64,000 bases of DNA from a virus (Duplodnaviria > Caudoviricetes), in IMG/VR virus record IMGVR_UViG_3300042564_001469, positions 4,618-68,617 of that record; one strand, 5' to 3'. The notes below the pieces were generated by a model, which was given only the letters and a program-made list of their open reading frames with translations, had not been told where the DNA came from and searched no databases. Numbering within the stretch: the stretch's first letter is position 1; each line of letters opens with the position of its first letter. The translations under genes were made by a program, and so were the position numbers. Positions 1 through 64,000 of the stretch are shown piece after piece.

Positions 1-67
1 GTAACTTATCCATTACCGCCTCAAACATCCCTGATAGTATGAACAATAAAAAACCGATATATATCAT
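1..67 (-). CDS. 5' part of a membrane protein (runs off the window edge)
   Basis: ATG at 67 overlaps the stop of the upstream gene; reads MIYIGFLLFILSGMFEAVMDKL, open to the edge. Confidence 0.55.
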   Translation of the reverse strand, partial: MIYIGFLLFILSGMFEAVMDKL

Positions 68-261
68 TTATTGTTTTTAATAAAATTTTTATACCAAACA
101 ATATTCCCAATTAAACCACCATAACAAGCGATAAAAACAGAAATAATTAAATACCAATTTTCTAAATAACCCTTAACAACCCAATACGGATATAAAATAG
201 AACCTGTTAACAATAGAAGTATTGCAACCCAAGATGTTATATGTGTACCAAAATTTTTCAT
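64..261 (-). CDS. small two-TM membrane protein
   Basis: Two hydrophobic stretches; TATTTATA on the sense strand at 276-283. Confidence 0.65.
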   Translation of the reverse strand: MKNFGTHITSWVAILLLLTGSILYPYWVVKGYLENWYLIISVFIACYGGLIGNIVWYKNFIKNNK

Positions 262-275
262 AATCTATTTTTATT

Positions 276-306
276 TATAAATATCACAAGATTCAAACTA
301 TTTATA
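276..306. promoter_or_regulatory. divergent pair of candidate late-promoter motifs
   Basis: TATTTATA on the minus strand (276-283) and the plus strand (299-306), each sense to its gene. Confidence 0.55.
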
Positions 307-309
307 TAC

Positions 310-867
310 GTGAGCGAAAAATTAAAAAATCTAAAATTAGACCTTTTACTTAAAGAATTAAAGTTATTGGATTCAGAAAAAGATTATATTGATGAATTTA
401 CGACATATTATTCACCAGTGTTTATGGAAGAATTATCTAATAACGGATACATCGCCGAAACACCAACGGGCGAAACAAATAATCACAATATAAAAAATTC
501 ACAAAAAAATATCATTGACGTTAACGATGATGATAAGAAGTTGATTAAAAATATTTTTAGATCAATAGCAAAAGCGTCACATCCAGACAAAACACCAAAC
601 CAATATAAAAATAAATTATATGATGAAGCACAAATCGCATATGATGAAAATAATTTATTAGTGTTATATAAGATTGCAAAAAAATTAAATATTGAAATTG
701 AAATAAATATTAATACGCTTACATTATTAGAAAAAATTGTGGAAGATAAGAAGAAGCAATTAAAATCAGTTGAGACCTCATTTTTGTGGTTATGGGCAAA
801 TTCCGACACACAAGAAAAGAAAGATCAACTTATAAACCAATTTTTAAATAAACATAATAAAAAATGA
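310..867 (+). CDS. J-domain (DnaJ-like) protein
   Basis: IFRSIAKASHPDK contains the HPD motif in helical context; GTG start at 310 preferred because the 241 start overlaps the divergent gene. Confidence 0.7.
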   Translation: MSEKLKNLKLDLLLKELKLLDSEKDYIDEFTTYYSPVFMEELSNNGYIAETPTGETNNHNIKNSQKNIIDVNDDDKKLIKNIFRSIAKASHPDKTPNQYKNKLYDEAQIAYDENNLLVLYKIAKKLNIEIEININTLTLLEKIVEDKKKQLKSVETSFLWLWANSDTQEKKDQLINQFLNKHNKK

Positions 868-2060
868 AAATAGGTATTACATTAGGTCTAAAAGACAACA
901 AAGAATCCATCTGGACAAATGGTATTAAACAAAATGTATTGATGTTGGTTGAACTATTAAAAAAATCAACCAAAAATTATGATGTCTGTATATTAAACTC
1001 TACGAATGTTGATTTTACAGAAAAACCATCTTATTTAACGGATATTGATGTGCATTACTTCAATGATAAATTTATGGAAATGGATTTAATTATTGTTATG
1101 GGTGCTCAAATATTTGACCATCAATTGGAAACCTTTAAAAAATCTGGAAAAAATAAAAAAGTTGTATCTTATAAGTGTGGAAATAACTATGTAATCCATA
1201 TGGAAAATATTTTATTTAAACCAAGTGAAAGTAAAAAATTCCAATATGAAAAACAATATGATGAGGTATGGTATGTGCCACAACAACACGAGGTAAATTC
1301 TGGTTTATATAAAACACTATATCGTGTTAATTCAATTCCAGTACCCTTTATTTGGTCTGAAAAATATTTACACGAATCTGTTGTTGAAATACATAAAGGC
1401 TTTAAAGATGGGAAATATAAAAAGGATTGGCAATATGATAATACCAAAGAAAAGAAAATTTTGGGTATTATGGAACCAAACTTAAATATTGTTAAGTTTT
1501 GTTTAATTCCAGCGATGATTGCTGAAGAATCATATAGAACACCTGAAGGAAGAAAACGTATTGAAAAATTAAGAATAACAAATGCTACCACCGTATCAAA
1601 ACATAGGGAATTTATGTCAATCATTGAAACCTTTGATTTATATAAAGAAGGAAAGATTAGCGCTGAATCAAGATATCAAACAGCATTTATGTTAACACAA
1701 CATTTGGATGTTTTAATATGTCACCAATTATTAAACCCATTAAATTATTTATATTTGGATGCTGTATACTTGGGTTATCCTGTATTACATAACGCTCCTA
1801 TGTGTAAAGATTTGGGTTATTATTATGAGGGTTCTGATACCGTTGAGGCTGCTAAATTATTAAATCAAGTATTGGTTGAGCATGACGCAGATATTGACCG
1901 TTATAATCAACGAAACGATAAGGTATTACAAAGATATCATATAAGTAATGAAGACGTTATTAAAACTTATGATATGTTAATTGAGGGTTTATTTAATGGG
2001 GGGAATGGTGAATTGGTTTATAATCCTAAAACTAACTTGTATAATGATTTTAAAATCTAA
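864..2060 (+). CDS. DUF2827-like putative glycosyltransferase
   Basis: SIWTNGIKQN start, EPNLNIVK, HQLLNPLNYLYLDAVYLGYPVLHN and GYYY motifs typical of this family. Confidence 0.65.
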   Translation: MKIGITLGLKDNKESIWTNGIKQNVLMLVELLKKSTKNYDVCILNSTNVDFTEKPSYLTDIDVHYFNDKFMEMDLIIVMGAQIFDHQLETFKKSGKNKKVVSYKCGNNYVIHMENILFKPSESKKFQYEKQYDEVWYVPQQHEVNSGLYKTLYRVNSIPVPFIWSEKYLHESVVEIHKGFKDGKYKKDWQYDNTKEKKILGIMEPNLNIVKFCLIPAMIAEESYRTPEGRKRIEKLRITNATTVSKHREFMSIIETFDLYKEGKISAESRYQTAFMLTQHLDVLICHQLLNPLNYLYLDAVYLGYPVLHNAPMCKDLGYYYEGSDTVEAAKLLNQVLVEHDADIDRYNQRNDKVLQRYHISNEDVIKTYDMLIEGLFNGGNGELVYNPKTNLYNDFKI

Positions 2061-2247
2061 TATATCTAAACCAAATTCTTTCATGTAGAAAGTAGAATAT
2101 TGGTTTTAAAATAAGTTCGCCTAATCCAAGTAAAGATGATATCTCAATTGAAGCACCTAATAAATATGCAACAATAACGGTTGTTAATGTACCAATAATT
2201 CTATATGATATTGTTTTTAATATGTGTCTTTTTACGTCTAAATTCAT
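2050..2247 (-). CDS. DUF2061 small membrane protein
   Basis: RHILKTISYRIIGT...YFLHERIW signature; usually next to sulfate-activation genes. Confidence 0.75.
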   Translation of the reverse strand: MNLDVKRHILKTISYRIIGTLTTVIVAYLLGASIEISSLLGLGELILKPIFYFLHERIWFRYIRF

Positions 2248-2265
2248 TTTAAGTTAATTTTTTTT

Positions 2266-2343
2266 TTAAACCATTAAGACATCTTCTTGTATAGTTTTAC
2301 TCGTTGTTGGATTTCCTCCGTGGTTTTTCTTTTCCCAATTCAT
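2266..2343 (-). pseudogene. 25-codon ORF, possible deletion remnant
   Basis: ATG overlaps the cysC stop; MNWEKKNHGGNPTTSKTIQEDVLMV*. Confidence 0.3.
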
Positions 2344-2798
2344 ATGTTTTTTATTATTTCGTTTAATGAACTATTAGGTTTAATATTTGTTGTATCAACA
2401 TCAATATAATTTTCAGTTGGTCTTTCATAATCTTCGCTATGAAAATGTTCTCTACCTCTAATATCTGTTGTGTGAACATAAATCTCTACTACTTCAGTAT
2501 CTATTTCTGTTTTAAAATTCTCTCTCATTTCTTTGTATGGTGCTACTAAACTCACGATAACATCATATCCTTGCGAATGAATGAATTTTGAAATATCCTG
2601 TGCTCGTTTGATATTTTCTTCTCTACCTTCCCTACCATAATTAATATTTTTAAATAGTAATCGTAGTTCATCACCATCAATGTGGAAAACTTTTTTATTT
2701 GTACTATCTTCCAAATGTGTTTTTAGATTTGTTGCTAAAACTGTTTTTCCAGAACCAGGTTGACCAGTAAACCAATATATTTTATGTTTTTTTGACAT
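2340..2798 (-). CDS. cysC: adenylyl-sulfate (APS) kinase
   Basis: WFTGQPGSGKT P-loop, IDGDELR, REENIKR, VSLVAPY, YERP. Confidence 0.88.
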   Translation of the reverse strand: MSKKHKIYWFTGQPGSGKTVLATNLKTHLEDSTNKKVFHIDGDELRLLFKNINYGREGREENIKRAQDISKFIHSQGYDVIVSLVAPYKEMRENFKTEIDTEVVEIYVHTTDIRGREHFHSEDYERPTENYIDVDTTNIKPNSSLNEIIKNI

Positions 2799-2829
2799 AT
2801 TGTATCATTTTTTTTTGTTAATTTAATAA

Positions 2830-3483
2830 TTAAAATTCGTAATTAAATAAATCAAAATAAAATTTAAAATGAGTCTCAACTAAATTTTTAGTTTCGGATG
2901 AATACATTTTTTCCCAATTTTTATCTGGTCTCCTTTTATTTTTTTTATATTCAGATAATACCCTTGTTGGATTTGGAAGATTTAATTTAATCAATAAGTT
3001 ATTTATATCTGATTCTAAATTTTCAAATCTCACAACTTCATCAATAATAAATTGACCATCAACATACATTAAATCCCAATATTTTTTTGACAAGTCTTTA
3101 ACCACATTTGTTTTTAGTAAATAATCTTCAAAGGTCATTTCTCCACTTGCGTATAAATCAAAAGTTGGTTTAAAATAATAATGACTAACCATCATATCAA
3201 ATGGGTTTCTAACATTTATTATTTTGGTGTATGAATCAAAAATATCTTTACCAATACTATCTATTATTTTTTTGGGCGGCATATGGTTATAAAATTCTGA
3301 TTTTTCAGCCAATACCTGATTCATTCTAGTTCCTACAATACCTTCTTTTGTTTGAATCATTTCTCTACCGTGACTTTCTACAATATTAGAAATACAATAA
3401 GGCTCTAAATATATTTCAGTACTTGTTCCAGCCGTTTTAATACTCTTGATATAGATAAATTTATATTTGTGTGATACTAACAT
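2830..3483 (-). CDS. sulfotransferase family 2 protein
   Basis: SHKYKFIYIKSIKTAGTS (5'-PSB loop), VRNPFDMMVSHY (3'-PB), RFENL. Confidence 0.8.
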   Translation of the reverse strand: MLVSHKYKFIYIKSIKTAGTSTEIYLEPYCISNIVESHGREMIQTKEGIVGTRMNQVLAEKSEFYNHMPPKKIIDSIGKDIFDSYTKIINVRNPFDMMVSHYYFKPTFDLYASGEMTFEDYLLKTNVVKDLSKKYWDLMYVDGQFIIDEVVRFENLESDINNLLIKLNLPNPTRVLSEYKKNKRRPDKNWEKMYSSETKNLVETHFKFYFDLFNYEF

Positions 3484-4049
3484 AGTTTTTTAGTTTTATT
3501 GTGGTGACCAAATTCGGTCTTTTTTATTTCAATATATTTGGAAAAGAAATCATTTAATTTATGTGTCTCAGTTTCAATATCAAAAATAAGTAGGTCATTC
3601 GGCCTCACTTTAAAATATTCTTTAACTGATGTCATATGTTCATTCCATTGATTTTTCCAATATTGAATAACTTCATCATCGTTCATACCTAATATTCTTT
3701 TATTGGTGTTAAGGTAATTTGGGTGATTAAGTCTAGATTTAATCCAATTATCAATTGGTCTTAAATTCAAAATAAATTTTGAGTTTGGATATTGTATATC
3801 AAATTCTTTATAGTATGTTAAATGGGCGTAATTGTTGTTATTGACATTTTCCATATCAGTAAAACAATCATATTGTTCATAACCATTTAATATTGGTAAA
3901 TTTGAATCATAGTTTCTTTTAATTGTATCGGCCAACCTACCCATATCCCAATGAATGGGTTTTAATCCATTATTTTCAAAAAAATGATAAACAGATACGG
4001 TTCCGCATTTATTAAATCCTATTTGAAATATCTTATTTATTTTTTCCAT
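3477..4049 (-). CDS. sulfotransferase-like P-loop protein
   Basis: KIFQIGFNKCGTVS, YPNSKFILNLRPIDNWIKS, VKEYFKVRPNDLLIFDI. Confidence 0.75.
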   Translation of the reverse strand: MEKINKIFQIGFNKCGTVSVYHFFENNGLKPIHWDMGRLADTIKRNYDSNLPILNGYEQYDCFTDMENVNNNNYAHLTYYKEFDIQYPNSKFILNLRPIDNWIKSRLNHPNYLNTNKRILGMNDDEVIQYWKNQWNEHMTSVKEYFKVRPNDLLIFDIETETHKLNDFFSKYIEIKKTEFGHHNKTKKLC

Positions 4050-4650
4050 TTTTTAAAAGGTCCCTTGCTTTTGGTATTTGAGATTTAAAATCCCAATTAT
4101 TTTGTCTAAATATATTTTTCCTTGTAAATATACCAATAATACCATCTTGAGCAATTAATTCTGAAATTCTATAATCAATATGTGTAATTGGTTCACCTAA
4201 TTGTGTAACTATTTTATCAACACTTGATGGGTTTATAATATATGAGTGCATACCAATAAATTTATCTAAATTCATAAATGTATCACAAATATTTAATGGA
4301 CGTGACATTGATTTTGGGTCAGGAAAATGTCCAATAATCATTATATCCCATTGATGTTGAGTTAATAAAAGAAGATTTATTTCATTTATATAATTGGTAC
4401 CAATCGGTGTTGAATCGTCCTCTAAAATTAATAAAGGTACATCTTTACAAGAACTAATTATATTTCTATGTGATTCAAATGTAGCAACCGCCTCAACAGA
4501 TAAAAAATCTGGTTTATTATTAAATAAAGATTGGTCAATATCATTTGGTGATAAAGCATCAAAAAAAGAGAACGGAGTCCCAGATAACTGGGACTCCATA
4601 TATTCTCTCCTTTTTTTTGCGGATTTAAGACTTAATACTTTTATATCCAT
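4033..4650 (-). CDS. glycosyltransferase family 25-like
   Basis: VLSLKSAKKRRE, FSFFDA, FESHRN, LILEDD, GMHSYII. Confidence 0.8.
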   Translation of the reverse strand: MDIKVLSLKSAKKRREYMESQLSGTPFSFFDALSPNDIDQSLFNNKPDFLSVEAVATFESHRNIISSCKDVPLLILEDDSTPIGTNYINEINLLLLTQHQWDIMIIGHFPDPKSMSRPLNICDTFMNLDKFIGMHSYIINPSSVDKIVTQLGEPITHIDYRISELIAQDGIIGIFTRKNIFRQNNWDFKSQIPKARDLLKNGKNK

Positions 4651-4658
4651 CATTTCAA

Positions 4659-5945
4659 TTATTGATTTATTTGTCCAACACCTTTAACTCTAAGTTTACC
4701 AGATGATGTAATTACCAAATCAAGACCAAGTAAATTCCACCCTTCACCAATTAATGTATCATAATCAGCTGTCCCAGCAGCAGTTCTACCACCTGATGTG
4801 TAGAAATTACCATTGGTAAGACCATTAGTTACTAAATCTGATAAAATAGTATTATTAGCAGTAGCTGTCATTGGATTACCATTTAAACCGTAGGGGTCAG
4901 TTAATAACAAATATACTAAAGATGTCATCGGTAAAACGTCTAATGATGTTAATCCATTATTATATAAATACAAATCAGTTAAACCAGATAAACCAGTTCC
5001 ATCAAATGAGGTTAGTTGGTTACCAGCTAAATCCAAATTAACTAATCCAGATAATCCAGTTCCATCAAATGATTGTAATTGGTTATTAGTCGAAGTCAAT
5101 ACAATTAAAGTTACTGGTAAATTACTAAATGATGTTAATTGGTTATCATATAAATACAACGTAGCTAATCCAGATAATCCAGTTCCATCAAATGATTGTA
5201 ATTGGTTATTATTTAAATCCAAAAAAGTTAAACTAGATAATCCAGTTCCATCAAATGATGTTAGTTGGTTACTACCTAATTCCAAATCAGTTAAACCAGA
5301 TAAATCAGTTCCAACAAATGATGTTAATTGGTTATTACTTAAACCCAATTGAGTTAATCCAGATAATCCAGTTCCATCAAATGATGTTAAGAGGTTATTA
5401 CTTAAATACAAAGTAGTTAAACCAGATAAACCAGTTCCATCAAATGATGTTAACGTAGTTATACCCCAATCAGCAAAATTCAACTCAGTTATTAGACCCA
5501 TATCACCACCAATGAAAGTAGTTAAAGGGTTACCACCTAAACCCAACTCAGTTAAACCAGATAATCCAGTTCCATCAAATGATGTTAGTTGGTTATTACC
5601 TAAATACAACTCAGTTAAACCAGATAATCCAGTTCCATCAAATGATGTTAATTGGTTATCTCGTAAAAACAAATAAGTTAAACTAGATAATCCAGTTCCA
5701 TCAAATGTTGTTAGTTGGTTACCACCTATTTCCAAAGTAGTTATATCTCCACTAACAGTACCTTCATCATCACAAGATATAATTGTGAATTCACCATTTG
5801 CGTTTGCTACGGTGATTGTTTGTGAACCATTTGAAAATACACTTGAATCTGTACTGTTGTGATTGTATTTCCAATAACCAGTTGATGTATTAACATTAAT
5901 GTAAATTTCTTCACCAATGGATTTGGATGTTATAAATGTTGCCAT
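4659..5945 (-). CDS. leucine-rich repeat protein (one LRR module)
   Basis: 21-aa repeats LTSFDGTGLSGLTxLxLxxNQ with N- and C-caps. Confidence 0.88.
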   Translation of the reverse strand: MATFITSKSIGEEIYINVNTSTGYWKYNHNSTDSSVFSNGSQTITVANANGEFTIISCDDEGTVSGDITTLEIGGNQLTTFDGTGLSSLTYLFLRDNQLTSFDGTGLSGLTELYLGNNQLTSFDGTGLSGLTELGLGGNPLTTFIGGDMGLITELNFADWGITTLTSFDGTGLSGLTTLYLSNNLLTSFDGTGLSGLTQLGLSNNQLTSFVGTDLSGLTDLELGSNQLTSFDGTGLSSLTFLDLNNNQLQSFDGTGLSGLATLYLYDNQLTSFSNLPVTLIVLTSTNNQLQSFDGTGLSGLVNLDLAGNQLTSFDGTGLSGLTDLYLYNNGLTSLDVLPMTSLVYLLLTDPYGLNGNPMTATANNTILSDLVTNGLTNGNFYTSGGRTAAGTADYDTLIGEGWNLLGLDLVITSSGKLRVKGVGQINQ

Positions 5946-8180
5946 AATTTTTTATTTTTTTTTAAATTGTTATTTTGTTATTGATTTATTTGTCCAACAC
6001 CTTTAACTCTTAATTTTCTAACCGCAGATACCAAATCAGCACCTAGAATATTCCAATTATTTGCAATTAATGTATCATAATCAGATGTTCCAGCAGCAGT
6101 TCTACCACCTGATGTGTAGAAATTACCATTTGAATTACCATTTGTTACTAAACCTGATAAAATAGTATTATTAGCAGTAGCTGTCATTGGATTACCATTT
6201 AAACCGTATGGGTCAGTTAAAAATAAATCACTTAAACTTGTCATAGGTAAAACATCTAATGATGTTAGTTGGTTACCAGCCACTTGCAAAGTAAATAAAC
6301 TTGTTAAATCAGTCCCATCAAATGATGTTAGTTGGTTACCAGCCAATTGCAAATAAGTTAAACTAAATAATCCAGTTCCATCAAATGATGTTAGTTGGTT
6401 ATTATTTAAATACAACTCATTTAATGAAGATAAACCACTTCCATCAAATGATGTTAGTTGGTTATTATTTAAATACAATTCAGTTAAACCAGATAATCCA
6501 GTTCCATCAAATGATTGTAATTGGTTAGTATTTAAATCCAAATAAGTTAAACCAGATAAACCAGTTCCATCAAATGATGTTAGTTGGTTTTCACCTAAAT
6601 TCAAATTAGTTAAACCAGACAATCCAGTTCCATCAAATGATGTTAGTCCATTATTATATAAATACAAAGTAGTTAAACCAGATAAACCAGTTCCATCAAA
6701 TGATGTTAAGAGGTTACCCTGTAAATACAAAACAGTCAATGAAGATAAACCAGTTCCATCAAATGATGTTAGTTGGTTAATATCTAAATACAAAGTAGTT
6801 AAACCAGATAATCCATTTCCATCAAATGATGTTAGTTGGTTAACTTGTAAATTCAAATAAGTTAAACCAGATAATCCAGTTCCATCAAATGATGTTAGTT
6901 GGTTATTTTCCAAATACAAATAAGTTAAACCAGATAATCCAGTTCCATCAAATGATGTTAGTTGGTTACCACCTAAATTCAATTGAATTATATTACCACT
7001 AACTGTACCATCAGATAAACAAGGTATAATTGTGAATTCACCATTTGCGTTTGTTACAGTGATTGTTTGTGAACCATCCGCAAATACACTTGAATCAGTT
7101 CCATCGTGATTGTATTTCCAAAATTCAGTTGTTGTTTTAACACCAATGCTGATTGTTTGTCCAGTTAATTTGGATGTTATAAATGTTGGATTAACTACCA
7201 AATCAAGACCAAGTAAATTCCAACCATTTGCAATTAATACATCATAATCAGCTGTTCCAGCGGATGTTCTACCACCTGATGTATAGAAATTACCACCACT
7301 ATTACCATTAGTTACTAAACCTGATAAAATGTTATTATTAGCAGTAGCTGTCATTGGATTACCATTTAAACCGTAGGGGTCAGTTAAAGTTAAATAAGTT
7401 AAACTCACCATAGGTAAAACATCTAACGATGTTAATTGGTTATCACCTAAATATAATTCAGTTAAACCAGATAATCCAGTTCCATCAAATGATGTTAATT
7501 GGTTATCACCTAAATATAATTGAATTAAACTTGTTAATCCAGTTCCATCAAATGATGTTAATTGGTTATTAGTTAAATCCAAATAAGTTAAACTAGTCAT
7601 ATTACCACCATCAAATGTTTCTAATGTTGTAATATTCCAACTTGGGAAATTTAATGATATAATTAATCCCATATCACCACCAATGAATGTTATAAGTGGA
7701 TTATTTTGTAATTCCAAATAAGTTAAACTAGATAATCCAGTTCCAGTAAATCCTGTTAGTTGGTTAGTACCTAAATATAATTGAATTAAACTTGTTAATC
7801 CAGTTCCATCAAATGATGTTAGTTGGTTATTAGATAAACCCAAAGTAGTTAAACCAGATAATCCAGTTCCATCAAATGATGTTAATTGGTTATTATTTAA
7901 ATACAAGTCAGTTAATGTTACTGGTAAATTACTAACTGATGTTAAAGAACCAACACCCGATTTAGGTCCATCTAATCTCAATTCAGTTAAACCAGATAAA
8001 CCAGTTCCATTAAATGATGTTAGTTGGTTTTCATTTAAATACAAATAAGTTAAACTAGATAACCCATTTCCATTAAATGATGTTAGTTGGTTACCATTTA
8101 AATTCAAATAAGTTAAACCAGATAACCCATTTCCATCAAATGAAGTTAATTGGTTATTACTTAAATTCAATTGAGTTATA
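4920..8180 (-). repeat. three blocks of 63-bp coding tandem repeats (LRR)
   Basis: Recurrent aaaccagataatccagttccatcaaatgatgttagttggtta on the + strand with 63-nt period. Confidence 0.9.
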
Positions 8181-8380
8181 TCTCCACTAACTGTACCATC
8201 AGATAAACAAGGTATAATAGTGAATTCACCATTTGCGTTTGATACAGTGATTGTTTGATCACCATTTGAAAATACACTTGAATCAGTTCCATTATGATTA
8301 TATTTCCAATAACTAGTTGATGTAATAACACTAATTTTAATTGTTTGACCAGTTAATTTGGACGTTATAAATGTTGCCAT
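5978..8380 (-). CDS. leucine-rich repeat protein (two fused LRR modules)
   Basis: Same repeats; TFITSKLTGQT N-cap occurs twice (second copy from about 7186); paralog of 4659..5945. Confidence 0.88.
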   Translation of the reverse strand: MATFITSKLTGQTIKISVITSTSYWKYNHNGTDSSVFSNGDQTITVSNANGEFTIIPCLSDGTVSGDITQLNLSNNQLTSFDGNGLSGLTYLNLNGNQLTSFNGNGLSSLTYLYLNENQLTSFNGTGLSGLTELRLDGPKSGVGSLTSVSNLPVTLTDLYLNNNQLTSFDGTGLSGLTTLGLSNNQLTSFDGTGLTSLIQLYLGTNQLTGFTGTGLSSLTYLELQNNPLITFIGGDMGLIISLNFPSWNITTLETFDGGNMTSLTYLDLTNNQLTSFDGTGLTSLIQLYLGDNQLTSFDGTGLSGLTELYLGDNQLTSLDVLPMVSLTYLTLTDPYGLNGNPMTATANNNILSGLVTNGNSGGNFYTSGGRTSAGTADYDVLIANGWNLLGLDLVVNPTFITSKLTGQTISIGVKTTTEFWKYNHDGTDSSVFADGSQTITVTNANGEFTIIPCLSDGTVSGNIIQLNLGGNQLTSFDGTGLSGLTYLYLENNQLTSFDGTGLSGLTYLNLQVNQLTSFDGNGLSGLTTLYLDINQLTSFDGTGLSSLTVLYLQGNLLTSFDGTGLSGLTTLYLYNNGLTSFDGTGLSGLTNLNLGENQLTSFDGTGLSGLTYLDLNTNQLQSFDGTGLSGLTELYLNNNQLTSFDGSGLSSLNELYLNNNQLTSFDGTGLFSLTYLQLAGNQLTSFDGTDLTSLFTLQVAGNQLTSLDVLPMTSLSDLFLTDPYGLNGNPMTATANNTILSGLVTNGNSNGNFYTSGGRTAAGTSDYDTLIANNWNILGADLVSAVRKLRVKGVGQINQ

Positions 8381-8421
8381 AATTTTTTATTTTTTTTTTA
8401 AATTGTTATTTTGTTATTTAT

Positions 8422-8460
8422 TAAAAAAAGGTTGAGAGGTTTTACTCTCCCAACCTTTTA
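8422..8460. terminator. intrinsic terminator after the fibre gene
   Basis: aaaaggttg...caacctttt inverted repeat with A/T tails. Confidence 0.65.
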
Positions 8461-8481
8461 AATATACTTACAGATTACTGA

Positions 8482-11046
8482 TTAGTACATACCATATGCG
8501 GCAACTTTATCACCAGCTTCAGGAGCAGCAACAAAAGTTAATGTTGTACCAGCAACAGTATAATCATCACCAACAACTTGTAACAAACCGTTCAAGTAGA
8601 TTGCTTCAGAACCAGTTCTAACAGCACTTGCAAGTGTAAACTCGTCATTTGTACCATCAACCGTTCCAGTTAAAGCAACTTTCTTGAAGTAGATATTTGT
8701 GAAGTCATCTGCCAAACTTAATTCAGCACTTTCAGCTCTTGCAACTTCAGTTGATAGATTCTCAACGATTTCAGAGAATGAATCAATTTCAGTTACATCA
8801 ATGTTAGAGATTAAGTAAGAAACTTGAGTTGACAATTCCGTAGCGATTGAATCTTCAGCAGCTTCAGCACGAGAAATTTCTGAACTAATTTCAGCCATTA
8901 CATCAACACCATCAACAGTAAGAATACCACCTACTTCAATGTTACCTTCAAAAGTTCTTAAACCTTCAGAACCAGCAACAACAACATCCTTCAATTGGAT
9001 TTTATTCGTTGCAGTATTAAGTTCAATTGTTAATTCATCAGTATCAGCCAAACTTTCAATTTCAGAAGATAAATCAGCAGCTAAAGATGCGTCAGCAGAT
9101 TCTCTAGTTGAAAGTTCATTATTTAAACTAGCCGTCAATTCGTCCATAACTGAAGCGTCACCAGTACTTATATTAGTAGAAAGTTCTTCACCTAATGAAA
9201 TTCTTGCTGAGTTTTGATATGCGTTACTATTAGTAATTACGTCTTCTACTGAAAAATCTCCGTTCTGTCTATTTAGAACCTCAGAAGATAAATCAGCGGT
9301 TAATACCGCTTCAGCACTCATTGCACGAGATTCTTCAGCATCTAAATCAGCACCGAAAGATGTCATTGCAGACAACAATGCGTTATCATTCTCTAAATCA
9401 ATTCCGTTAACGAAATCAACGATTTCAGCGAATTGGTCTAAATCAACATCAGAACCATCAAGGATAACATCAATACGAGACGCTTCAGCAGAAATGTTAG
9501 CAGCCAAAGATTGGTCAGCAGCCAAACGGATTGACGCTTCGTTATCCATAGCAACACCTCTATCAGAAACTTCAGAACTTAAATCAGCAGTTAATACCGC
9601 TTCAGCACTCATTGCTCTTGACTCTTCAGCATCAACATCAGCAGTTCTGTTAGAAACTTCAGCACTTACAGCGTTAGTCAATACTAACTCAGCACTCATT
9701 GCTCTACTTTCTTCAGCATCAACATCAGCAATACGGTTAGAAACTTCAGTAGATAAGTCATTAGTCAATACTAATTCAGCACTCATTGCTCTACTTTCTT
9801 CAGCATTAACATCAGCGATACGGTTAGAAACTTCAGCACTTAAATCATTAGTTAATACTAATTCAGCACTTGTTGCACGAGACTCTTCAGCATTCAAATC
9901 ATTAGTTAATACTAATTCAACACTCATTGCTCTTTCTTTTTCAGCGTCACCTTCAGCACTTAATTCTGCTTCAAAACTCATTGCACGAGATTCTTCAGCA
10001 TCAACATCAGCAGTTCTTTCAGAAATTTCAGTTGATAAAGCAGCCTCAACAGATGCGTTAGCAGTTGACAAGTCAGTAGAAATTTTAGCATCCAAAGAAA
10101 CATCAGCAGACAAACGAGTTGATGCTTCAACAGATACCGCACTCTCACGATTAACAATTTCAGTTGATAAATCAGAAGCTAAAGAAGCATCACCAGATAC
10201 TCTTGCAGAAGCCTCAGCACTTACAGCAACTTCTCTGTTGTAAGTTTCAGTTGACAAATCAGCAACAACAGAAGCATCACCAGAAATTCTAGCAGCCTCC
10301 TCTAAAGATACACCAGCAACTCTATCAACGATTTCAGTTGATAAATCAGACGCTAAAGACTGGTCAGCGGCCAAACGAGTTGATGCTTCAGCAGATGTTG
10401 CGATAGATGCGTTAGTTGCAAGTTCAGTAATAGTACCTTCTAAATCACCATCCATTGATTGAAAAGCATTAACGATTTCTGTTAATGAATCCAAAGCAGC
10501 TGGGTCAGTGTTAGAGATAACGTACTCAATTTTTGTGTTTAATGACTCATCAGCAGCCAAACGAGTTGATGCTTCAGCGTTTAGGTCATTAACCAATGCT
10601 TCATCAGCAGCCTCCATTGCAGCTTCCAAACTTTCATCACCAACAACTCTTAAAGATGCTTCAGCAGTAATGTTGTTTTGTAATGAAGTTTCAGCAACGA
10701 TTGAACGAGATTCTTCAGCGTCAACATCAGCCTCTCTATTAGCAACTTCAGAAGATAAATTTGCAGCAAGTGATTCATCACCAGCAACTCTCAAAGATGC
10801 TTCAGCAGATACAGCAATAGTTCTATCACTGATTTCTGTTGATAATTTAGTATCTACTGATTCATCACCAGAAATACGACTAGAAACTTCACGAGATGTT
10901 TCAGTTGCAATGTTTGTATCGATTGACGTAATAGCCGATTGCAAACCATCAATATCGGCAACAACGATACCAACTGGTGCTGTTATTTGTGCGTTGTCCA
11001 AAATTAAATCGGACTGTCTATTTAATACAATTTTAGTTGTAGACAT
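8482..11046 (-). CDS. long coiled-coil fibre-like virion protein
   Basis: Ala/Ser/Glu-rich 11/18/29-aa periodic repeats (AEESRAMSAELVLTNDLSxEVSNRIADVD); three LDSLTEI-like fibre motifs; C-terminal YLNGLLQ...DYT beta domain. Confidence 0.7.
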   Translation of the reverse strand: MSTTKIVLNRQSDLILDNAQITAPVGIVVADIDGLQSAITSIDTNIATETSREVSSRISGDESVDTKLSTEISDRTIAVSAEASLRVAGDESLAANLSSEVANREADVDAEESRSIVAETSLQNNITAEASLRVVGDESLEAAMEAADEALVNDLNAEASTRLAADESLNTKIEYVISNTDPAALDSLTEIVNAFQSMDGDLEGTITELATNASIATSAEASTRLAADQSLASDLSTEIVDRVAGVSLEEAARISGDASVVADLSTETYNREVAVSAEASARVSGDASLASDLSTEIVNRESAVSVEASTRLSADVSLDAKISTDLSTANASVEAALSTEISERTADVDAEESRAMSFEAELSAEGDAEKERAMSVELVLTNDLNAEESRATSAELVLTNDLSAEVSNRIADVNAEESRAMSAELVLTNDLSTEVSNRIADVDAEESRAMSAELVLTNAVSAEVSNRTADVDAEESRAMSAEAVLTADLSSEVSDRGVAMDNEASIRLAADQSLAANISAEASRIDVILDGSDVDLDQFAEIVDFVNGIDLENDNALLSAMTSFGADLDAEESRAMSAEAVLTADLSSEVLNRQNGDFSVEDVITNSNAYQNSARISLGEELSTNISTGDASVMDELTASLNNELSTRESADASLAADLSSEIESLADTDELTIELNTATNKIQLKDVVVAGSEGLRTFEGNIEVGGILTVDGVDVMAEISSEISRAEAAEDSIATELSTQVSYLISNIDVTEIDSFSEIVENLSTEVARAESAELSLADDFTNIYFKKVALTGTVDGTNDEFTLASAVRTGSEAIYLNGLLQVVGDDYTVAGTTLTFVAAPEAGDKVAAYGMY

Positions 11047-11281
11047 AAAAAAATTATTTTTTTTTGTTTATTATATGTGTTCGTTACACCGATAAAAATC
11101 AATTTGATTTTTTATTTTGACCGATAAATTTAAATACAAATTTAGACCTGATTTAAAGAAACTAAATCACGTAATAATAGACAAATGTAAATAAGATGAT
11201 AAATATAAGATATTAATATATACTGGGTTTAACCAGTTTGTTATATATAAATATCACGAACTTTAGTAAAGTTCAAAAAAA

Positions 11282-11512
11282 TTATAAATTATATATTAAA
11301 TTTTTTAAATTTTTAATAGAATTTGTATAAAGTAATGGTGAACAAGAACCGTCTTCATTTAGGTAATCGTTAATTAACACCATCAAATCATCAGTTTTTT
11401 CAAAAACAAAGATTGCTTTACTTTTATTTTTCTCAACCAACATTTTATTCCCTTTTAATCGTAAAAACGCCGCTAAATATAAATCTGATGTTGTATATTT
11501 TTCTTGTTCCAT
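11282..11512 (-). CDS. small DUF5659-like protein
   Basis: YTTSDLYLAAFLRLKG...AIFVFE pattern. Confidence 0.55.
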   Translation of the reverse strand: MEQEKYTTSDLYLAAFLRLKGNKMLVEKNKSKAIFVFEKTDDLMVLINDYLNEDGSCSPLLYTNSIKNLKNLIYNL

Positions 11513-11577
11513 TTTATTTTTCCTTTTATTAGATAAATATCGTTGTTTCTTAAAAACAACATTTTTTTTTATTTTTT

Positions 11578-12069
11578 TTATGATGTTCTATATGAACATT
11601 TAATTTTCATGCCAATACTCGGTGGGTCATTAAAAATTATTGTGTTATACTCAATTTGGTAGTCATCTTCGTCATCTTGTAATAACCCATTTAAATAGAC
11701 ATGCTCGGATCCTGGTATTGGATTATTGTTTAGAATAAAATTGTTGTTTATACCATCAATAACACCATTCGGTTTTTCTTTGTCAATATGTGTTATTTTT
11801 GATAAATCTAACTCTAACCAATCATCAATATCAAACGACCAGTCGTCCAATCTTTTTAATTTATAGTAAACCTCACCCCCATTTACACCAACAATCATCC
11901 CTGGTCGTCTTCGTTCAACGGAAATTAGATTCAAATCTTCAACCGCTGACACATTTCTCAATCCATCAACACCATATATTGGGTCTATAACTGCATAGGT
12001 ATCTTCTGTATTCATAGGGCTTATAAAACCCATAATACCAATACCACCTATTAGTTCAAAATTTGACAT
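11578..12069 (-). CDS. putative virion protein
   Basis: ERRRPGMIVGV motif; C-terminal domain homologous to that of 8482..11046 (GVIDGINNNF...VYLNGLLQ...DY). Confidence 0.65.
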   Translation of the reverse strand: MSNFELIGGIGIMGFISPMNTEDTYAVIDPIYGVDGLRNVSAVEDLNLISVERRRPGMIVGVNGGEVYYKLKRLDDWSFDIDDWLELDLSKITHIDKEKPNGVIDGINNNFILNNNPIPGSEHVYLNGLLQDDEDDYQIEYNTIIFNDPPSIGMKIKCSYRTS

Positions 12070-12089
12070 TTACATATAATTTTTTTTTA

Positions 12090-15000
12090 TCAATCACAGA
12101 TCCATACATCAACATTTGCTTTTGTTGATACAAAAGATCTATATACATAATATATAATATTTTGTCCGTGAGAATCAATGATTGTTATTTCATCAACTTT
12201 TACGAACGGTATAATAAATCCACTACAACCATCATTACTATTTCTAAATATTGTTGGTTGTTGCATTGTATTTGGTATTAACATATAACAATAACCGTTA
12301 ACTGCCGCGTACATTAAATAATTATTCACAATCTCGTTTGTTTCAACAGTACCCAATAAATTTAAATCATCAACATCAAAATTTTGTTTTAAATATTTAC
12401 CATAATAAACAATTGGTAACACAACAACAGACGTACTTGTTGGTGTTGGTGTGTTTGTCGGTATTGGTGTACTTGTCGGTGTACTTGTTGGTGTTGTGGT
12501 TGGTGTATTAGTCGGTGTTGGGGTTGGAGTTGCCTTACCAGGTTTAACAGGTATCTCATAATGTATTTGTCTAGTCTCAGTAATAACAATTTGTTCATTA
12601 TCAATACCGTGGACATCAATTACTGGTATACCAATATTTGTATCTTCTGTTAATTTATCATAATCTTCATCAATAATGATTTGTTTCGTTATTGATGTTT
12701 GTCCTTGTGGTATTAATACTGTAATATTAATAGGTGCAATCCTATCATCTTCAAACACTAAGTTCTTCACAAAACTAACGGTTGTATCACGAATTACTGG
12801 TGTATTATTTGTTACGACAACATTAGCAATAACACTACCTGATGTTATTGTCACGTCAATTGTAAGGTCTAATTCAAACATTGGTATTGACGGTGTTGGT
12901 GTTGGTGTAACAGTTGGTGTTACACTAGGTGTTGGTGTTGGAAGTTGTGTGGTTGTTGTTGTAACTATCTCAAAAGTGAAATCATCTACCTCACAGAAAT
13001 CATCACCACAATCTGGACAATCTGGATCAAACATCCCAAATTTATTTTTTAAAATATTAAAATTATGTTTAACCTCATCCCCACTTAATGGTTCAACATA
13101 CATTCTAAATTGTGATATTGCACCCTCAAACGTACCCCCAAATTCCTTTTCCAATAAGATATTTGTTGTTAACCCTGAGAATGTTGTCCCGCTTAATGTT
13201 GATGTTGGAAACAATTCTGGGTCTTGTGTGTAACCACTTGTTAATCCAGAACAAGATGAAAATGTTAAATTTTCGTGAAGTCCTTGTGTTCCACCACCCC
13301 AAGAAATGTTAAATGGTACACCTAATTGTTTTTCTTTATCTGTGTTTAACGCTCTCGGTATTACTTCCTCAAAATTCTCTAAGGTATAAATCGGTTTACC
13401 ATTAACATAAATTTTTAACCTACCTAATCTATATTTTTTTTCTTCTAACCATTTTTGATTTAAATTAACAATCTCAATTGTCTCACCAAACTCATTTATA
13501 TGTGTTAATGGTGGTTGTATTAAATTAACGGTGTTATTGGCTAATGAATCCAAAGGTCTTATTTCTGTGATATCCGCAAGACCACCAAAGTATTTTAAGT
13601 CACAATAATCAAAATCGGTATAACGTGACCAAGTAACGTCCACTTGAAACCAATGTTCCAAATCTAACCAAGACGGATTTTCTTTTTGACACCTTGGGTA
13701 AATTGGTGGTGAACAATATTCATCAATTGTGTAACCTGTTAAATATGTTTGTCCTGATGTGCAAGTTCCAGTTGTTTCGCAACCACCAGTAAAACGTAAA
13801 ACTTTAACACCAATTGATGGGTTCTTTGGGTCACCACATAATTTAAACGCAATATTATTTGACATTAAATCAAATAACGGATCTTTTTCACAAGTATCCT
13901 CAATTGATGTAAAACCACTTGTACTACAATCAATACAATCGGTACACGTTTCACAAGTGGTACAACTTGGTGTACAAACGGGTGTTGTGTTTTCACAACT
14001 CGGTGTTGAGGTTGGTACGGGTGTTGGTGTCGGTGTTGGTTCAATAATTACAGGACAATTATGTGTTTGACATTCCCAACCGCAAGTATCACAAGGTGAA
14101 TCACCACATTCACAACCACAAGTTAATTTTTTTTCATTATCACCGTTACAAGTGTTACAACCATAGTTTAAATGGGGGTCGTGTTGGTTGTTTTTTGATC
14201 TTGGTGGATATAAATAAACACATCTACTATTTGTTATGTTTCTATCACAACAAGCACAGGTTTGAACACAACTTGCTAATGGTGTTGTTATTCTTGTGTA
14301 ACCAGTAAAACATTTTGGTGAACCATCCGCATAATGATAAAATTTATTCTCGGCTCTAGTACCCAAATAAAAAAACATATTTTTATTTTGTGGGTATAAC
14401 ATATTTAATGTTGTTTCACCCGAATTTGGTTGATATTCATTTTGTAACCTAGGTTTTAAAACCATTTCAATAGTCCAACCTTTTGTTACCCGTTCAGGTA
14501 ATATTTCATAATCATAACCAAATAATTTATAAAACCCTTGATAAAAACCACCATATAATTCGTGATACCTACCAATTGTTGGATCGTTTTTACTAACAAC
14601 CTCATATAATGTCTGACCAGTTATACCTGAAAATTGTTCATACATTCCAGTGTATCCTGTTACTTGAATCATTTTAAATCTTCTGTCATAATGTAACCTA
14701 TCAAATTTAACAGAATCCTCAAATATACCTTCAGTAAAATTTAACGTTTCTCCTGTCATTTTATTGACTAAACCATTATCAATACCCGTTAAACCAATAT
14801 CACAAACAGTGTCTGCTGTTAAACAATTTAAAACTTCGTTTGTTGGATTATAATAATTTTGGGATACAAAAATATTATTTTGGTTATAATTTTTATAGGT
14901 AAGATTTAAAGGTTGTACGGTCAAAAAATTACCAATATCTATATTAATTGGTAATTTTTTACCATATGTTTGTGCGATAAGGTAAGGTGAGAAAACTACC

Positions 15001-15110
15001 TCCTCACTATAATCTTTTTCATCTGAAGTTAATGACATATCCATACTATCATATTCTAGGTTTAATCTAGATTTTTGATAAGCATATTGATTAATATTCT
15101 GTTGTGCCAT
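12090..15110 (-). CDS. large Cys-rich putative virion protein with LamG-like elements and PT-repeat linkers
   Basis: LKIYVNG and FEGAISQFRMYVEPLSGDEVKHNF (LamG-like); CxxC-dense insert; three (PT)n tracts. Confidence 0.6.
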   Translation of the reverse strand: MAQQNINQYAYQKSRLNLEYDSMDMSLTSDEKDYSEEVVFSPYLIAQTYGKKLPINIDIGNFLTVQPLNLTYKNYNQNNIFVSQNYYNPTNEVLNCLTADTVCDIGLTGIDNGLVNKMTGETLNFTEGIFEDSVKFDRLHYDRRFKMIQVTGYTGMYEQFSGITGQTLYEVVSKNDPTIGRYHELYGGFYQGFYKLFGYDYEILPERVTKGWTIEMVLKPRLQNEYQPNSGETTLNMLYPQNKNMFFYLGTRAENKFYHYADGSPKCFTGYTRITTPLASCVQTCACCDRNITNSRCVYLYPPRSKNNQHDPHLNYGCNTCNGDNEKKLTCGCECGDSPCDTCGWECQTHNCPVIIEPTPTPTPVPTSTPSCENTTPVCTPSCTTCETCTDCIDCSTSGFTSIEDTCEKDPLFDLMSNNIAFKLCGDPKNPSIGVKVLRFTGGCETTGTCTSGQTYLTGYTIDEYCSPPIYPRCQKENPSWLDLEHWFQVDVTWSRYTDFDYCDLKYFGGLADITEIRPLDSLANNTVNLIQPPLTHINEFGETIEIVNLNQKWLEEKKYRLGRLKIYVNGKPIYTLENFEEVIPRALNTDKEKQLGVPFNISWGGGTQGLHENLTFSSCSGLTSGYTQDPELFPTSTLSGTTFSGLTTNILLEKEFGGTFEGAISQFRMYVEPLSGDEVKHNFNILKNKFGMFDPDCPDCGDDFCEVDDFTFEIVTTTTTQLPTPTPSVTPTVTPTPTPSIPMFELDLTIDVTITSGSVIANVVVTNNTPVIRDTTVSFVKNLVFEDDRIAPINITVLIPQGQTSITKQIIIDEDYDKLTEDTNIGIPVIDVHGIDNEQIVITETRQIHYEIPVKPGKATPTPTPTNTPTTTPTSTPTSTPIPTNTPTPTSTSVVVLPIVYYGKYLKQNFDVDDLNLLGTVETNEIVNNYLMYAAVNGYCYMLIPNTMQQPTIFRNSNDGCSGFIIPFVKVDEITIIDSHGQNIIYYVYRSFVSTKANVDVWICD

Positions 15111-15121
15111 TTCTTTTATAG

Positions 15122-15149
15122 ATAAATACTACATATCAAAGTATTTATA
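15122..15149. promoter_or_regulatory. divergent pair of candidate late-promoter motifs
   Basis: TATTTAT on minus (15122-15128) and plus (15142-15148). Confidence 0.6.
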
Positions 15150-15180
15150 TAAAAAAATCAAAAATAGAATTCACGATAAA

Positions 15181-16161
15181 ATGGAAAAGAAAAATTTGAC
15201 ACAACTAAAAAATACTCGCATTGACGAAGTGACTTCGCAAATTAAACAGTATAAAGATACCGCGGTAAAGGAATTTAAGGAAACTAGGTTACTTGTTAAA
15301 CTTATTATTTCGGCAGCAAAACAATATTTAAAAAATAGAAATATTGAGTTAGCTGACGATGAAAAAAAATTCATTAAAGACCAATCAAAAGATGTGTTAA
15401 AATTAATACCAATAATTGTTATCCAGGTATTTCCAGGGTCAACATTAGCAACACCTTTTTTGGTAATGTTAGGTAAGAAATTAGGAATTAAATTAACAAG
15501 TGAATTGCCTGAAAAACACAAAGAAGTTGAAAGTCAAGGTGGTGAACTTGAAGAGTTAGTTGGTCCTGATGGTGCTTTTTTAAATGATTTCACACCGATC
15601 CTTCAACAAAATATGCACCCCCATAAAACAACAGATCAAACTGTTAGAATGACTAGAGTAAGTCAGTTTCCGTTTGTTAGAGTTTATTATGGTGAATCTG
15701 AAGAAAAAGAAGGTAATATTCTTGACGAAGAAGATATGTCAGGTACATTTGGTGATGAAGAAACAGAAAATGATAGTACGTATAGAGAATGTATGGAAAC
15801 AATGGAAGAGTTGGGTGTTAGTGAATTTTCAGAAAGAGATGAGAGATGTAAGACATTTGGTTTTGATAAAAGTTTGGATAAACAATTAATTAATCAAAAA
15901 AAGAATGGTCATTGTAAAAATTGTTTCACAAAAAAAAGATTGACAGAATTGGAAAAAGAAAAAATGGAAACAATGATTGATGAAATTTTATTATCAAAAA
16001 AGAAAAACGATTCAGATATTGTTGACAAAGAAAGTGAGAACGAAAACAACCCTATTGAAAAAATATTAGTTAGGAATTTACAGTCAGTAAAAAAGATTGC
16101 GGATAAAGAGGGGATCAATATAAATAAGTTATTAAAAACGTTAAAAGATAATGAACAGTAA
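15181..16161 (+). CDS. hypothetical protein with LETM1-like N-terminal segment
   Basis: DQSKDVLKLIPIIVIQVFPGSTL resembles LETM1-type helices; rest unassigned. Confidence 0.5.
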   Translation: MEKKNLTQLKNTRIDEVTSQIKQYKDTAVKEFKETRLLVKLIISAAKQYLKNRNIELADDEKKFIKDQSKDVLKLIPIIVIQVFPGSTLATPFLVMLGKKLGIKLTSELPEKHKEVESQGGELEELVGPDGAFLNDFTPILQQNMHPHKTTDQTVRMTRVSQFPFVRVYYGESEEKEGNILDEEDMSGTFGDEETENDSTYRECMETMEELGVSEFSERDERCKTFGFDKSLDKQLINQKKNGHCKNCFTKKRLTELEKEKMETMIDEILLSKKKNDSDIVDKESENENNPIEKILVRNLQSVKKIADKEGININKLLKTLKDNEQ

Positions 16162-16621
16162 TCTATACGATAAACAAATACAAATACCAAAAGAGATTTT
16201 AGATCATCTTTACCTTTGTTTTATTAAAGTACCGAACTCCGACTCAAATAGTGAAGGTCATAATCGTAATTTAGATTTACGAACTAATGGTTATGCAACC
16301 TACCAACAATTAGGTAGAATTAAAAATTACTTTGATAATTATGGTGGTGATAAAACTGACGCAACATATATTTTAAATGGGTCGGACACAATGCTAGCAT
16401 GGGTTAATAACACATTAGAATCGTTGAGAAATGGTGATAAGTTAGATCAAACGATTAAAAAAGAATATGCGAACCAAGAATTGGATCCGAGTTTAACAAA
16501 AGATCTTGGTTGGTTGGCCAATTTACCAAACCAAACAGATCCACATAAAGGACCTATTGATGATTTAAAAATAACAGAAAGTCTAAATAGGATAAACGAA
16601 ATAATAAAAAAAATAATTTAA
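16151..16621 (+). CDS. hypothetical protein
   Basis: Overlap-coupled ORF in operon. Confidence 0.7.
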   Translation: MNSNLYDKQIQIPKEILDHLYLCFIKVPNSDSNSEGHNRNLDLRTNGYATYQQLGRIKNYFDNYGGDKTDATYILNGSDTMLAWVNNTLESLRNGDKLDQTIKKEYANQELDPSLTKDLGWLANLPNQTDPHKGPIDDLKITESLNRINEIIKKII

Positions 16622-16622
16622 G

Positions 16623-16910
16623 ATGCCAGTAAGTGAAAGATTAGATTTTAGTCAACCTATGAATCAATTAGGTGAAGTTGGTGAACAACAAAGAAATAGA
16701 TTGTTCCCAAAAAACGATTATAAACCAACAAATGAATATTCATCAACTAATAAAGACGCGATTGCCGATGGTGATGAAAAAGGTAAAGGTACGGGTTCGT
16801 TTCTTGATACAACCAATGGTGGTTCATCAATTGACAATGTTGAACGAATTAGTGAAATAAAAACTAACCAATACCAAAAAAACAAACCATATACAACACC
16901 TAGTGCATAA
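16623..16910 (+). CDS. hypothetical protein
   Basis: Tightly packed ORF. Confidence 0.7.
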   Translation: MPVSERLDFSQPMNQLGEVGEQQRNRLFPKNDYKPTNEYSSTNKDAIADGDEKGKGTGSFLDTTNGGSSIDNVERISEIKTNQYQKNKPYTTPSA

Positions 16911-17515
16911 TGAAGTTATATAACACATATAAAAACCTTATAGTTGAGGTTGCATCAGTTGATGAAATTGTTAGAACAATCAAACAACGTAAACGTGTTA
17001 TTATTTATTATGATGGTGACGAACCTGGGGGAAAGGGATTAAGGATTGTTGAACCAGTTTGTTATGGTTATAGTAAAGCAGATAATCCTGTGTTACGAGC
17101 GTGGGACGTTGAGGGTGCATCACATAGGGCTTACTTGGGTGAAAAACCATTACCTAGTTGGAGAATGTTTAGGGTTGACAAAATTATAAATTATAAACCG
17201 ACCTTAGAAGACTTTAATGAGGTGCGACCAGGGTATAACCCAAATGGTGACAAAAGTATGACAAGGGTTATTATTAATGCGGTATTTGACCAACAATCAC
17301 CAATATCACAAGATGCGATTATTGATAGAATGATTGATACGTTGTTAGATGAATACAGAGAAAATTATGGTGATAATTTTGATTTATCAAAAGCGGCCGA
17401 TGCCTACAGAAGGATTTACCAAGAAATAGAAAAAGAAACAAATAAAACCCTAAGTAGTGTTGAAAAATCATCATTAAGGTCTATTATTAGTAATAAAATA
17501 TTACAAAAACAATAA
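16910..17515 (+). CDS. WYL-domain protein
   Basis: IIYYDG...RIVEPVCYG...LRAWD...WRMFRVDKI, SH3-like WYL pattern. Confidence 0.72.
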   Translation: MKLYNTYKNLIVEVASVDEIVRTIKQRKRVIIYYDGDEPGGKGLRIVEPVCYGYSKADNPVLRAWDVEGASHRAYLGEKPLPSWRMFRVDKIINYKPTLEDFNEVRPGYNPNGDKSMTRVIINAVFDQQSPISQDAIIDRMIDTLLDEYRENYGDNFDLSKAADAYRRIYQEIEKETNKTLSSVEKSSLRSIISNKILQKQ

Positions 17516-17518
17516 CAT

Positions 17519-18100
17519 ATGAATTCAGAACAAGATTTACTTAATAAATTATTAATCTCCAAAAAAATAATGGAGAAACACAATACAATTGGTAGGGGAC
17601 AAACAGGTAGTTTACCTTCAGCACCAATGGTTGAGGAATTTCAACCAGTAAACGCGACGTATAATTTACCAGATAATCTTATGGAGGAAACAAAACCAAA
17701 GACGTATAGTAGTGAAATACCGAGCGAAGATCGTATTAAAAGTTCAAGATTACCTGACGAAATAAAACGTTTAATGATTGAACATCCAATTGACAAACCT
17801 ACAATGGGTGTTAATACGGGTACTGGGTTAAGTGACGAATTAATTGAGAAGGCATCTAGATTGATGGGTAACAATACAATTAAAGAACAAACATCACAAC
17901 CTCAACCTAGTGTAAAACAAACTGTATTACCACAAACAAATGACATTAAACAAATTGTTAAAGAGACCGTTGAAGAAGTTTTGAGAGAAAACGGATTACT
18001 TGTTGAGTCTGAATCAAAATCAAATGATTTATTTAAATTTAGAGTTGGTCAACATATCTTTGAAGGTAGATTAACAAACGTAAAAAAAGTTGTAAAATAA
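17519..18100 (+). CDS. hypothetical protein
   Basis: Last ORF of operon before a hairpin. Confidence 0.7.
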   Translation: MNSEQDLLNKLLISKKIMEKHNTIGRGQTGSLPSAPMVEEFQPVNATYNLPDNLMEETKPKTYSSEIPSEDRIKSSRLPDEIKRLMIEHPIDKPTMGVNTGTGLSDELIEKASRLMGNNTIKEQTSQPQPSVKQTVLPQTNDIKQIVKETVEEVLRENGLLVESESKSNDLFKFRVGQHIFEGRLTNVKKVVK

Positions 18101-18126
18101 TTTGCGTATCATCAAATTAAAGTAAG

Positions 18127-18158
18127 ATCCTCTCTAAATTTTAGGGGGGATTTTTTTT
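18127..18158 (+). terminator. intrinsic terminator
   Basis: atcctctctaaa/tttagggggat stem (with G-U pairs) followed by a T run. Confidence 0.65.
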
Positions 18159-18210
18159 AATGTTTATTTTTCTTGTTGATTATATTTAAATTTTTATTTA
18201 TAATTAATGT

Positions 18211-19425
18211 ATGGAAAAAATTAATGTATTAACAATCGCGTCGGATACCTCTGGGGTATCAAAATTTCGTACTGTTGATCCACACGTTAAACTACAAAAT
18301 ATGTACCCAGATGAATTTCACGTAGATATTGAGTATAGTGTTGACACAACGAATATAAGTTTTTGGAAAAAGTATCAAATTGTTCATTTTCACCGTAATA
18401 TCGGAAACGACTATGACTATTGTCCACAATTTATAAAATATTTACAATCAATTGGGATTGTTGTAATTATGGATATTGATGACTATTGGTTACCAACAAA
18501 AGAACATCCAATACAACAAATTATATTACAAAACAAAATTCACGAAAAAATTATCGCAAACATAAAAGTTTCAGATTATATAACAACAACAACTGAGATT
18601 TTTGCAAACGAGATTAGAAAATACAATAAAAACGTTATTGTATTACCAAACGCTATTGATCCGAATGAAGGTCAGTTTAATGAACCGACATTACCATCAG
18701 AAAAAATTCGTGTTGGTTGGTTGGGTGGATCCTCACATTTACACGATTTAAAATTATTAGATGGTATGGTATCAAAGTTGTCACCAATACAAGACAAATT
18801 ACAATACTATGTTTGTGGTTTTGATACTCGTGGTTCTGTTACGGAAATTAACCAACAAACAGGAGAAAAAACACAACGACCGATTACCCCTAGTGAAACA
18901 GTGTGGGTTAAATATGAAGAAATTTTTACAAGTAAATATAAAATCATAACACCAAAATATAAGGAATTTTTAGATACCTTTATTGAAGGTAATTACCCTA
19001 GTGTTGAGAAAGAAAATTACGTTAGGGTTTGGACGAGACCTGTTAATAGTTACGCTAAGAACTACTCAAAGTTTGACATATCTTTAGCACCAATCCAAAA
19101 CCATATTTTTAACAGAATGAAATCACAATTAAAGGTTATTGAAGCCGGGTTTTATAAAAAAGCATTAATTGCATCAAATGTTGGTCCATATACGATTGAT
19201 TTAAAACACGCTTTAGATAAAGGTCAATTTACAGATGGGAACGCATTACTTGTAAATGAGAACAACAACCATAGTGATTGGGCTAAGTTTGTTAAAAAAT
19301 TAGTTGACAATCCAAATTTTATTACCGATCTTGGTGAAAGACTATACGAAACAGTTAATGTGAAATACAATTTACAAAATGTTACCGAATTGCGAAAAGA
19401 ATTTTACAAATCCTTAATTAAATAA
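18211..19425 (+). CDS. GT-B fold glycosyltransferase
   Basis: DIDDYW, VIVLPNAID, RVGWLGGSSHLHDL, DISLAP...FNRMKSQLKVIEAG...IASNVGPY. Confidence 0.8.
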   Translation: MEKINVLTIASDTSGVSKFRTVDPHVKLQNMYPDEFHVDIEYSVDTTNISFWKKYQIVHFHRNIGNDYDYCPQFIKYLQSIGIVVIMDIDDYWLPTKEHPIQQIILQNKIHEKIIANIKVSDYITTTTEIFANEIRKYNKNVIVLPNAIDPNEGQFNEPTLPSEKIRVGWLGGSSHLHDLKLLDGMVSKLSPIQDKLQYYVCGFDTRGSVTEINQQTGEKTQRPITPSETVWVKYEEIFTSKYKIITPKYKEFLDTFIEGNYPSVEKENYVRVWTRPVNSYAKNYSKFDISLAPIQNHIFNRMKSQLKVIEAGFYKKALIASNVGPYTIDLKHALDKGQFTDGNALLVNENNNHSDWAKFVKKLVDNPNFITDLGERLYETVNVKYNLQNVTELRKEFYKSLIK

Positions 19426-19428
19426 TTT

Positions 19429-20148
19429 ATGATAAATATACCTATAACAAAAATTTTATTTTTAGACATTGAAACAGTTGGTGGTTATCCTGACTACGAC
19501 GCGTGTCAAAAATTCAGTCCTATTATTGCTGAACAATTTGATAAATATTACGATTGGTTTTTAAAACGTTTTCCCGAAGACGCAACAAAAGGATCGGATG
19601 AAAACGAAAGAAAAAACATTGTGTTCTCAACAAGAACCGCGTTAGTTCCAGAATTCGCAAAAATTGTTTGTGTATCCGTTGCTTTTGTCCTTGAGAATGG
19701 TGAGACAAAAAAACAATCATTTGTTGGTAATGATGAAAAAATCTTATTAAAAGATGTTAGATCGTTATTAGATAGATGTGAAAAACTTGGATTTTTCTTA
19801 TGTGGACACAATTTAAAGAATTTTGATATTCCAATGTTGGCAAAAAGAATGATTATTAATGGTATTAGACCATCAAAAATTTTACCATCATACGATACTA
19901 AACCTTGGGAGATTAAAGCAATTGACACCAAAGAAATTTGGCAATACGGTGCTTATACATCAATAGGTTCTTTAGACTTATTGTGTTCTTGTTTAGAAAT
20001 ACCAACACCAAAAGGTGGTGAGGTTACCGGTGCAACAGTACATAAAGCGTATTGGGAAGATCAAAAATTAAAAGAGATTGGCGAATATTGTGAAAGAGAT
20101 GTTGATGTTTTAGTTGATGCAATAATGAAATTAAAAAGTTTAGAATAA
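19429..20148 (+). CDS. DEDD 3'-5' exonuclease (PolB-like, stand-alone)
   Basis: LFLDIET (ExoI), GHNLKNFDIP (ExoII), YCERDV (ExoIII). Confidence 0.82.
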   Translation: MINIPITKILFLDIETVGGYPDYDACQKFSPIIAEQFDKYYDWFLKRFPEDATKGSDENERKNIVFSTRTALVPEFAKIVCVSVAFVLENGETKKQSFVGNDEKILLKDVRSLLDRCEKLGFFLCGHNLKNFDIPMLAKRMIINGIRPSKILPSYDTKPWEIKAIDTKEIWQYGAYTSIGSLDLLCSCLEIPTPKGGEVTGATVHKAYWEDQKLKEIGEYCERDVDVLVDAIMKLKSLE

Positions 20149-20807
20149 TGAATGATAATAAATTTGACGAGTTAAAAAACGTTTTGAATACAGATTTTGA
20201 TGATATTGATATTAACAGTATTGTTGGAGAACTAGGGATTGATTTTAATGAATTAGAAAAAACTTTAGATGAGTATCAACCAAAGATTGGGTTATATTAC
20301 ACTAACACTAATGAAACACTACCCCAACCAGAATACGCGTACATTACGGATTCAGGATTTGATTTGAGATCAACAGAAGAATTGGTAATTAAAGCCGGTG
20401 AACGAGCGTTGATTGGTACTGGGTTAAGTTTTGATATTCCAGACGGATATGAAATACAGGTTAGAAGTAAAAGTGGTTTAGCGTTAAAACAAGGTTTAAT
20501 GGTGTTAAATTCACCAGGAACTGTAGATTGTTTTTCTGAAGATATGAAAATTTTAACTGTGGATGGTGAAAAATTAATTAGTGAAATTAAAATGGGGGAA
20601 TTAGTTTATTCTTTTAACGAAGAAACTTTAGAAATTGAAAAAAACATAATTACCCAATTATTTGATACTGAAACACAAGAAATTCTAATCATAGAAACTG
20701 AAACAGGTGTATTAGAAGTAACACCAAATAGTGAAGTCTACACAACGAATGGTATTATTTTAGCAAAAAATTTAAAAAAAAATGATGAGGTTATAAACTT
20801 TTTTTAA
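20148..20807 (+). CDS. dut: dUTPase N-half fused to split intein N-part
   Basis: Motifs DSGFDL, RSKSGLA, NSPGTVD, then CFSEDMKILTVDG (intein block A; Cys1 codon at 20529). Confidence 0.88.
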   Translation: MNDNKFDELKNVLNTDFDDIDINSIVGELGIDFNELEKTLDEYQPKIGLYYTNTNETLPQPEYAYITDSGFDLRSTEELVIKAGERALIGTGLSFDIPDGYEIQVRSKSGLALKQGLMVLNSPGTVDCFSEDMKILTVDGEKLISEIKMGELVYSFNEETLEIEKNIITQLFDTETQEILIIETETGVLEVTPNSEVYTTNGIILAKNLKKNDEVINFF

Positions 20808-20816
20808 CCACCATAC

Positions 20817-20823
20817 TATTTAT
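20817..20823 (+). promoter_or_regulatory. candidate late-promoter motif for the endonuclease and dut C-half
   Basis: TATTTAT in the 36-nt gap after IntN. Confidence 0.5.
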
Positions 20824-20843
20824 CAATAAAGATAAGGAGTATT

Positions 20844-21728
20844 ATGGTAAAATGTTTAATTTGTGGTATTGAAAAACCGTCGTCTATTGTGGAACATATT
20901 AAATATGACCACAAAATCAAATCTGCTGATTATAAGGAGTTATATCCTGGGGCAAATGTTAAAAGTGAAGAATTTTTATTAAAACTAAAGACCAATGCGA
21001 AGGAATTATGGAATAATCCGGAATATAGGGAAAAACAGATAAAAATAAGAAATATCACACATAAAGACCCAGAATTCAAAAAAAAGATGTCAGAAAAAAT
21101 TAAAAAAATACATAAAGAAACACCTGAAGTTTTTTCAGGACTCACTAATTGGCATAAAACAGATGAATTTAAAGTTTGGGTGGTTTCTGAGGAAAGGAAG
21201 AATAAAATAAAAAAAACGACCAAGGAAAGATGGGAAAATGATGATTATAGAAATAAAACTATAGCGTCAATTAAAAAAGCCCTTAATGATGGTAGATGTA
21301 AAAAAAGTGTTGAATTTAGAGAAAAAATGTCAAAAAAAATATCAGAATTATATAGTTTAGGTATTTTAAAGAATGAAAAAAACAAATATAAAACAGGAAT
21401 ATACACATCTAAAAAAAATGAAAATTTTATTTACGCATCTTCCTACGAATTAGATGCTATGAAATTGTTTGACGAATCCGAACACATTAAAGAATGGACA
21501 AACAAACATGGTATTAGAATAAAGTACTATTATAATGATTTAAATAGACATTATGTTCCCGATTTTTTAGTTGACTTCAAAAACGGAAAATCGTATATTA
21601 TTGAAATGAAAGGATGGCACACTGAAGAGGTGGATGTTAAAAAATATTACACATTAAAAGTCTACCCTAACTATAAAATTTTCTATAATTTAGAAGAATT
21701 AAAAAACTTTATAAATGAAAACAAGTAA
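20844..21728 (+). CDS. free-standing putative homing endonuclease (TnsA-like PD-(D/E)XK)
   Basis: N-terminal CxxC...H...H finger, NUMOD-like KKMSE repeats, YASSYE...YVPDFLV...IIEMKG. Confidence 0.75.
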   Translation: MVKCLICGIEKPSSIVEHIKYDHKIKSADYKELYPGANVKSEEFLLKLKTNAKELWNNPEYREKQIKIRNITHKDPEFKKKMSEKIKKIHKETPEVFSGLTNWHKTDEFKVWVVSEERKNKIKKTTKERWENDDYRNKTIASIKKALNDGRCKKSVEFREKMSKKISELYSLGILKNEKNKYKTGIYTSKKNENFIYASSYELDAMKLFDESEHIKEWTNKHGIRIKYYYNDLNRHYVPDFLVDFKNGKSYIIEMKGWHTEEVDVKKYYTLKVYPNYKIFYNLEELKNFINENK

Positions 21729-22017
21729 GATAAAAAAAATTACAAAAACAGTTAAACAAACATATGACATTACTGTGTCTAATAATCATAATTTTTTTTG
21801 TAATAATCATTTAATACATAATTGTGGATACACTTCGGAAATTAAAGTTATATTGTTTAATACAAGTAAAGAAGATGTTACGATAAGTTTAGGTCAGAAA
21901 ATTGCTCAAGCGGTGTTATGTCCTGTTGTAAGTGGAAAATGGGTTAACTTAGTTAAAACAGATAAGATTGACGATAAAGATCGTAATAATAATGGATTTG
22001 GATCAACAGGAATATAA
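21715..22017 (+). CDS. dut: split intein C-part fused to dUTPase C-half
   Basis: TYDITVSNNHNFFCNNHLIHN|C (blocks F/G), then GYTSEIKVIL, KIAQAV and RNNNGFGSTG (dUTPase motifs III-V). Confidence 0.88.
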   Translation: MKTSKIKKITKTVKQTYDITVSNNHNFFCNNHLIHNCGYTSEIKVILFNTSKEDVTISLGQKIAQAVLCPVVSGKWVNLVKTDKIDDKDRNNNGFGSTGI

Positions 22018-22020
22018 AAT

Positions 22021-22569
22021 ATGGAACATTTTTATCAAAATTTAGACGGCTTCTCCGCCGAATCAGAACAAGGAGAGTTATTAAAAACTATTTTACAAAA
22101 CTTAATAGTTGATGAGGAATTAAAAATTGCGGAGATTGGAGTTTACAAAGGTAGAGGTACAGCAATGTGGAATGTCATATTAATCAACGAAGGTTTAAAC
22201 TATGATTATTATGCGATTGATCACTTCTTAGGTTCGTCAGAACATAATAGGACTTTTGACTATTACGGTACAACTTTAGAAAATTTGAAACCAATTATTG
22301 ATAAAATAAAAAAAAAAAAACACGACTCCACTTCCGAATCACAAAAATACCCTAACGAGTATTTTGATATTGTGTATATTGATGCGTCACACGAATATGA
22401 ATATGTTAAGCAAGATATTCTAAATTGGTTACCTAAAGTTAAACTAGGTGGGATAATTTGTGGTGATGATTATACTAGGGGTTGGCCTGGAGTTGTATTG
22501 GCGGTTAATGAGATCTTCGGAGATAATGTTAATATTGTTGGTAATCAACAATGGTGGTTAAAAAAATAA
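22021..22569 (+). CDS. class I SAM methyltransferase (Methyltransf_24-like)
   Basis: EIGVYKGRG, DIVYIDASHEY, GGIICGDDY. Confidence 0.82.
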   Translation: MEHFYQNLDGFSAESEQGELLKTILQNLIVDEELKIAEIGVYKGRGTAMWNVILINEGLNYDYYAIDHFLGSSEHNRTFDYYGTTLENLKPIIDKIKKKKHDSTSESQKYPNEYFDIVYIDASHEYEYVKQDILNWLPKVKLGGIICGDDYTRGWPGVVLAVNEIFGDNVNIVGNQQWWLKK

Positions 22570-22576
22570 TAATTAA

Positions 22577-23287
22577 ATGAAAGTTGCGTTAGTTTGTATT
22601 GCAAAAAATGAAGATCCATACATCCAAGAATGGATTGACTATAATAAAAAATTAGGGTTTGACGATATCTTTATTTATCAAAATGACTGGAGATGGGATG
22701 GTGAGTCGGAAAACGTACATAAGTTTGAGATTGATGGTATTAATAAACAACGTGAGGCTTATACTCACTTCATAAAAAAACACAAAAACGAGTATGAATG
22801 GGCTGCGTTTTTTGATGTTGATGAGTTTTTAGTATTAAAAAAACACGAAAACATACATTCATTTATTAATGACTATTCAGATTACCCAGCAATTGGTATT
22901 AACTGGTTTTTATTTGGTGATAGTGGTGTTAAAACAATTAATAACGAATATAGTGTTGTTAAAAGATTTACAATGCGAAAATCAACAATTGATCAACACG
23001 TTAAATGTATTGTTAAATTATCCGATGGTCTTACAATGGACATACATAATCCAAACCATAGTTGGTACGACACAGAAGGGAACATACATACTGGACCATT
23101 CAATAAAGTCGGAAAAAATGACGTTGCACAAATAAATCATTATTTTATTAAAACTGAAGAAGAATTTTCACTAAAATGTGATAGAGGTAGAGCAGATACT
23201 ACTAATAAACGAACAATAAATGAATTTCCACACCATAACTTTAATGAGGTTGAGGATCTTACAGCATATAATTTTTTTATCAAATGA
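22577..23287 (+). CDS. GT2/GT92-like glycosyltransferase
   Basis: CIAKNEDPYIQEW, WAAFFDVDEF, INHYFIKT. Confidence 0.8.
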   Translation: MKVALVCIAKNEDPYIQEWIDYNKKLGFDDIFIYQNDWRWDGESENVHKFEIDGINKQREAYTHFIKKHKNEYEWAAFFDVDEFLVLKKHENIHSFINDYSDYPAIGINWFLFGDSGVKTINNEYSVVKRFTMRKSTIDQHVKCIVKLSDGLTMDIHNPNHSWYDTEGNIHTGPFNKVGKNDVAQINHYFIKTEEEFSLKCDRGRADTTNKRTINEFPHHNFNEVEDLTAYNFFIK

Positions 23288-24795
23288 TTACAATAATATA
23301 CTCAACACATAAGGGCAAAGAGTATAACGATAAGTTTAACGACCATCTTATACTAACATCAGGACTCCAACACGTACAGGTATTACCGTATGAAAATTAC
23401 AACCAACACTCATTAACAGAACTTTACAACAAAGGTATTGGTGAATCAAAATATGACATCGTAGTATGCTGTCATAATGATATAAAACTTGAGAAAGGGT
23501 GGGGTGTAAAATTACTTGAGGATTTTAACAACAACCCAGAGTTTGGTATTATTGGTAAAGCCGGATCCTGCTATTTTCCAGAGTCAGGTGTTTATTGGGA
23601 AAAACTAACACAAACGATGGTTGGTCAAGTTTACCACCACCCACCAGGTGAGAAAAAGTTTTTAAGTCGGTTTTCTCCAAAATTACCATTTATTGTCCCA
23701 GTCGTTACAATTGATGGATTATTCATTTCTTTTAATAAGACAAAAGTTAAGTATACCTTTGATGAAACATACGGTAAATTTCATTTTTATGATCACGGAT
23801 TTTGTATGCCGAACTATCTTGATGGTGTTAAAATTGGTGTAACATCTTCGTTTGAAATAACACACGAATCTGTTGGAAGACCGAATGAGGAGTTCTACGA
23901 ATCAAAAGAAAAATTCTTGGAAAAATGGAAACAACACCTACCTTTGGATTTAAAGCCAACTGAACCATATGTACCAGAAATAAAAAGAAAAACTTTTAAA
24001 AAATTTGGTAAAGTTGCGGTTATTATACCAACAAAAGGTAAGGTTGATATGTTATTAGATTGTGTTAATTCATTTTATGATCATTGTGATACTAATGTTT
24101 TTAATTTATTTATTGCCGACACAGGTTCATCAGAAGATGAAAAAAAAGAAATTCGTGATAACACATCAAAATATGATAATATAAAATTAATTGAGTATGA
24201 TTACTATAATTTTGCCAAGATAAATAATGATGTTGTTAAAAACCACATAACAGATGAATATGAGTTTTTATTATTTTGTAATAATGACATTAAATTATTA
24301 AATGATGTTATTAGTGGGATGTTAGGTGTTTTTGAAAAAGATAAAAAAACGGGTACTGTTGGCGTAAGATTACATTTTGAGGATAATACAATCCAACACG
24401 ATGGTGTGTTAATACTACTAGAAAAACAATACAACAGAATACACGTTGGACACTTAAATTTAAAAAACTACTACAACTATTATAATCAATTAAAAGATGT
24501 TATTGGGAATACTGGTGGTTTAATGATGGTTCGTAAAAATTTATTTATTAAGTCCAATATGTTTAACGAAAACTACACAACTTGTTTTGAAGATGTTGAG
24601 TTAAATGTAATTATTAAATCTAGTGGTTTTACGAATTATGTATGTGGTGATTGTGTTGCATATCATTATGAATCACAAACAAGAAAAGAAGATTCTGAAG
24701 ATTTGATAAAATTAAATAATGATTACAAAAATCATTTGTTCCCTATTATTAGTCAAAAATGGGAGCAAATAAAAAATAAAGTTTTAATAAAATAA
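23284..24795 (+). CDS. two-domain GT-A glycosyltransferase
   Basis: N domain CCHNDI...IDGLF...FHFYD; C domain VIIPTK, FCNNDI, FEDVEL, HYESQTR. Confidence 0.82.
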   Translation: MITIIYSTHKGKEYNDKFNDHLILTSGLQHVQVLPYENYNQHSLTELYNKGIGESKYDIVVCCHNDIKLEKGWGVKLLEDFNNNPEFGIIGKAGSCYFPESGVYWEKLTQTMVGQVYHHPPGEKKFLSRFSPKLPFIVPVVTIDGLFISFNKTKVKYTFDETYGKFHFYDHGFCMPNYLDGVKIGVTSSFEITHESVGRPNEEFYESKEKFLEKWKQHLPLDLKPTEPYVPEIKRKTFKKFGKVAVIIPTKGKVDMLLDCVNSFYDHCDTNVFNLFIADTGSSEDEKKEIRDNTSKYDNIKLIEYDYYNFAKINNDVVKNHITDEYEFLLFCNNDIKLLNDVISGMLGVFEKDKKTGTVGVRLHFEDNTIQHDGVLILLEKQYNRIHVGHLNLKNYYNYYNQLKDVIGNTGGLMMVRKNLFIKSNMFNENYTTCFEDVELNVIIKSSGFTNYVCGDCVAYHYESQTRKEDSEDLIKLNNDYKNHLFPIISQKWEQIKNKVLIK

Positions 24796-24797
24796 TT

Positions 24798-25448
24798 ATG
24801 GCTAATGGTGTTTATAAAATAACAGAAGACTTTGAGAGATCCCTATCTGATTATACAGGTGCTCCGTATGTCATCACACTTGATAATCAAAGTAATGGTC
24901 TTTTTTTATCGTTATATTATGAAAAAAATATAAAAAAATCATTAAGTGGTAACACAATTACAATACCATCAAGAACCTACCCGTCAGTTCCGTGTGAAAT
25001 AATACATACCGGATTAAAGGTTGAATTCTATCCTGTTGAAGGTAAAACAATTAAGGGTTCATATAATTTGGTAGGTAGTAACGTTTGGGATTCAGCATTA
25101 AGTTTTACACACAATATGTATAAACCAAACACACATATGTGTATCTCGTTTACTGGCCCATATAAACACTTTAAACTATCTAAAGGTGGTGCAATATTAA
25201 CTGACGATTACGAAGCATATTTATGGTTTAAAAGAGCCAGATATAGTGGTAGACGAGAATGTTCATATCACGACGATCATTTTGATATGATTGGTTGGAA
25301 TTATTATATGATGCCAGAATTGGCTAGTAGGGGGTTACTATTGATGGGTCAATTTTACAATATTGACGGAACCCCAAAACATAATGAAGATCTAGAATTA
25401 CCTTACCCTGACTTATCTAAATTTGAAGTATATGGAAAAAATGGCTGA
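24798..25448 (+). CDS. DegT/DnrJ-family sugar aminotransferase (short)
   Basis: FERSLSDYTGA, TYPSVP, WDSA, SFTGPYKH...GGAILTDD, GWNYYM. Confidence 0.72.
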   Translation: MANGVYKITEDFERSLSDYTGAPYVITLDNQSNGLFLSLYYEKNIKKSLSGNTITIPSRTYPSVPCEIIHTGLKVEFYPVEGKTIKGSYNLVGSNVWDSALSFTHNMYKPNTHMCISFTGPYKHFKLSKGGAILTDDYEAYLWFKRARYSGRRECSYHDDHFDMIGWNYYMMPELASRGLLLMGQFYNIDGTPKHNEDLELPYPDLSKFEVYGKNG

Positions 25449-26163
25449 TTATTTTTTTGTTAAAAATTTATATAACTACGAAAAAGTTATACCACCACCA
25501 TCTAATTTATCAAAAAATTTAAAAACTGTATACATAACAGATACTGAAGAAAATAAATTAAAAGCATTAGATTTGGGTTGGGATATAGTTAAAAAAACAG
25601 ATATTTTTAATGGTGTTGATAATAAGTTTGATAGGAGAAAATCTATTGCATTTATAAATTCATACCCATTACGAGTTGTTCCAGAAATAACTGACGCTAG
25701 GTTTGTTTTTATATGTGATAGTAATATCATTAATCTTTGGAATTTTTATAATAACTTTGTTATGTCGTGTAGTGAAGATTTTACACTATTTGTAACATCT
25801 GGTTGTTATACTGGACATAGGGACACAATAACATCTGAATGTGACCATTCTTGTGTTACAAATAGGTGGTCGTATAATCATTACGAAATAAAAAATAGTA
25901 CTAATCGGTATATTAAGGATTTAAACGAAAAAAATGTAGATATTAACAAATTAAGTATAGTGTCAGCAAAATATATTGGATGGAATGTTAATCATCCCGA
26001 TTATAATTATTTATCTGATTTTTTATATAAAGAATACTCAGAAAATTTACAAGGTAATATTATTTTAACATATATGTCGGGAATTTTTAATGAAAAAATT
26101 TATAATTTCTACACAAATGACTATACTGGTGCTAGTCTAAATAATCATAATTATGACGCCTAA
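25441..26163 (+). CDS. hypothetical, possibly glycosyltransferase-like
   Basis: VYITD and ICDSN DxD-like elements; inside the glycan cluster. Confidence 0.5.
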   Translation: MADYFFVKNLYNYEKVIPPPSNLSKNLKTVYITDTEENKLKALDLGWDIVKKTDIFNGVDNKFDRRKSIAFINSYPLRVVPEITDARFVFICDSNIINLWNFYNNFVMSCSEDFTLFVTSGCYTGHRDTITSECDHSCVTNRWSYNHYEIKNSTNRYIKDLNEKNVDINKLSIVSAKYIGWNVNHPDYNYLSDFLYKEYSENLQGNIILTYMSGIFNEKIYNFYTNDYTGASLNNHNYDA

Positions 26164-26176
26164 AAAAAATAAAATA

Positions 26177-26770
26177 ATGAAGAAAGCGATAATTGGTAAC
26201 GGTGGCTTCGGAAGGGAAGTTAAAGCGTTACTACTGGATAATAATCCGTATGAAAATATTGTGTTTTTTGTTGATGATCAATACGTTAAAGAAGATTTAC
26301 GACCGATATCAAAATTAGACATTAATGAATATGAGGTGGTTGTTGCTATTGGTGACCCATTGGTGAGAAAAAAAATTATAAATAACTTACCGAAAAACAC
26401 AAAATTCTTTAGTGCTATCCATAAAAGTGTTCAGATTTTAGACACAAATATTGAAATCGGTGAAGGTAGTATTATTTGTTCTAATTGTGTTTTAACAACA
26501 AATATTAAAATAGGTAGACACACACATTTAAACCTACAAACAACAATTGGTCACGACACACAAATTGGTGACTACTTAACAACAGCACCTGGTGTTAAAA
26601 TTTCTGGAAATTGTAACATCGGTGATTGTGTTTACATTGGGACAAACGCATCAATTCGTGAAAAAATAAACATATGTAACGACGTTACAATTGGGTTAAA
26701 TGGTGGTGTTGTAAAACACATAAATGAATCGGGAACATATGTTGGTGTTCCTGTTAAAAAGTTAATTTAG
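26177..26770 (+). CDS. PglD/NeuD-like sugar acetyltransferase
   Basis: IIGNGGFGREV, VAIGDP, hexapeptide repeats, TIGHD, YVGVP. Confidence 0.85.
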   Translation: MKKAIIGNGGFGREVKALLLDNNPYENIVFFVDDQYVKEDLRPISKLDINEYEVVVAIGDPLVRKKIINNLPKNTKFFSAIHKSVQILDTNIEIGEGSIICSNCVLTTNIKIGRHTHLNLQTTIGHDTQIGDYLTTAPGVKISGNCNIGDCVYIGTNASIREKINICNDVTIGLNGGVVKHINESGTYVGVPVKKLI

Positions 26771-26771
26771 T

Positions 26772-27389
26772 ATGTTTAAAATAACGAAGGAATCTTTAGA
26801 TTTAACCAAAAAAATTTCACACGAAATAAACAACCAAACATTTCACCATCATTACCATATTCTATATGATATCGCACAATCATATGTTCCAGACTACGAA
26901 TTAAACTATTTAGAGATAGGGTGTTATGCCGGTGGTTCAGCATGTTTGTTACTACAAAGACCAAAAACAAATGTTATATCAATTGATTTAGGGCGACCAA
27001 TCTCAAAAAATATTGTCTTTAATAATATTAATAAACTAAATGTTCATAATAATAGTTATAATTATATTGAAGGAAGTTCTTTTGATATAGAAACGATAAC
27101 TAAGTTAGATACTATTCTAAAAGATAGAAAAGTAGATATTCTTTTTATAGATGGGGATCATTCATACGACGGGGTAAAAAAAGACTTTGACTTATACAAT
27201 AAATATGTAAAAGAGGGTGGATACATAGTATTTGACGATTATAACGACACAATACATTCACCTGAAGTTAAACCATCGGTTGACAATTTAGAGTTGTTAG
27301 GATATGATATTTTAGGTGAGTTTGGTAACGAGTTTGGTGCTAGACCAGAAAAACATAAACCAAATGAATTTGTTATAAGAAAAAAATGA
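26772..27389 (+). CDS. class I SAM methyltransferase
   Basis: YLEIGCYAGGS, DILFIDGDHSYDGV, GGYIVFDDY. Confidence 0.82.
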   Translation: MFKITKESLDLTKKISHEINNQTFHHHYHILYDIAQSYVPDYELNYLEIGCYAGGSACLLLQRPKTNVISIDLGRPISKNIVFNNINKLNVHNNSYNYIEGSSFDIETITKLDTILKDRKVDILFIDGDHSYDGVKKDFDLYNKYVKEGGYIVFDDYNDTIHSPEVKPSVDNLELLGYDILGEFGNEFGARPEKHKPNEFVIRKK

Positions 27390-28090
27390 ATAAATTAGGA
27401 ATTGTAATATCCACATACCAAAGAAATGACGGATCAACCCCAAAGTATTTAACTAGAACATTAGATTCAGTTTTTAATCAAACATACAAAAACTTTAAAA
27501 TATATTTAATTGGGGATAAATATGAGGATAATGAAGAAATAAACAATATCGTATCAAAATACGATAATGCAAAATTAATGTTTAAAAATTTACCCGTAGC
27601 TAAAGAACGAGATTTTTATACTAATAAGTGGGCTTTATGGTCGTATGGTGGGGTTAACGCAACAAATTATGGTATTGATCTGTCTATGTCTGAAGGTAAC
27701 CACTATATTTGTCATTTAGATCACGATGATTATTGGGGTGAAAAACATTTAGAGAATATCTATGATTGTATTGTTGGTGTCAAGTCAGATTGGATTTGCA
27801 CAAAAGCACAATATACAAATTTTGTTTTACCAAGAATAAATAGTGACCAAAAATACATAGATTACCAACCTAAAAAAGAATCATTAATACACTCGTCTGT
27901 TTGTATGAATTTTAATACAATACCATTAAGGTATCGTGACATTTTTGGTGAAACTGGAAGTGTTGGTTTACCAGCAGATGCTGACTTATGGGAAAGATGT
28001 CGTATGTTTATTTCAGACCATAAATTAAAAAGTACACTCATTAATGAATTAACTTGTTATCATCTTGAAGAAGGTTTTGAGAGAAGATAA
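27386..28090 (+). CDS. GT2 glycosyltransferase
   Basis: IVISTYQR, SVFNQTY, CHLDHDDYW, ADADLW. Confidence 0.8.
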   Translation: MNKLGIVISTYQRNDGSTPKYLTRTLDSVFNQTYKNFKIYLIGDKYEDNEEINNIVSKYDNAKLMFKNLPVAKERDFYTNKWALWSYGGVNATNYGIDLSMSEGNHYICHLDHDDYWGEKHLENIYDCIVGVKSDWICTKAQYTNFVLPRINSDQKYIDYQPKKESLIHSSVCMNFNTIPLRYRDIFGETGSVGLPADADLWERCRMFISDHKLKSTLINELTCYHLEEGFERR

Positions 28091-28108
28091 TATAAAAAAA
28101 ACTAAATT

Positions 28109-28828
28109 ATGACAAGTAGAAAAAAAACAAGTGAAGAAACAACACAACCAATATCAAAAAAAGATTTTATTAATTCAGTTATAAAAAAACGACAAAAAAA
28201 TAAGTTTTTAACTGAAAGTCAAAAAGTTTATTATGACAAATTAATGGAGAACGAAATTACCATTTGTTCTGGGCCTGCTGGTACAGGAAAAAGTTATATC
28301 TCACTAAAAGCAGCCATTGACCTATTATTAGACCCAACAAACTCATATGAGAAACTTATGATTGTGAGACCGGCGGTTGAAAGTAGTTCATCGTCTTTAG
28401 GTAGTTTACCTGGTGATTTAAGGGAAAAAATGGGTCCATATGTTTATTCGTCATTATCTCTATTAGACAAATTGATTGGTAAGGAAGCAACAACCAAACT
28501 AGAAGAGAGTGGTGTTTTAGAAATTATGTCATTATCATTTCTTAGAGGGTTTAACGCGGACAATATGATCCTAATTTTTGAAGAAAGTCAGAACTCAACA
28601 CCCGCCGAAATGAAAATGCTACTAACTAGAATTGGTTTTAATTCTAAATTTTTTATATCTGGTGATGTTGAACAATCTGATAAATTTAGAAAAAAAGAAT
28701 TATCTGGTCTATATGACGCAATAATTAGACTTAATGATGTTAATAAAATTGGTATGTTTGAATTTCACATTAATGATGTTGTTAGAAACCCAATTATTAA
28801 AGAAATCCTCAAACGATACGAAGAATAA
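28109..28828 (+). CDS. phoH: PhoH-like ATPase
   Basis: GPAGTGKS, RPAVE, LGSLPGDL, LRG, EESQN, LTRIG, GDVEQSD, VRNPII. Confidence 0.92.
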   Translation: MTSRKKTSEETTQPISKKDFINSVIKKRQKNKFLTESQKVYYDKLMENEITICSGPAGTGKSYISLKAAIDLLLDPTNSYEKLMIVRPAVESSSSSLGSLPGDLREKMGPYVYSSLSLLDKLIGKEATTKLEESGVLEIMSLSFLRGFNADNMILIFEESQNSTPAEMKMLLTRIGFNSKFFISGDVEQSDKFRKKELSGLYDAIIRLNDVNKIGMFEFHINDVVRNPIIKEILKRYEE

Positions 28829-28862
28829 TTCACTTTATTGGTTATTTTGATATAATTTTAAT

Positions 28863-29522
28863 ATGAAGAAATTAGGAATTGAAGTTAATGGCGTTTTACG
28901 TGACACCATTGAAAAGTTTACACAAATTTATCAAAAAAATTTAATTGATAACAATCAGAACGAGTTTGTTGGTCAAACTTTTAAAATTGATATATCTGGT
29001 AATACAGAGGAAATTACAAAAGTAGAACCACACAATTATGAAATATTAAGTGATGTGACATCATTAGATTTAACATCACATTTTTCATTTAAAAATCAAG
29101 ATGAACTATATTCGTTTATGTATGAAGATTATACGATGGAATTATTTGGTCATGCACCATCAACAGAACTTAATACTTTTAATTTATTAAATGAAATTTA
29201 TTATGATTTAAGAGATAAATATGACTTGACAATACTATCTGATGAAATCGGTAAATCAAAACCAGCGACATTATTTTTCTTATCAAAATTTGGTTGTTTA
29301 TTAGAAAAAATAGTTTTTTATAGTGAATCAACAAAAAATATCATTTGGGATGAAATTGACATTTTACTTACAGCGAATCCTACCTTATTATTAACTAAAC
29401 CAGTAGATAAAATTTTAATTAAATTTAATACTGAATACAATAAACACATAGATTCAGAATATGAAATAAATTCATTGTCTGAATTTAAAGGAGTACTTGA
29501 AAAAATAACACAATATGTTTAA
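28863..29522 (+). CDS. HAD 5'(3')-nucleotidase-like protein with degenerate motif I
   Basis: KLGIEVNGVLRD aligns with IxIDxDGVLxD; FNTEYNKH tail. Confidence 0.5.
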   Translation: MKKLGIEVNGVLRDTIEKFTQIYQKNLIDNNQNEFVGQTFKIDISGNTEEITKVEPHNYEILSDVTSLDLTSHFSFKNQDELYSFMYEDYTMELFGHAPSTELNTFNLLNEIYYDLRDKYDLTILSDEIGKSKPATLFFLSKFGCLLEKIVFYSESTKNIIWDEIDILLTANPTLLLTKPVDKILIKFNTEYNKHIDSEYEINSLSEFKGVLEKITQYV

Positions 29523-29769
29523 AGTCATTAATGAAAATTACTACGTGGATCTAGACAAAATTGAAGAATACACTAGTTTAAAATCTGTTTCAGGAGAAAC
29601 ACAAGTTCATTTCGTGAAATACGAAACAATAAAATTAATGTTGGAGATTATCCTTAGTGAACCAGAAGAAATTGACGAACAAATGGGTTTTAAATCAGCA
29701 AGCACACCAATACCATTTAAATTAGCATTCAACACCCTATTAATGAAGGGTATAATTAATAAACTATAA
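29515..29769 (+). CDS. hypothetical protein
   Basis: Overlap-coupled ORF. Confidence 0.65.
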   Translation: MFKVINENYYVDLDKIEEYTSLKSVSGETQVHFVKYETIKLMLEIILSEPEEIDEQMGFKSASTPIPFKLAFNTLLMKGIINKL

Positions 29770-29774
29770 AAAAT

Positions 29775-30836
29775 ATGAATCAAGAACAAATTTCAAAAGT
29801 AGAACGTTCTATTGAGAACATGCGAAACAAACAAAATCGGATTTATTTTTTGGTACAAGACACTAAAGGAAACGCTAAGGCTTCTGTTAGATATATTTAC
29901 CAAATGGCGATGTCCTTAAAAGAATCTGGATATAATTCCATTATATTACACGAAAAACCAGATTACCAAGGTGTGTCTGAGTGGTTAGGTGAACACTATA
30001 TGACAGAGTTACCACATAAATCAATTGACGGTACTAGTCTTGAGATTTCACCAGAAGATTTATTGGTTATACCAGAAATCTATGGTTTTGTTATGGAACA
30101 AATTAAAAACGCACCTTGTGGTAAAATCGTTCTTTGTCAATCATACGATTATATTTTTGATGGTTTACAACCAGGTGAGAATTGGTCAAATTTTGGTTTT
30201 TTAAAATGTATTACAACATCACAAAGACAAAAAGAATGGGTAGAAAAAACAATGAGAAATGTTTCTGTTGATGTTGTTGAACCAGTAATTACTGACAACT
30301 TCAAAAAACAAGCATTACCTCCTAAAACAATTATTAATATCCATACAAGAGATCATAGAGATACTACAAACACAATTAAAGCGTTTTATTCTAGGTTTCC
30401 ACAATATAGATGGTTTACCTTTAGAGATTTAAGAGGATTGTCTGAAGAAGAATTTGCACAAAGAATGTCTGAAAGTTTTGTTTCAGTTTGGGTTGATGAT
30501 AATTCCGCTTATGGTACGTTTCCACTAGAATCAATTAAAATGGGAATTCCTGTTGTTGGTGTAGTACCAAATATGATTCCAGAATGGATGAACGAAAACA
30601 ATGGTATTTGGATTAACAATAAAAATATTTTAGTTGATGTTATCGCAGACTACATCCAAAATTGGTTAGAGGATAATGTTAGTCCCGAATTATACACTGA
30701 AATGGATAAAACAGCGGAGTCATTAATAACAAGTGAAACATTCACAGAAAACGTAGTATCAACGTTTGATAAAATGATTACAACAAGATTAACTAGTTTT
30801 GAAGAACAATTAAATAAATTAGAAACAATTGAATAA
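29775..30836 (+). CDS. GT-B glycosyltransferase-like protein
   Basis: DLLVIPEI, YGTFPLESIKMGIPVVG (EGFGLPxxEAM-like). Confidence 0.68.
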   Translation: MNQEQISKVERSIENMRNKQNRIYFLVQDTKGNAKASVRYIYQMAMSLKESGYNSIILHEKPDYQGVSEWLGEHYMTELPHKSIDGTSLEISPEDLLVIPEIYGFVMEQIKNAPCGKIVLCQSYDYIFDGLQPGENWSNFGFLKCITTSQRQKEWVEKTMRNVSVDVVEPVITDNFKKQALPPKTIINIHTRDHRDTTNTIKAFYSRFPQYRWFTFRDLRGLSEEEFAQRMSESFVSVWVDDNSAYGTFPLESIKMGIPVVGVVPNMIPEWMNENNGIWINNKNILVDVIADYIQNWLEDNVSPELYTEMDKTAESLITSETFTENVVSTFDKMITTRLTSFEEQLNKLETIE

Positions 30837-30837
30837 T

Positions 30838-31638
30838 ATGGAAAATAAAATATCAGTAGTATTACCAATTAAAAGTGGTAAATTAGCACAATTTGATGAA
30901 TACTTCGCAAAAAGTGTGTTGTCAGTTAAAAATCAAGAATCATATGTTAATGAATTAGTGATAGTTCATACTGATGAGGATTTGTTAGTTAATTTTTTAG
31001 ACAAATTTGACTTTAGTGGTTTAACAGTTAATCGTGTTTTATGGACAGAAAGTCCTAGTTTTGCAGAACAAGTTAACGAAGGTGTTAAACAATCAACAAG
31101 TAAATGGGTGTCGTTATTAGAATTTGACGATGAATATTCAAATATTTGGTTTAAAAACGTTAAAAATTATATGGATATTTACAAATCTGTTGATGCGTTT
31201 TTACCAATTGTTGTTGATGTTGATGAAAAAGGTGTTTTCGCAGGGTTTACAAACGAAGCAACTTTTGCTGCAAACTTTACAACTGAGATGGGTATCTTAA
31301 CAAACGAAACATTACAGACATATCAAAACTTCCAAATATCGGGTCTTGTTATCAGTAAGGATAAATTTTTAGAATATGGTGGATTTAAATCAAATATGAA
31401 ATTAACATTTGGTTATGAGTTCTTTTTACGAATGACAAATTCATCAGTTAACTTTATGACAATACCAAAAATCGGTTACAAACATATGAATATGCGTGAA
31501 GGATCTATATTTTGGAATTACAAGTATAGTGAAGACAGATTGGTTGAGGATGAGGTAAAATTTTGGATTGATTCAGCAAGAAAGGAATATTTATTTATTA
31601 CTCAACGAGAGATAAATTATGACCCCCAAGAAGTTTAA
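30838..31638 (+). CDS. GT2-like glycosyltransferase
   Basis: ISVVLPI, VNEGV, LLEFDDEY, GGFK, EFFLRM. Confidence 0.7.
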   Translation: MENKISVVLPIKSGKLAQFDEYFAKSVLSVKNQESYVNELVIVHTDEDLLVNFLDKFDFSGLTVNRVLWTESPSFAEQVNEGVKQSTSKWVSLLEFDDEYSNIWFKNVKNYMDIYKSVDAFLPIVVDVDEKGVFAGFTNEATFAANFTTEMGILTNETLQTYQNFQISGLVISKDKFLEYGGFKSNMKLTFGYEFFLRMTNSSVNFMTIPKIGYKHMNMREGSIFWNYKYSEDRLVEDEVKFWIDSARKEYLFITQREINYDPQEV

Positions 31639-32387
31639 TGTCAGAAAATGAAGGATCACTAGAACAAGGAATTGAAAAGAAAAAGAAAGGTCGTAAACCA
31701 ACTCAAAAAAATTATTTTGATGAACCAGAAGAAAATGCTGTTAGAGAGTTTCTAATAACAACTTCAGTTGATGAAAAAAATAAAATCTATAATGAGTTTT
31801 TAAAAGAACCTTTAGACAAAATGATTTCGTCAATAATTAGACGATACAAATTATATAGGAAAGATATGGACTTCAATGAAGTCCATATGGATACACATTC
31901 GTTTTTGATGACTAAAATTGATAAATTTAAACCATCAAAAGAAAAAAAAGCATATTCTTATTTTGGTACTATTTGTAAAAACTATCTAATGGGTCAAATA
32001 CAAAAAGACCAAAAAGAAACAAATAGAAAAATTTCGTATGAAGATATATCTAGTGATTTAGATGGGTTACCTAGTATGGTTTATTATATTGATAATGATG
32101 ATGTGACGACAGAACAAGTCATTATCAAATTTTTAGATGAACTTAAAACTATGTTAGATGATGAGTCAATGATTGATGAAGAAAGAAGACTAGGAGCTGC
32201 GTTGTATGACATATTCTCAAATTATACAAATATATTCCAGGAAACGACAAATAACAATAAGTTCAATAAAAATATTATATTGTTTGAATTACGTGAAATG
32301 ACAAATCTTTCAACAAAGGAAATTAGAGTTTCAATTAAAAAATACAAAAAAATATACACAAAAATAATTAACGAAATATATAAATAA
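31638..32387 (+). CDS. gp55: gp55-like phage late sigma factor
   Basis: NYF...KFKPSKEKKAYSYFGTICKNYLMGQIQKDQK parallels the gp55-family NFDPEKSKNPFAYFTQI...RIQKEKK region. Confidence 0.62.
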   Translation: MSENEGSLEQGIEKKKKGRKPTQKNYFDEPEENAVREFLITTSVDEKNKIYNEFLKEPLDKMISSIIRRYKLYRKDMDFNEVHMDTHSFLMTKIDKFKPSKEKKAYSYFGTICKNYLMGQIQKDQKETNRKISYEDISSDLDGLPSMVYYIDNDDVTTEQVIIKFLDELKTMLDDESMIDEERRLGAALYDIFSNYTNIFQETTNNNKFNKNIILFELREMTNLSTKEIRVSIKKYKKIYTKIINEIYK

Positions 32388-32399
32388 CTATTTATTGTT

Positions 32400-32768
32400 A
32401 TGGGTAGACCGGCAAAAAAAGAAATAACAACATCAAAAGAATCGATAATCTCGTTAATGCAAGAAATCTATAATGAACTTGTTGAACAACGTAATACTGC
32501 AATTCGTATACAAAATAAAATGTTAACAATGATGAAAGAACCTGAAGATATGACATTGATTGGTCCCGTTATTGAAAAACAACAAAAGATTATTAACGAT
32601 TGTGTTGAAAAAAAATTATCGTTATCTAAATTACAAACACAAATTTGGCAAAAATCGTCAATGAAAGAAGAAGATAATTTCACATTATCAGATTTAGATT
32701 TAGATGACGAAATAATGAAATCGTTAATAGATAAAGACACATCAACAAATTATAAATTAAATAAATAA
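32400..32768 (+). CDS. coiled-coil hypothetical protein
   Basis: First ORF after the TATTTAT motif at 32389. Confidence 0.7.
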   Translation: MGRPAKKEITTSKESIISLMQEIYNELVEQRNTAIRIQNKMLTMMKEPEDMTLIGPVIEKQQKIINDCVEKKLSLSKLQTQIWQKSSMKEEDNFTLSDLDLDDEIMKSLIDKDTSTNYKLNK

Positions 32769-32769
32769 A

Positions 32770-34680
32770 ATGCCAGTACCAGATATTAATGATGGGTTTA
32801 AATCAATTTCTGACAAAGTTACAACAAACAAAAAATATAAAAAAATAAAAGATGATGTTGATAACTTAAAAAAGAAAGCGGGTTCGTCGTTTGAAAAAGC
32901 GAGCGACAAAACCTCAACGACTTTATCTGAAGCGTCTAATTTAAAAAAGAAATACCAAAAAAATTTAAAAACCCAATTAGACAATTTACTTGAATTAAAG
33001 TTTTTATCAACAGGGTCTGGTAATAATACAAAACAATATTTAAAAAAATCGTTTGTCAAAGCGATTAAAGAATTACAACCAAAAATAATTGAATTATTAA
33101 ATCAGGAAGTTATTAAAACCATTGGTTGTTCTCAAGATCAAACATACATTAATCAAACATTATATATTCGTGTAAAGGCGATTGATTTACAGAATTTATT
33201 ACGAGAAGACCCAGCAAGTGATATTGGTAAGGTTTTATATGAAAAGGAAGATGTTCAATTTTTTAACTATCCGTTTGCGATGAATAAAGAATTATATAAC
33301 AGAATCCAAAATATTAATCAACCATTTTCAACTGTAGCGGGACAGTCATATAAAGGAAAATCAGGTCAAGAACTTTTTGACATAACATATGTTGAGAGTT
33401 ATGTTGACACAACAACACTTCAAACAATACAAGGAAGTTTTTTTAAAATAGACTTAAAAAATAGAGTTAGTGTTAACAAAATTACTGAATTCTTAAAAGA
33501 TTATTATTCAACTATAACATTTATTGAATATAAAAACTTTTTCGCAAACTTAATGAATCAATTAAGTGGTGCGATATCAATACAAAAGGGTGATGGTAAA
33601 TTAGATCTTGGTGATTTCCAAAAAGTATTGTTGATATTACAAAGAATACTTGGACTATGTTTTGATAAAACAAAAGAAATTGACGTTTCAGGTACTGCTA
33701 AATTATCTGAAAGCGACGGTATTGATGAATCGTTTTTTGAATTTACCGAAATTGACTTACGTATTATTGATCAAACAATATCTGATATTAAACTTGGTGT
33801 TGTTGAATTTGAAGAATGTGACACCGTTAAATTACCAGTGAATTCTAGTGATATTTTGACAGCGATAAACAATTTAAATTTTGAAGGTGATGATAATAAC
33901 AACGCGATAGACCAGTCAAGTAATATTACTGATGTTTTAACTGAAAATCCAGGTTGGTTTCCACTTAAAATTAATATTGATTTGTCCTTCTTAAAGGAAT
34001 TCCCAAAGGCGGTTGTTATGACATTATTATCACCAAAAGTTTTATTACCATTATTTATTGCAATTAAAGCATTAGGTGAAAATGTTGATAATCAAATAAA
34101 TTCTTTTATGGATTTTGTAAAACAATTTAAGTCATTTATAGTTAGTCTAACATCTAAAATCAGTGCATTATTTATTGAGATACTTGTTGATATAATTAAA
34201 AAAGATATCAAAAATTTAATAAGATCTATTATTTCTGACATAACAAATGAGAAATTAAGATTACGTTTAGAGGTTATTCGTTCATTAACAGAGGTGTTAT
34301 TAGCGGTTTTAAATTTGGTTAAAGATTTTAGAGAATGTAAAAGTGTTATTGATGAATTACTTGGGTTATTAAAATTGGCAAATAAAGGTTTTGGTAATAG
34401 TATACCATATCCATTATTATTGAGTTCGGAATTACTGGATGGTTATTCATCAACAAGAGCATTTTTGAACGTTATTGGTGAGTTTGAGAAATTAGGCTTA
34501 CCTACTGGTCCTATGCCTGATGGTAGTCCAAACCTAATGTTAGCGTCAATTAAAGGGATGATGGACGGAATGGATAAAGAAGAAGCACAAAATGGTAAGT
34601 ACGCAATTGCGGTTAAACCTTTAGCCGTATTACCAATTGGTATAACACAAGGACAAACTGTTTATGGAAAAAAAATATAA
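32770..34680 (+). CDS. large hypothetical protein, probably virion/baseplate associated
   Basis: 636 aa, in operon with the gp5-like gene. Confidence 0.6.
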   Translation: MPVPDINDGFKSISDKVTTNKKYKKIKDDVDNLKKKAGSSFEKASDKTSTTLSEASNLKKKYQKNLKTQLDNLLELKFLSTGSGNNTKQYLKKSFVKAIKELQPKIIELLNQEVIKTIGCSQDQTYINQTLYIRVKAIDLQNLLREDPASDIGKVLYEKEDVQFFNYPFAMNKELYNRIQNINQPFSTVAGQSYKGKSGQELFDITYVESYVDTTTLQTIQGSFFKIDLKNRVSVNKITEFLKDYYSTITFIEYKNFFANLMNQLSGAISIQKGDGKLDLGDFQKVLLILQRILGLCFDKTKEIDVSGTAKLSESDGIDESFFEFTEIDLRIIDQTISDIKLGVVEFEECDTVKLPVNSSDILTAINNLNFEGDDNNNAIDQSSNITDVLTENPGWFPLKINIDLSFLKEFPKAVVMTLLSPKVLLPLFIAIKALGENVDNQINSFMDFVKQFKSFIVSLTSKISALFIEILVDIIKKDIKNLIRSIISDITNEKLRLRLEVIRSLTEVLLAVLNLVKDFRECKSVIDELLGLLKLANKGFGNSIPYPLLLSSELLDGYSSTRAFLNVIGEFEKLGLPTGPMPDGSPNLMLASIKGMMDGMDKEEAQNGKYAIAVKPLAVLPIGITQGQTVYGKKI

Positions 34681-34681
34681 T

Positions 34682-34897
34682 ATGGATAAAGTTGAATCAA
34701 CAAAAGTTATTGAAATTATTAAAGATTATAAATCTAGGTCAAATAAAGATTTAGTTTTGGTGTTAGAATTTGTTAAAAAAGATTATGAACTAACCAAAGA
34801 AAGTTTATTAAAATTAACAGAACACTTAGATAAGTTAGAAATAACATATAATACAATATTAAAAGAATATGAGTCTAGAAACGTGGTTCCAAAATAA
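34682..34897 (+). CDS. small coiled-coil protein
   Basis: Tightly packed ORF. Confidence 0.6.
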   Translation: MDKVESTKVIEIIKDYKSRSNKDLVLVLEFVKKDYELTKESLLKLTEHLDKLEITYNTILKEYESRNVVPK

Positions 34898-36398
34898 GGT
34901 ATTATTTCAAGGATATGTAAATGACAATAAAGACCCAAAAATGTTGGGTAGAATTCGTGTTGTTCCAACATTTGAAAGGTATACTGATGGTTTACCCGAA
35001 AATTGGGACGAAACTAAAGATAAATGGACTGCTAGAGACCCATATATCTGTTTACCACTTTTACCATATTATATTAATCAAGTACCAAAAGAACAAGAAT
35101 ATGTTAATATTTTGTTTTATGATAAACGAGAGCGTTTAGATAACAGTAAATTCTATATTCAAGGACCAATCACAAAACCACAAAATAATTTTTTTGAGTT
35201 ATATAGTAACTCACAATCAATGTTAGCCAGTGGTGAATTTTTAAAACAAACCGATGATTTAAAAAATCGTGAAACAGGTGTTACAAAACCCCAAATTTTT
35301 GGGATATATCCAGAACCAGGTGATAACGCATTACTTGGACGTGGGACATCAGATCTTGTTGTTCGTGAGGATTATGTATTGATGAGGTCTGGTAAAATTG
35401 TACAAGGGAATAATGAGTTACCAATACCTAATGATAAACGAGCGTTTGTCCAAGTGTCAACGTTTGGTTTGGAAAAAGTTCAAAGTGGTACAACTAAAGT
35501 TACAAATGTAATTCAAGAAGTTAAATATGTTAAGAATTTTGTTGAGTGGGAAATAGATAATTTATCCACAACTGGGAATACATTTGATGGGACAATAAAA
35601 TTATATAGTTTAGTTGAAGATGAAAATACAAAACATTTTAGACTATTTCTAACAACAGATTTAACAAATTATATTTCAAACACACTGTATGAATTAAAGT
35701 TCACGGGTAAAACAAGTGATGAAACAATTTCATTAATTAATCAATTTATACAAGGTGTTAATAATGGTAAAATCAATATTAATGGTTACACAACATATCC
35801 AGCACAAGATGGTTTAACATTAGAAAATCAATTTCCGTTTTACTATAGACCAACAATAACAAACACAAATATTACAAATTTAGCGAGTACGACAGGACAA
35901 ACTGACGAACAAAATTTTACAATAATATATGATAATGTCAAATTAATTCAATCGGTACCAAATGGTGGTTATGGTTTAGTTTGGTCAAAAGACGTGTTTG
36001 GTGAACAACCAACAATTAAAACAGATACGATTGATGTTACAGGGTTTAAACAAACACCAGTGACATATAGTACAATGGGTGGTGATTTCCTATATCTGTT
36101 GTCGCATAAATCAAAAATACCATCAAAAGGTGAAATTGATTTGAAAGAAACTTTATATGGTATAAATCAAGAAAGATTTACAAACGAAATTCAATTAAAA
36201 ACGGATCCGATGGTAAGAGGTGATCAATTAATGGAGTTAATAACTTTAATTGTTGATTACTTAGCATCACACGTCCACCCCTTTCCAGGTATTGCTCCAA
36301 TATCAATTTCAACAGATGGCACATCAATAGAAACTATTAGACAAAAACTTTTAGATAAAGATAATACGATTTTAAATCAAAATATTCGGATTAATTGA
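34869..36398 (+). CDS. gp5/Vgr-like baseplate hub (OB-fold N-terminus)
   Basis: GYVNDNKDPKMLGRIRV...PLLP...VPKEQEYVNILF; C-terminal VRGDQL...SHVHP. Confidence 0.65.
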   Translation: MSLETWFQNKVLFQGYVNDNKDPKMLGRIRVVPTFERYTDGLPENWDETKDKWTARDPYICLPLLPYYINQVPKEQEYVNILFYDKRERLDNSKFYIQGPITKPQNNFFELYSNSQSMLASGEFLKQTDDLKNRETGVTKPQIFGIYPEPGDNALLGRGTSDLVVREDYVLMRSGKIVQGNNELPIPNDKRAFVQVSTFGLEKVQSGTTKVTNVIQEVKYVKNFVEWEIDNLSTTGNTFDGTIKLYSLVEDENTKHFRLFLTTDLTNYISNTLYELKFTGKTSDETISLINQFIQGVNNGKININGYTTYPAQDGLTLENQFPFYYRPTITNTNITNLASTTGQTDEQNFTIIYDNVKLIQSVPNGGYGLVWSKDVFGEQPTIKTDTIDVTGFKQTPVTYSTMGGDFLYLLSHKSKIPSKGEIDLKETLYGINQERFTNEIQLKTDPMVRGDQLMELITLIVDYLASHVHPFPGIAPISISTDGTSIETIRQKLLDKDNTILNQNIRIN

Positions 36399-36418
36399 TA
36401 TTTATTAAAAAAAAGTAA

Positions 36419-37879
36419 ATGTCAATTAATAATTCATATTTTAGTAGAAATAATACATTAATCTCAAATAGTTTTGTAAACACTGGTAGAAATCCAGTTG
36501 TTGATTTATTTTATGGCGATAGTGGTATCTCAAAACCAGTTGGTTTTAGTCGTTTTATTTTTGATTTAGACTTAACGTTATTACGTGAAAAAACAACTCA
36601 AGGTATTATATCTACTGGTTGTACATCAAATATGAAACATATTTTGAGAATGACAAACACAAGTTATTTTGATAAAGACTCTTTAAATGGTACAACGTCA
36701 CAACAACGATTACGAGCAACATCTTTTGATTTAATTTTATTTAGAATACCATATGCTGATTTTGATTCGGATCAACCACAAATTTGGGACGAAGGTGTTG
36801 GTTATGATTATTACGATGTTAATACTGAAGTACCTAACGATAAAAATTATTCAGACAGACCATCAAATTGGTATCAAACAACAACAATTGGTACTTGGGA
36901 ACAACCAGGTATTTATGATAACAATAATGGTGGTTCATTCCCATATTCGGGTCTTACAATTGTTGATACACAACATTTTGAATTCGGTGACGAAAACGTT
37001 GAATTTGATATGACAAATGAAATTAATAACTTACTACAAGGTGGAATACCAAATTGTGTTGGTTGGGGAGTTGCGTATTTACCACAAGTTGAGAATTTGA
37101 ATGGTACCACTAACGCATATTCTGTTGGGTTTTTTACAAGACACACGCAAACATTTTACGAACCATTTTTGGAAACGACATATGATGATCTAATTGAAGA
37201 TGATCGTAATTCATTTTCACTTGGTAAAACAAATAAATTATATTTATACGTTTATGAGGATGGTGACTTTAAAAATTTAGACACACCACCAAAAGTAACA
37301 ATAACAGATTCTTCTGGTGACCCAATCGCAGGTTTAATTAATCTAACCGCGTGTACAAGAACAAAAGGTATTTACGAAATTACAATACCACCATTAATCG
37401 GATACAAAACACCTTGTACGTTTCAAGACATATGGTCTGACTTAACGATAAATGGATTTTCATTACCCAATGTTTATAATGATTTTGTTTTATACCCAAT
37501 ACAGAAAAACATTCAGATCGGTACCTCAACTAACGATCCGTCAATATATGGTTTTGACTTTTTTGGTATTAAACAAGATGAAAAAATATTAAACACAGAT
37601 TTAAGAAAAGTTGGTGTGATTATCAAACAAGCCTATACAACAAATAAAATGTTACCAAAGGTTGAAGGATTTTATCGTGTTTATGTTAGAGAAGGAAATA
37701 CTGAAGTACAAGTACAAGATTGGTCAAAACTAAACCGATCACCAAATGAATATTATTTTATGTTTGATACTAGAGATAAAATACCAAACGAATATTATAT
37801 AGATTTAAAAGTGATTTCTTCTGGTGAAGTAAATACTTATAAAAGAACAATAAAATTTCAAATAGTTAATAAAAAATAA
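36419..37879 (+). CDS. putative virion structural protein
   Basis: Beta-rich; WDEGVGYDY, FDMTNEIN, FFTRHTQTFYEPFLE; late motif upstream. Confidence 0.6.
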   Translation: MSINNSYFSRNNTLISNSFVNTGRNPVVDLFYGDSGISKPVGFSRFIFDLDLTLLREKTTQGIISTGCTSNMKHILRMTNTSYFDKDSLNGTTSQQRLRATSFDLILFRIPYADFDSDQPQIWDEGVGYDYYDVNTEVPNDKNYSDRPSNWYQTTTIGTWEQPGIYDNNNGGSFPYSGLTIVDTQHFEFGDENVEFDMTNEINNLLQGGIPNCVGWGVAYLPQVENLNGTTNAYSVGFFTRHTQTFYEPFLETTYDDLIEDDRNSFSLGKTNKLYLYVYEDGDFKNLDTPPKVTITDSSGDPIAGLINLTACTRTKGIYEITIPPLIGYKTPCTFQDIWSDLTINGFSLPNVYNDFVLYPIQKNIQIGTSTNDPSIYGFDFFGIKQDEKILNTDLRKVGVIIKQAYTTNKMLPKVEGFYRVYVREGNTEVQVQDWSKLNRSPNEYYFMFDTRDKIPNEYYIDLKVISSGEVNTYKRTIKFQIVNKK

Positions 37880-37883
37880 AATT

Positions 37884-38066
37884 ATGGAAGAACCAAGAAG
37901 TGCAAATACAGAAACAATCATATGTCAAGAGGTGTGTGATTTAAGTGGGGGTACACGAACTGTATCAGTAATACCACCACACCCAGAATGGACAGATGGA
38001 TATGGAACACAAGTAACACAATTAAATATGGTTGTGATTGGTGGTGTAAACGGTTTAAACTCTTAA
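37884..38066 (+). CDS. small hypothetical protein
   Basis: Fills the gap exactly between neighbours. Confidence 0.6.
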   Translation: MEEPRSANTETIICQEVCDLSGGTRTVSVIPPHPEWTDGYGTQVTQLNMVVIGGVNGLNS

Positions 38067-38068
38067 TT

Positions 38069-38497
38069 ATGAATATAAATAATATAATCAAAAAAGTACT
38101 AAAGGAAGAATCTAAATCTGGTAGATATATGTTTTTTTCTAATTTAGAACAAATGAAACGACAATGTGAAATTCTTTTAGAAAAAGACGAAGATGAGATT
38201 AATTCTATTTTAGAAAATGGTCACGACTGGGCTCAAGATCATATTGCCGAAGCAAAAAACAATATGGATCAGGTATTTGATTTTATTATGAATGAATTTG
38301 AAGGTGAAGACTCTGATGTTATGTTAGAAAACGAAATAACTGAAAAGAAAAAAAAGAACACACCGACAAACCCCGAATTATGGAAAAAATCATTAGCGTG
38401 GGCTAGAGCAAGATATGATGTTTGTCCAAGTGCGTATTGTAATGGTGCCGCGGCAAAACATTATAAAGGTAAAGGTGGTAAGTGGACAAAAAAATAA
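38069..38497 (+). CDS. hypothetical protein with basic C-terminal domain
   Basis: Start at 38069 (MNINNIIKKVLKEE) preferred; PTNPELW...PSAY...KGGKW. Confidence 0.65.
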   Translation: MNINNIIKKVLKEESKSGRYMFFSNLEQMKRQCEILLEKDEDEINSILENGHDWAQDHIAEAKNNMDQVFDFIMNEFEGEDSDVMLENEITEKKKKNTPTNPELWKKSLAWARARYDVCPSAYCNGAAAKHYKGKGGKWTKK

Positions 38498-38533
38498 TTG
38501 TAAAAAAATTGTAGTTAATTAAAATAAAATACA

Positions 38534-38541
38534 TATCTTTG
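38534..38541 (+). promoter_or_regulatory. Bacteroidota-type -7 promoter element TAnnTTTG
   Basis: TATCTTTG 23 nt before the ATG at 38565, with TTG about 22 nt further upstream. Confidence 0.5.
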
Positions 38542-38564
38542 TCAAACATAAAAAAAATGAAGAT

Positions 38565-38987
38565 ATGAAAAGAATGATTAATTTTTTTAGACGATTTAAA
38601 CTGAACATTTATTTAATGTCCAGAAAAAAGAATGGTATTGTTACGACATACGAAGAACAACCAACGTCCTACGAAAAAACCTGTTTCCAAATTTGTTTAA
38701 AAGCAATTAAACATGTGGATTCAAAATTTATGATAGCACCAAAATCTGAAAAAAGATATGTTGAGAATAAAATGATGGATCTTTTTATTACAATTGATGG
38801 TGGTAGGGTAGATTTAACAAATCACGTTTATCATTATAGTGTTAAACTAACAGAAAGAGATCAAGAACGAATTACGTACATTTTTGATACTGAGACTGAA
38901 AAACGTAGATTGTCGTATGAAGATTTAATTAACTCACAAATTAAAAACTCATTACATAACGTATTAGAACGTATTACGAATCTCTAA
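38565..38987 (+). CDS. hypothetical protein
   Basis: ORF after a host-type promoter motif. Confidence 0.65.
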   Translation: MKRMINFFRRFKLNIYLMSRKKNGIVTTYEEQPTSYEKTCFQICLKAIKHVDSKFMIAPKSEKRYVENKMMDLFITIDGGRVDLTNHVYHYSVKLTERDQERITYIFDTETEKRRLSYEDLINSQIKNSLHNVLERITNL

Positions 38988-39689
38988 AATTATTTTAGAA
39001 ACCAAGGAGTCAGTTGACTCCTTTTTTACTTTATATGAGGTCATAATCGGTTTTTGACCTTTACCGGTTTGAGTGTCTTTTTTTTCTGCACGTCTTTTTT
39101 GTTGACAAGCGTTCTTTTTCTCAGAATCTGACATCTTACCAGCAACACCTGCGGTTCTACATTTAGGATATGAACCACTATCAGCGTCTTTTCTACCACA
39201 CGGGGGATGTTTACCATCAACTTTACGACAAATGTCAACCCAAGGTCCTTTTGGTTGTGAAGATCCTTTTGGTTTTTTCTTTTTACCGAACCAAACCGCC
39301 AAATCCTCATTGATTGTTAATTTATTATCTTTTTCCCAAGTCTCAATAACTTTCTTAACACTATTTTTTAAGTTTTTACCAAATGTTGGATTAATTATAC
39401 CCCCATCATCATCATTGAGTTCTGGATTATTTTTAGCATATTTAGATGATTTTTTCGCAATGTTCTCAATTTTCTTTGTTTGTTTTTTTGTGGTATCTAA
39501 TTTACCGTCATAACTATCAAATGATAATAACGGACTATCATATTTAGAAACAGAAATATTAAATGGGTCTAATTGTGATTTATCAAAAATTCTTAAACCT
39601 GGTCTAAGAGGTGCGACATACGAACCCCTACCACCACCATCCGATGTTGCTTCTTTTAATATTTTCTTTAATAATTTCTCATTTATCAT
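38964..39689 (-). CDS. hypothetical protein with basic Cys-containing C-terminal domain
   Basis: Start at 39689 (MINEKLL) with TATTTATA 6 nt upstream; WF...WVDIC...PPCGR...YPKCR. Confidence 0.65.
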   Translation of the reverse strand: MINEKLLKKILKEATSDGGGRGSYVAPLRPGLRIFDKSQLDPFNISVSKYDSPLLSFDSYDGKLDTTKKQTKKIENIAKKSSKYAKNNPELNDDDGGIINPTFGKNLKNSVKKVIETWEKDNKLTINEDLAVWFGKKKKPKGSSQPKGPWVDICRKVDGKHPPCGRKDADSGSYPKCRTAGVAGKMSDSEKKNACQQKRRAEKKDTQTGKGQKPIMTSYKVKKESTDSLVSKIILEIRNTF

Positions 39690-39712
39690 TACACATATAA
39701 ATATCTTAATAT

Positions 39713-39925
39713 ATGGAAAACGAAAATAAAGAATTTGGTAATTTATTTGGGACAATACCATTAATCTCTGAAGAACATTTGGATGCAATATTATCGGCAA
39801 TGACGAAAGAAGATTCTACATACTATTTAGTTGAAGCAATAAAAGCCGCATATAATAGGGGTGCATTTACAATTGGTGAAGTTGAGGTTATATCAAAGGC
39901 TATTAGATGTACTACTAAACAATAA
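39713..39925 (+). CDS. small hypothetical protein
   Basis: Fits between divergent and convergent neighbours. Confidence 0.6.
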   Translation: MENENKEFGNLFGTIPLISEEHLDAILSAMTKEDSTYYLVEAIKAAYNRGAFTIGEVEVISKAIRCTTKQ

Positions 39926-41254
39926 TTATTTAATTATTTTTTGAGATGTACCATCGTCGTAAACCTCAATAATAACACCAGTCGTATTATGGGGGTTTAT
40001 TTTTTGACCTAATAAATTAATATACCCAACAATTTTTTTATCTTTTACAATTTTAGAAATTACAATTGGACCATATGTTTTACTTTCACCATCATTATCA
40101 AATTGTTGTAACCTATAATATGATATTTCGTTAAGATTAAAATCAATATACGAATATTTTAATTCTTCTGTTGAGTTTCCAGCCGCTAATATTGTCGTAA
40201 TTTTTTTCCAATTCTCACCATCCTCACTCATTTCTAAATCAAAATAATTTGAGTTTTGTTCAGATTCGGTTTTCCAGTTTATAACATTCCATTGTGGGTA
40301 AGGTAGTCCATCAAATTCCGTTAATTCTACTGGTAATGGGTTATTATTTTGACTACCAAAATTAAACCAACTAAACCCAGTAACATTTGTACTAGTTATT
40401 GTGAAATCACTATCTGAAGACCCATTAATAGAGGAATGTGAACCACAAGGTACCCATGTTGTATGTGTTGGACCAGGACTTTTAATTAATCTTACAATAG
40501 ACCTATCATTCATATCAACCAATTGATATGCACGTATTGTTAATGTGTATTGTTTTGTGTTTAATGAACTATTGTAATCAAATGGTGTTATATCAAAGTA
40601 ACCTTGATTTTCGTAATTTTGAATAAGTTGTCCATCTGATGTCCATAATGGTAAACCACTGTATGTATCTGTCATTGAAGGAATACCATTTTTATATTCA
40701 ACAACAATATAACCACCATCTGTTGGTGCTTGAGTATAGTTTATAACTACGTTTCTGTTTGTAGCATCGTTCCCAATTGGAAATATCCCAGATGATTGTG
40801 TTGAGTTAGTTGAAGGTGCAAACCATCTTTTTAAAGGACCAATGATTGTACCACTTGTCCAATTAATTTCGCCAGGATTTGATGGACTTGACCCAATCTC
40901 TAAAGTATGTCCGTTTAAATCAACATTACCATTAACCATTTCTAAACGATTTGTTATAGTTGTGTTTGTGGTTAAAGTTAACCCATTTGAGTTGTTTAAA
41001 ATTAAACCATAAAATTTGGACATTTCATTCCCATCTAAATCAGAATTACCTAAAAATTTCCAAATTACTCCATTACTAAAATCACCTATGGATGAATTAT
41101 TGATTAGATTTGTATTGTACAAGTTTATAATTGGATTTGATGTACCAACAATTTGAGTGTTGGACCCAATTACGAACTTACCTTGCCCAAATATAACAAT
41201 GGGTAAAAAACAAATTAGATAAAATAAAATATTTTTCATATTATTTAAATTCAT
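39926..41254 (-). CDS. Bacteroidota-type secreted protein with T9SS-like C-terminal sorting region
   Basis: Signal peptide (…PIVIFG|Q); PLPVEL...W.TESE.N..YF...[11 protein letters not shown]; terminal YINLLGQ...[11 protein letters not shown]. Confidence 0.7.
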
Positions 41255-42890
41255 AAATTATTATATAACCATTTGCACCCGCACCACCAGAACAAGACCC
41301 GGATGTAGAACTTCTACAACCACCACCCCCAGCACCTTGAAAATATGACGCACCACTATTTCCAACAGCATTACTTGTTGTTGTTCCAGGTGCTCCATTA
41401 TAATTACGATAACCTTCAGGCCAAAAATAACTACCCCCAACACCTCCAGCGGTAGATGTTGAAGTACCGCCGGCACCACCTGTAACATTTCTATAACCAC
41501 CACTAGCAGTTCCACCAGCACCACCTAATTGTGATGATGAATTCCCCGCTTTTCCTCCAGCACCACCATTTGCTGTAAATGTGCTAAATGTTGTGTTACC
41601 ACCAGCCGTTCCCCCAGTAGGGCAACCACTTGAATACACACCACTTCCCCCAGTACCAACAGCATAAGAATATGAAGCACCAACAGAAGTAATAAACCCT
41701 TCACAATACCCACCGCCACCGCCGCCACCACCAGATTGATTTGACCCAGCGCAGTTTGAATATGACGCTTGTCCACCGCCACCACCAGCACCCCATATTT
41801 TGATTAAAATACTTTTTGTGCCTGATGTTGGGGTATATGTTCCTGAACCTGAAGTAAAGACCTGAATTCCATTTGGTATGAAACTTCCAAACGTACTCCA
41901 TATTGGAACTCCCGTTCCTGTTGAGGTTAAAACTTGTCCGCTTGTCCCAGCAGATGTTGATCCCATTACAGTAGTTGAAACACCATATATAACACCACCT
42001 TGTGTTAAATTTGACGCTTGACCCGTTCCTCCTTTTGACACAGGAAGGGTACCAGTAACTATACCATTTGTTAAGTTTATTGCACCTGTTGCAATGTCTC
42101 CAGTTGCGATTGTAGCATCAGTGATATTACTGGATGTTACAGTACCTGTTGCAATGTCTGTTCCAGTTATTGTTGCGTCTAATATATGAGTTGAGGTAAC
42201 TTTTCCAGTCCCTATAGTTGGATTTGGGTATGTTCCCGTTAAATCACCCCCAGCCGAACCTCCAGGTGTTGTTCCAGTAATTATTGTATTTGTAACGGCC
42301 GTTACTCTACCTTGATTATCTGTTGTTAATACAGGTGTTTGAGTTGCCGAACCATACGTTCCTGCAGTTCCCACATTTGGCATCGATATCGTCCCTGTAG
42401 ATGTTATAGTACCACCATTTAAACCACTACCAGCGGCAATACTTGTAACTGTTCCACCACTATTATTATCCGTTGATGATATTGTAAAGTTAGGGTAAGT
42501 TCCAGTTATTGTTGTCGCACCACCACTTGTTAATGATACTGTTTGATCGGGGGATGTGTTAGTTACAACATTATTTGTAATATCAATACCAGTACCTTCA
42601 GTATATAAAGATTCGGTACCTGTTGCTAATCTCACCCATCCAGATCCATCATAGAAATAAAAACCAAATGTTCCGTTAGTTTGATACACCAATAACCCAT
42701 TTGCTGGTGTTGATATTGAACTTCTTTCAGATTGTGTCATTCTTGGTATTAAAACACCCTTAGAGGTTGATTTGACATCCAACATTGAAGAGTTATCGGG
42801 ATTACTTCCATCAGTATTTATTGAAACTCCTTGTGAAAATAAATTAAACGATAGAAATGTTGTGATTAAAAATATAAATAAATTTTTCAT
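41241..42890 (-). CDS. secreted Gly/Thr-rich surface or fibre-like protein
   Basis: Signal peptide (…LFS|Q); [17 protein letters not shown]...[10 protein letters not shown] module; [11 protein letters not shown]; C-terminal glycine-rich domain. Confidence 0.7.
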
Positions 42891-42986
42891 AAGTTTTGGT
42901 TTTAAAGTTAATATTTCTTTTATCTAATAAATAGTAAAAAAAATACAAATAATCTTTAGTAATGAATATTTACCATTGTTTCTTTA

Positions 42987-44603
42987 TCAAATGTGTAACC
43001 TCATTGAATATAATAAATGACCACAATCATAGATTTTATAAAAACCCCTTTCTTCCATAATTTGAGATTCACTTTTTGTCACATCAAAACCCTCTTTAAC
43101 TAAAATATCTTTCCGATATTTAAAACGATATTCTCGTTTTTTATTCTTAATGTAGAAATAATTGGGTTCGGTTTTTTTTATAAAATCAAAACCGATTTTT
43201 TGATATAGATTACCAACACTCCAGCGTCTATCAGCGTAACTAATTATTTGTGTTGGATTATAATCAGAAATGAACTTTTTTAATAATTTAGAAGCACCCC
43301 CAATAACATTATGATTTAACTTATTACAAAATCTAAGTAATTCATATTCATTGTTATTGATATTTTTATTTCCCATACTTCTCCGTTTTTGACCAAACGT
43401 CATTAGTGATACCAAAATATTATTATGGTACAGACCAATATTTACTGAACTACCAACACAACCTTGAATGTGATTTTGATCAAGAAATGTTGTTTTTGTT
43501 TTGGTGTCAACATATCTTAACTCACATTTCCTACCATATATTCGGACATCTGATAAACCCAATAAACTTTTTAATCTACTTTTAACGTGTTCTTGTTTAA
43601 ACATCCATTCATCCTCAAAGATTTGAATTAATCTAATGTCACTTTTTTCACACAATTCAGTTTTATTTAGGTGGTAGTTTTTATCTTTAAATATTGTTGA
43701 ATGATAATAAAGACCATTAAATTCAATTGCAAGATTATGGGTTGGGATATAAATATCTAATTCCTGACCATTAAGTACACCTCGGTCATTTCTAATATAT
43801 GGAATATTAATACTATCCAAAAATAAACAAATCTCATTCTCCTTAATTGATCTTAACTCATTTATGGGATTACAAGTGGTACAAGGATTTAAATTTTCAC
43901 CGAACCTAAAATATAGTAAACTACGATTAATTTCATAGTTGGAATTACAAACATCACATAATATCGTTATATTATTACCGGTATAATCAATAATATTTAA
44001 CTCTTTGTATTTCACAAAAAACGAACTACGCTTAATGTCTGAAACCTGTTTTCTAGAAGATTCCAAAATCAACGGTGTTGTAACTCCATACCTTAATGTA
44101 TTTGTTTGTTTAACCTTATCTTTTGTTGTCTGTAATTTTGAAATATGATCAACACCATATTTATCAAATGTTCTTTGTTTTATTAATTCCGAATTTTTAA
44201 ACGGATTATCAAACCCAGTTTTTTTAATGTTTGTTTGTTTAACCTTTTCTTTTATAATATCAGAAGACAATGGTACGATACCGCCGTATCTTTCAGTATT
44301 TGTTGTTTTAATATCGTTTATCCTATCAACACACGTATTAGTACATACTAATGAACAATACTTACCATAACCCTCAGTAAGTGATCGTTTAAACGTTAAT
44401 TCACCACCACAATTCTTACACGTTGGTATTGTCGGTGTATTGAAAATGTAGTGCCAAACTTTCTGTTTAAACGTCACATTTTTTAAATCATTTGTGTAAG
44501 AAATAATATCATCATATAAATCAATATGATGTTTTTTTAAATGACTTTCTTTACATTTTGATCCGTTACTATTTTTTTTAATAAAAAATTCTATTAAGTC
44601 CAT
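42987..44603 (-). CDS. putative homing endonuclease (Vsr/DUF559-like nuclease plus GNAT-like C-domain)
   Basis: Zn-finger CxxC; KQTN..RYG repeats; ELDIYIP...AIEFNGLYYH...IFEDEW; ELLRFC...GGASKLL...ISYADRRWS. Confidence 0.7.
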   Translation of the reverse strand: MDLIEFFIKKNSNGSKCKESHLKKHHIDLYDDIISYTNDLKNVTFKQKVWHYIFNTPTIPTCKNCGGELTFKRSLTEGYGKYCSLVCTNTCVDRINDIKTTNTERYGGIVPLSSDIIKEKVKQTNIKKTGFDNPFKNSELIKQRTFDKYGVDHISKLQTTKDKVKQTNTLRYGVTTPLILESSRKQVSDIKRSSFFVKYKELNIIDYTGNNITILCDVCNSNYEINRSLLYFRFGENLNPCTTCNPINELRSIKENEICLFLDSINIPYIRNDRGVLNGQELDIYIPTHNLAIEFNGLYYHSTIFKDKNYHLNKTELCEKSDIRLIQIFEDEWMFKQEHVKSRLKSLLGLSDVRIYGRKCELRYVDTKTKTTFLDQNHIQGCVGSSVNIGLYHNNILVSLMTFGQKRRSMGNKNINNNEYELLRFCNKLNHNVIGGASKLLKKFISDYNPTQIISYADRRWSVGNLYQKIGFDFIKKTEPNYFYIKNKKREYRFKYRKDILVKEGFDVTKSESQIMEERGFYKIYDCGHLLYSMRLHI

Positions 44604-44636
44604 ATTTTTTTAATTATGTGATATTTATGTATGATG

Positions 44637-44662
44637 CAAAGATAATTATTATTGCAAATATA
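44637..44662 (-). promoter_or_regulatory. two Bacteroidota-type TAnnTTTG elements upstream of the endonuclease gene
   Basis: Minus-strand TATATTTGCA and TATCTTTGCA. Confidence 0.45.
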
Positions 44663-44689
44663 AACATAAAAATTTAAAAAACAAGAAAA

Positions 44690-45178
44690 ATGGCTGATTT
44701 ATTAATGAAAATGCCCATACCTTACGAACCTAAACGTAATAACCGATGGATTTTAAGATTCCCATCATCATTGGGGTTAAACGAGTGGTACGTTGAAAGT
44801 ACATCAAGACCGAAATTAAAAATTAATTCCGTTGCGATACCATTTTTGAACACTGAGGTTTATGTTGCTGGTAAATTTAACTGGGAAGCATTACCAGTTA
44901 CATTTAGAGATCCAATTGGACCATCTGCAACACAAGCGGTTATGGAGTGGATAAGAACTTGTGCGGAGTCAGTAACGGGTAGAATGGGTTACGCGGCAGG
45001 ATATAAGAAAAATGTTGATCTTGAAATGTTAGACCCAACTGGTGTTGTTGTTGAGAAATGGATTCTTGAAGGTGCTTTCTTAACAGGATATGATGGGGGT
45101 GCTTTAAAATATGGTTCAGATGAGGTATCAACAATATCAACAACAATTGTAATGGATCGTTGTATATTGGTTTATTGA
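44690..45178 (+). CDS. gp19: T4 gp19-like tail tube protein
   Basis: EPKRNNRW...RPKL...YVAGKFNWE...TFRDPI...MEW...YKKNVDLEMLDPTG.VVEKW.LEGAF. Confidence 0.8.
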   Translation: MADLLMKMPIPYEPKRNNRWILRFPSSLGLNEWYVESTSRPKLKINSVAIPFLNTEVYVAGKFNWEALPVTFRDPIGPSATQAVMEWIRTCAESVTGRMGYAAGYKKNVDLEMLDPTGVVVEKWILEGAFLTGYDGGALKYGSDEVSTISTTIVMDRCILVY

Positions 45179-45217
45179 TTTTTACTAAAAAACATCTGTC
45201 CAAACTCAACTTTGTTA

Positions 45218-45252
45218 AATTCCCGTATATTAATATGTATGGGAATTTTTTT
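45218..45252. terminator. hairpin between convergent genes
   Basis: aaattcccgtata/tgtatgggaattt inverted repeat with T tail. Confidence 0.65.
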
Positions 45253-45253
45253 A

Positions 45254-46978
45254 TTATAGGCTAAAGTTTTTAATGTTTAATTGATATTTAAATAACCCAC
45301 AATCCCATATACGGTCATAGCCCAACTCTTCAGTTAATTCTTTTTCCGTTTTAGTATAATCCAAATTGGGGAATCTTTTTTTAAGGTTATTTTTACCAAA
45401 ACCAAATTTATGGAAACGTTTATACCTACTAATTTTTGAACTATAATAATAATATGTTGGTTTTACTATTGAGACCAAAGAAAAACCCAATTTAGTGTAT
45501 AAATTATTATCACCATCTATTGTCCATCTCCTATCAGCAAAACTGATAATAGTATTTGGGTTATAGTCGTTTATAAATCGTTTTAACATTTTTGATGCTA
45601 ACCCTGTAACAATATAATCTTGTTTTGTTGCATATCTACTTAATTCAAATTCACCGTCAGAATTTTTAGTCATATTACGTTTTTCATTGAATGTCATAAC
45701 ACCAACTAACACATCGTTGTAATATGCACCATATGATATGTTAGATTTATCAGTCCCCTGGATATGGTTGTTTTTTAAAAAATGTGATTTATCTTCAGTA
45801 TTAATTTTTTTAATTACGACATTTCTACCACCAATTCTAATACCGTCATTAATCTTTAATAAGTGTTTTAATTTTGATTTAACTAACGATTCGTTGGTTT
45901 TCCACTCATCTTCATAAATGTGGAATAACTTATACCCAATTTTGTTACAATCAATAGTTTTATTCAAATGGTATGTACTTGTTTTACCCATTTTTTCTGT
46001 GTGGTAATACAACCCATTATATTCAATACATATATTTGTTCCCTCAATAATCAAATCAATTTCTTTTCCATCTAATAATTTACGATTCTTACCTTTATTA
46101 GTAATAAAACCAAAACTCTCAATAAATTCTTTTATTTCATTCTCACCTTTTGATGTCCAAGTTGGTGTCATATTAATATTAACAATCTTGACCAATTCAC
46201 TTAATTTTTCAGATGTTGTTGTTGATACTATTTTCTCATTTGGAAATTTTAACTTATACTCTAACGTTGTTATATTATGTTTTTCTTTTAAATGTGTATT
46301 TGTGATACTTTTCATTTTTTCACCACATATCTTACATATAATATAATTTTTATCTTTAGATAAAAAAACAGAATGATTTATATTATTTACGTAATTTGGG
46401 TGATAAACAATATCTTCAGGAAATGTGGTTAGATATTCAGATAGTTTTTGATTATGAACTTTACCTATATGACTCTCAAAACAACCAGTTTTATTATTTA
46501 TATCCATTGTTTCCCAATCACATAATTTACAGGTTCTTTTTGATTGTTTATCAATCTCAATTATATTGAAATATTCCTCAAACCACTTTTTACCATTGTG
46601 ATGTTCATATTTTTTTCTCTGGTAAGTATTTGTCGGGATCCAAACGTCACCATAAACATCAACTATATGTTTTGTTAGTTTACCAGATAAATTATTTGGA
46701 TCTTTTACAATGGTATTAGTTCTCTTACATTGTGCAACTAATTCCCGTGTTTCCGACGACACATACATTTTACTTTTAGTTGACTCAATATTATAACTAT
46801 TACCATCTTGAGTTTGACCACCTTTTTTATTAATCACAATATTATTTTCTTTTAAGATCTGACTAATTTTTTTATGACCAACTTTAAATTTTACACCTAA
46901 CTTATGTGTACTTGGTATTTCCGATTGATATAACTCAACAATACTTACAATATCTTCAGGTGTTAATTTAGTTTTCAT
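45254..46978 (-). CDS. putative homing endonuclease, paralog of 42987..44603
   Basis: HTH-like N-terminus, C2H2-like fingers, EIDLII...IEYNGLYYH...IYEDEW, ISFADRRW, RIWDCG. Confidence 0.7.
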   Translation of the reverse strand: MKTKLTPEDIVSIVELYQSEIPSTHKLGVKFKVGHKKISQILKENNIVINKKGGQTQDGNSYNIESTKSKMYVSSETRELVAQCKRTNTIVKDPNNLSGKLTKHIVDVYGDVWIPTNTYQRKKYEHHNGKKWFEEYFNIIEIDKQSKRTCKLCDWETMDINNKTGCFESHIGKVHNQKLSEYLTTFPEDIVYHPNYVNNINHSVFLSKDKNYIICKICGEKMKSITNTHLKEKHNITTLEYKLKFPNEKIVSTTTSEKLSELVKIVNINMTPTWTSKGENEIKEFIESFGFITNKGKNRKLLDGKEIDLIIEGTNICIEYNGLYYHTEKMGKTSTYHLNKTIDCNKIGYKLFHIYEDEWKTNESLVKSKLKHLLKINDGIRIGGRNVVIKKINTEDKSHFLKNNHIQGTDKSNISYGAYYNDVLVGVMTFNEKRNMTKNSDGEFELSRYATKQDYIVTGLASKMLKRFINDYNPNTIISFADRRWTIDGDNNLYTKLGFSLVSIVKPTYYYYSSKISRYKRFHKFGFGKNNLKKRFPNLDYTKTEKELTEELGYDRIWDCGLFKYQLNIKNFSL

Positions 46979-47050
46979 TGTGATTTTTTTATATAAATAT
47001 ATTATAAAACATTAAAAAGTAAAATTATAACCCATTTATTTTTAACCCAT

Positions 47051-47087
47051 AAAAAAAAGGAGACAATTTCTTGTCTCCTTTTTTTTT
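47051..47087 (-). terminator. terminator after the major capsid gene
   Basis: aaaaaaaaggagacaa tttc ttgtctcctttttttt perfect inverted repeat. Confidence 0.85.
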
Positions 47088-47108
47088 CATATTCTGTTAA
47101 GATTTTGA

Positions 47109-48938
47109 TTATCTCAATTCTCTCAAATCAAATGTACGAACACCATCAACAGTGATACGTGCATAGAAACGGTTGTTCACCATCTTTTTCGCGTATCTTG
47201 TCATTATCCCTTTAATAGGTGTAAAGTTAAATGGATTGTACATTGTAGGTGTTAATTGTAGAGGAACGTACGGTGCATAGATGTAACCAGTGTCCAATAG
47301 AGAAGTACCTTTGTGACCAATCAAGATTTGATTTGGTGGGAAGTAAGGATCTCTATAAACTTGGTAACGACCTTGTAATGTACCAACTCTCTCAATACCC
47401 ATATTGAACTGGTCTTGCTCAGGTGAAGCATTAGATACGTGGAAGTATTCTAAGTCATCAAAAATTGCAGAAACCTCAGATGAAACAACAATCCAGTTAG
47501 CACCACCTCTCAAAGTAGATTTGTGGATTTGTGCTGACAATTGGTTGATTGCTGTAATCAAAGTTTGATTCCAGTCTTTTTGAGTGTAAGAAGTTGTTAA
47601 GTTCAATCTTCTCCATCCGTTGTAATCCCAACGTAAGTCCCAAGCAGCACCTTTACGTAAGTCACGTAAAATTTCACGGTCAATTTCTGCGGCAACTTGT
47701 TCTGACAATAATGCTGTTAATTCAGCTTCAGCGTCAATATTATGGAATGCAGCAACGTCTTGTGCTAATTCTGGAGACCATTGTGCTCTCAATTTTCTTT
47801 CAGTTACAGAAACAGTTACTGATTCTAAATCAAAAGAAACTTCACCAATTTGGTCTTCAAATTCCAAGTTTTTATATCTTCTAAATACAGCTGTGAATGA
47901 ATCACCAGATGCAATAGCATCAATTGTTGTACCGGTGTAACCATCTAATGAGTCAGCACCACAATCAAAACATGCTGGGCAAGAAAGATCAACTTCTAAA
48001 TAGATACAACCAGTTGCATCACAGATATCGTAATATGAACCACCATTTCCTGTTGAAGGGAATGAAGTTTGTGTTCTTTCACCATATTTAACAATACCTT
48101 TACCATATTGTTGTGTAACAACTCTAAATAGTAATGGTGTTCCAGCAGGAACTTTACAAGGTGAATCAGCGTTAACCACTAAACCACTATCTGCAATAAT
48201 TTTAAGATCTGACAAGAAAGTTTCAGTATCCATTTCATTACCATCAGGACCGATTAATTTACCAGCACCAGAATTTGCAAAACCACATAAAGAAACAATA
48301 ACTTTTCTTGTGTTACCTGTGTAACCAGAGAAATTATTACCAGCGTTAACTAATTCACTACCTGACCAACGTTGTACAGTAGTACCTTCTGTTACAGCTG
48401 TCCATTGACCTTTTGAATAGTCAAACAATCCTGGAGGATCCAAACCAGCCTCACCACCTTCATAAAATAAATCATAAAGATTTTTAGCGTACGGTGTGCC
48501 TTGAGATGAACCTGGGTAACCAGCGTCTTTCTCAGTAGCGTTAGAGTTTGGTGCTCCATATGGTGCGAAATGTTCACCACCATTAGCGGTTAAATTGTTA
48601 TATCCTTGGATACGAGGTACGAAGAAAAACAATTTACCGATTGGTAAATTCATCGCTTGTACTGATACGATGTCATTTGCTAACAATTTAGAGAAAACTC
48701 GTCTTACGATAGGAAATACAACTGTTTCAAAAGCTCCGTTAGAACCTTCACCTGTTGCTTCGTTAATCAAAAAAGACGCTTGGTTTTCATACAACTGCGC
48801 TACATTTTCTTTTTGGTGACCTTTAAGGCCTTCTAGGAATCCTAATTTATCCCATTTGTTAATTGTGTCTTCTTTGATAACTTTAAGGTGTTTTAACCCG
48901 ATGTTACCTACAAGACCTGATTCTAATAATGCTCCCAT
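47109..48938 (-). CDS. gp23: major capsid protein (T4 gp23 family)
   Basis: FPIVRRVF, VSVQAMNLPIG, RKLRAQWSPELAQD, DAEAELT, EIDREI, GYIYAPYVPL, GIMTRYA. Confidence 0.95.
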   Translation of the reverse strand: MGALLESGLVGNIGLKHLKVIKEDTINKWDKLGFLEGLKGHQKENVAQLYENQASFLINEATGEGSNGAFETVVFPIVRRVFSKLLANDIVSVQAMNLPIGKLFFFVPRIQGYNNLTANGGEHFAPYGAPNSNATEKDAGYPGSSQGTPYAKNLYDLFYEGGEAGLDPPGLFDYSKGQWTAVTEGTTVQRWSGSELVNAGNNFSGYTGNTRKVIVSLCGFANSGAGKLIGPDGNEMDTETFLSDLKIIADSGLVVNADSPCKVPAGTPLLFRVVTQQYGKGIVKYGERTQTSFPSTGNGGSYYDICDATGCIYLEVDLSCPACFDCGADSLDGYTGTTIDAIASGDSFTAVFRRYKNLEFEDQIGEVSFDLESVTVSVTERKLRAQWSPELAQDVAAFHNIDAEAELTALLSEQVAAEIDREILRDLRKGAAWDLRWDYNGWRRLNLTTSYTQKDWNQTLITAINQLSAQIHKSTLRGGANWIVVSSEVSAIFDDLEYFHVSNASPEQDQFNMGIERVGTLQGRYQVYRDPYFPPNQILIGHKGTSLLDTGYIYAPYVPLQLTPTMYNPFNFTPIKGIMTRYAKKMVNNRFYARITVDGVRTFDLRELR

Positions 48939-48978
48939 TTTTATTTTTTTTTAGTTTTATTTTTGGTTTATTATACAA

Positions 48979-48985
48979 ATAAATA
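48979..48985 (-). promoter_or_regulatory. candidate late-promoter motif of the major capsid gene
   Basis: Sense TATTTAT 40 nt upstream of the ATG; same motif at 50530, 51622, 53405, 55263, 56393, 56696 and 58489. Confidence 0.55.
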
Positions 48986-49004
48986 CTTCTATTTGTTAAA
49001 AAGT

Positions 49005-50510
49005 TTATTTTATTTTTGACATTAAGTCTTTCATTCTCAAAAATTGAGGATTTTCATATGTTTTTGACTCAATTAAATTAACGGCAGATCCAGATGAAAC
49101 TGTTTTATTTACCGTTCTATCAATTGATTCATTAATTGAAGTACTCTCATTTATTGAACTAGATGATACTTCATCTTTAATAATTCTGTAAAGATTTTTT
49201 GATTCTTTTAAAGTTTCAACATTGTCAAATCTTCGTAAGATGTTTATCTTTTCTTGTTTTGTTGTTGAGTGTTCAGTAAACAATCTTGTTGCATACGCTA
49301 AATTTGAATTAAATACAGCAACTTCGTCTAATTTAGTTCTAAATAAGTGTAATGCTTTTCTGTATTCTTCATTTTTAGTACGTAACATCTCAACTTCTTC
49401 TTTGATTTGTTTTGGTGCGGCCATTAAACCACTCTTAACTTTTCTATCAATTGATTTTACAAATCTTGATGCTTCCTTTGCTTCAACTTTTTTTGGTTTA
49501 ACTTTAAATTCACCATCAAGGTTTTCACCATCTTTATATGTGAATTTCGCTTTACCAGTACCTTCGGCTTTTTCTTTTTTACCACCGAATGCTTCTTTTC
49601 TTTTTTCGCTGAAACCACCTTGAGTATTTGATTTAAAGTCAACTTTTTTTACTTTACCAACAAGACCTTTAGGTTTGAAGTTTTTAGTTTCTAACATAAA
49701 CTCGTCTTCTTCGCTATCCATTTCATCTTCTTCTTCTAACTCAAAATCCATTTCGTCTTCTTCTTCATCATCCATTTCAATTTCATAGATAGTTTCAAAA
49801 TCCATTTCTTCTTCATCTTCTTCATCTTCTTCTTCATTAAATTTTGAAAAATCAAAATCCATTTCATCTTCTTCCTCATCTTCGTCGTTAAATTTTGAAA
49901 AATCAAAATCTTTGTCCCAATTTTTATCGGCACCACTCAAGAAGTCTTCATCTTCCATTTCAGAAAGTTCATCATCGTGGAACATTTCTTCTAATTCGTC
50001 ATATTCTAACATATCTGTTACTTCTTCTTCTTCTTCTTCGTTTATTTTAATCATGTATTCATTGTCACCATCATTTAATGATATTATATTATCGTTTTTT
50101 GTAACAACAATACCATCACTATCACTCATAGCTTTAAATACTTTTAGAACTTCCGCGTCTGATGCACCAGTCATATCGATTGTTTCATCATCCATAGAAA
50201 ATTCGTCAACACCACTAGTCTCATCATCAAAACCAATCATTTCAACATCATCCATTTCTTCACCATCCATGTCAATATCTTCCATGTCTTCGTCATCCAT
50301 TTCAGTGTCATCAATCACTGTTTCTTCATCATCAACATCAAGTGTTTCTGGGTCTTCAATCTCGTCTTGTTCTTTAAGAGATTCTTTTACTAATGAACTG
50401 ATTTCTTCCTTCATCGTTGAAGCAAGTATTCCTTGTGCATTCTTATTGATCGCGTCTTCCACATTTTTAATTTGGATCAAAGCGTCTTCTACTGTCGATT
50501 TTTTATTCAT
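49005..50510 (-). CDS. prohead core scaffold protein (gp22-like)
   Basis: Very acidic, coiled-coil C-terminus; between protease and capsid genes. Confidence 0.7.
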   Translation of the reverse strand: MNKKSTVEDALIQIKNVEDAINKNAQGILASTMKEEISSLVKESLKEQDEIEDPETLDVDDEETVIDDTEMDDEDMEDIDMDGEEMDDVEMIGFDDETSGVDEFSMDDETIDMTGASDAEVLKVFKAMSDSDGIVVTKNDNIISLNDGDNEYMIKINEEEEEEVTDMLEYDELEEMFHDDELSEMEDEDFLSGADKNWDKDFDFSKFNDEDEEEDEMDFDFSKFNEEEDEEDEEEMDFETIYEIEMDDEEEDEMDFELEEEDEMDSEEDEFMLETKNFKPKGLVGKVKKVDFKSNTQGGFSEKRKEAFGGKKEKAEGTGKAKFTYKDGENLDGEFKVKPKKVEAKEASRFVKSIDRKVKSGLMAAPKQIKEEVEMLRTKNEEYRKALHLFRTKLDEVAVFNSNLAYATRLFTEHSTTKQEKINILRRFDNVETLKESKNLYRIIKDEVSSSSINESTSINESIDRTVNKTVSSGSAVNLIESKTYENPQFLRMKDLMSKIK

Positions 50511-50570
50511 TTATCGTTTTATATTTGTTTATAAATATGTTATGTTTTGAAAAAAATCGTTTTTACACAT

Positions 50571-50605
50571 AAAAAAAGGAGAATATTATAAAATACTCTC
50601 CTTTT
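50571..50605 (-). terminator. intrinsic terminator
   Basis: aaaaaggaga.tat...ata.tctccttttt inverted repeat. Confidence 0.7.
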
Positions 50606-50627
50606 TAATCATTTTTTGATAAATTCG

Positions 50628-50843
50628 TTATTCAATAACTTCATCAATCTTACTTTCTGTTATCGCAGTAATGCGCCAATCAAATGAATATGTTTCATAG
50701 ATTTTTGTAATTTTAGCCTCAACATCGGTTGGTGAATACGCCAAGACCAATTTTTCCTCTTTAACTTTTTTTACTCTACCAGATTCGTTATCAACAGAAT
50801 CAGACGCGATTTTCGCCACAAAATATTTTTCTCCTTGTTCCAT
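50628..50843 (-). CDS. small hypothetical protein (DUF4494-like)
   Basis: GRVKKVKEEKLVLAYSPTDVEAK...ITESKIDEV. Confidence 0.6.
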   Translation of the reverse strand: MEQGEKYFVAKIASDSVDNESGRVKKVKEEKLVLAYSPTDVEAKITKIYETYSFDWRITAITESKIDEVIE

Positions 50844-50882
50844 AATTAATTATTTTTTTTTATAATAATAAATTAAATATTT

Positions 50883-51608
50883 TTATTTATCAAGGAACGA
50901 AGACAATCTATTCATTAAATTTTTTGTTTTATCCAAACTATTTGACTCCATACCAGATAAACGAACATCTTTCATCTTATTTTCTTCATCTAAACTTTCT
51001 TCAAATTTATGACGATCCTCTTTATTTAAAAATAAATAAGCACCAGGTGTTGATGGTGATGAAACCAAGTCAAAACAAATTAATTCAAAATCGTCTTGAA
51101 CTTCATTTTGTTCGCCAACTTTTTTTAAGGATCCGACACCACGAGATGAAATACCCAAAGTAACACCTTGTCTTAAATAATTGGCCGCCATATCACCTTT
51201 TGTTGAAACAATACCTCTCTCGTGAAAACCAGGACTTGTTAATAATTTTAATTTTCCAATTAATACAGGCCCATCCCACCAAATTTCAGTAATCATATGT
51301 GAAACTCTATCAAGATCTATTAATGATGATTCTGGGTGATTTAGTTCTGATAACGCAATACCCTTCTCAATCATTTTTTTATAATTGTCGGCTTCACGTT
51401 TTAATATTTTTTCGGGGTATATACGACCATTTCTATTTGGTGTGTTATATTTCTGTAGTACGGCGTAAAATTCAAAAGGTTTTGAATGATCTAAAGTGTT
51501 TGTAGATTCCATTATAAATCTATTGTTTTCACTTTTTGGGTTTATATAACCAGCGTCATACTCAACAAGAATTCCCTTCCCTATTTCATTTGGTCCTAAT
51601 ATCTTCAT
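50883..51608 (-). CDS. gp21: prohead maturation protease (gp21 family)
   Basis: NRNGRIYP, ELNHP, VSH, GISSRGVGS, FDLVSSPSTPGA. Confidence 0.92.
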   Translation of the reverse strand: MKILGPNEIGKGILVEYDAGYINPKSENNRFIMESTNTLDHSKPFEFYAVLQKYNTPNRNGRIYPEKILKREADNYKKMIEKGIALSELNHPESSLIDLDRVSHMITEIWWDGPVLIGKLKLLTSPGFHERGIVSTKGDMAANYLRQGVTLGISSRGVGSLKKVGEQNEVQDDFELICFDLVSSPSTPGAYLFLNKEDRHKFEESLDEENKMKDVRLSGMESNSLDKTKNLMNRLSSFLDK

Positions 51609-51629
51609 TTTAAATTTTTTATATAAATA

Positions 51630-52097
51630 TCAAGATAATTCGGTTTTTACTTTTGTTGGTTTAATATTTCCGTTTTTGGTTAAGTAACATTTAAAATACT
51701 GATTGTCTGTTAATACTTCACCGTAAACATCTTTAACGAATTTTTTTATTATTTTTTTTAGTTTTGGTGATTTAAAATCAATAGGATCGTTGACAAATAA
51801 TGTTGTTTCTAAATTTAAAAAAGATTTCTTTTTCAGTTGTATACCACTCATTCTTAAATCTAAATCCACGATAAATTTTTCATCAAATATTGTTTTATCA
51901 ATATTATTATATACCGAGTGTTTAAATGACCGATTCATATTTAACACAATACGATTCCAGTTCTCACTGTCTATTTTGGGTTCAACCCAAGTTTGTAAAT
52001 TGATGTAAATTGTTTTTAACTCTTTGGAATCTACAGTACCGAATTGTACCTTACAACTCCTAAAACCTGTTAATTTTACGTTTTTACCTTTTTTCAT
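51630..52097 (-). CDS. hypothetical protein
   Basis: Full ORF in the head cluster. Confidence 0.7.
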   Translation of the reverse strand: MKKGKNVKLTGFRSCKVQFGTVDSKELKTIYINLQTWVEPKIDSENWNRIVLNMNRSFKHSVYNNIDKTIFDEKFIVDLDLRMSGIQLKKKSFLNLETTLFVNDPIDFKSPKLKKIIKKFVKDVYGEVLTDNQYFKCYLTKNGNIKPTKVKTELS

Positions 52098-52195
52098 AAA
52101 TGTTCTTCATACTAATTGTTTATTTTACTTAATTTTACATAATTTTTAACTATATATCAAATAAAATAAGAATATGTTGATCATTAATGTTAAGT

Positions 52196-52295
52196 GATGT
52201 GACTCCCCTTAAATTGTAGACCTCATCCAACACGGTAGTTCAAATACCAGTCATTTAGTGGTGTGATTCCCCTTAAATTATAGGTCTCATCTAAC
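52196..52295 (-). repeat. two imperfect 36-nt direct repeats separated by 28 nt
   Basis: Minus strand GTTAGATGAGACCTATAATTTAAGGGGAATCACACC (52260-52295) and GTTGGATGAGGTCTACAATTTAAGGGGAGTCACATC (52196-52231), 30/36 identical. Confidence 0.8.
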
Positions 52296-52669
52296 CAAAT
52301 CTCTGTAAGTTCCTTAATTTCAGTAAGTTTAAGTCCAAATTTATTTTCTAAAACTGACCAAATATCATCATAATTAATAAAAACGTAGTCATTTTTTCTA
52401 TCGTAAATCATTAAATTATGACCTTTTTTATAACGATATAACATAAAGGAAGGGTTTTCTTCACTCTGAACAACATCCAAATCATTAAATAAGTTTAAGA
52501 AATCCATCGGTTCTTTAATACCAAAAATTTTAAATAAATTATCCAAGGATCTAACAACTCTTACGGTTGATTCAAAATCAACCTTTTTGATTAAACCCTT
52601 TAATTTTTCTTTTAAAGAAATATTTTCTTTAATTAACTTGTATTGATTTTCGGTTATTATTATTTTCAT
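52223..52669 (-). CDS. hypothetical protein (MKIIITENQ N-terminus)
   Basis: ORF whose 3' end runs through the repeat pair. Confidence 0.7.
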   Translation of the reverse strand: MKIIITENQYKLIKENISLKEKLKGLIKKVDFESTVRVVRSLDNLFKIFGIKEPMDFLNLFNDLDVVQSEENPSFMLYRYKKGHNLMIYDRKNDYVFINYDDIWSVLENKFGLKLTEIKELTEIWLDETYNLRGITPLNDWYLNYRVG

Positions 52670-52672
52670 AAA

Positions 52673-53389
52673 TTATAAATCTTTATCTAATTCTCGTAGT
52701 TTTAGATATGTTATTTTATCAAAATTTTCTGATTGTATTTTTTCTGTCGTCTCAACAATCTTAGTGATAATTTCCGAATCTGTCTCATTAACCTTTAATT
52801 CTGTTAATTTTTCAAGAACATTTTCTTTTAAAATTTCATATTTTAATTGTAACTTATCATCAGATTCTTTTAGAATATTTTTAACTTTTAATTGGTCAGA
52901 TTCACTTAATGTTTTTAAATAATCACCAATTGTTTTATTAGCAATATTAACCAAATCGTTTAATTCTACACTTTCTGATACAACCAACTCTTTTGGTAAT
53001 TGTTGTAATGTCTCAACGATACTATGTTTAGATTTAATTTTTTCTTCTAAAAGTGTGATATTATCTGAAAATAGATTATCAATATCTGAATAATTATTAG
53101 TTACTACAACTGGTTTTAACCACTCGTTCAATTCTAACCAATTTTGTTTTGTAATATTATTTATTGTGTTACTATAAATAATAAGACTTTCATTAATAAA
53201 GTTTTCGGCAAGTTGTTTATCTAACCCTTTATTTTGTGACAACTCGTCATATAAATAATAAAGTTTCTTTACATTTTTATCTTTAAGGACTAACTCCTCA
53301 AAAACAAAAAGTTGATCTTTAAATTTATTATTTGAATAACTTTCAACAAATAATTTTTCAATTTTACTTTTAATTATACCGAATTTCAT
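52673..53389 (-). CDS. hypothetical helical protein, probably head-associated
   Basis: Start at 53389 (MKFGIIK), 15 nt from TATTTATA; directly downstream of portal. Confidence 0.65.
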   Translation of the reverse strand: MKFGIIKSKIEKLFVESYSNNKFKDQLFVFEELVLKDKNVKKLYYLYDELSQNKGLDKQLAENFINESLIIYSNTINNITKQNWLELNEWLKPVVVTNNYSDIDNLFSDNITLLEEKIKSKHSIVETLQQLPKELVVSESVELNDLVNIANKTIGDYLKTLSESDQLKVKNILKESDDKLQLKYEILKENVLEKLTELKVNETDSEIITKIVETTEKIQSENFDKITYLKLRELDKDL

Positions 53390-53412
53390 TTTAAATAGTT
53401 TTAATATAAATA

Positions 53413-55233
53413 TCAACCATTTAGTAATTTGTCCAATTCTTTTTCAATTAATCCTAATGAATTACGTCCTTTAGATAAATCAATGAAATCATCCTCTTCT
53501 AAATTACTACTTTCAACTAATATATCATAATTTGATTTCTCAACACTATCCATCAAAGGTGCCTCACCCCCACTTGGTGGCGGTGGTGGCATTTCACCCA
53601 TTCCTCCTTCTGCTGGTGGCGGTGGTGGCGGCGCTCCTCCTTCTGCTGGTGGAGTTGTTGTATCACCCGTTGTTGTTTTGTATAATTTATCAACATTATC
53701 AAACATACCTGTATGTGTAATAATTGTTGGTGTATTCGTTAATTCAGCAGCAACAGCACGTTCTAATCTAATTTGTTGGATTTCAAGTTTAATATCTTCA
53801 TCAGAAAATCCAAAGATGTGTTTTTTAGCCCAAGTTGCTGAGGTTGGTTGTAATGTGTTTGGTATTTCAGTAACTAAATCTTTATATAGTAAAACTTTTT
53901 CTTTCCATACTGACACCATTAATAAATCCGCTTGTTTTGATGGGTTTGTTAATCCTAATGTGAAGTTATTTAACTCGTCTTCAAATCCTAGTATAAATAA
54001 ATGGATAATTGCAATTTTATTTAATTCGGCAATCATACTTTTTTGGATTTTATTGATTGTTCTAGCAAATCTAATATCCATTAAAGATAAGTTATCACCA
54101 CTACCAACAGGTTCTTCAAAACCTAAAAATGCTTTTGGTATTCTTAGTGCTGTAAGTAATTTCTTTTGTATATACTCAATATCCGCGATTTCTGATAGGT
54201 TTTGAGCACCAGGTAAGGTTTCAATCGGCATGGTTTGTCCTGGATCTCGTACTGGAATAAAATAATCTTGATCAACCGCCATTTGATTGTATCTCATATC
54301 AACATTACCGGTTTTACTATCAACAACTTGGTCTCGTTTGAATTTATTCGCAACACGTTGTACGTAAGGTTCAACGTCCTTATCGTCCATATTTCCAACA
54401 AATACTTTAAATACTCTTCGTTCTGGTGCTCGTGACGTTCTGTAAATTAACATCGCGTCTTCCGCTAATACTAACTGTTTCCAAACACGACGTGCTTTCT
54501 CTAACATTGATGTACCATAAGGTAATTTTCTATCATCACCAAGTAGTCTAAAATGTGCCATTTCCCACGTATTAAACTCCATATCTTTGGTTTTCCAGAC
54601 AAACCTTAACCCTTTACTGTTTACATCGGATGGGGTGGGGGAACTAACAACAGCGTTCATTGTTCTTACCGACATTCCTCTCTCTAATCGTTCAATCTCA
54701 ATATTAGGTAGTTGTAAACAACCAGTAATCCCTTTTTCTTCGTCTAATTTTAGGTATACGAAATTATCGCCATACTTGCATGTGTTTCTAATCCACATTG
54801 GTAGATTGATATTAATGTCTAAAATGTTATTAAATAAATCGGCCAAAATTGATTTAATTCTTTTTGATTCAGAATATATCTGTAACACATAACCATCTTG
54901 ATTTGGTGTTGTTGATTCTTCTGAATAAATGTCTAATGCTGTTGATATTTCCGGAGTAAATTCCATCGATTCGTAATCATAAAAAGCGGCAATTCTATTT
55001 GGTTCATAATATATCGCTTGGGCGTATAAGTTGTTTTCTATTTTTTGCCATTGATTACTTAAAAATAAACTTTGTTGATATTCTAATTTTTCTTTATCGT
55101 ATTGTGCTTTATCTGTTGTTTTTAATAAAACATTTTTATCCAATGTCACTGACGCTTGATCCATACCCAAAAGAGAGTTTGGTCCAAATGTTTTGGACAA
55201 TTTTTGCCATATCGTTAGATTTTGTTTTTCCAT
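53413..55233 (-). CDS. gp20: portal protein (gp20 family)
   Basis: PEISTALDIYSEE, YGTSMLEKARR, EDAMLIYRTSRAPERRVF, DYFIP, IETLPG, ALRIPKAFL. Confidence 0.93.
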   Translation of the reverse strand: MEKQNLTIWQKLSKTFGPNSLLGMDQASVTLDKNVLLKTTDKAQYDKEKLEYQQSLFLSNQWQKIENNLYAQAIYYEPNRIAAFYDYESMEFTPEISTALDIYSEESTTPNQDGYVLQIYSESKRIKSILADLFNNILDININLPMWIRNTCKYGDNFVYLKLDEEKGITGCLQLPNIEIERLERGMSVRTMNAVVSSPTPSDVNSKGLRFVWKTKDMEFNTWEMAHFRLLGDDRKLPYGTSMLEKARRVWKQLVLAEDAMLIYRTSRAPERRVFKVFVGNMDDKDVEPYVQRVANKFKRDQVVDSKTGNVDMRYNQMAVDQDYFIPVRDPGQTMPIETLPGAQNLSEIADIEYIQKKLLTALRIPKAFLGFEEPVGSGDNLSLMDIRFARTINKIQKSMIAELNKIAIIHLFILGFEDELNNFTLGLTNPSKQADLLMVSVWKEKVLLYKDLVTEIPNTLQPTSATWAKKHIFGFSDEDIKLEIQQIRLERAVAAELTNTPTIITHTGMFDNVDKLYKTTTGDTTTPPAEGGAPPPPPPAEGGMGEMPPPPPSGGEAPLMDSVEKSNYDILVESSNLEEDDFIDLSKGRNSLGLIEKELDKLLNG

Positions 55234-55288
55234 ATTATAAGTTTAATAATAGTTTTTTATTAATAAATATTTGAAACATTGGAATAAA

Positions 55289-55324
55289 TAAAAACCGAAG
55301 GATTATTCACATCTTTCGGTTTTT
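55289..55324 (-). terminator. hairpin downstream of the DUF1566 gene
   Basis: aaaaaccgaagga...tctttcggttttt inverted repeat. Confidence 0.65.
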
Positions 55325-55362
55325 GTTGTTTTATAGTTAAATTTAATGTTTTATGGTTAAAA

Positions 55363-56376
55363 TTATATACTAAATTTTCTTACTGCACGAACATAGAAGC
55401 CGGAGTTCTTAACGCCGATGCTGGTAACCCCAATGTCGAAGGTGAAGTACCACGCGCGGTTGCTGACGAGCTCCGTACTACTCCAATAAATATTAGTAGA
55501 AACTATAGTAGCACCAACAATAGGTCCTAAACTAGAATTACCAGACAAAGTTCTATTTACATTAAATCTATTTTGCCAAAGTAAACTTAATTCATCAATA
55601 GCTGGTAGATACCAGTCTGTTTGTCCACCATTACTACTTGCATCACACAAAAACGCAGCTCCTGTAGTAGCACCTGACTGTGTTATTATGGCAGTTGTAT
55701 TAGAAGAGCCATCCCATGTAGTTCCAGCAGTTGACCCAATTACTACATTATCTATGTTTGACCAAACAGATGACGTTGATATATTAGTTATATCAACTAC
55801 TAAATAATTTTCATTTGCACCATCTTTATATCTATGAAATATTACACCACCTTGTGATGCAACATATTGACCAATTTGATATGTAAACCCACCAGTTGTT
55901 CCAGTTACAACCTCACCACTTGAATCCAATCCCAAGTTAATAACTGGTGAACCTGAACCAATTGTATCCAAATTCAATGTACCCCCACTTATTGCGAAAT
56001 CACCCTGGAATGTTCTTGTCCCACCAGTTGTTTCAGCAACGATTTCCTTTAATTCAATTTTATTTGTATCTAAATTTAATGTGATTGTTTGTTCATCAGT
56101 TTCAGCAAGTCCCGCAATTTCATTATTTAAATCTTCGGTTAATCCACTAACTTCAAAATTACTACCAGTATTATAATCAAAAATAATTGTTCCACCAGTA
56201 AAATATGTTCCACCAGTTACGTAAGTATCAGTAACACCAGAGTTAACATAATTTTTTATCTGGTCTATTGTTATTTTATTGGTGTCATCAGTACTAATAT
56301 TAACAATCGGTAACACATCATTAGCGGTTATCGCACTAAATTGTATTTGTGTTAAATCGGTTATTCTTTTGTCCAT
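55363..56376 (-). CDS. fibre/adhesin-like protein with C-terminal DUF1566 (C-type lectin fold) domain; probable DGR target
   Basis: KRITDL N-terminus; GGVIF, DWYLPAIDEL, YWSSTE...AW...VRAVRKF. Confidence 0.78.
   Translation of the reverse strand: MDKRITDLTQIQFSAITANDVLPIVNISTDDTNKITIDQIKNYVNSGVTDTYVTGGTYFTGGTIIFDYNTGSNFEVSGLTEDLNNEIAGLAETDEQTITLNLDTNKIELKEIVAETTGGTRTFQGDFAISGGTLNLDTIGSGSPVINLGLDSSGEVVTGTTGGFTYQIGQYVASQGGVIFHRYKDGANENYLVVDITNISTSSVWSNIDNVVIGSTAGTTWDGSSNTTAIITQSGATTGAAFLCDASSNGGQTDWYLPAIDELSLLWQNRFNVNRTLSGNSSLGPIVGATIVSTNIYWSSTELVSNRAWYFTFDIGVTSIGVKNSGFYVRAVRKFSI
55378..55490 (-). other. candidate DGR variable repeat (VR)
   Basis: 49/90 G+C at 55391-55480; 18 of 25 codons between STE and YVR end in C. 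Confidence 0.62.
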
Positions 56377-56413
56377 TATTGTTAGTTTTATATATAAATA
56401 GTCTAATTAGTTT

Positions 56414-56692
56414 TTAAAGACAAAAAACTAAATTATCACCATTTTGTGTTATTAAATTTCCATATTGTTGTGTTACAAGGTTACAAGAAATTGTTGTCGT
56501 TGTTGTAGTTGTTGGCGATATTGTGGTTGTTGTTGTTGTTACAAATTCATTACCCTCAACAAAGAAATCTGTTTTAGATTGTTTTCTTAAATCAGGTGTG
56601 TATTTTATAACGGTAAAAATTGGTTGACCATCAACTATTAATCGTGAACCACCAATTGTTCTACCTGACTTTTTTCTTCTATTTAAACCCAT
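56414..56692 (-). CDS. small Thr-rich protein
   Basis: TTTTTTISPTTTTTTTIS; LVTQ/LITQNGD tail. Confidence 0.65.
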   Translation of the reverse strand: MGLNRRKKSGRTIGGSRLIVDGQPIFTVIKYTPDLRKQSKTDFFVEGNEFVTTTTTTISPTTTTTTTISCNLVTQQYGNLITQNGDNLVFCL

Positions 56693-56703
56693 ACCTATAA
56701 ATA

Positions 56704-58476
56704 TTAACGTTTACCAAATAACCAACTATATTCAATATAATCATTTCTTGTTGGGTTATTATGTGTTCCACCAAACCTATCATTCATAACATTTGTATTT
56801 GGTATTGCAGGATCAAAGTGAATTTGTTTAGATATATTATTATTATCGGCAACAGTCCAAGACTCAATCATTATTTTTGTTTTTTCTGTTACTTTTTCTA
56901 GTTTTTGGAATGCGGATTCACCAACGTAAATTGCCATTGATATACCCATTATAAGGTCATCGTGTTGTCCTTTTTGATGATCTGGTCTACCATTCACATA
57001 GACAAACGTATTCATTTCATTGTATAGACGTACACTTTTTATTTTAAACTTATGTCTAACATATTCTTCAAACGCCGCAATAATTTGAACTCGTTTATTA
57101 TTAAAATTAATACCAGGAATTTTATCAACACTAGTTTTATTGACAGCCCAAATATTCATTGAATCAACACCTTCAATATAAAACCCACTATAACCCAATT
57201 CTTGCATTTTCCTTACCGTAGTAATACCCATACCACCAGTAATATCTACAACACAAAACGCATTATATATTATTCCCCACTTATATGCGATTTCAGCTAA
57301 AGCGTCTGGGGGTATTTTTCCGACATATTCTAAAACTTGTTCTCGTTCATCAAAATCTACAATTTGAATAGATGAGAAATCCTCACTATCACCTCTACTA
57401 ACGTCTATACCAATAATATACTTATGTCCTGGTACTGGATCTTTCCAAATCCATAAAGCATTACCCATTAATTTAGTTGGTGCGTCTTCAAGTGTGTTTG
57501 TTTTTATATAGTCCAATTGTTTTGAATCAAATACGTTATCACCGGATCCTAAAAACTCACAATTTAACTCTTGGTTAATTTTTCGTTTATCATATTTTAA
57601 TTTTTTAACCATTTTTTCATACCAAGATGAACAAGGTTTGTAACCCTCTTTGAATAGTTCCTTAATCTTATCATAATCTCTATTGTACGGATTTAAATCT
57701 TCAAAAGATATATTCTTTGTTTGATCTCTTTCTTCTTTATTTAATAAAAAATCAACAAGATCGTCTGTTGGTACCAAATATAAATCTTTTGAGTATCTTG
57801 GATCTTTCCACCAAAACATCTCAGAGATTTTAAAATTATTCATCCCTTTTGTTGCTTGGTTATATATTTCATAATAAATTGCATCATAACCATTTGGTGT
57901 TGATACAACAATAACCTTACCACCTGTTGATAAGGATGCCATACATGCTGCCCAGAAATCACCATCCGCCTCAATAAAGGCAGCCTCATCAAATACAAGT
58001 ATTGTTGGTGTATAACCCCTTAACGCATCTCGTGATGTTGCAACGGCTTTAACCTCACAACCATTTGTTAGTTTATAGTGTCGTTGTGAATTCTTATCCG
58101 CGGAAAATCCAGTACCAACCCAATTCGGCCATTGATCAACAAAACCTCTAATTTTATTTGCCATCTCCATTGATGTATCAAGTTTGTTGGCGATAATTAG
58201 GATTTTTTCTGGACGTTCTTTTTTTGCGAAAACTAATCTTTTTGACATCCATGCTGCTGTCACAGTAGAAACTCCAGCCTGACGATATTTTAATGCAATA
58301 TTTTCTTCGTAATTTTCATAATCATCTAGTAATGAAATTTGATCTGGAAATAGTTCTAATGGTACATATTTTGAAACGGTATTATCGTATGTTTGTAAAT
58401 ATGTCCTTAATGCGTATGGTGTATCTTTCATACACTTAACATACTCTAACATTAATTGTTCTTTTGTTAATCCCAT
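56704..58476 (-). CDS. gp17: terminase large subunit (gp17 family)
   Basis: KYRQAGVST (Walker A), LVFDEAAF (Walker B), VSTPNG, QELNCEF, IGIDVSRG, HDDLIM. Confidence 0.93.
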   Translation of the reverse strand: MGLTKEQLMLEYVKCMKDTPYALRTYLQTYDNTVSKYVPLELFPDQISLLDDYENYEENIALKYRQAGVSTVTAAWMSKRLVFAKKERPEKILIIANKLDTSMEMANKIRGFVDQWPNWVGTGFSADKNSQRHYKLTNGCEVKAVATSRDALRGYTPTILVFDEAAFIEADGDFWAACMASLSTGGKVIVVSTPNGYDAIYYEIYNQATKGMNNFKISEMFWWKDPRYSKDLYLVPTDDLVDFLLNKEERDQTKNISFEDLNPYNRDYDKIKELFKEGYKPCSSWYEKMVKKLKYDKRKINQELNCEFLGSGDNVFDSKQLDYIKTNTLEDAPTKLMGNALWIWKDPVPGHKYIIGIDVSRGDSEDFSSIQIVDFDEREQVLEYVGKIPPDALAEIAYKWGIIYNAFCVVDITGGMGITTVRKMQELGYSGFYIEGVDSMNIWAVNKTSVDKIPGINFNNKRVQIIAAFEEYVRHKFKIKSVRLYNEMNTFVYVNGRPDHQKGQHDDLIMGISMAIYVGESAFQKLEKVTEKTKIMIESWTVADNNNISKQIHFDPAIPNTNVMNDRFGGTHNNPTRNDYIEYSWLFGKR

Positions 58477-58498
58477 AAAGATTTTTTATATAAATATC

Positions 58499-58533
58499 AA
58501 AACCCCCAGTTATTTTCATAAAAGGGGGTTTTT
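58499..58533 (-). terminator. intrinsic terminator
   Basis: aaaaccccc...gggggttttt inverted repeat. Confidence 0.7.
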
Positions 58534-58553
58534 AACTATTTTTTAATAAACTC

Positions 58554-59825
58554 TTATAGTCCTAGTTGTGATAAAATATCATCATCTTCGTCCTCTTCTT
58601 TGTTTTCGTCATCCTCTTCTAATTCTTTAACAATCTCATTAACCATTCTTTGTATTTTTTCTCTACCTGCTGGTTTTTCTTCTAATACTTCTCTGAACAA
58701 TTCAAAAAAATCATCTGCCGGCATAGCACTAATTCGCATAAATAAGTAATGTTGAATGTATTTCATATCTTCCTCACTTAATATCTCTATTGGATATGAT
58801 TTTTGTAACAATTCCCAAAATACTGGTCCTAATTTTAAATCCCACGCTTCTGCTGGTACCGTATCTTGTGACCCCATAATCATTTCTGCTTGTCTTGGGT
58901 CGTCTGGTAAACCGTGTGTACCAAAAACCTCGTAAACACCCTTGATTAATTCGTGTACTAATGTTGGAAAATTTATACCTCTAGCAATAACGGTTGGGGG
59001 ATCTGTTTCATTATTAATTTCAGATGTCCCTGCTTCACTACCACCACGACCAGACATTGCTTCAATGGTTTCTTCTGGATATAACCAATATAAGTGATCA
59101 ATTATCGCCGTTGTGATTGTGTACAATTCAATTAAGTCTGGGTGAATTTCATTTAATTTTTCAGAAACTAAATGATACATATATTGACCCTTTTTTGCTG
59201 CACCACCAATTAACGAGTTAATCAAACGACGTTTTGCTTTTTCTTTATCAAAAGTATCCATAGCATCAAGAAATGCTTCAATATCATTTTCGTGATTTGC
59301 AGCATCTTTAAACAAATCTGTCATTTCCTCTCTTGATGGTTCTTCACTTTGTCTTCTCATATTTTGAGTAGACTCACTCTCACCTAAACCAACAATTTTA
59401 GCATCAAATTGTAACGCACCTTTAGGTATTGACAGTTCTTTAGTAACTAAAGCGACCGCTAATTTCTCAAGTGTTTGTTTATTATCACGTTCAATACGCA
59501 TACTTTGACTTAATGCTGATTGAACCAACATTAATAAGTTGGTTAACGGATTACCAGTCGTTAATGATGCTGTTGATCCAACAGATGTTGTTAAAGCAGA
59601 TCTTAATTTTGTAATAGTATCTTTAAATCGTTTAGATGAAACTAACTCAATAAAGTCTCTACTCATCTTCGGCATCGCAGGATGGTTAGAATATGGTGTC
59701 TCTTTACCTAAAATTTTTCTTTCAATACTTGGATCCATTCTTTCAGGACCATCGTAATCAATTGGTGCTTCGTTAATAATTTTATTAACAATTTTGTCTA
59801 TTTCTCTTTCCGTTAAATTTCCCAT
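58554..59825 (-). CDS. hypothetical protein
   Basis: 423-aa ORF with FPTLVHELIKG..E motif. Confidence 0.7.
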   Translation of the reverse strand: MGNLTEREIDKIVNKIINEAPIDYDGPERMDPSIERKILGKETPYSNHPAMPKMSRDFIELVSSKRFKDTITKLRSALTTSVGSTASLTTGNPLTNLLMLVQSALSQSMRIERDNKQTLEKLAVALVTKELSIPKGALQFDAKIVGLGESESTQNMRRQSEEPSREEMTDLFKDAANHENDIEAFLDAMDTFDKEKAKRRLINSLIGGAAKKGQYMYHLVSEKLNEIHPDLIELYTITTAIIDHLYWLYPEETIEAMSGRGGSEAGTSEINNETDPPTVIARGINFPTLVHELIKGVYEVFGTHGLPDDPRQAEMIMGSQDTVPAEAWDLKLGPVFWELLQKSYPIEILSEEDMKYIQHYLFMRISAMPADDFFELFREVLEEKPAGREKIQRMVNEIVKELEEDDENKEEDEDDDILSQLGL

Positions 59826-59835
59826 TTTATTTTAT

Positions 59836-60774
59836 TTATTTTAAGTTAACACCAAGTTTATCCCATGTCAAAAAGTTTGGTAAAGAACCTTTTCCTGCTT
59901 TTGGCGCTGGATTATGTTTTGGTTGGAAAGGATTTTTCCTATCTTTACCTTTATCTTTTTCTTTTGTATCAGTATCTGTATCTGGTTTCGTTGGTGCTGT
60001 TGTTTGTTCTTTAAACTCTCTTTTAGCCTTTGGTGCTGGTTTGTGTTTTGGTTGGAAAGGGTTTTTTCTATCTTTACCTTTATCTTTCTCTTTTGTATCA
60101 GTATCTGGTTTCGTTGGTGCTACTTCCGTGTTATTACCCATAGATTTTTTCATAGTTTTCATTTCTTTACCTTCGTCTTTTGAAAACATAGTATTTTTTT
60201 TTGGGTTTGACAACATAACACCATCAGTATCTTTTGTTTTTTCATTAATTGTTTTTAAAATATCACCCTTAGTCATAGAAGGGTTAATATGTTTCTCCAA
60301 CATCTCAACAATAGAATCCTCTAAATATTTTTCGTAATCTTCATTTTTTTCTGAGTGTTTTTTTTCTGGCATTTTCTCGTACTGTTTTTTTGTTGTACTA
60401 TCAGAAAATTCTTTAGCCATTTTACACCACTTTTCTTTTGTTTTACCAGAACTATTTTTACATTTAGCCCAGAACAACCCTTGTTGTGCTTTTGATTCAA
60501 ATTTTTCAGAAAGTTCAGTTTCCTGCATTGGTGTTGCCGTTGTTTTACCACCTGTTGTGTCAATTTCAACACCATTAACCATTGTTTTTGAATTTGGTTT
60601 AACAACATATTTAGTTGTTGTTGTTGTTTGTGGTGTTGTGTTTTGTGGTGCTGTTTGTTCACTAACAACAAATCTATTCACCAAAACTTTAATCTGGGTC
60701 TCATTCATTTTTGAAATAGTGTTAGCACGAATTCCGTTTTCTAATAACACTTTAATCTGATCTTTAGTTTTCAT
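59836..60774 (-). CDS. hypothetical protein with internal duplication
   Basis: APTKPDTD(TD)TKEKDKGKDRKNPFQPKHxPAPKA occurs twice. Confidence 0.7.
   Translation of the reverse strand: MKTKDQIKVLLENGIRANTISKMNETQIKVLVNRFVVSEQTAPQNTTPQTTTTTKYVVKPNSKTMVNGVEIDTTGGKTTATPMQETELSEKFESKAQQGLFWAKCKNSSGKTKEKWCKMAKEFSDSTTKKQYEKMPEKKHSEKNEDYEKYLEDSIVEMLEKHINPSMTKGDILKTINEKTKDTDGVMLSNPKKNTMFSKDEGKEMKTMKKSMGNNTEVAPTKPDTDTKEKDKGKDRKNPFQPKHKPAPKAKREFKEQTTAPTKPDTDTDTKEKDKGKDRKNPFQPKHNPAPKAGKGSLPNFLTWDKLGVNLK
59899..60120 (-). repeat. about 95-bp in-frame direct repeat pair
   Basis: About 59899-59998 and 60028-60120, near-identical. Confidence 0.8.
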
Positions 60775-61171
60775 ATATTGTTTTTTTTTCAAATTCTAAA
60801 ATTATGTCTCTAGCATACAATTTATCTTTAACGTTTTGTTCGGTTTCACCAAAATGGAAAACAAGTCGTTTAATAATTGAGAAATCTGTGTCGTTAGTTT
60901 CTTTCTCCCAACCTAAACTAATAACACCATCCATTGAATCTATAATTGAAAAAATGTCAGATTCTTGGATTAAGTCTAGTTTAATTCTATTGTTTTGTAA
61001 CATACCTACCTTTTTGATATACTCAACATCAGGTGGTAAGGGATAACCATTTGCTGGTTTTGACTCCCAATTTTCACCCCAAGCATCGGTATTATCAGAA
61101 AATATAAATTCATAGATATTATCACCTTTATAATTTGGACCTAAAGCGTTAATATAAATTAAATAATTCAT
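60764..61171 (-). CDS. hypothetical protein
   Basis: Overlap-coupled ORF. Confidence 0.7.
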   Translation of the reverse strand: MNYLIYINALGPNYKGDNIYEFIFSDNTDAWGENWESKPANGYPLPPDVEYIKKVGMLQNNRIKLDLIQESDIFSIIDSMDGVISLGWEKETNDTDFSIIKRLVFHFGETEQNVKDKLYARDIILEFEKKTIYEN

Positions 61172-62454
61172 ATAAATTTACCGTTACTTGTGATATAGAA
61201 TTTTTTATCTTTATTTTTAAATATTAAATTACCAGTTTTTGATTTACCTACGATTTTTGAATTTGGGTAATTCTCAATCAGTTTAAATGCTGCACGTTCT
61301 TGTACAATACTTTCTGACAATTGTTTAACATATTTTTTATTTTTTGCTTGATTTAAAAGTAGTTTTTTTCTAGTTTCTTCTTCTTTAATTAACGTTTCCT
61401 TTTCATCAATTTTAAAGTAGTTAGAAATGATTTGATCCACTTTTGACTCACCGAAAGTTCCGTGTGTTAGATGTTTGTGTCTATTTAACATTGCTCCGTG
61501 TCTTGGGTATTCATCAAAGTCTTCACCAAGTTCAGATGTTGGTTCTGGTGCTATTGGTGGTTCTGGTGTGACATCCATATCGGTATCCATCATTTCATCG
61601 TCCATTGAGAATTCCTCATCCTCACCATAGTTGGACTCTTCAGTTTCATCACCCTCTAATCTATCTATAATTTGGTCAACATCATCATCATCTAAAACAT
61701 CTAGATCTAATGACGATAAAATTGAGTTTATGATATATTTGGTATCATCCGAACTCATCTCGTCTTCTTCAGTATATTTTCTAATTTTTTGAGTTAAACG
61801 ACCTGTTAATTTTTGGATTGTTTTAAAACTAATCTCTTCACCTTTTTTTTCTGAATCATCGTCCATTGGTTCATCATCCATTGGTTCATCAATCATTTCT
61901 TCGTCACCACCCATCATTTCTTCTTCATCACCCATTTCTGGTTGAGGTTCAGTAGGTGTAGGTGCAGGAACTGGTGCTGGTATAGGTTGAGGTATAGGTG
62001 CTGGTGCTGGAGCCGGAACTTGTTCGTCTAGTTCCAAATCAAGACCTTCGTTTGTTTCCTTTTTAGTTGGTAGTTTTAGTGTGTATTTTTTTTTTACATC
62101 ATCACTCTCAAATAATGATATACTAGTTTTATTACCAACCAACGTATTAACCTCTTTGATCATTAAGTTTAAACGTTTTAACGCTTGTGAATATGAATTA
62201 TAATATTTTCTTTCTGTGATAGATCCTAAATATTCTGTTTCACTTTCATTTAATGATTTTTTAATAATATAGCCCAATTTTTCTTTAACAATTGTGTATA
62301 CATTTCCATCAGCAAATGTTACTGAATATTCATCCTTTCCGGTCTCATTCAACCGCTGTGGGATATTTTCGTTGTATCGGGCAATCTCCATAATTCTACG
62401 GATTTTATCCATTCCTTGTAATTTCTCACTTCCAATAGGTTTTAGTCCTCCCAT
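61168..62454 (-). CDS. acidic Pro-rich protein, possibly a head-internal protein
   Basis: PAPAP tract, acidic low complexity, late motif upstream. Confidence 0.65.
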   Translation of the reverse strand: MGGLKPIGSEKLQGMDKIRRIMEIARYNENIPQRLNETGKDEYSVTFADGNVYTIVKEKLGYIIKKSLNESETEYLGSITERKYYNSYSQALKRLNLMIKEVNTLVGNKTSISLFESDDVKKKYTLKLPTKKETNEGLDLELDEQVPAPAPAPIPQPIPAPVPAPTPTEPQPEMGDEEEMMGGDEEMIDEPMDDEPMDDDSEKKGEEISFKTIQKLTGRLTQKIRKYTEEDEMSSDDTKYIINSILSSLDLDVLDDDDVDQIIDRLEGDETEESNYGEDEEFSMDDEMMDTDMDVTPEPPIAPEPTSELGEDFDEYPRHGAMLNRHKHLTHGTFGESKVDQIISNYFKIDEKETLIKEEETRKKLLLNQAKNKKYVKQLSESIVQERAAFKLIENYPNSKIVGKSKTGNLIFKNKDKKFYITSNGKFI

Positions 62455-62529
62455 AATATTTTGTTTTGAATAAATTATTTTTTATTAATAAATATAACAA
62501 TATTCACTATTATTTTATTTTTTAATAAA

Positions 62530-63261
62530 TTATTGGTTCATCGATAATTTCTTATCAAGAATTTTTGTTGTTAGGTCGTGAAGTTTTTCAATGTACCCAT
62601 TTCTTCGTAATATTTTAAATACCAAATTTTCTGTTGAATATTCACCATCACCCTCAAGACCTCTAGTTCTAAATTTCTTTAGTTTATCTTTATATTTTGT
62701 TATTAAATTTTTGATTGTATCAATATCATCATCATCATCTATTGTATCAATAAGTTCATCAATCATTTTCATCCATTGACTGGATTTACTTTTGATTAAT
62801 TCTTTATCTATAACAACATTTTCTTTTTTTGGTATATTTGCCCATTCATCAAATAAAACAGAATAAACACCACTACTAAAATGAGTTTCAGATTCATTTT
62901 GGACATATAACTCAACCTCATAGTTTTTTATTGTGATGTCGTGTTTTTGATTAAATAACATTTTCTTTAAGTTAAAAAGTTTTTCATATAACACAACTTG
63001 ATTTTCTGGATATTGTTGGAAATTAGCAACAATATGTAAATCAAAATCTGAATATTTTGACCAATTATAATTTGAAAGGGATCCTGTTAATATTATGTCA
63101 GTTATAACTAAATCCACATCTAAAAAATCAATAAACACGTATGCGATCTCAAGTAAACGAGTTCGTATCTCAGGTTTCATTTTTGGTTCATTACCCTTTT
63201 CCCAAACCTTTTGATTTAGTTCAGATTGGGGTTCAAAACTCTTTAATAATTCATTATCCAT
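62530..63261 (-). CDS. Pol-beta-superfamily nucleotidyltransferase
   Basis: ILTGSLSNYNWSKYSDFDLH (GS...DxD), VELYVQ. Confidence 0.75.
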   Translation of the reverse strand: MDNELLKSFEPQSELNQKVWEKGNEPKMKPEIRTRLLEIAYVFIDFLDVDLVITDIILTGSLSNYNWSKYSDFDLHIVANFQQYPENQVVLYEKLFNLKKMLFNQKHDITIKNYEVELYVQNESETHFSSGVYSVLFDEWANIPKKENVVIDKELIKSKSSQWMKMIDELIDTIDDDDDIDTIKNLITKYKDKLKKFRTRGLEGDGEYSTENLVFKILRRNGYIEKLHDLTTKILDKKLSMNQ

Positions 63262-63286
63262 TATTAATAAATATAATGAAAACCAA

Positions 63287-63532
63287 TTAACTTACTTTTT
63301 TGTATTTAAAAACCTTCGCGATATTTAAATTGAAAAAATTACCTTGTGATTTTGCCGATCTAAATGATGTGTATAATTGGTGGGGTACGTCATCATATTC
63401 ATATTTTAAACCATTTTTAAATTCTGTGATTAATTTTTTGGTTTCGGTATCATATTCTGTTCTAATAATATTTGAGGATTGTACCTCGTTAATTATTTTT
63501 GTACCTTTAATTTCTTCTTTTGTGATTGCCAT
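63287..63532 (-). CDS. KTSC-domain protein
   Basis: VQSSNI...YD...EFKNG..YEYDDVP...SAKSQGNFFN. Confidence 0.85.
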   Translation of the reverse strand: MAITKEEIKGTKIINEVQSSNIIRTEYDTETKKLITEFKNGLKYEYDDVPHQLYTSFRSAKSQGNFFNLNIAKVFKYKKVS

Positions 63533-63568
63533 AATATTCTTTTTTAAATAAATATAATGTTGTAAAAG

Positions 63569-63596
63569 AAAAAACCACCCTTTTGAGGTGGTTTTT
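63569..63596 (-). terminator. intrinsic terminator
   Basis: aaaaaccacc...ggtggttttt inverted repeat. Confidence 0.75.
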
Positions 63597-63598
63597 GA

Positions 63599-63967
63599 TT
63601 ATTTTAAAGAGTTGATCTTATCTCGTACTTCTATTGCCCTTTCAAAATCTTGGGTTTTAATACAATGATTAAGTTCTTTATTTAGGTCGTTTATTTTTTC
63701 AACATTTTCCTCAAGATTTTTAATCTTATCTCTCAGAACAACAGCGTCCTCAAATTTTTGTTCCTCAACTGCCAAATCTAGTTTTTGTTTTAAACGAGAT
63801 AGTTCATCTGAACCATCTTGTCTATGACCTTTAGTTGTAATGTAAGTAAATGACATACTACCATCTTCAGACACATACGTCTTTTTTTCAAAATTATCGG
63901 GGTTTAATAAAAAACTCTTAGATAAAATTTGATTAAATAATTTTTCAAAATCTTCGTTACCAAACAT
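63599..63967 (-). CDS. protein with two UvrB/UvrC (UVR) motifs
   Basis: LKQKLDLAVEEQKFEDAVVLRDKI and LNKELNHCIKTQDFERAIEVRDKI. Confidence 0.8.
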   Translation of the reverse strand: MFGNEDFEKLFNQILSKSFLLNPDNFEKKTYVSEDGSMSFTYITTKGHRQDGSDELSRLKQKLDLAVEEQKFEDAVVLRDKIKNLEENVEKINDLNKELNHCIKTQDFERAIEVRDKINSLK

Positions 63968-64000
63968 ATTATTTTTTTTTAAGTTTATTTCTGTTTTTTT

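What the first reader, a model, noticed from the sequence alone, without database searches (positions are those of the whole stretch)
4659..8380. Three tandem LRR modules with a hypervariable concave face and shuffled repeats (VLR-like architecture in a phage)
Seen: the backbone LTSFDGTGLSGL is nearly fixed at DNA level, while the x positions of T-x-L-x-L-x-x-N differ in almost every 63-bp unit (YLFLRD, ELYLGN, QLGLSN, DLELGS, YLNLQV, TLYLDI, VLYLQG, YLQLAG). Rare variant units recur at different positions in different modules: LYLYNNG, NLPVTL, GGDMGLI, NQLQSF, NLLTSF. The two genes share N-terminus, C-terminus (KLRVKGVGQINQ) and about 40 nt of upstream DNA. The larger gene is two modules fused. 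Known: these positions form the ligand-binding surface in internalins and lamprey VLRs. Inference: a recombination-diversified binder array, for receptor binding or decoy function, located after a fibre gene.
Basis: partly seen in the sequence, partly recalled or inferred. Interest (0 to 1): 0.72.

Follow-up and report, generated by a model that had tools for sequence, protein, structure and literature searches.

The report
Hypervariable LRR adhesin genes beside phage fibre
A large uncultured lake-water phage carries, right after a fibre gene, two genes for three leucine-rich-repeat binding modules whose scaffold is almost constant while four surface residues per repeat differ in nearly every repeat, most likely inherited, fast-evolving attachment proteins rather than a lamprey-style assembled receptor.

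Summary
Two minus-strand genes (4659-5945, 428 aa; 5978-8380, 800 aa) encode three modules. Each has a 77-aa beta-sandwich start, 11-12 LRR units of 21 aa and a C-terminal cap. Both proteins end in the tail KLRVKGVGQINQ.

Across 29 canonical units, variation sits at four positions on the predicted concave strand and loop. There dN/dS is 5.6, against 0.49 for the other 17 positions. Unit order is not conserved between modules.

The genes fill a slot after a fibre-like gene that is conserved in related phage contigs of up to about 300 kb. Slot content differs widely between relatives (1-6 modules, 2-16 units), even next to flanks about 95% identical. One KLR[VI]KG[VI] peptide occurs in each of 14 of 14 slot proteins, at either end or internally.

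No reverse transcriptase and no silent LRR cassettes were found, so a VLR-like or DGR mechanism is not supported.

Best reading: virion-displayed adhesins that evolve by repeat duplication, reshuffling and diversifying selection, as fungal NLR repeats do. Display on the virion is inferred, not shown.

This scan had already noted the same family on other DNA.

The parts
4659..5945 (-). LRR gene g1 (428 aa), one module (M1)
   Evidence: ORF. Pfam LRR_4 E 1.8e-35 and LRR_8 E 4.4e-27. AlphaFold2 model pLDDT 86.6. Best Foldseek matches are InlJ 3bz5 (E 6e-13) and Leptospira LIC10831.
5715..5945 (-). N-terminal 77-aa beta-sandwich domain of M1 (start MATFITSK...)
   Evidence: Alignment A2: 19 copies, 70% mean column identity. 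Modelled alone, pLDDT 95.4. Only weak fold matches: best Z 5.7, Foldseek E 0.27 or worse. Of 34 proteins carrying this domain, 30 also carry Pfam LRRs.
4953..5714 (-). M1 LRR array: 12 units (10 canonical 21-aa units, one 24-aa GGDMGLI unit, one 20-aa NLPVTL unit)
4707..4952 (-). C-terminal cap of M1 (last LRR plus two helices)
   Evidence: Model secondary structure: H361-373 and H393-400. The three caps differ at 15% of residues.
4659..4706 (-). C-terminal tail of g1 with KLRVKGVGQINQ, plus the stop codon
   Evidence: Residues 414-428 have pLDDT under 50 in the model. The motif recurs in 14 of 14 slot proteins. Its codons vary synonymously between relatives.
5946..5981 (-). Leader of g1, shared with g2 (AT-rich, no Shine-Dalgarno core); it overlaps the g2 stop codon
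   Evidence: Pairwise alignment of the two upstream regions.
5978..8380 (-). LRR gene g2 (800 aa), two modules fused in frame
   Evidence: ORF. Pfam LRR_4 E 4.7e-70. Layout.
7193..8380 (-). Module M2 (aa 1-396): N-domain, 11 units, cap
   Evidence: The NLPVTL unit is at position 4 and the GGDMGLI unit at position 8.
5981..7192 (-). Module M3 (aa 397-800): N-domain without its own start codon, 11 canonical units, cap, tail KLRVKGVGQINQ
   Evidence: The N-domains of M2 and M3 are sisters in the tree (support 95/88). The junction is bridged with no mismatch by contigs of 4 of 4 runs.
8381..8417 (-). Leader of g2, identical to the g1 leader except for one extra A
8434..8449 (-). Terminator-like hairpin between the fibre gene and the g2 leader
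8482..11046 (-). Fibre-like gene (854 aa) that precedes the LRR slot in the window and its relatives
   Evidence: Same N-terminus (MSTTKIVLNRQ...) and same position in L008, L009, L011, L013/L014 and L018 (L018 reads MSTTKIVLDRQ); in L007 and L010 the 5' end of the fibre gene before the slot lies off the contig. No Pfam or PHROG family. Matches of 18-20% coverage to proteins annotated as tail fiber in 2 of 4 phage records.

Best explanation
g1 and g2 encode accessory adhesins of a large, roughly 300-kb T4-like freshwater phage, probably displayed on the virion next to the fibre encoded just upstream. Each module is an internalin-type LRR solenoid, capped by its own small beta-sandwich and a C-terminal cap, and its concave sheet is the binding surface. 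The three modules carry three different series of faces, so the phage would display several specificities at once. Diversity is inherited, not made during infection. Near-identical 63-bp units duplicate, are lost and are exchanged within and between modules and genes by homologous or unequal recombination. Whole modules and genes duplicate through the shared leader and tail sequences. Selection keeps amino-acid changes at four exposed residues per unit. One short basic beta-strand-like peptide, KLR[VI]KG[VI], occurs per polypeptide and is proposed to be the piece that docks the protein to a common partner. Shown here: the anatomy, the selection pattern, the slot's variability and the motif's regularity. 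Inferred: virion display, the docking role of the tail and the ligand.
For: Fold: Pfam LRR matches. The AlphaFold2 model has pLDDT 86.6, with a strand at unit positions 14-16 in each of the 12 units (13-15 in the 20-residue unit 10) and in the cap. Top PDB matches are InlJ, Leptospira LRR proteins, InlA, SHOC2 and SDS22.

Selection: the four variable codons give dN 0.965 and dS 0.172 (ratio 5.6). The 17 backbone codons give a ratio of 0.49 with dS 0.232. dN(variable)/dS(backbone) is 4.2, with a bootstrap range of 3.0-5.3. With the five x positions of LxxLxLxxN chosen beforehand, the ratio is 6.9 against 0.41. dS at the variable codons is not raised, so mutation is not targeted there.

Reshuffling: units are as different within modules (12.07 nt) as between them (12.37 nt). 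The nearest pairs sit at non-matching indices: M1 unit 2 with M2 unit 11 (3 nt), and M1 unit 12 with M3 unit 5 (4 nt). The order of faces is no more collinear than shuffled orders; 814, 1482 and 1681 of 2000 shuffles reach the observed score.

Hot spot: relative L011 is about 95% identical in both flanks, but identity falls to 63-76% inside g2. Its slot holds an 899-aa LRR protein plus a DUF285 protein instead. Across the relatives' slots, polypeptides carry 0-6 modules, with 2-16 units per module. The same four variable positions and a low backbone synonymous diversity (0.11-0.36) appear in 6 of 7 relatives' arrays.

Context: the slot lies among fibre-like genes on both sides. Relatives join the modules with Thr/Pro-rich linkers and add extra C-terminal domains. 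CBM_5_12 (PF02839) occurs in 8 of the 120 listed homologues.

Motif: exactly one copy in 14 of 14 slot polypeptides. It is C-terminal in 9, lies before extra domains in 2 and is N-terminal in 3, including a DUF285 protein and a 137-aa protein. In four relatives' records it occurs only in the slot (2, 3, 1 and 2 hits; 0 control hits), and its codons differ synonymously. It is disordered in the monomer model.
Against: No virion proteomics or expression data exist. The three PHROG families that match the LRR proteins carry no known function. The 'fibre' label rests on gene position, composition and matches of only 18-20% coverage. LRRs are equally typical of intracellular protein binders. The N-domain fold has no clear relative. 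dN/dS on paralogous repeats that recombine is not a formal test, because pairs of units are not independent. Variable residues come from a narrow alphabet: Y, N, G, D, E, T and Q make up 103 of 116, and only 1 is basic. That may reflect structural limits as well as ligand choice. Variation in unit number or order within one phage population was not demonstrated. The window's own record is only about 23% of a genome.
Confidence: 0.55

Rival explanations
1. The LRR proteins decorate the virion in a Hoc-like way. They would hold the phage on non-host surfaces (particles, algal or mucus-like polymers) and would not recognise the host receptor. The multi-module design would raise avidity for abundant environmental polymers.
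For: Some family members carry CBM_5_12 carbohydrate-binding domains (8 of 120 listed) or large extra C-terminal domains. The faces are rich in Tyr, Asn, Asp and Gly and nearly free of basic residues. The slot's content differs widely even between relatives with about 95% identical flanks.
Against: Strong diversifying selection on four residues per unit and rapid turnover of the slot fit an arms race with a variable partner better than binding to a common polymer. The genes sit next to a fibre gene, not next to the capsid genes at 47-55 kb.
Confidence: 0.2
2. The proteins act inside the infected cell as binders of host proteins, for example inhibitors or decoys of defence proteins, and are not virion parts. 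Paralogue expansion and surface diversification would then track variable host targets.
For: LRRs are classic protein-protein interaction domains. In the library of predicted viral structures the nearest folds are mostly LRR proteins of giant eukaryotic viruses. No structural-protein family matches these proteins.
Against: The genes are embedded in a fibre gene region and follow the fibre gene in the window and its relatives. Thr/Pro-rich linkers, CBM_5_12 fusions and a DUF285 protein that shares the same tail peptide all suggest an extracellular role.
Confidence: 0.15
3. Diversity is produced by a dedicated mechanism during the phage life cycle: a diversity-generating retroelement, VLR-like cassette copying, or site-specific inversion.
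For: Of the 116 variable codons, 96 are NNT, which superficially recalls adenine-directed mutagenesis of AAY codons. Contigs from lake runs contain further unit variants not present in the window (table 5c).
Against: RVT_1 is absent from the window's own record and from 5 of 5 relatives' records, two of them at least 96% complete. All LRR matches in the own record (6 of 6) and in four relatives' records lie inside the slot genes, on one strand. Twenty of the 116 codons (CAA, GAA, GAG, CAG, CGA, ACG) cannot arise as NNT. dS at the variable codons is not raised. The extra variants may belong to related phages in the same lakes.
Confidence: 0.04
4. The three-module arrangement is an artefact of assembling short reads across near-identical repeats.
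For: No contig from the four runs laid spans the array, and Logan contigs break into pieces of 150-430 nt there.
Against: The longest exact repeat is under 60 nt. Pieces at 99% identity or more recur in 4 of 4 independent runs, and 29-30 of 30 bins are covered. The M2-M3 fusion junction is bridged without mismatch in 4 of 4 runs. Independent assemblies of relatives show the same architecture.
Confidence: 0.04

Closest known systems
Repeats with high internal conservation in fungal NLRs (Podospora het-d/het-e WD40 repeats). Sources: Paoletti et al. 2007, PMC1805685 (abstract read); Dyrka et al. 2014, PMC4986451 (passages read).
   Same: Near-identical tandem repeats, exchange of repeats within and between paralogues, variable repeat number, and four residues per repeat on the interaction surface under diversifying selection. 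All four features are matched here.
   Different: The repeat type differs (LRR rather than WD40, ANK or TPR). There is no NACHT or NB-ARC domain. The genes belong to a phage fibre locus, not to a cellular immune receptor. Mean unit identity is 71% overall and 83% for the backbone, below the 85% cut-off used by Dyrka et al. RIP, the fungal repeat-mutation process, does not apply.
Internalin / SDS22-class bacterial LRR proteins (InlJ 3bz5, InlA, Leptospira LIC10831 4u06)
   Same: Best structural matches, with E 6e-13 to 1e-9. The repeat is short (21 residues) with the LxxLxLxxN strand.
   Different: No internalin N-terminal helical cap and no Ig-like inter-repeat domain. No Pfam match to such domains. 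The protein starts MATFITSK, with no evident signal peptide. It has its own beta-sandwich N-domain, which is rare: 82 cluster representatives among 1.84 billion proteins.
Lamprey variable lymphocyte receptors (from established knowledge, recalled)
   Same: An LRR scaffold with a variable number of units and variation concentrated on the concave face.
   Different: VLRs are assembled somatically from flanking donor cassettes into an incomplete gene, with AID/APOBEC-like deaminases. Here the genes are complete, no donor cassettes exist, and the diversity lies between phage lineages.
Host-recognition proteins of jumbo phages with LRR or beta-helix domains on a dedicated anchor module (Goslar DUF7941 proteins; bioRxiv 10.64898/2026.04.21.720040, passages read)
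   Same: A large phage with several accessory proteins, each joining a common attachment element to LRR or carbohydrate-binding domains, proposed to recognise the host.
   Different: The proposed anchor here is a peptide of about 8 residues that can sit at either end, not a DUF7941 domain. The phage has a T4-type capsid and portal. The arrays show extreme internal conservation and positive selection, which that paper does not describe in the passages I read.
Diversity-generating retroelement targets
   Same: A phage locus next to a fibre gene in which a few codons vary against a fixed frame.
   Different: No reverse transcriptase, no template repeat, an LRR fold rather than a C-type lectin or Ig fold, and codon changes not limited to adenine positions.

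Membership tests
Leucine-rich repeat superfamily | LxxLxLxxN(x)L repeat motif, scoring above Pfam gathering thresholds | tested here: met
   LRR_4 scores 120.6 and 230.5 bits (cut-off 27). LRR_8 scores 94.1 and 170.6 bits. Unit consensus is LTSFDGTGLSGLTxLxLxxNQ.
Leucine-rich repeat superfamily | Curved solenoid with a continuous parallel beta-sheet on the concave side | tested here: met
   Predicted only. AlphaFold2 pLDDT 86.6, with a strand at positions 14-16 in each of the 12 units (13-15 in the 20-residue unit 10). Foldseek probability 1.00 to InlJ, InlA, SHOC2 and SDS22.
Listeria internalin family | N-terminal helical cap, Ig-like inter-repeat domain after the LRRs, secretion signal | tested here: not met
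   The N-terminus is a 77-aa beta-sandwich. No Pfam family other than LRR models reaches its gathering cut-off. The region after the LRRs is an alpha/beta cap of about 80 residues.
Lamprey VLR system | Incomplete germline gene flanked by silent donor LRR cassettes | tested here: not met
   Both genes are complete ORFs. All 6 LRR matches in the own record lie inside them. In four relatives' records (100%, 96%, 83% and 63% complete) all matches lie in the slot genes.
Lamprey VLR system | AID/APOBEC-like deaminase and somatic assembly | not tested
   No deaminase search was run, and somatic assembly cannot be tested on assemblies.
Diversity-generating retroelement | Reverse transcriptase near the variable gene | tested here: not met
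   RVT_1 is absent from the own record (0 of 1) and from the relatives (0 of 5). The control search found it in 3 of the 14 control genomes. The own record is only 23% complete.
Diversity-generating retroelement | Template/variable repeat pair differing only at template adenines | tested here: not met
   No such pair exists: 29 units all differ from one another. Twenty of the 116 variable codons are not NNT, and the third codon position also varies (pi 0.29).
High-internal-conservation repeat arrays under concerted evolution (fungal NLR type) | Repeats nearly identical at nucleotide level, including silent sites | tested here: met
   Mean nucleotide identity is 81%. Four-fold-site diversity in the backbone is 0.126, against 0.55 expected from composition. 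The 85% amino-acid cut-off of Dyrka et al. is not reached (71% overall, 83% backbone).
High-internal-conservation repeat arrays under concerted evolution (fungal NLR type) | A few surface positions per repeat under diversifying selection | tested here: met
   dN/dS is 5.6 at four codons and 0.49 elsewhere. For the set chosen a priori it is 6.9 against 0.41.
High-internal-conservation repeat arrays under concerted evolution (fungal NLR type) | Repeat-number variation and exchange of repeats between paralogues | tested here: met
   Modules hold 2-16 units and polypeptides 1-6 modules among relatives. The nearest units lie in other modules at other indices. No collinearity remains. The exchange itself is inferred, not observed.
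High-internal-conservation repeat arrays under concerted evolution (fungal NLR type) | NLR architecture (NACHT/NB-ARC plus an effector domain) | tested here: not met
   No such Pfam domain in either protein.
Phage receptor-binding / fibre accessory proteins | Encoded in the tail-fibre gene cluster, with a conserved attachment element and a variable distal part | tested here: met
   The slot after the fibre gene is conserved in the window and its relatives. One KLR[VI]KG[VI] peptide occurs in 14 of 14 slot proteins. That this peptide is the attachment element is inference.
Phage receptor-binding / fibre accessory proteins | Present in the virion and binds the host surface | not testable with these tools
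   Needs proteomics, microscopy or binding assays.

The most novel reading that the evidence does not exclude
A clade of freshwater jumbo phages keeps a plug-in display system. A position-independent peptide of about 8 residues (KLR[VI]KG[VI]) mounts any binder on the virion: LRR modules, DUF285 repeats or carbohydrate-binding domains. The LRR payload is a combinatorial, recombination-shuffled repertoire of binding faces that turns over fast enough to differ between phages whose flanks are about 95% identical. This would be a viral counterpart of the repeat-shuffling receptor repertoires of fungal and plant immunity, used for attack rather than defence.
Probability: 0.3. Interest if true: 0.78.

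Novelty: new variant of a known kind. Interest (0 to 1): 0.6.

Why it matters
It would show that phages, and not only cellular immune systems, use near-identical repeat arrays with a few selected surface positions to generate binding diversity, here for attachment.

It gives a defined and very compact target for host-range studies in uncultured freshwater phages: four residues per 21-residue unit, modules of about 400 residues, and one short candidate anchor peptide.

It also offers a natural LRR scaffold in which the permissive positions are already mapped.

The literature searches I ran returned no paper describing such arrays in a phage. They cover only the open-access library. This scan had already flagged the same family on other contigs.

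Tried and rejected
1. Complex prediction. I submitted the last 150 residues of the fibre (3 copies, alignment A3) together with whole g1 (alignment A1). The score was 0.00 against a mark of 0.32, and the verdict was 'no answer'. This says nothing for or against binding.

2. Near-identical DNA in GenBank phages: none found.

3. g1 against GenBank phages by tblastn: 10 records matched, on the LRR part only. Eight are Listeria phage records. Two are records of Tenacibaculum phage PTm1, whose 98-aa ORF-289 is labelled 'SlrP'. None has the N-domain.

4. Fold of the N-domain. The best matches are a designed beta-helix, GOLD domains, LecB lectin, carbohydrate-binding modules and phage baseplate domains, at Z 5.0-5.7 and Foldseek E 0.27 or worse. 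These are too weak to name a fold.

5. Search with the last 40 residues of g1: only 3 proteins, all LRR proteins. Uninformative.

6. Fibre against solved structures: no match.

7. Joints in lake-water contigs. Examples are 5982 to 8424 in 2 of 4 runs and 7766 back to 5226 in 1 run. They have low depth and short sides, lie in de Bruijn-graph contigs across repeats, and may come from related phages. I do not count them as evidence for a g2-less variant or for order polymorphism.

8. L019, a Chitinophagaceae SusC-like protein, matched the N-domain only through a CarboxypepD_reg-like stretch. I treat this as chance-level.

9. Higher-order repeat periods of 126 and 189 nt are no better than 63 nt.

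10. tRNA scan: none found.

11. Earlier notes in this scan on a 'plug-and-socket' fibre joint were used as a lead only.

Full report
**What is there**

The window is part of a 68.6-kb viral contig that CheckV rates as 23% complete, which implies a genome near 300 kb. It has a T4-type major capsid protein, portal and large terminase. G+C is about 30%. No tRNA genes were found, and no near-identical GenBank phage exists.

Two adjacent ORFs lie on the minus strand: g1 (4659-5945, 428 aa) and g2 (5978-8380, 800 aa). Tandem Repeats Finder reports 63-bp arrays in both. Pfam LRR_4 and LRR_8 match far above their cut-offs.

The proteins resolve into three modules:
- M1 is the whole of g1.
- M2 is g2 residues 1-396.
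- M3 is g2 residues 397-800.

Each module has a 77-residue N-domain, 11-12 LRR units and a cap of about 80 residues. Both polypeptides end in KLRVKGVGQINQ. The two genes share a 36-37-nt AT-rich leader, their first codons and 33 nt at the 3' end. A terminator-like hairpin separates the upstream fibre-like gene from the g2 leader.

**Is the pattern more than any LRR protein shows?**

Yes. In 29 canonical units the consensus is LTSFDGTGLSGLTxLxLxxNQ. Entropy is 2.3-3.0 bits at positions 14, 16, 18 and 19, and 0-1.2 bits at the other 17 positions. Twenty-eight of the 29 four-residue faces are distinct.

The backbone is conserved at silent sites as well. Four-fold-site diversity is 0.126, against 0.55 expected from base composition.

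Nei-Gojobori estimates:

| Codon set | dN | dS | dN/dS |
|---|---|---|---|
| 4 variable codons | 0.965 | 0.172 | 5.6 |
| 17 backbone codons | - | 0.232 | 0.49 |

The ratio dN(variable)/dS(backbone) is 4.2, with a bootstrap range of 3.0-5.3. To avoid choosing sites after seeing the data, I repeated the test with the five x positions of LxxLxLxxN. The result was 6.9 against 0.41.

Silent divergence at the variable codons is not raised. That argues for selection on ordinary mutations and against targeted mutagenesis.

A distant relative, L012, serves as an internal control. Its array varies at all positions and its silent sites are saturated (0.74). Six of seven relatives show the window's pattern.

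These figures come from paralogous repeats that probably recombine, so they are descriptive rather than a formal test.

**Where the variable residues sit**

An AlphaFold2 model of g1 (20-sequence alignment, pLDDT 86.6, pTM 0.72) places a three-residue strand on unit positions 14-16 in each of the 12 units (13-15 in the 20-residue unit 10) and in the cap. Positions 14 and 16 therefore flank the buried Leu15 on the sheet. Positions 18 and 19 follow in the loop before the conserved Asn. By established LRR knowledge, this is the concave ligand-binding surface.

The best solved matches are InlJ (E 6e-13), Leptospira LIC10831, InlA, SHOC2 and SDS22.

The variable residues use a narrow alphabet: Y 26, N 23, G 16, D 11, E 10, T 9 and Q 8 of 116. 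Only one is basic, where about 14 would be expected (P about 5e-6).

The N-domain modelled alone (pLDDT 95.4) is a small beta-sandwich with only weak fold matches. It is rare: 82 cluster representatives among 1.84 billion proteins. It is tied to LRRs, which 30 of 34 proteins scanned also carry. I read it as a dedicated N-terminal cap.

**Shuffling**

Units are as different within a module (12.07 nt) as between modules (12.37 nt). The closest pairs lie at non-matching indices in different genes:
- M1 unit 2 and M2 unit 11: 3 of 63 nt differ.
- M1 unit 12 and M3 unit 5: 4 nt differ.
- M1 unit 8 and M3 unit 7: 4 nt differ.

The order of faces between modules is no more collinear than shuffled orders. 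The two irregular unit types occur in opposite order in M1 and M2.

Silent divergence between module N-domains and caps (dS 0.23-0.25) equals that between units. The N-domains of M2 and M3 are sisters in the tree (support 95/88), which points to an intragenic module duplication.

**Relatives**

Eleven viral-contig loci and one contig binned in a Flavobacteriaceae MAG carry relatives. In L008, L009, L011, L013/L014 and L018, the same fibre-like gene (start MSTTKIVLNRQ or MSTTKIVLDRQ) is followed directly by a slot of MATFITSK-type genes; L007 and L010 show the same layout, but the 5' end of the fibre gene before the slot is cut off by the contig end.

Slot content differs widely:

| Locus | Slot proteins (aa) |
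|---|---|
| window | 800 + 428 |
| L011 | 899 + a 432-aa DUF285 protein |
| L009 | 582 |
| L008 | 137 + 491 + 298 |
| L013 | 237 + 237 |
| L007 | 1472 |
| L010 | 1569 (six modules) |
| L018 | 620 + 351 |

L011 lies on a 296-kb record rated 100% complete. It is about 95% identical to the window on both flanks, but identity falls to 63-76% inside g2 and collinearity ends there. The slot is therefore a hot spot of replacement.

**The tail peptide**

KLR[VI]KG[VI] occurs exactly once in each of 14 of 14 slot polypeptides, whatever the number of modules:
- At the C-terminal end in 9.
- Between the LRR modules and extra C-terminal domains in 2.
- At the N-terminus in 3: a DUF285 protein, a 137-aa protein and an LRR protein.

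In four relatives' records the back-translated pattern hits only the slot (2, 3, 1 and 2 hits; none for the control). Its codons differ synonymously, so it is the peptide that is conserved. In the monomer model it is disordered.

I infer a docking peptide. The partner is unknown.

**Mechanisms excluded or weakened**

- RVT_1 is absent from the own record and from 5 of 5 relatives' records, two of them at least 96% complete.
- All LRR matches lie within the slot genes on one strand, so there are no silent cassettes and no inverted copies.
- Twenty of the 116 variable codons are not NNT.

A VLR-like or DGR-like process is therefore not supported. The missing three quarters of this genome remain unseen.

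**Population data**

Twenty-four lake-water runs hold parts of the region. In the four runs laid:
- Most contigs match at 99% or more.
- 29-30 of 30 bins are covered.
- The M2-M3 junction is bridged without mismatch in all four.
- No contig spans the array.

A few contigs carry other variable segments between known backbones. They may belong to related phages.

**Best reading and rivals**

I favour virion-displayed accessory adhesins that evolve in the manner described for fungal NLR repeats: concerted evolution, reshuffling, and four selected surface residues per repeat. For that comparison I read the abstract of PMC1805685 and passages of PMC4986451.

Rivals are a Hoc-like role in adherence to non-host surfaces, an intracellular binder, a programmed diversifier and an assembly artefact.

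The closest phage precedent I could read is the proposed host-recognition role of LRR or beta-helix domains on Goslar DUF7941 proteins (bioRxiv 10.64898/2026.04.21.720040, passages).

This scan's own earlier notes describe the same family on other contigs. One of them suggested the fungal-NLR comparison, which I then checked against the papers and against my own numbers.

Noticed in passing
window 2340-4653 (minus strand): APS kinase, two sulfotransferases and a GT25 glycosyltransferase lie directly downstream of g1 on the same strand. The block is absent from the relative L011, whose flanks are about 95% identical, and a similar three-gene block follows the LRR gene in L007. It may modify the fibre or the LRR proteins, but the substrate is unknown.
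   Followed up: partly
window 241-2060 (plus strand): A weak J-domain protein (DnaJ E 3e-3) and a DUF2827 protein (E 5e-100) face the cassette convergently. DUF2827 closes the slot in every relative seen. Earlier notes of this scan propose that it glycosylates the fibre; I did not test this.
   Followed up: no
whole window; L018; L021: Host clues point to Bacteroidota. A Shine-Dalgarno-like core lies upstream of only 3 of 44 genes. The same cassette sits on a contig binned in a Flavobacteriaceae MAG. The nearest LRR match in a cultured phage is in Tenacibaculum phage PTm1. Capsid relatives include Flavobacterium phages at 41% identity.
   Followed up: partly
window 47109-48938 (minus strand): The major capsid protein has 609 residues, but the best Gp23 Pfam stretch covers only residues 344-594 (a second stretch was not located). 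tblastn hits cover about half of it in two pieces. The protein therefore carries a large extra N-terminal or inserted region.
   Followed up: no
window 42987-44603 and 45254-46978 (minus strand): Two paralogous proteins of 538 and 574 aa match phrog_3339, annotated 'homing endonuclease'. One also has DUF7487 plus a Mom-like domain, the other a ROS/MucR zinc-finger stretch. They sit next to the capsid gene.
   Followed up: no
window 12090-15110 (minus strand) and L020 3478-4266: A 1006-aa protein with a Cys-rich centre and long Pro/Thr linkers, and a 262-aa protein with similar linkers and a similar C-terminal end. Neither matches any family.
   Followed up: no
L012 8001-12087: In a distant relative, the LRR protein and the next gene share a different C-terminal tail (...QLNAITLGGPNGLNA) and lack KLRVKGV. 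The adjacent genes again share a tail, but the tail differs by phage.
   Followed up: partly
window 8482-11046 (minus strand): The fibre-like protein is built of Ala/Ser/Glu-rich repeats with recurring ...LSTE[IV]... strings. It has two patches that diverge sharply from L011: 62% identity at 9040-9225 and 74% at 9813-10012, within a gene otherwise 90-100% identical.
   Followed up: no
window 55363-56376 (minus strand): A 337-aa protein with an Lcl C-terminal domain (PF07603, E 6e-12) lies between the portal and terminase genes.
   Followed up: no
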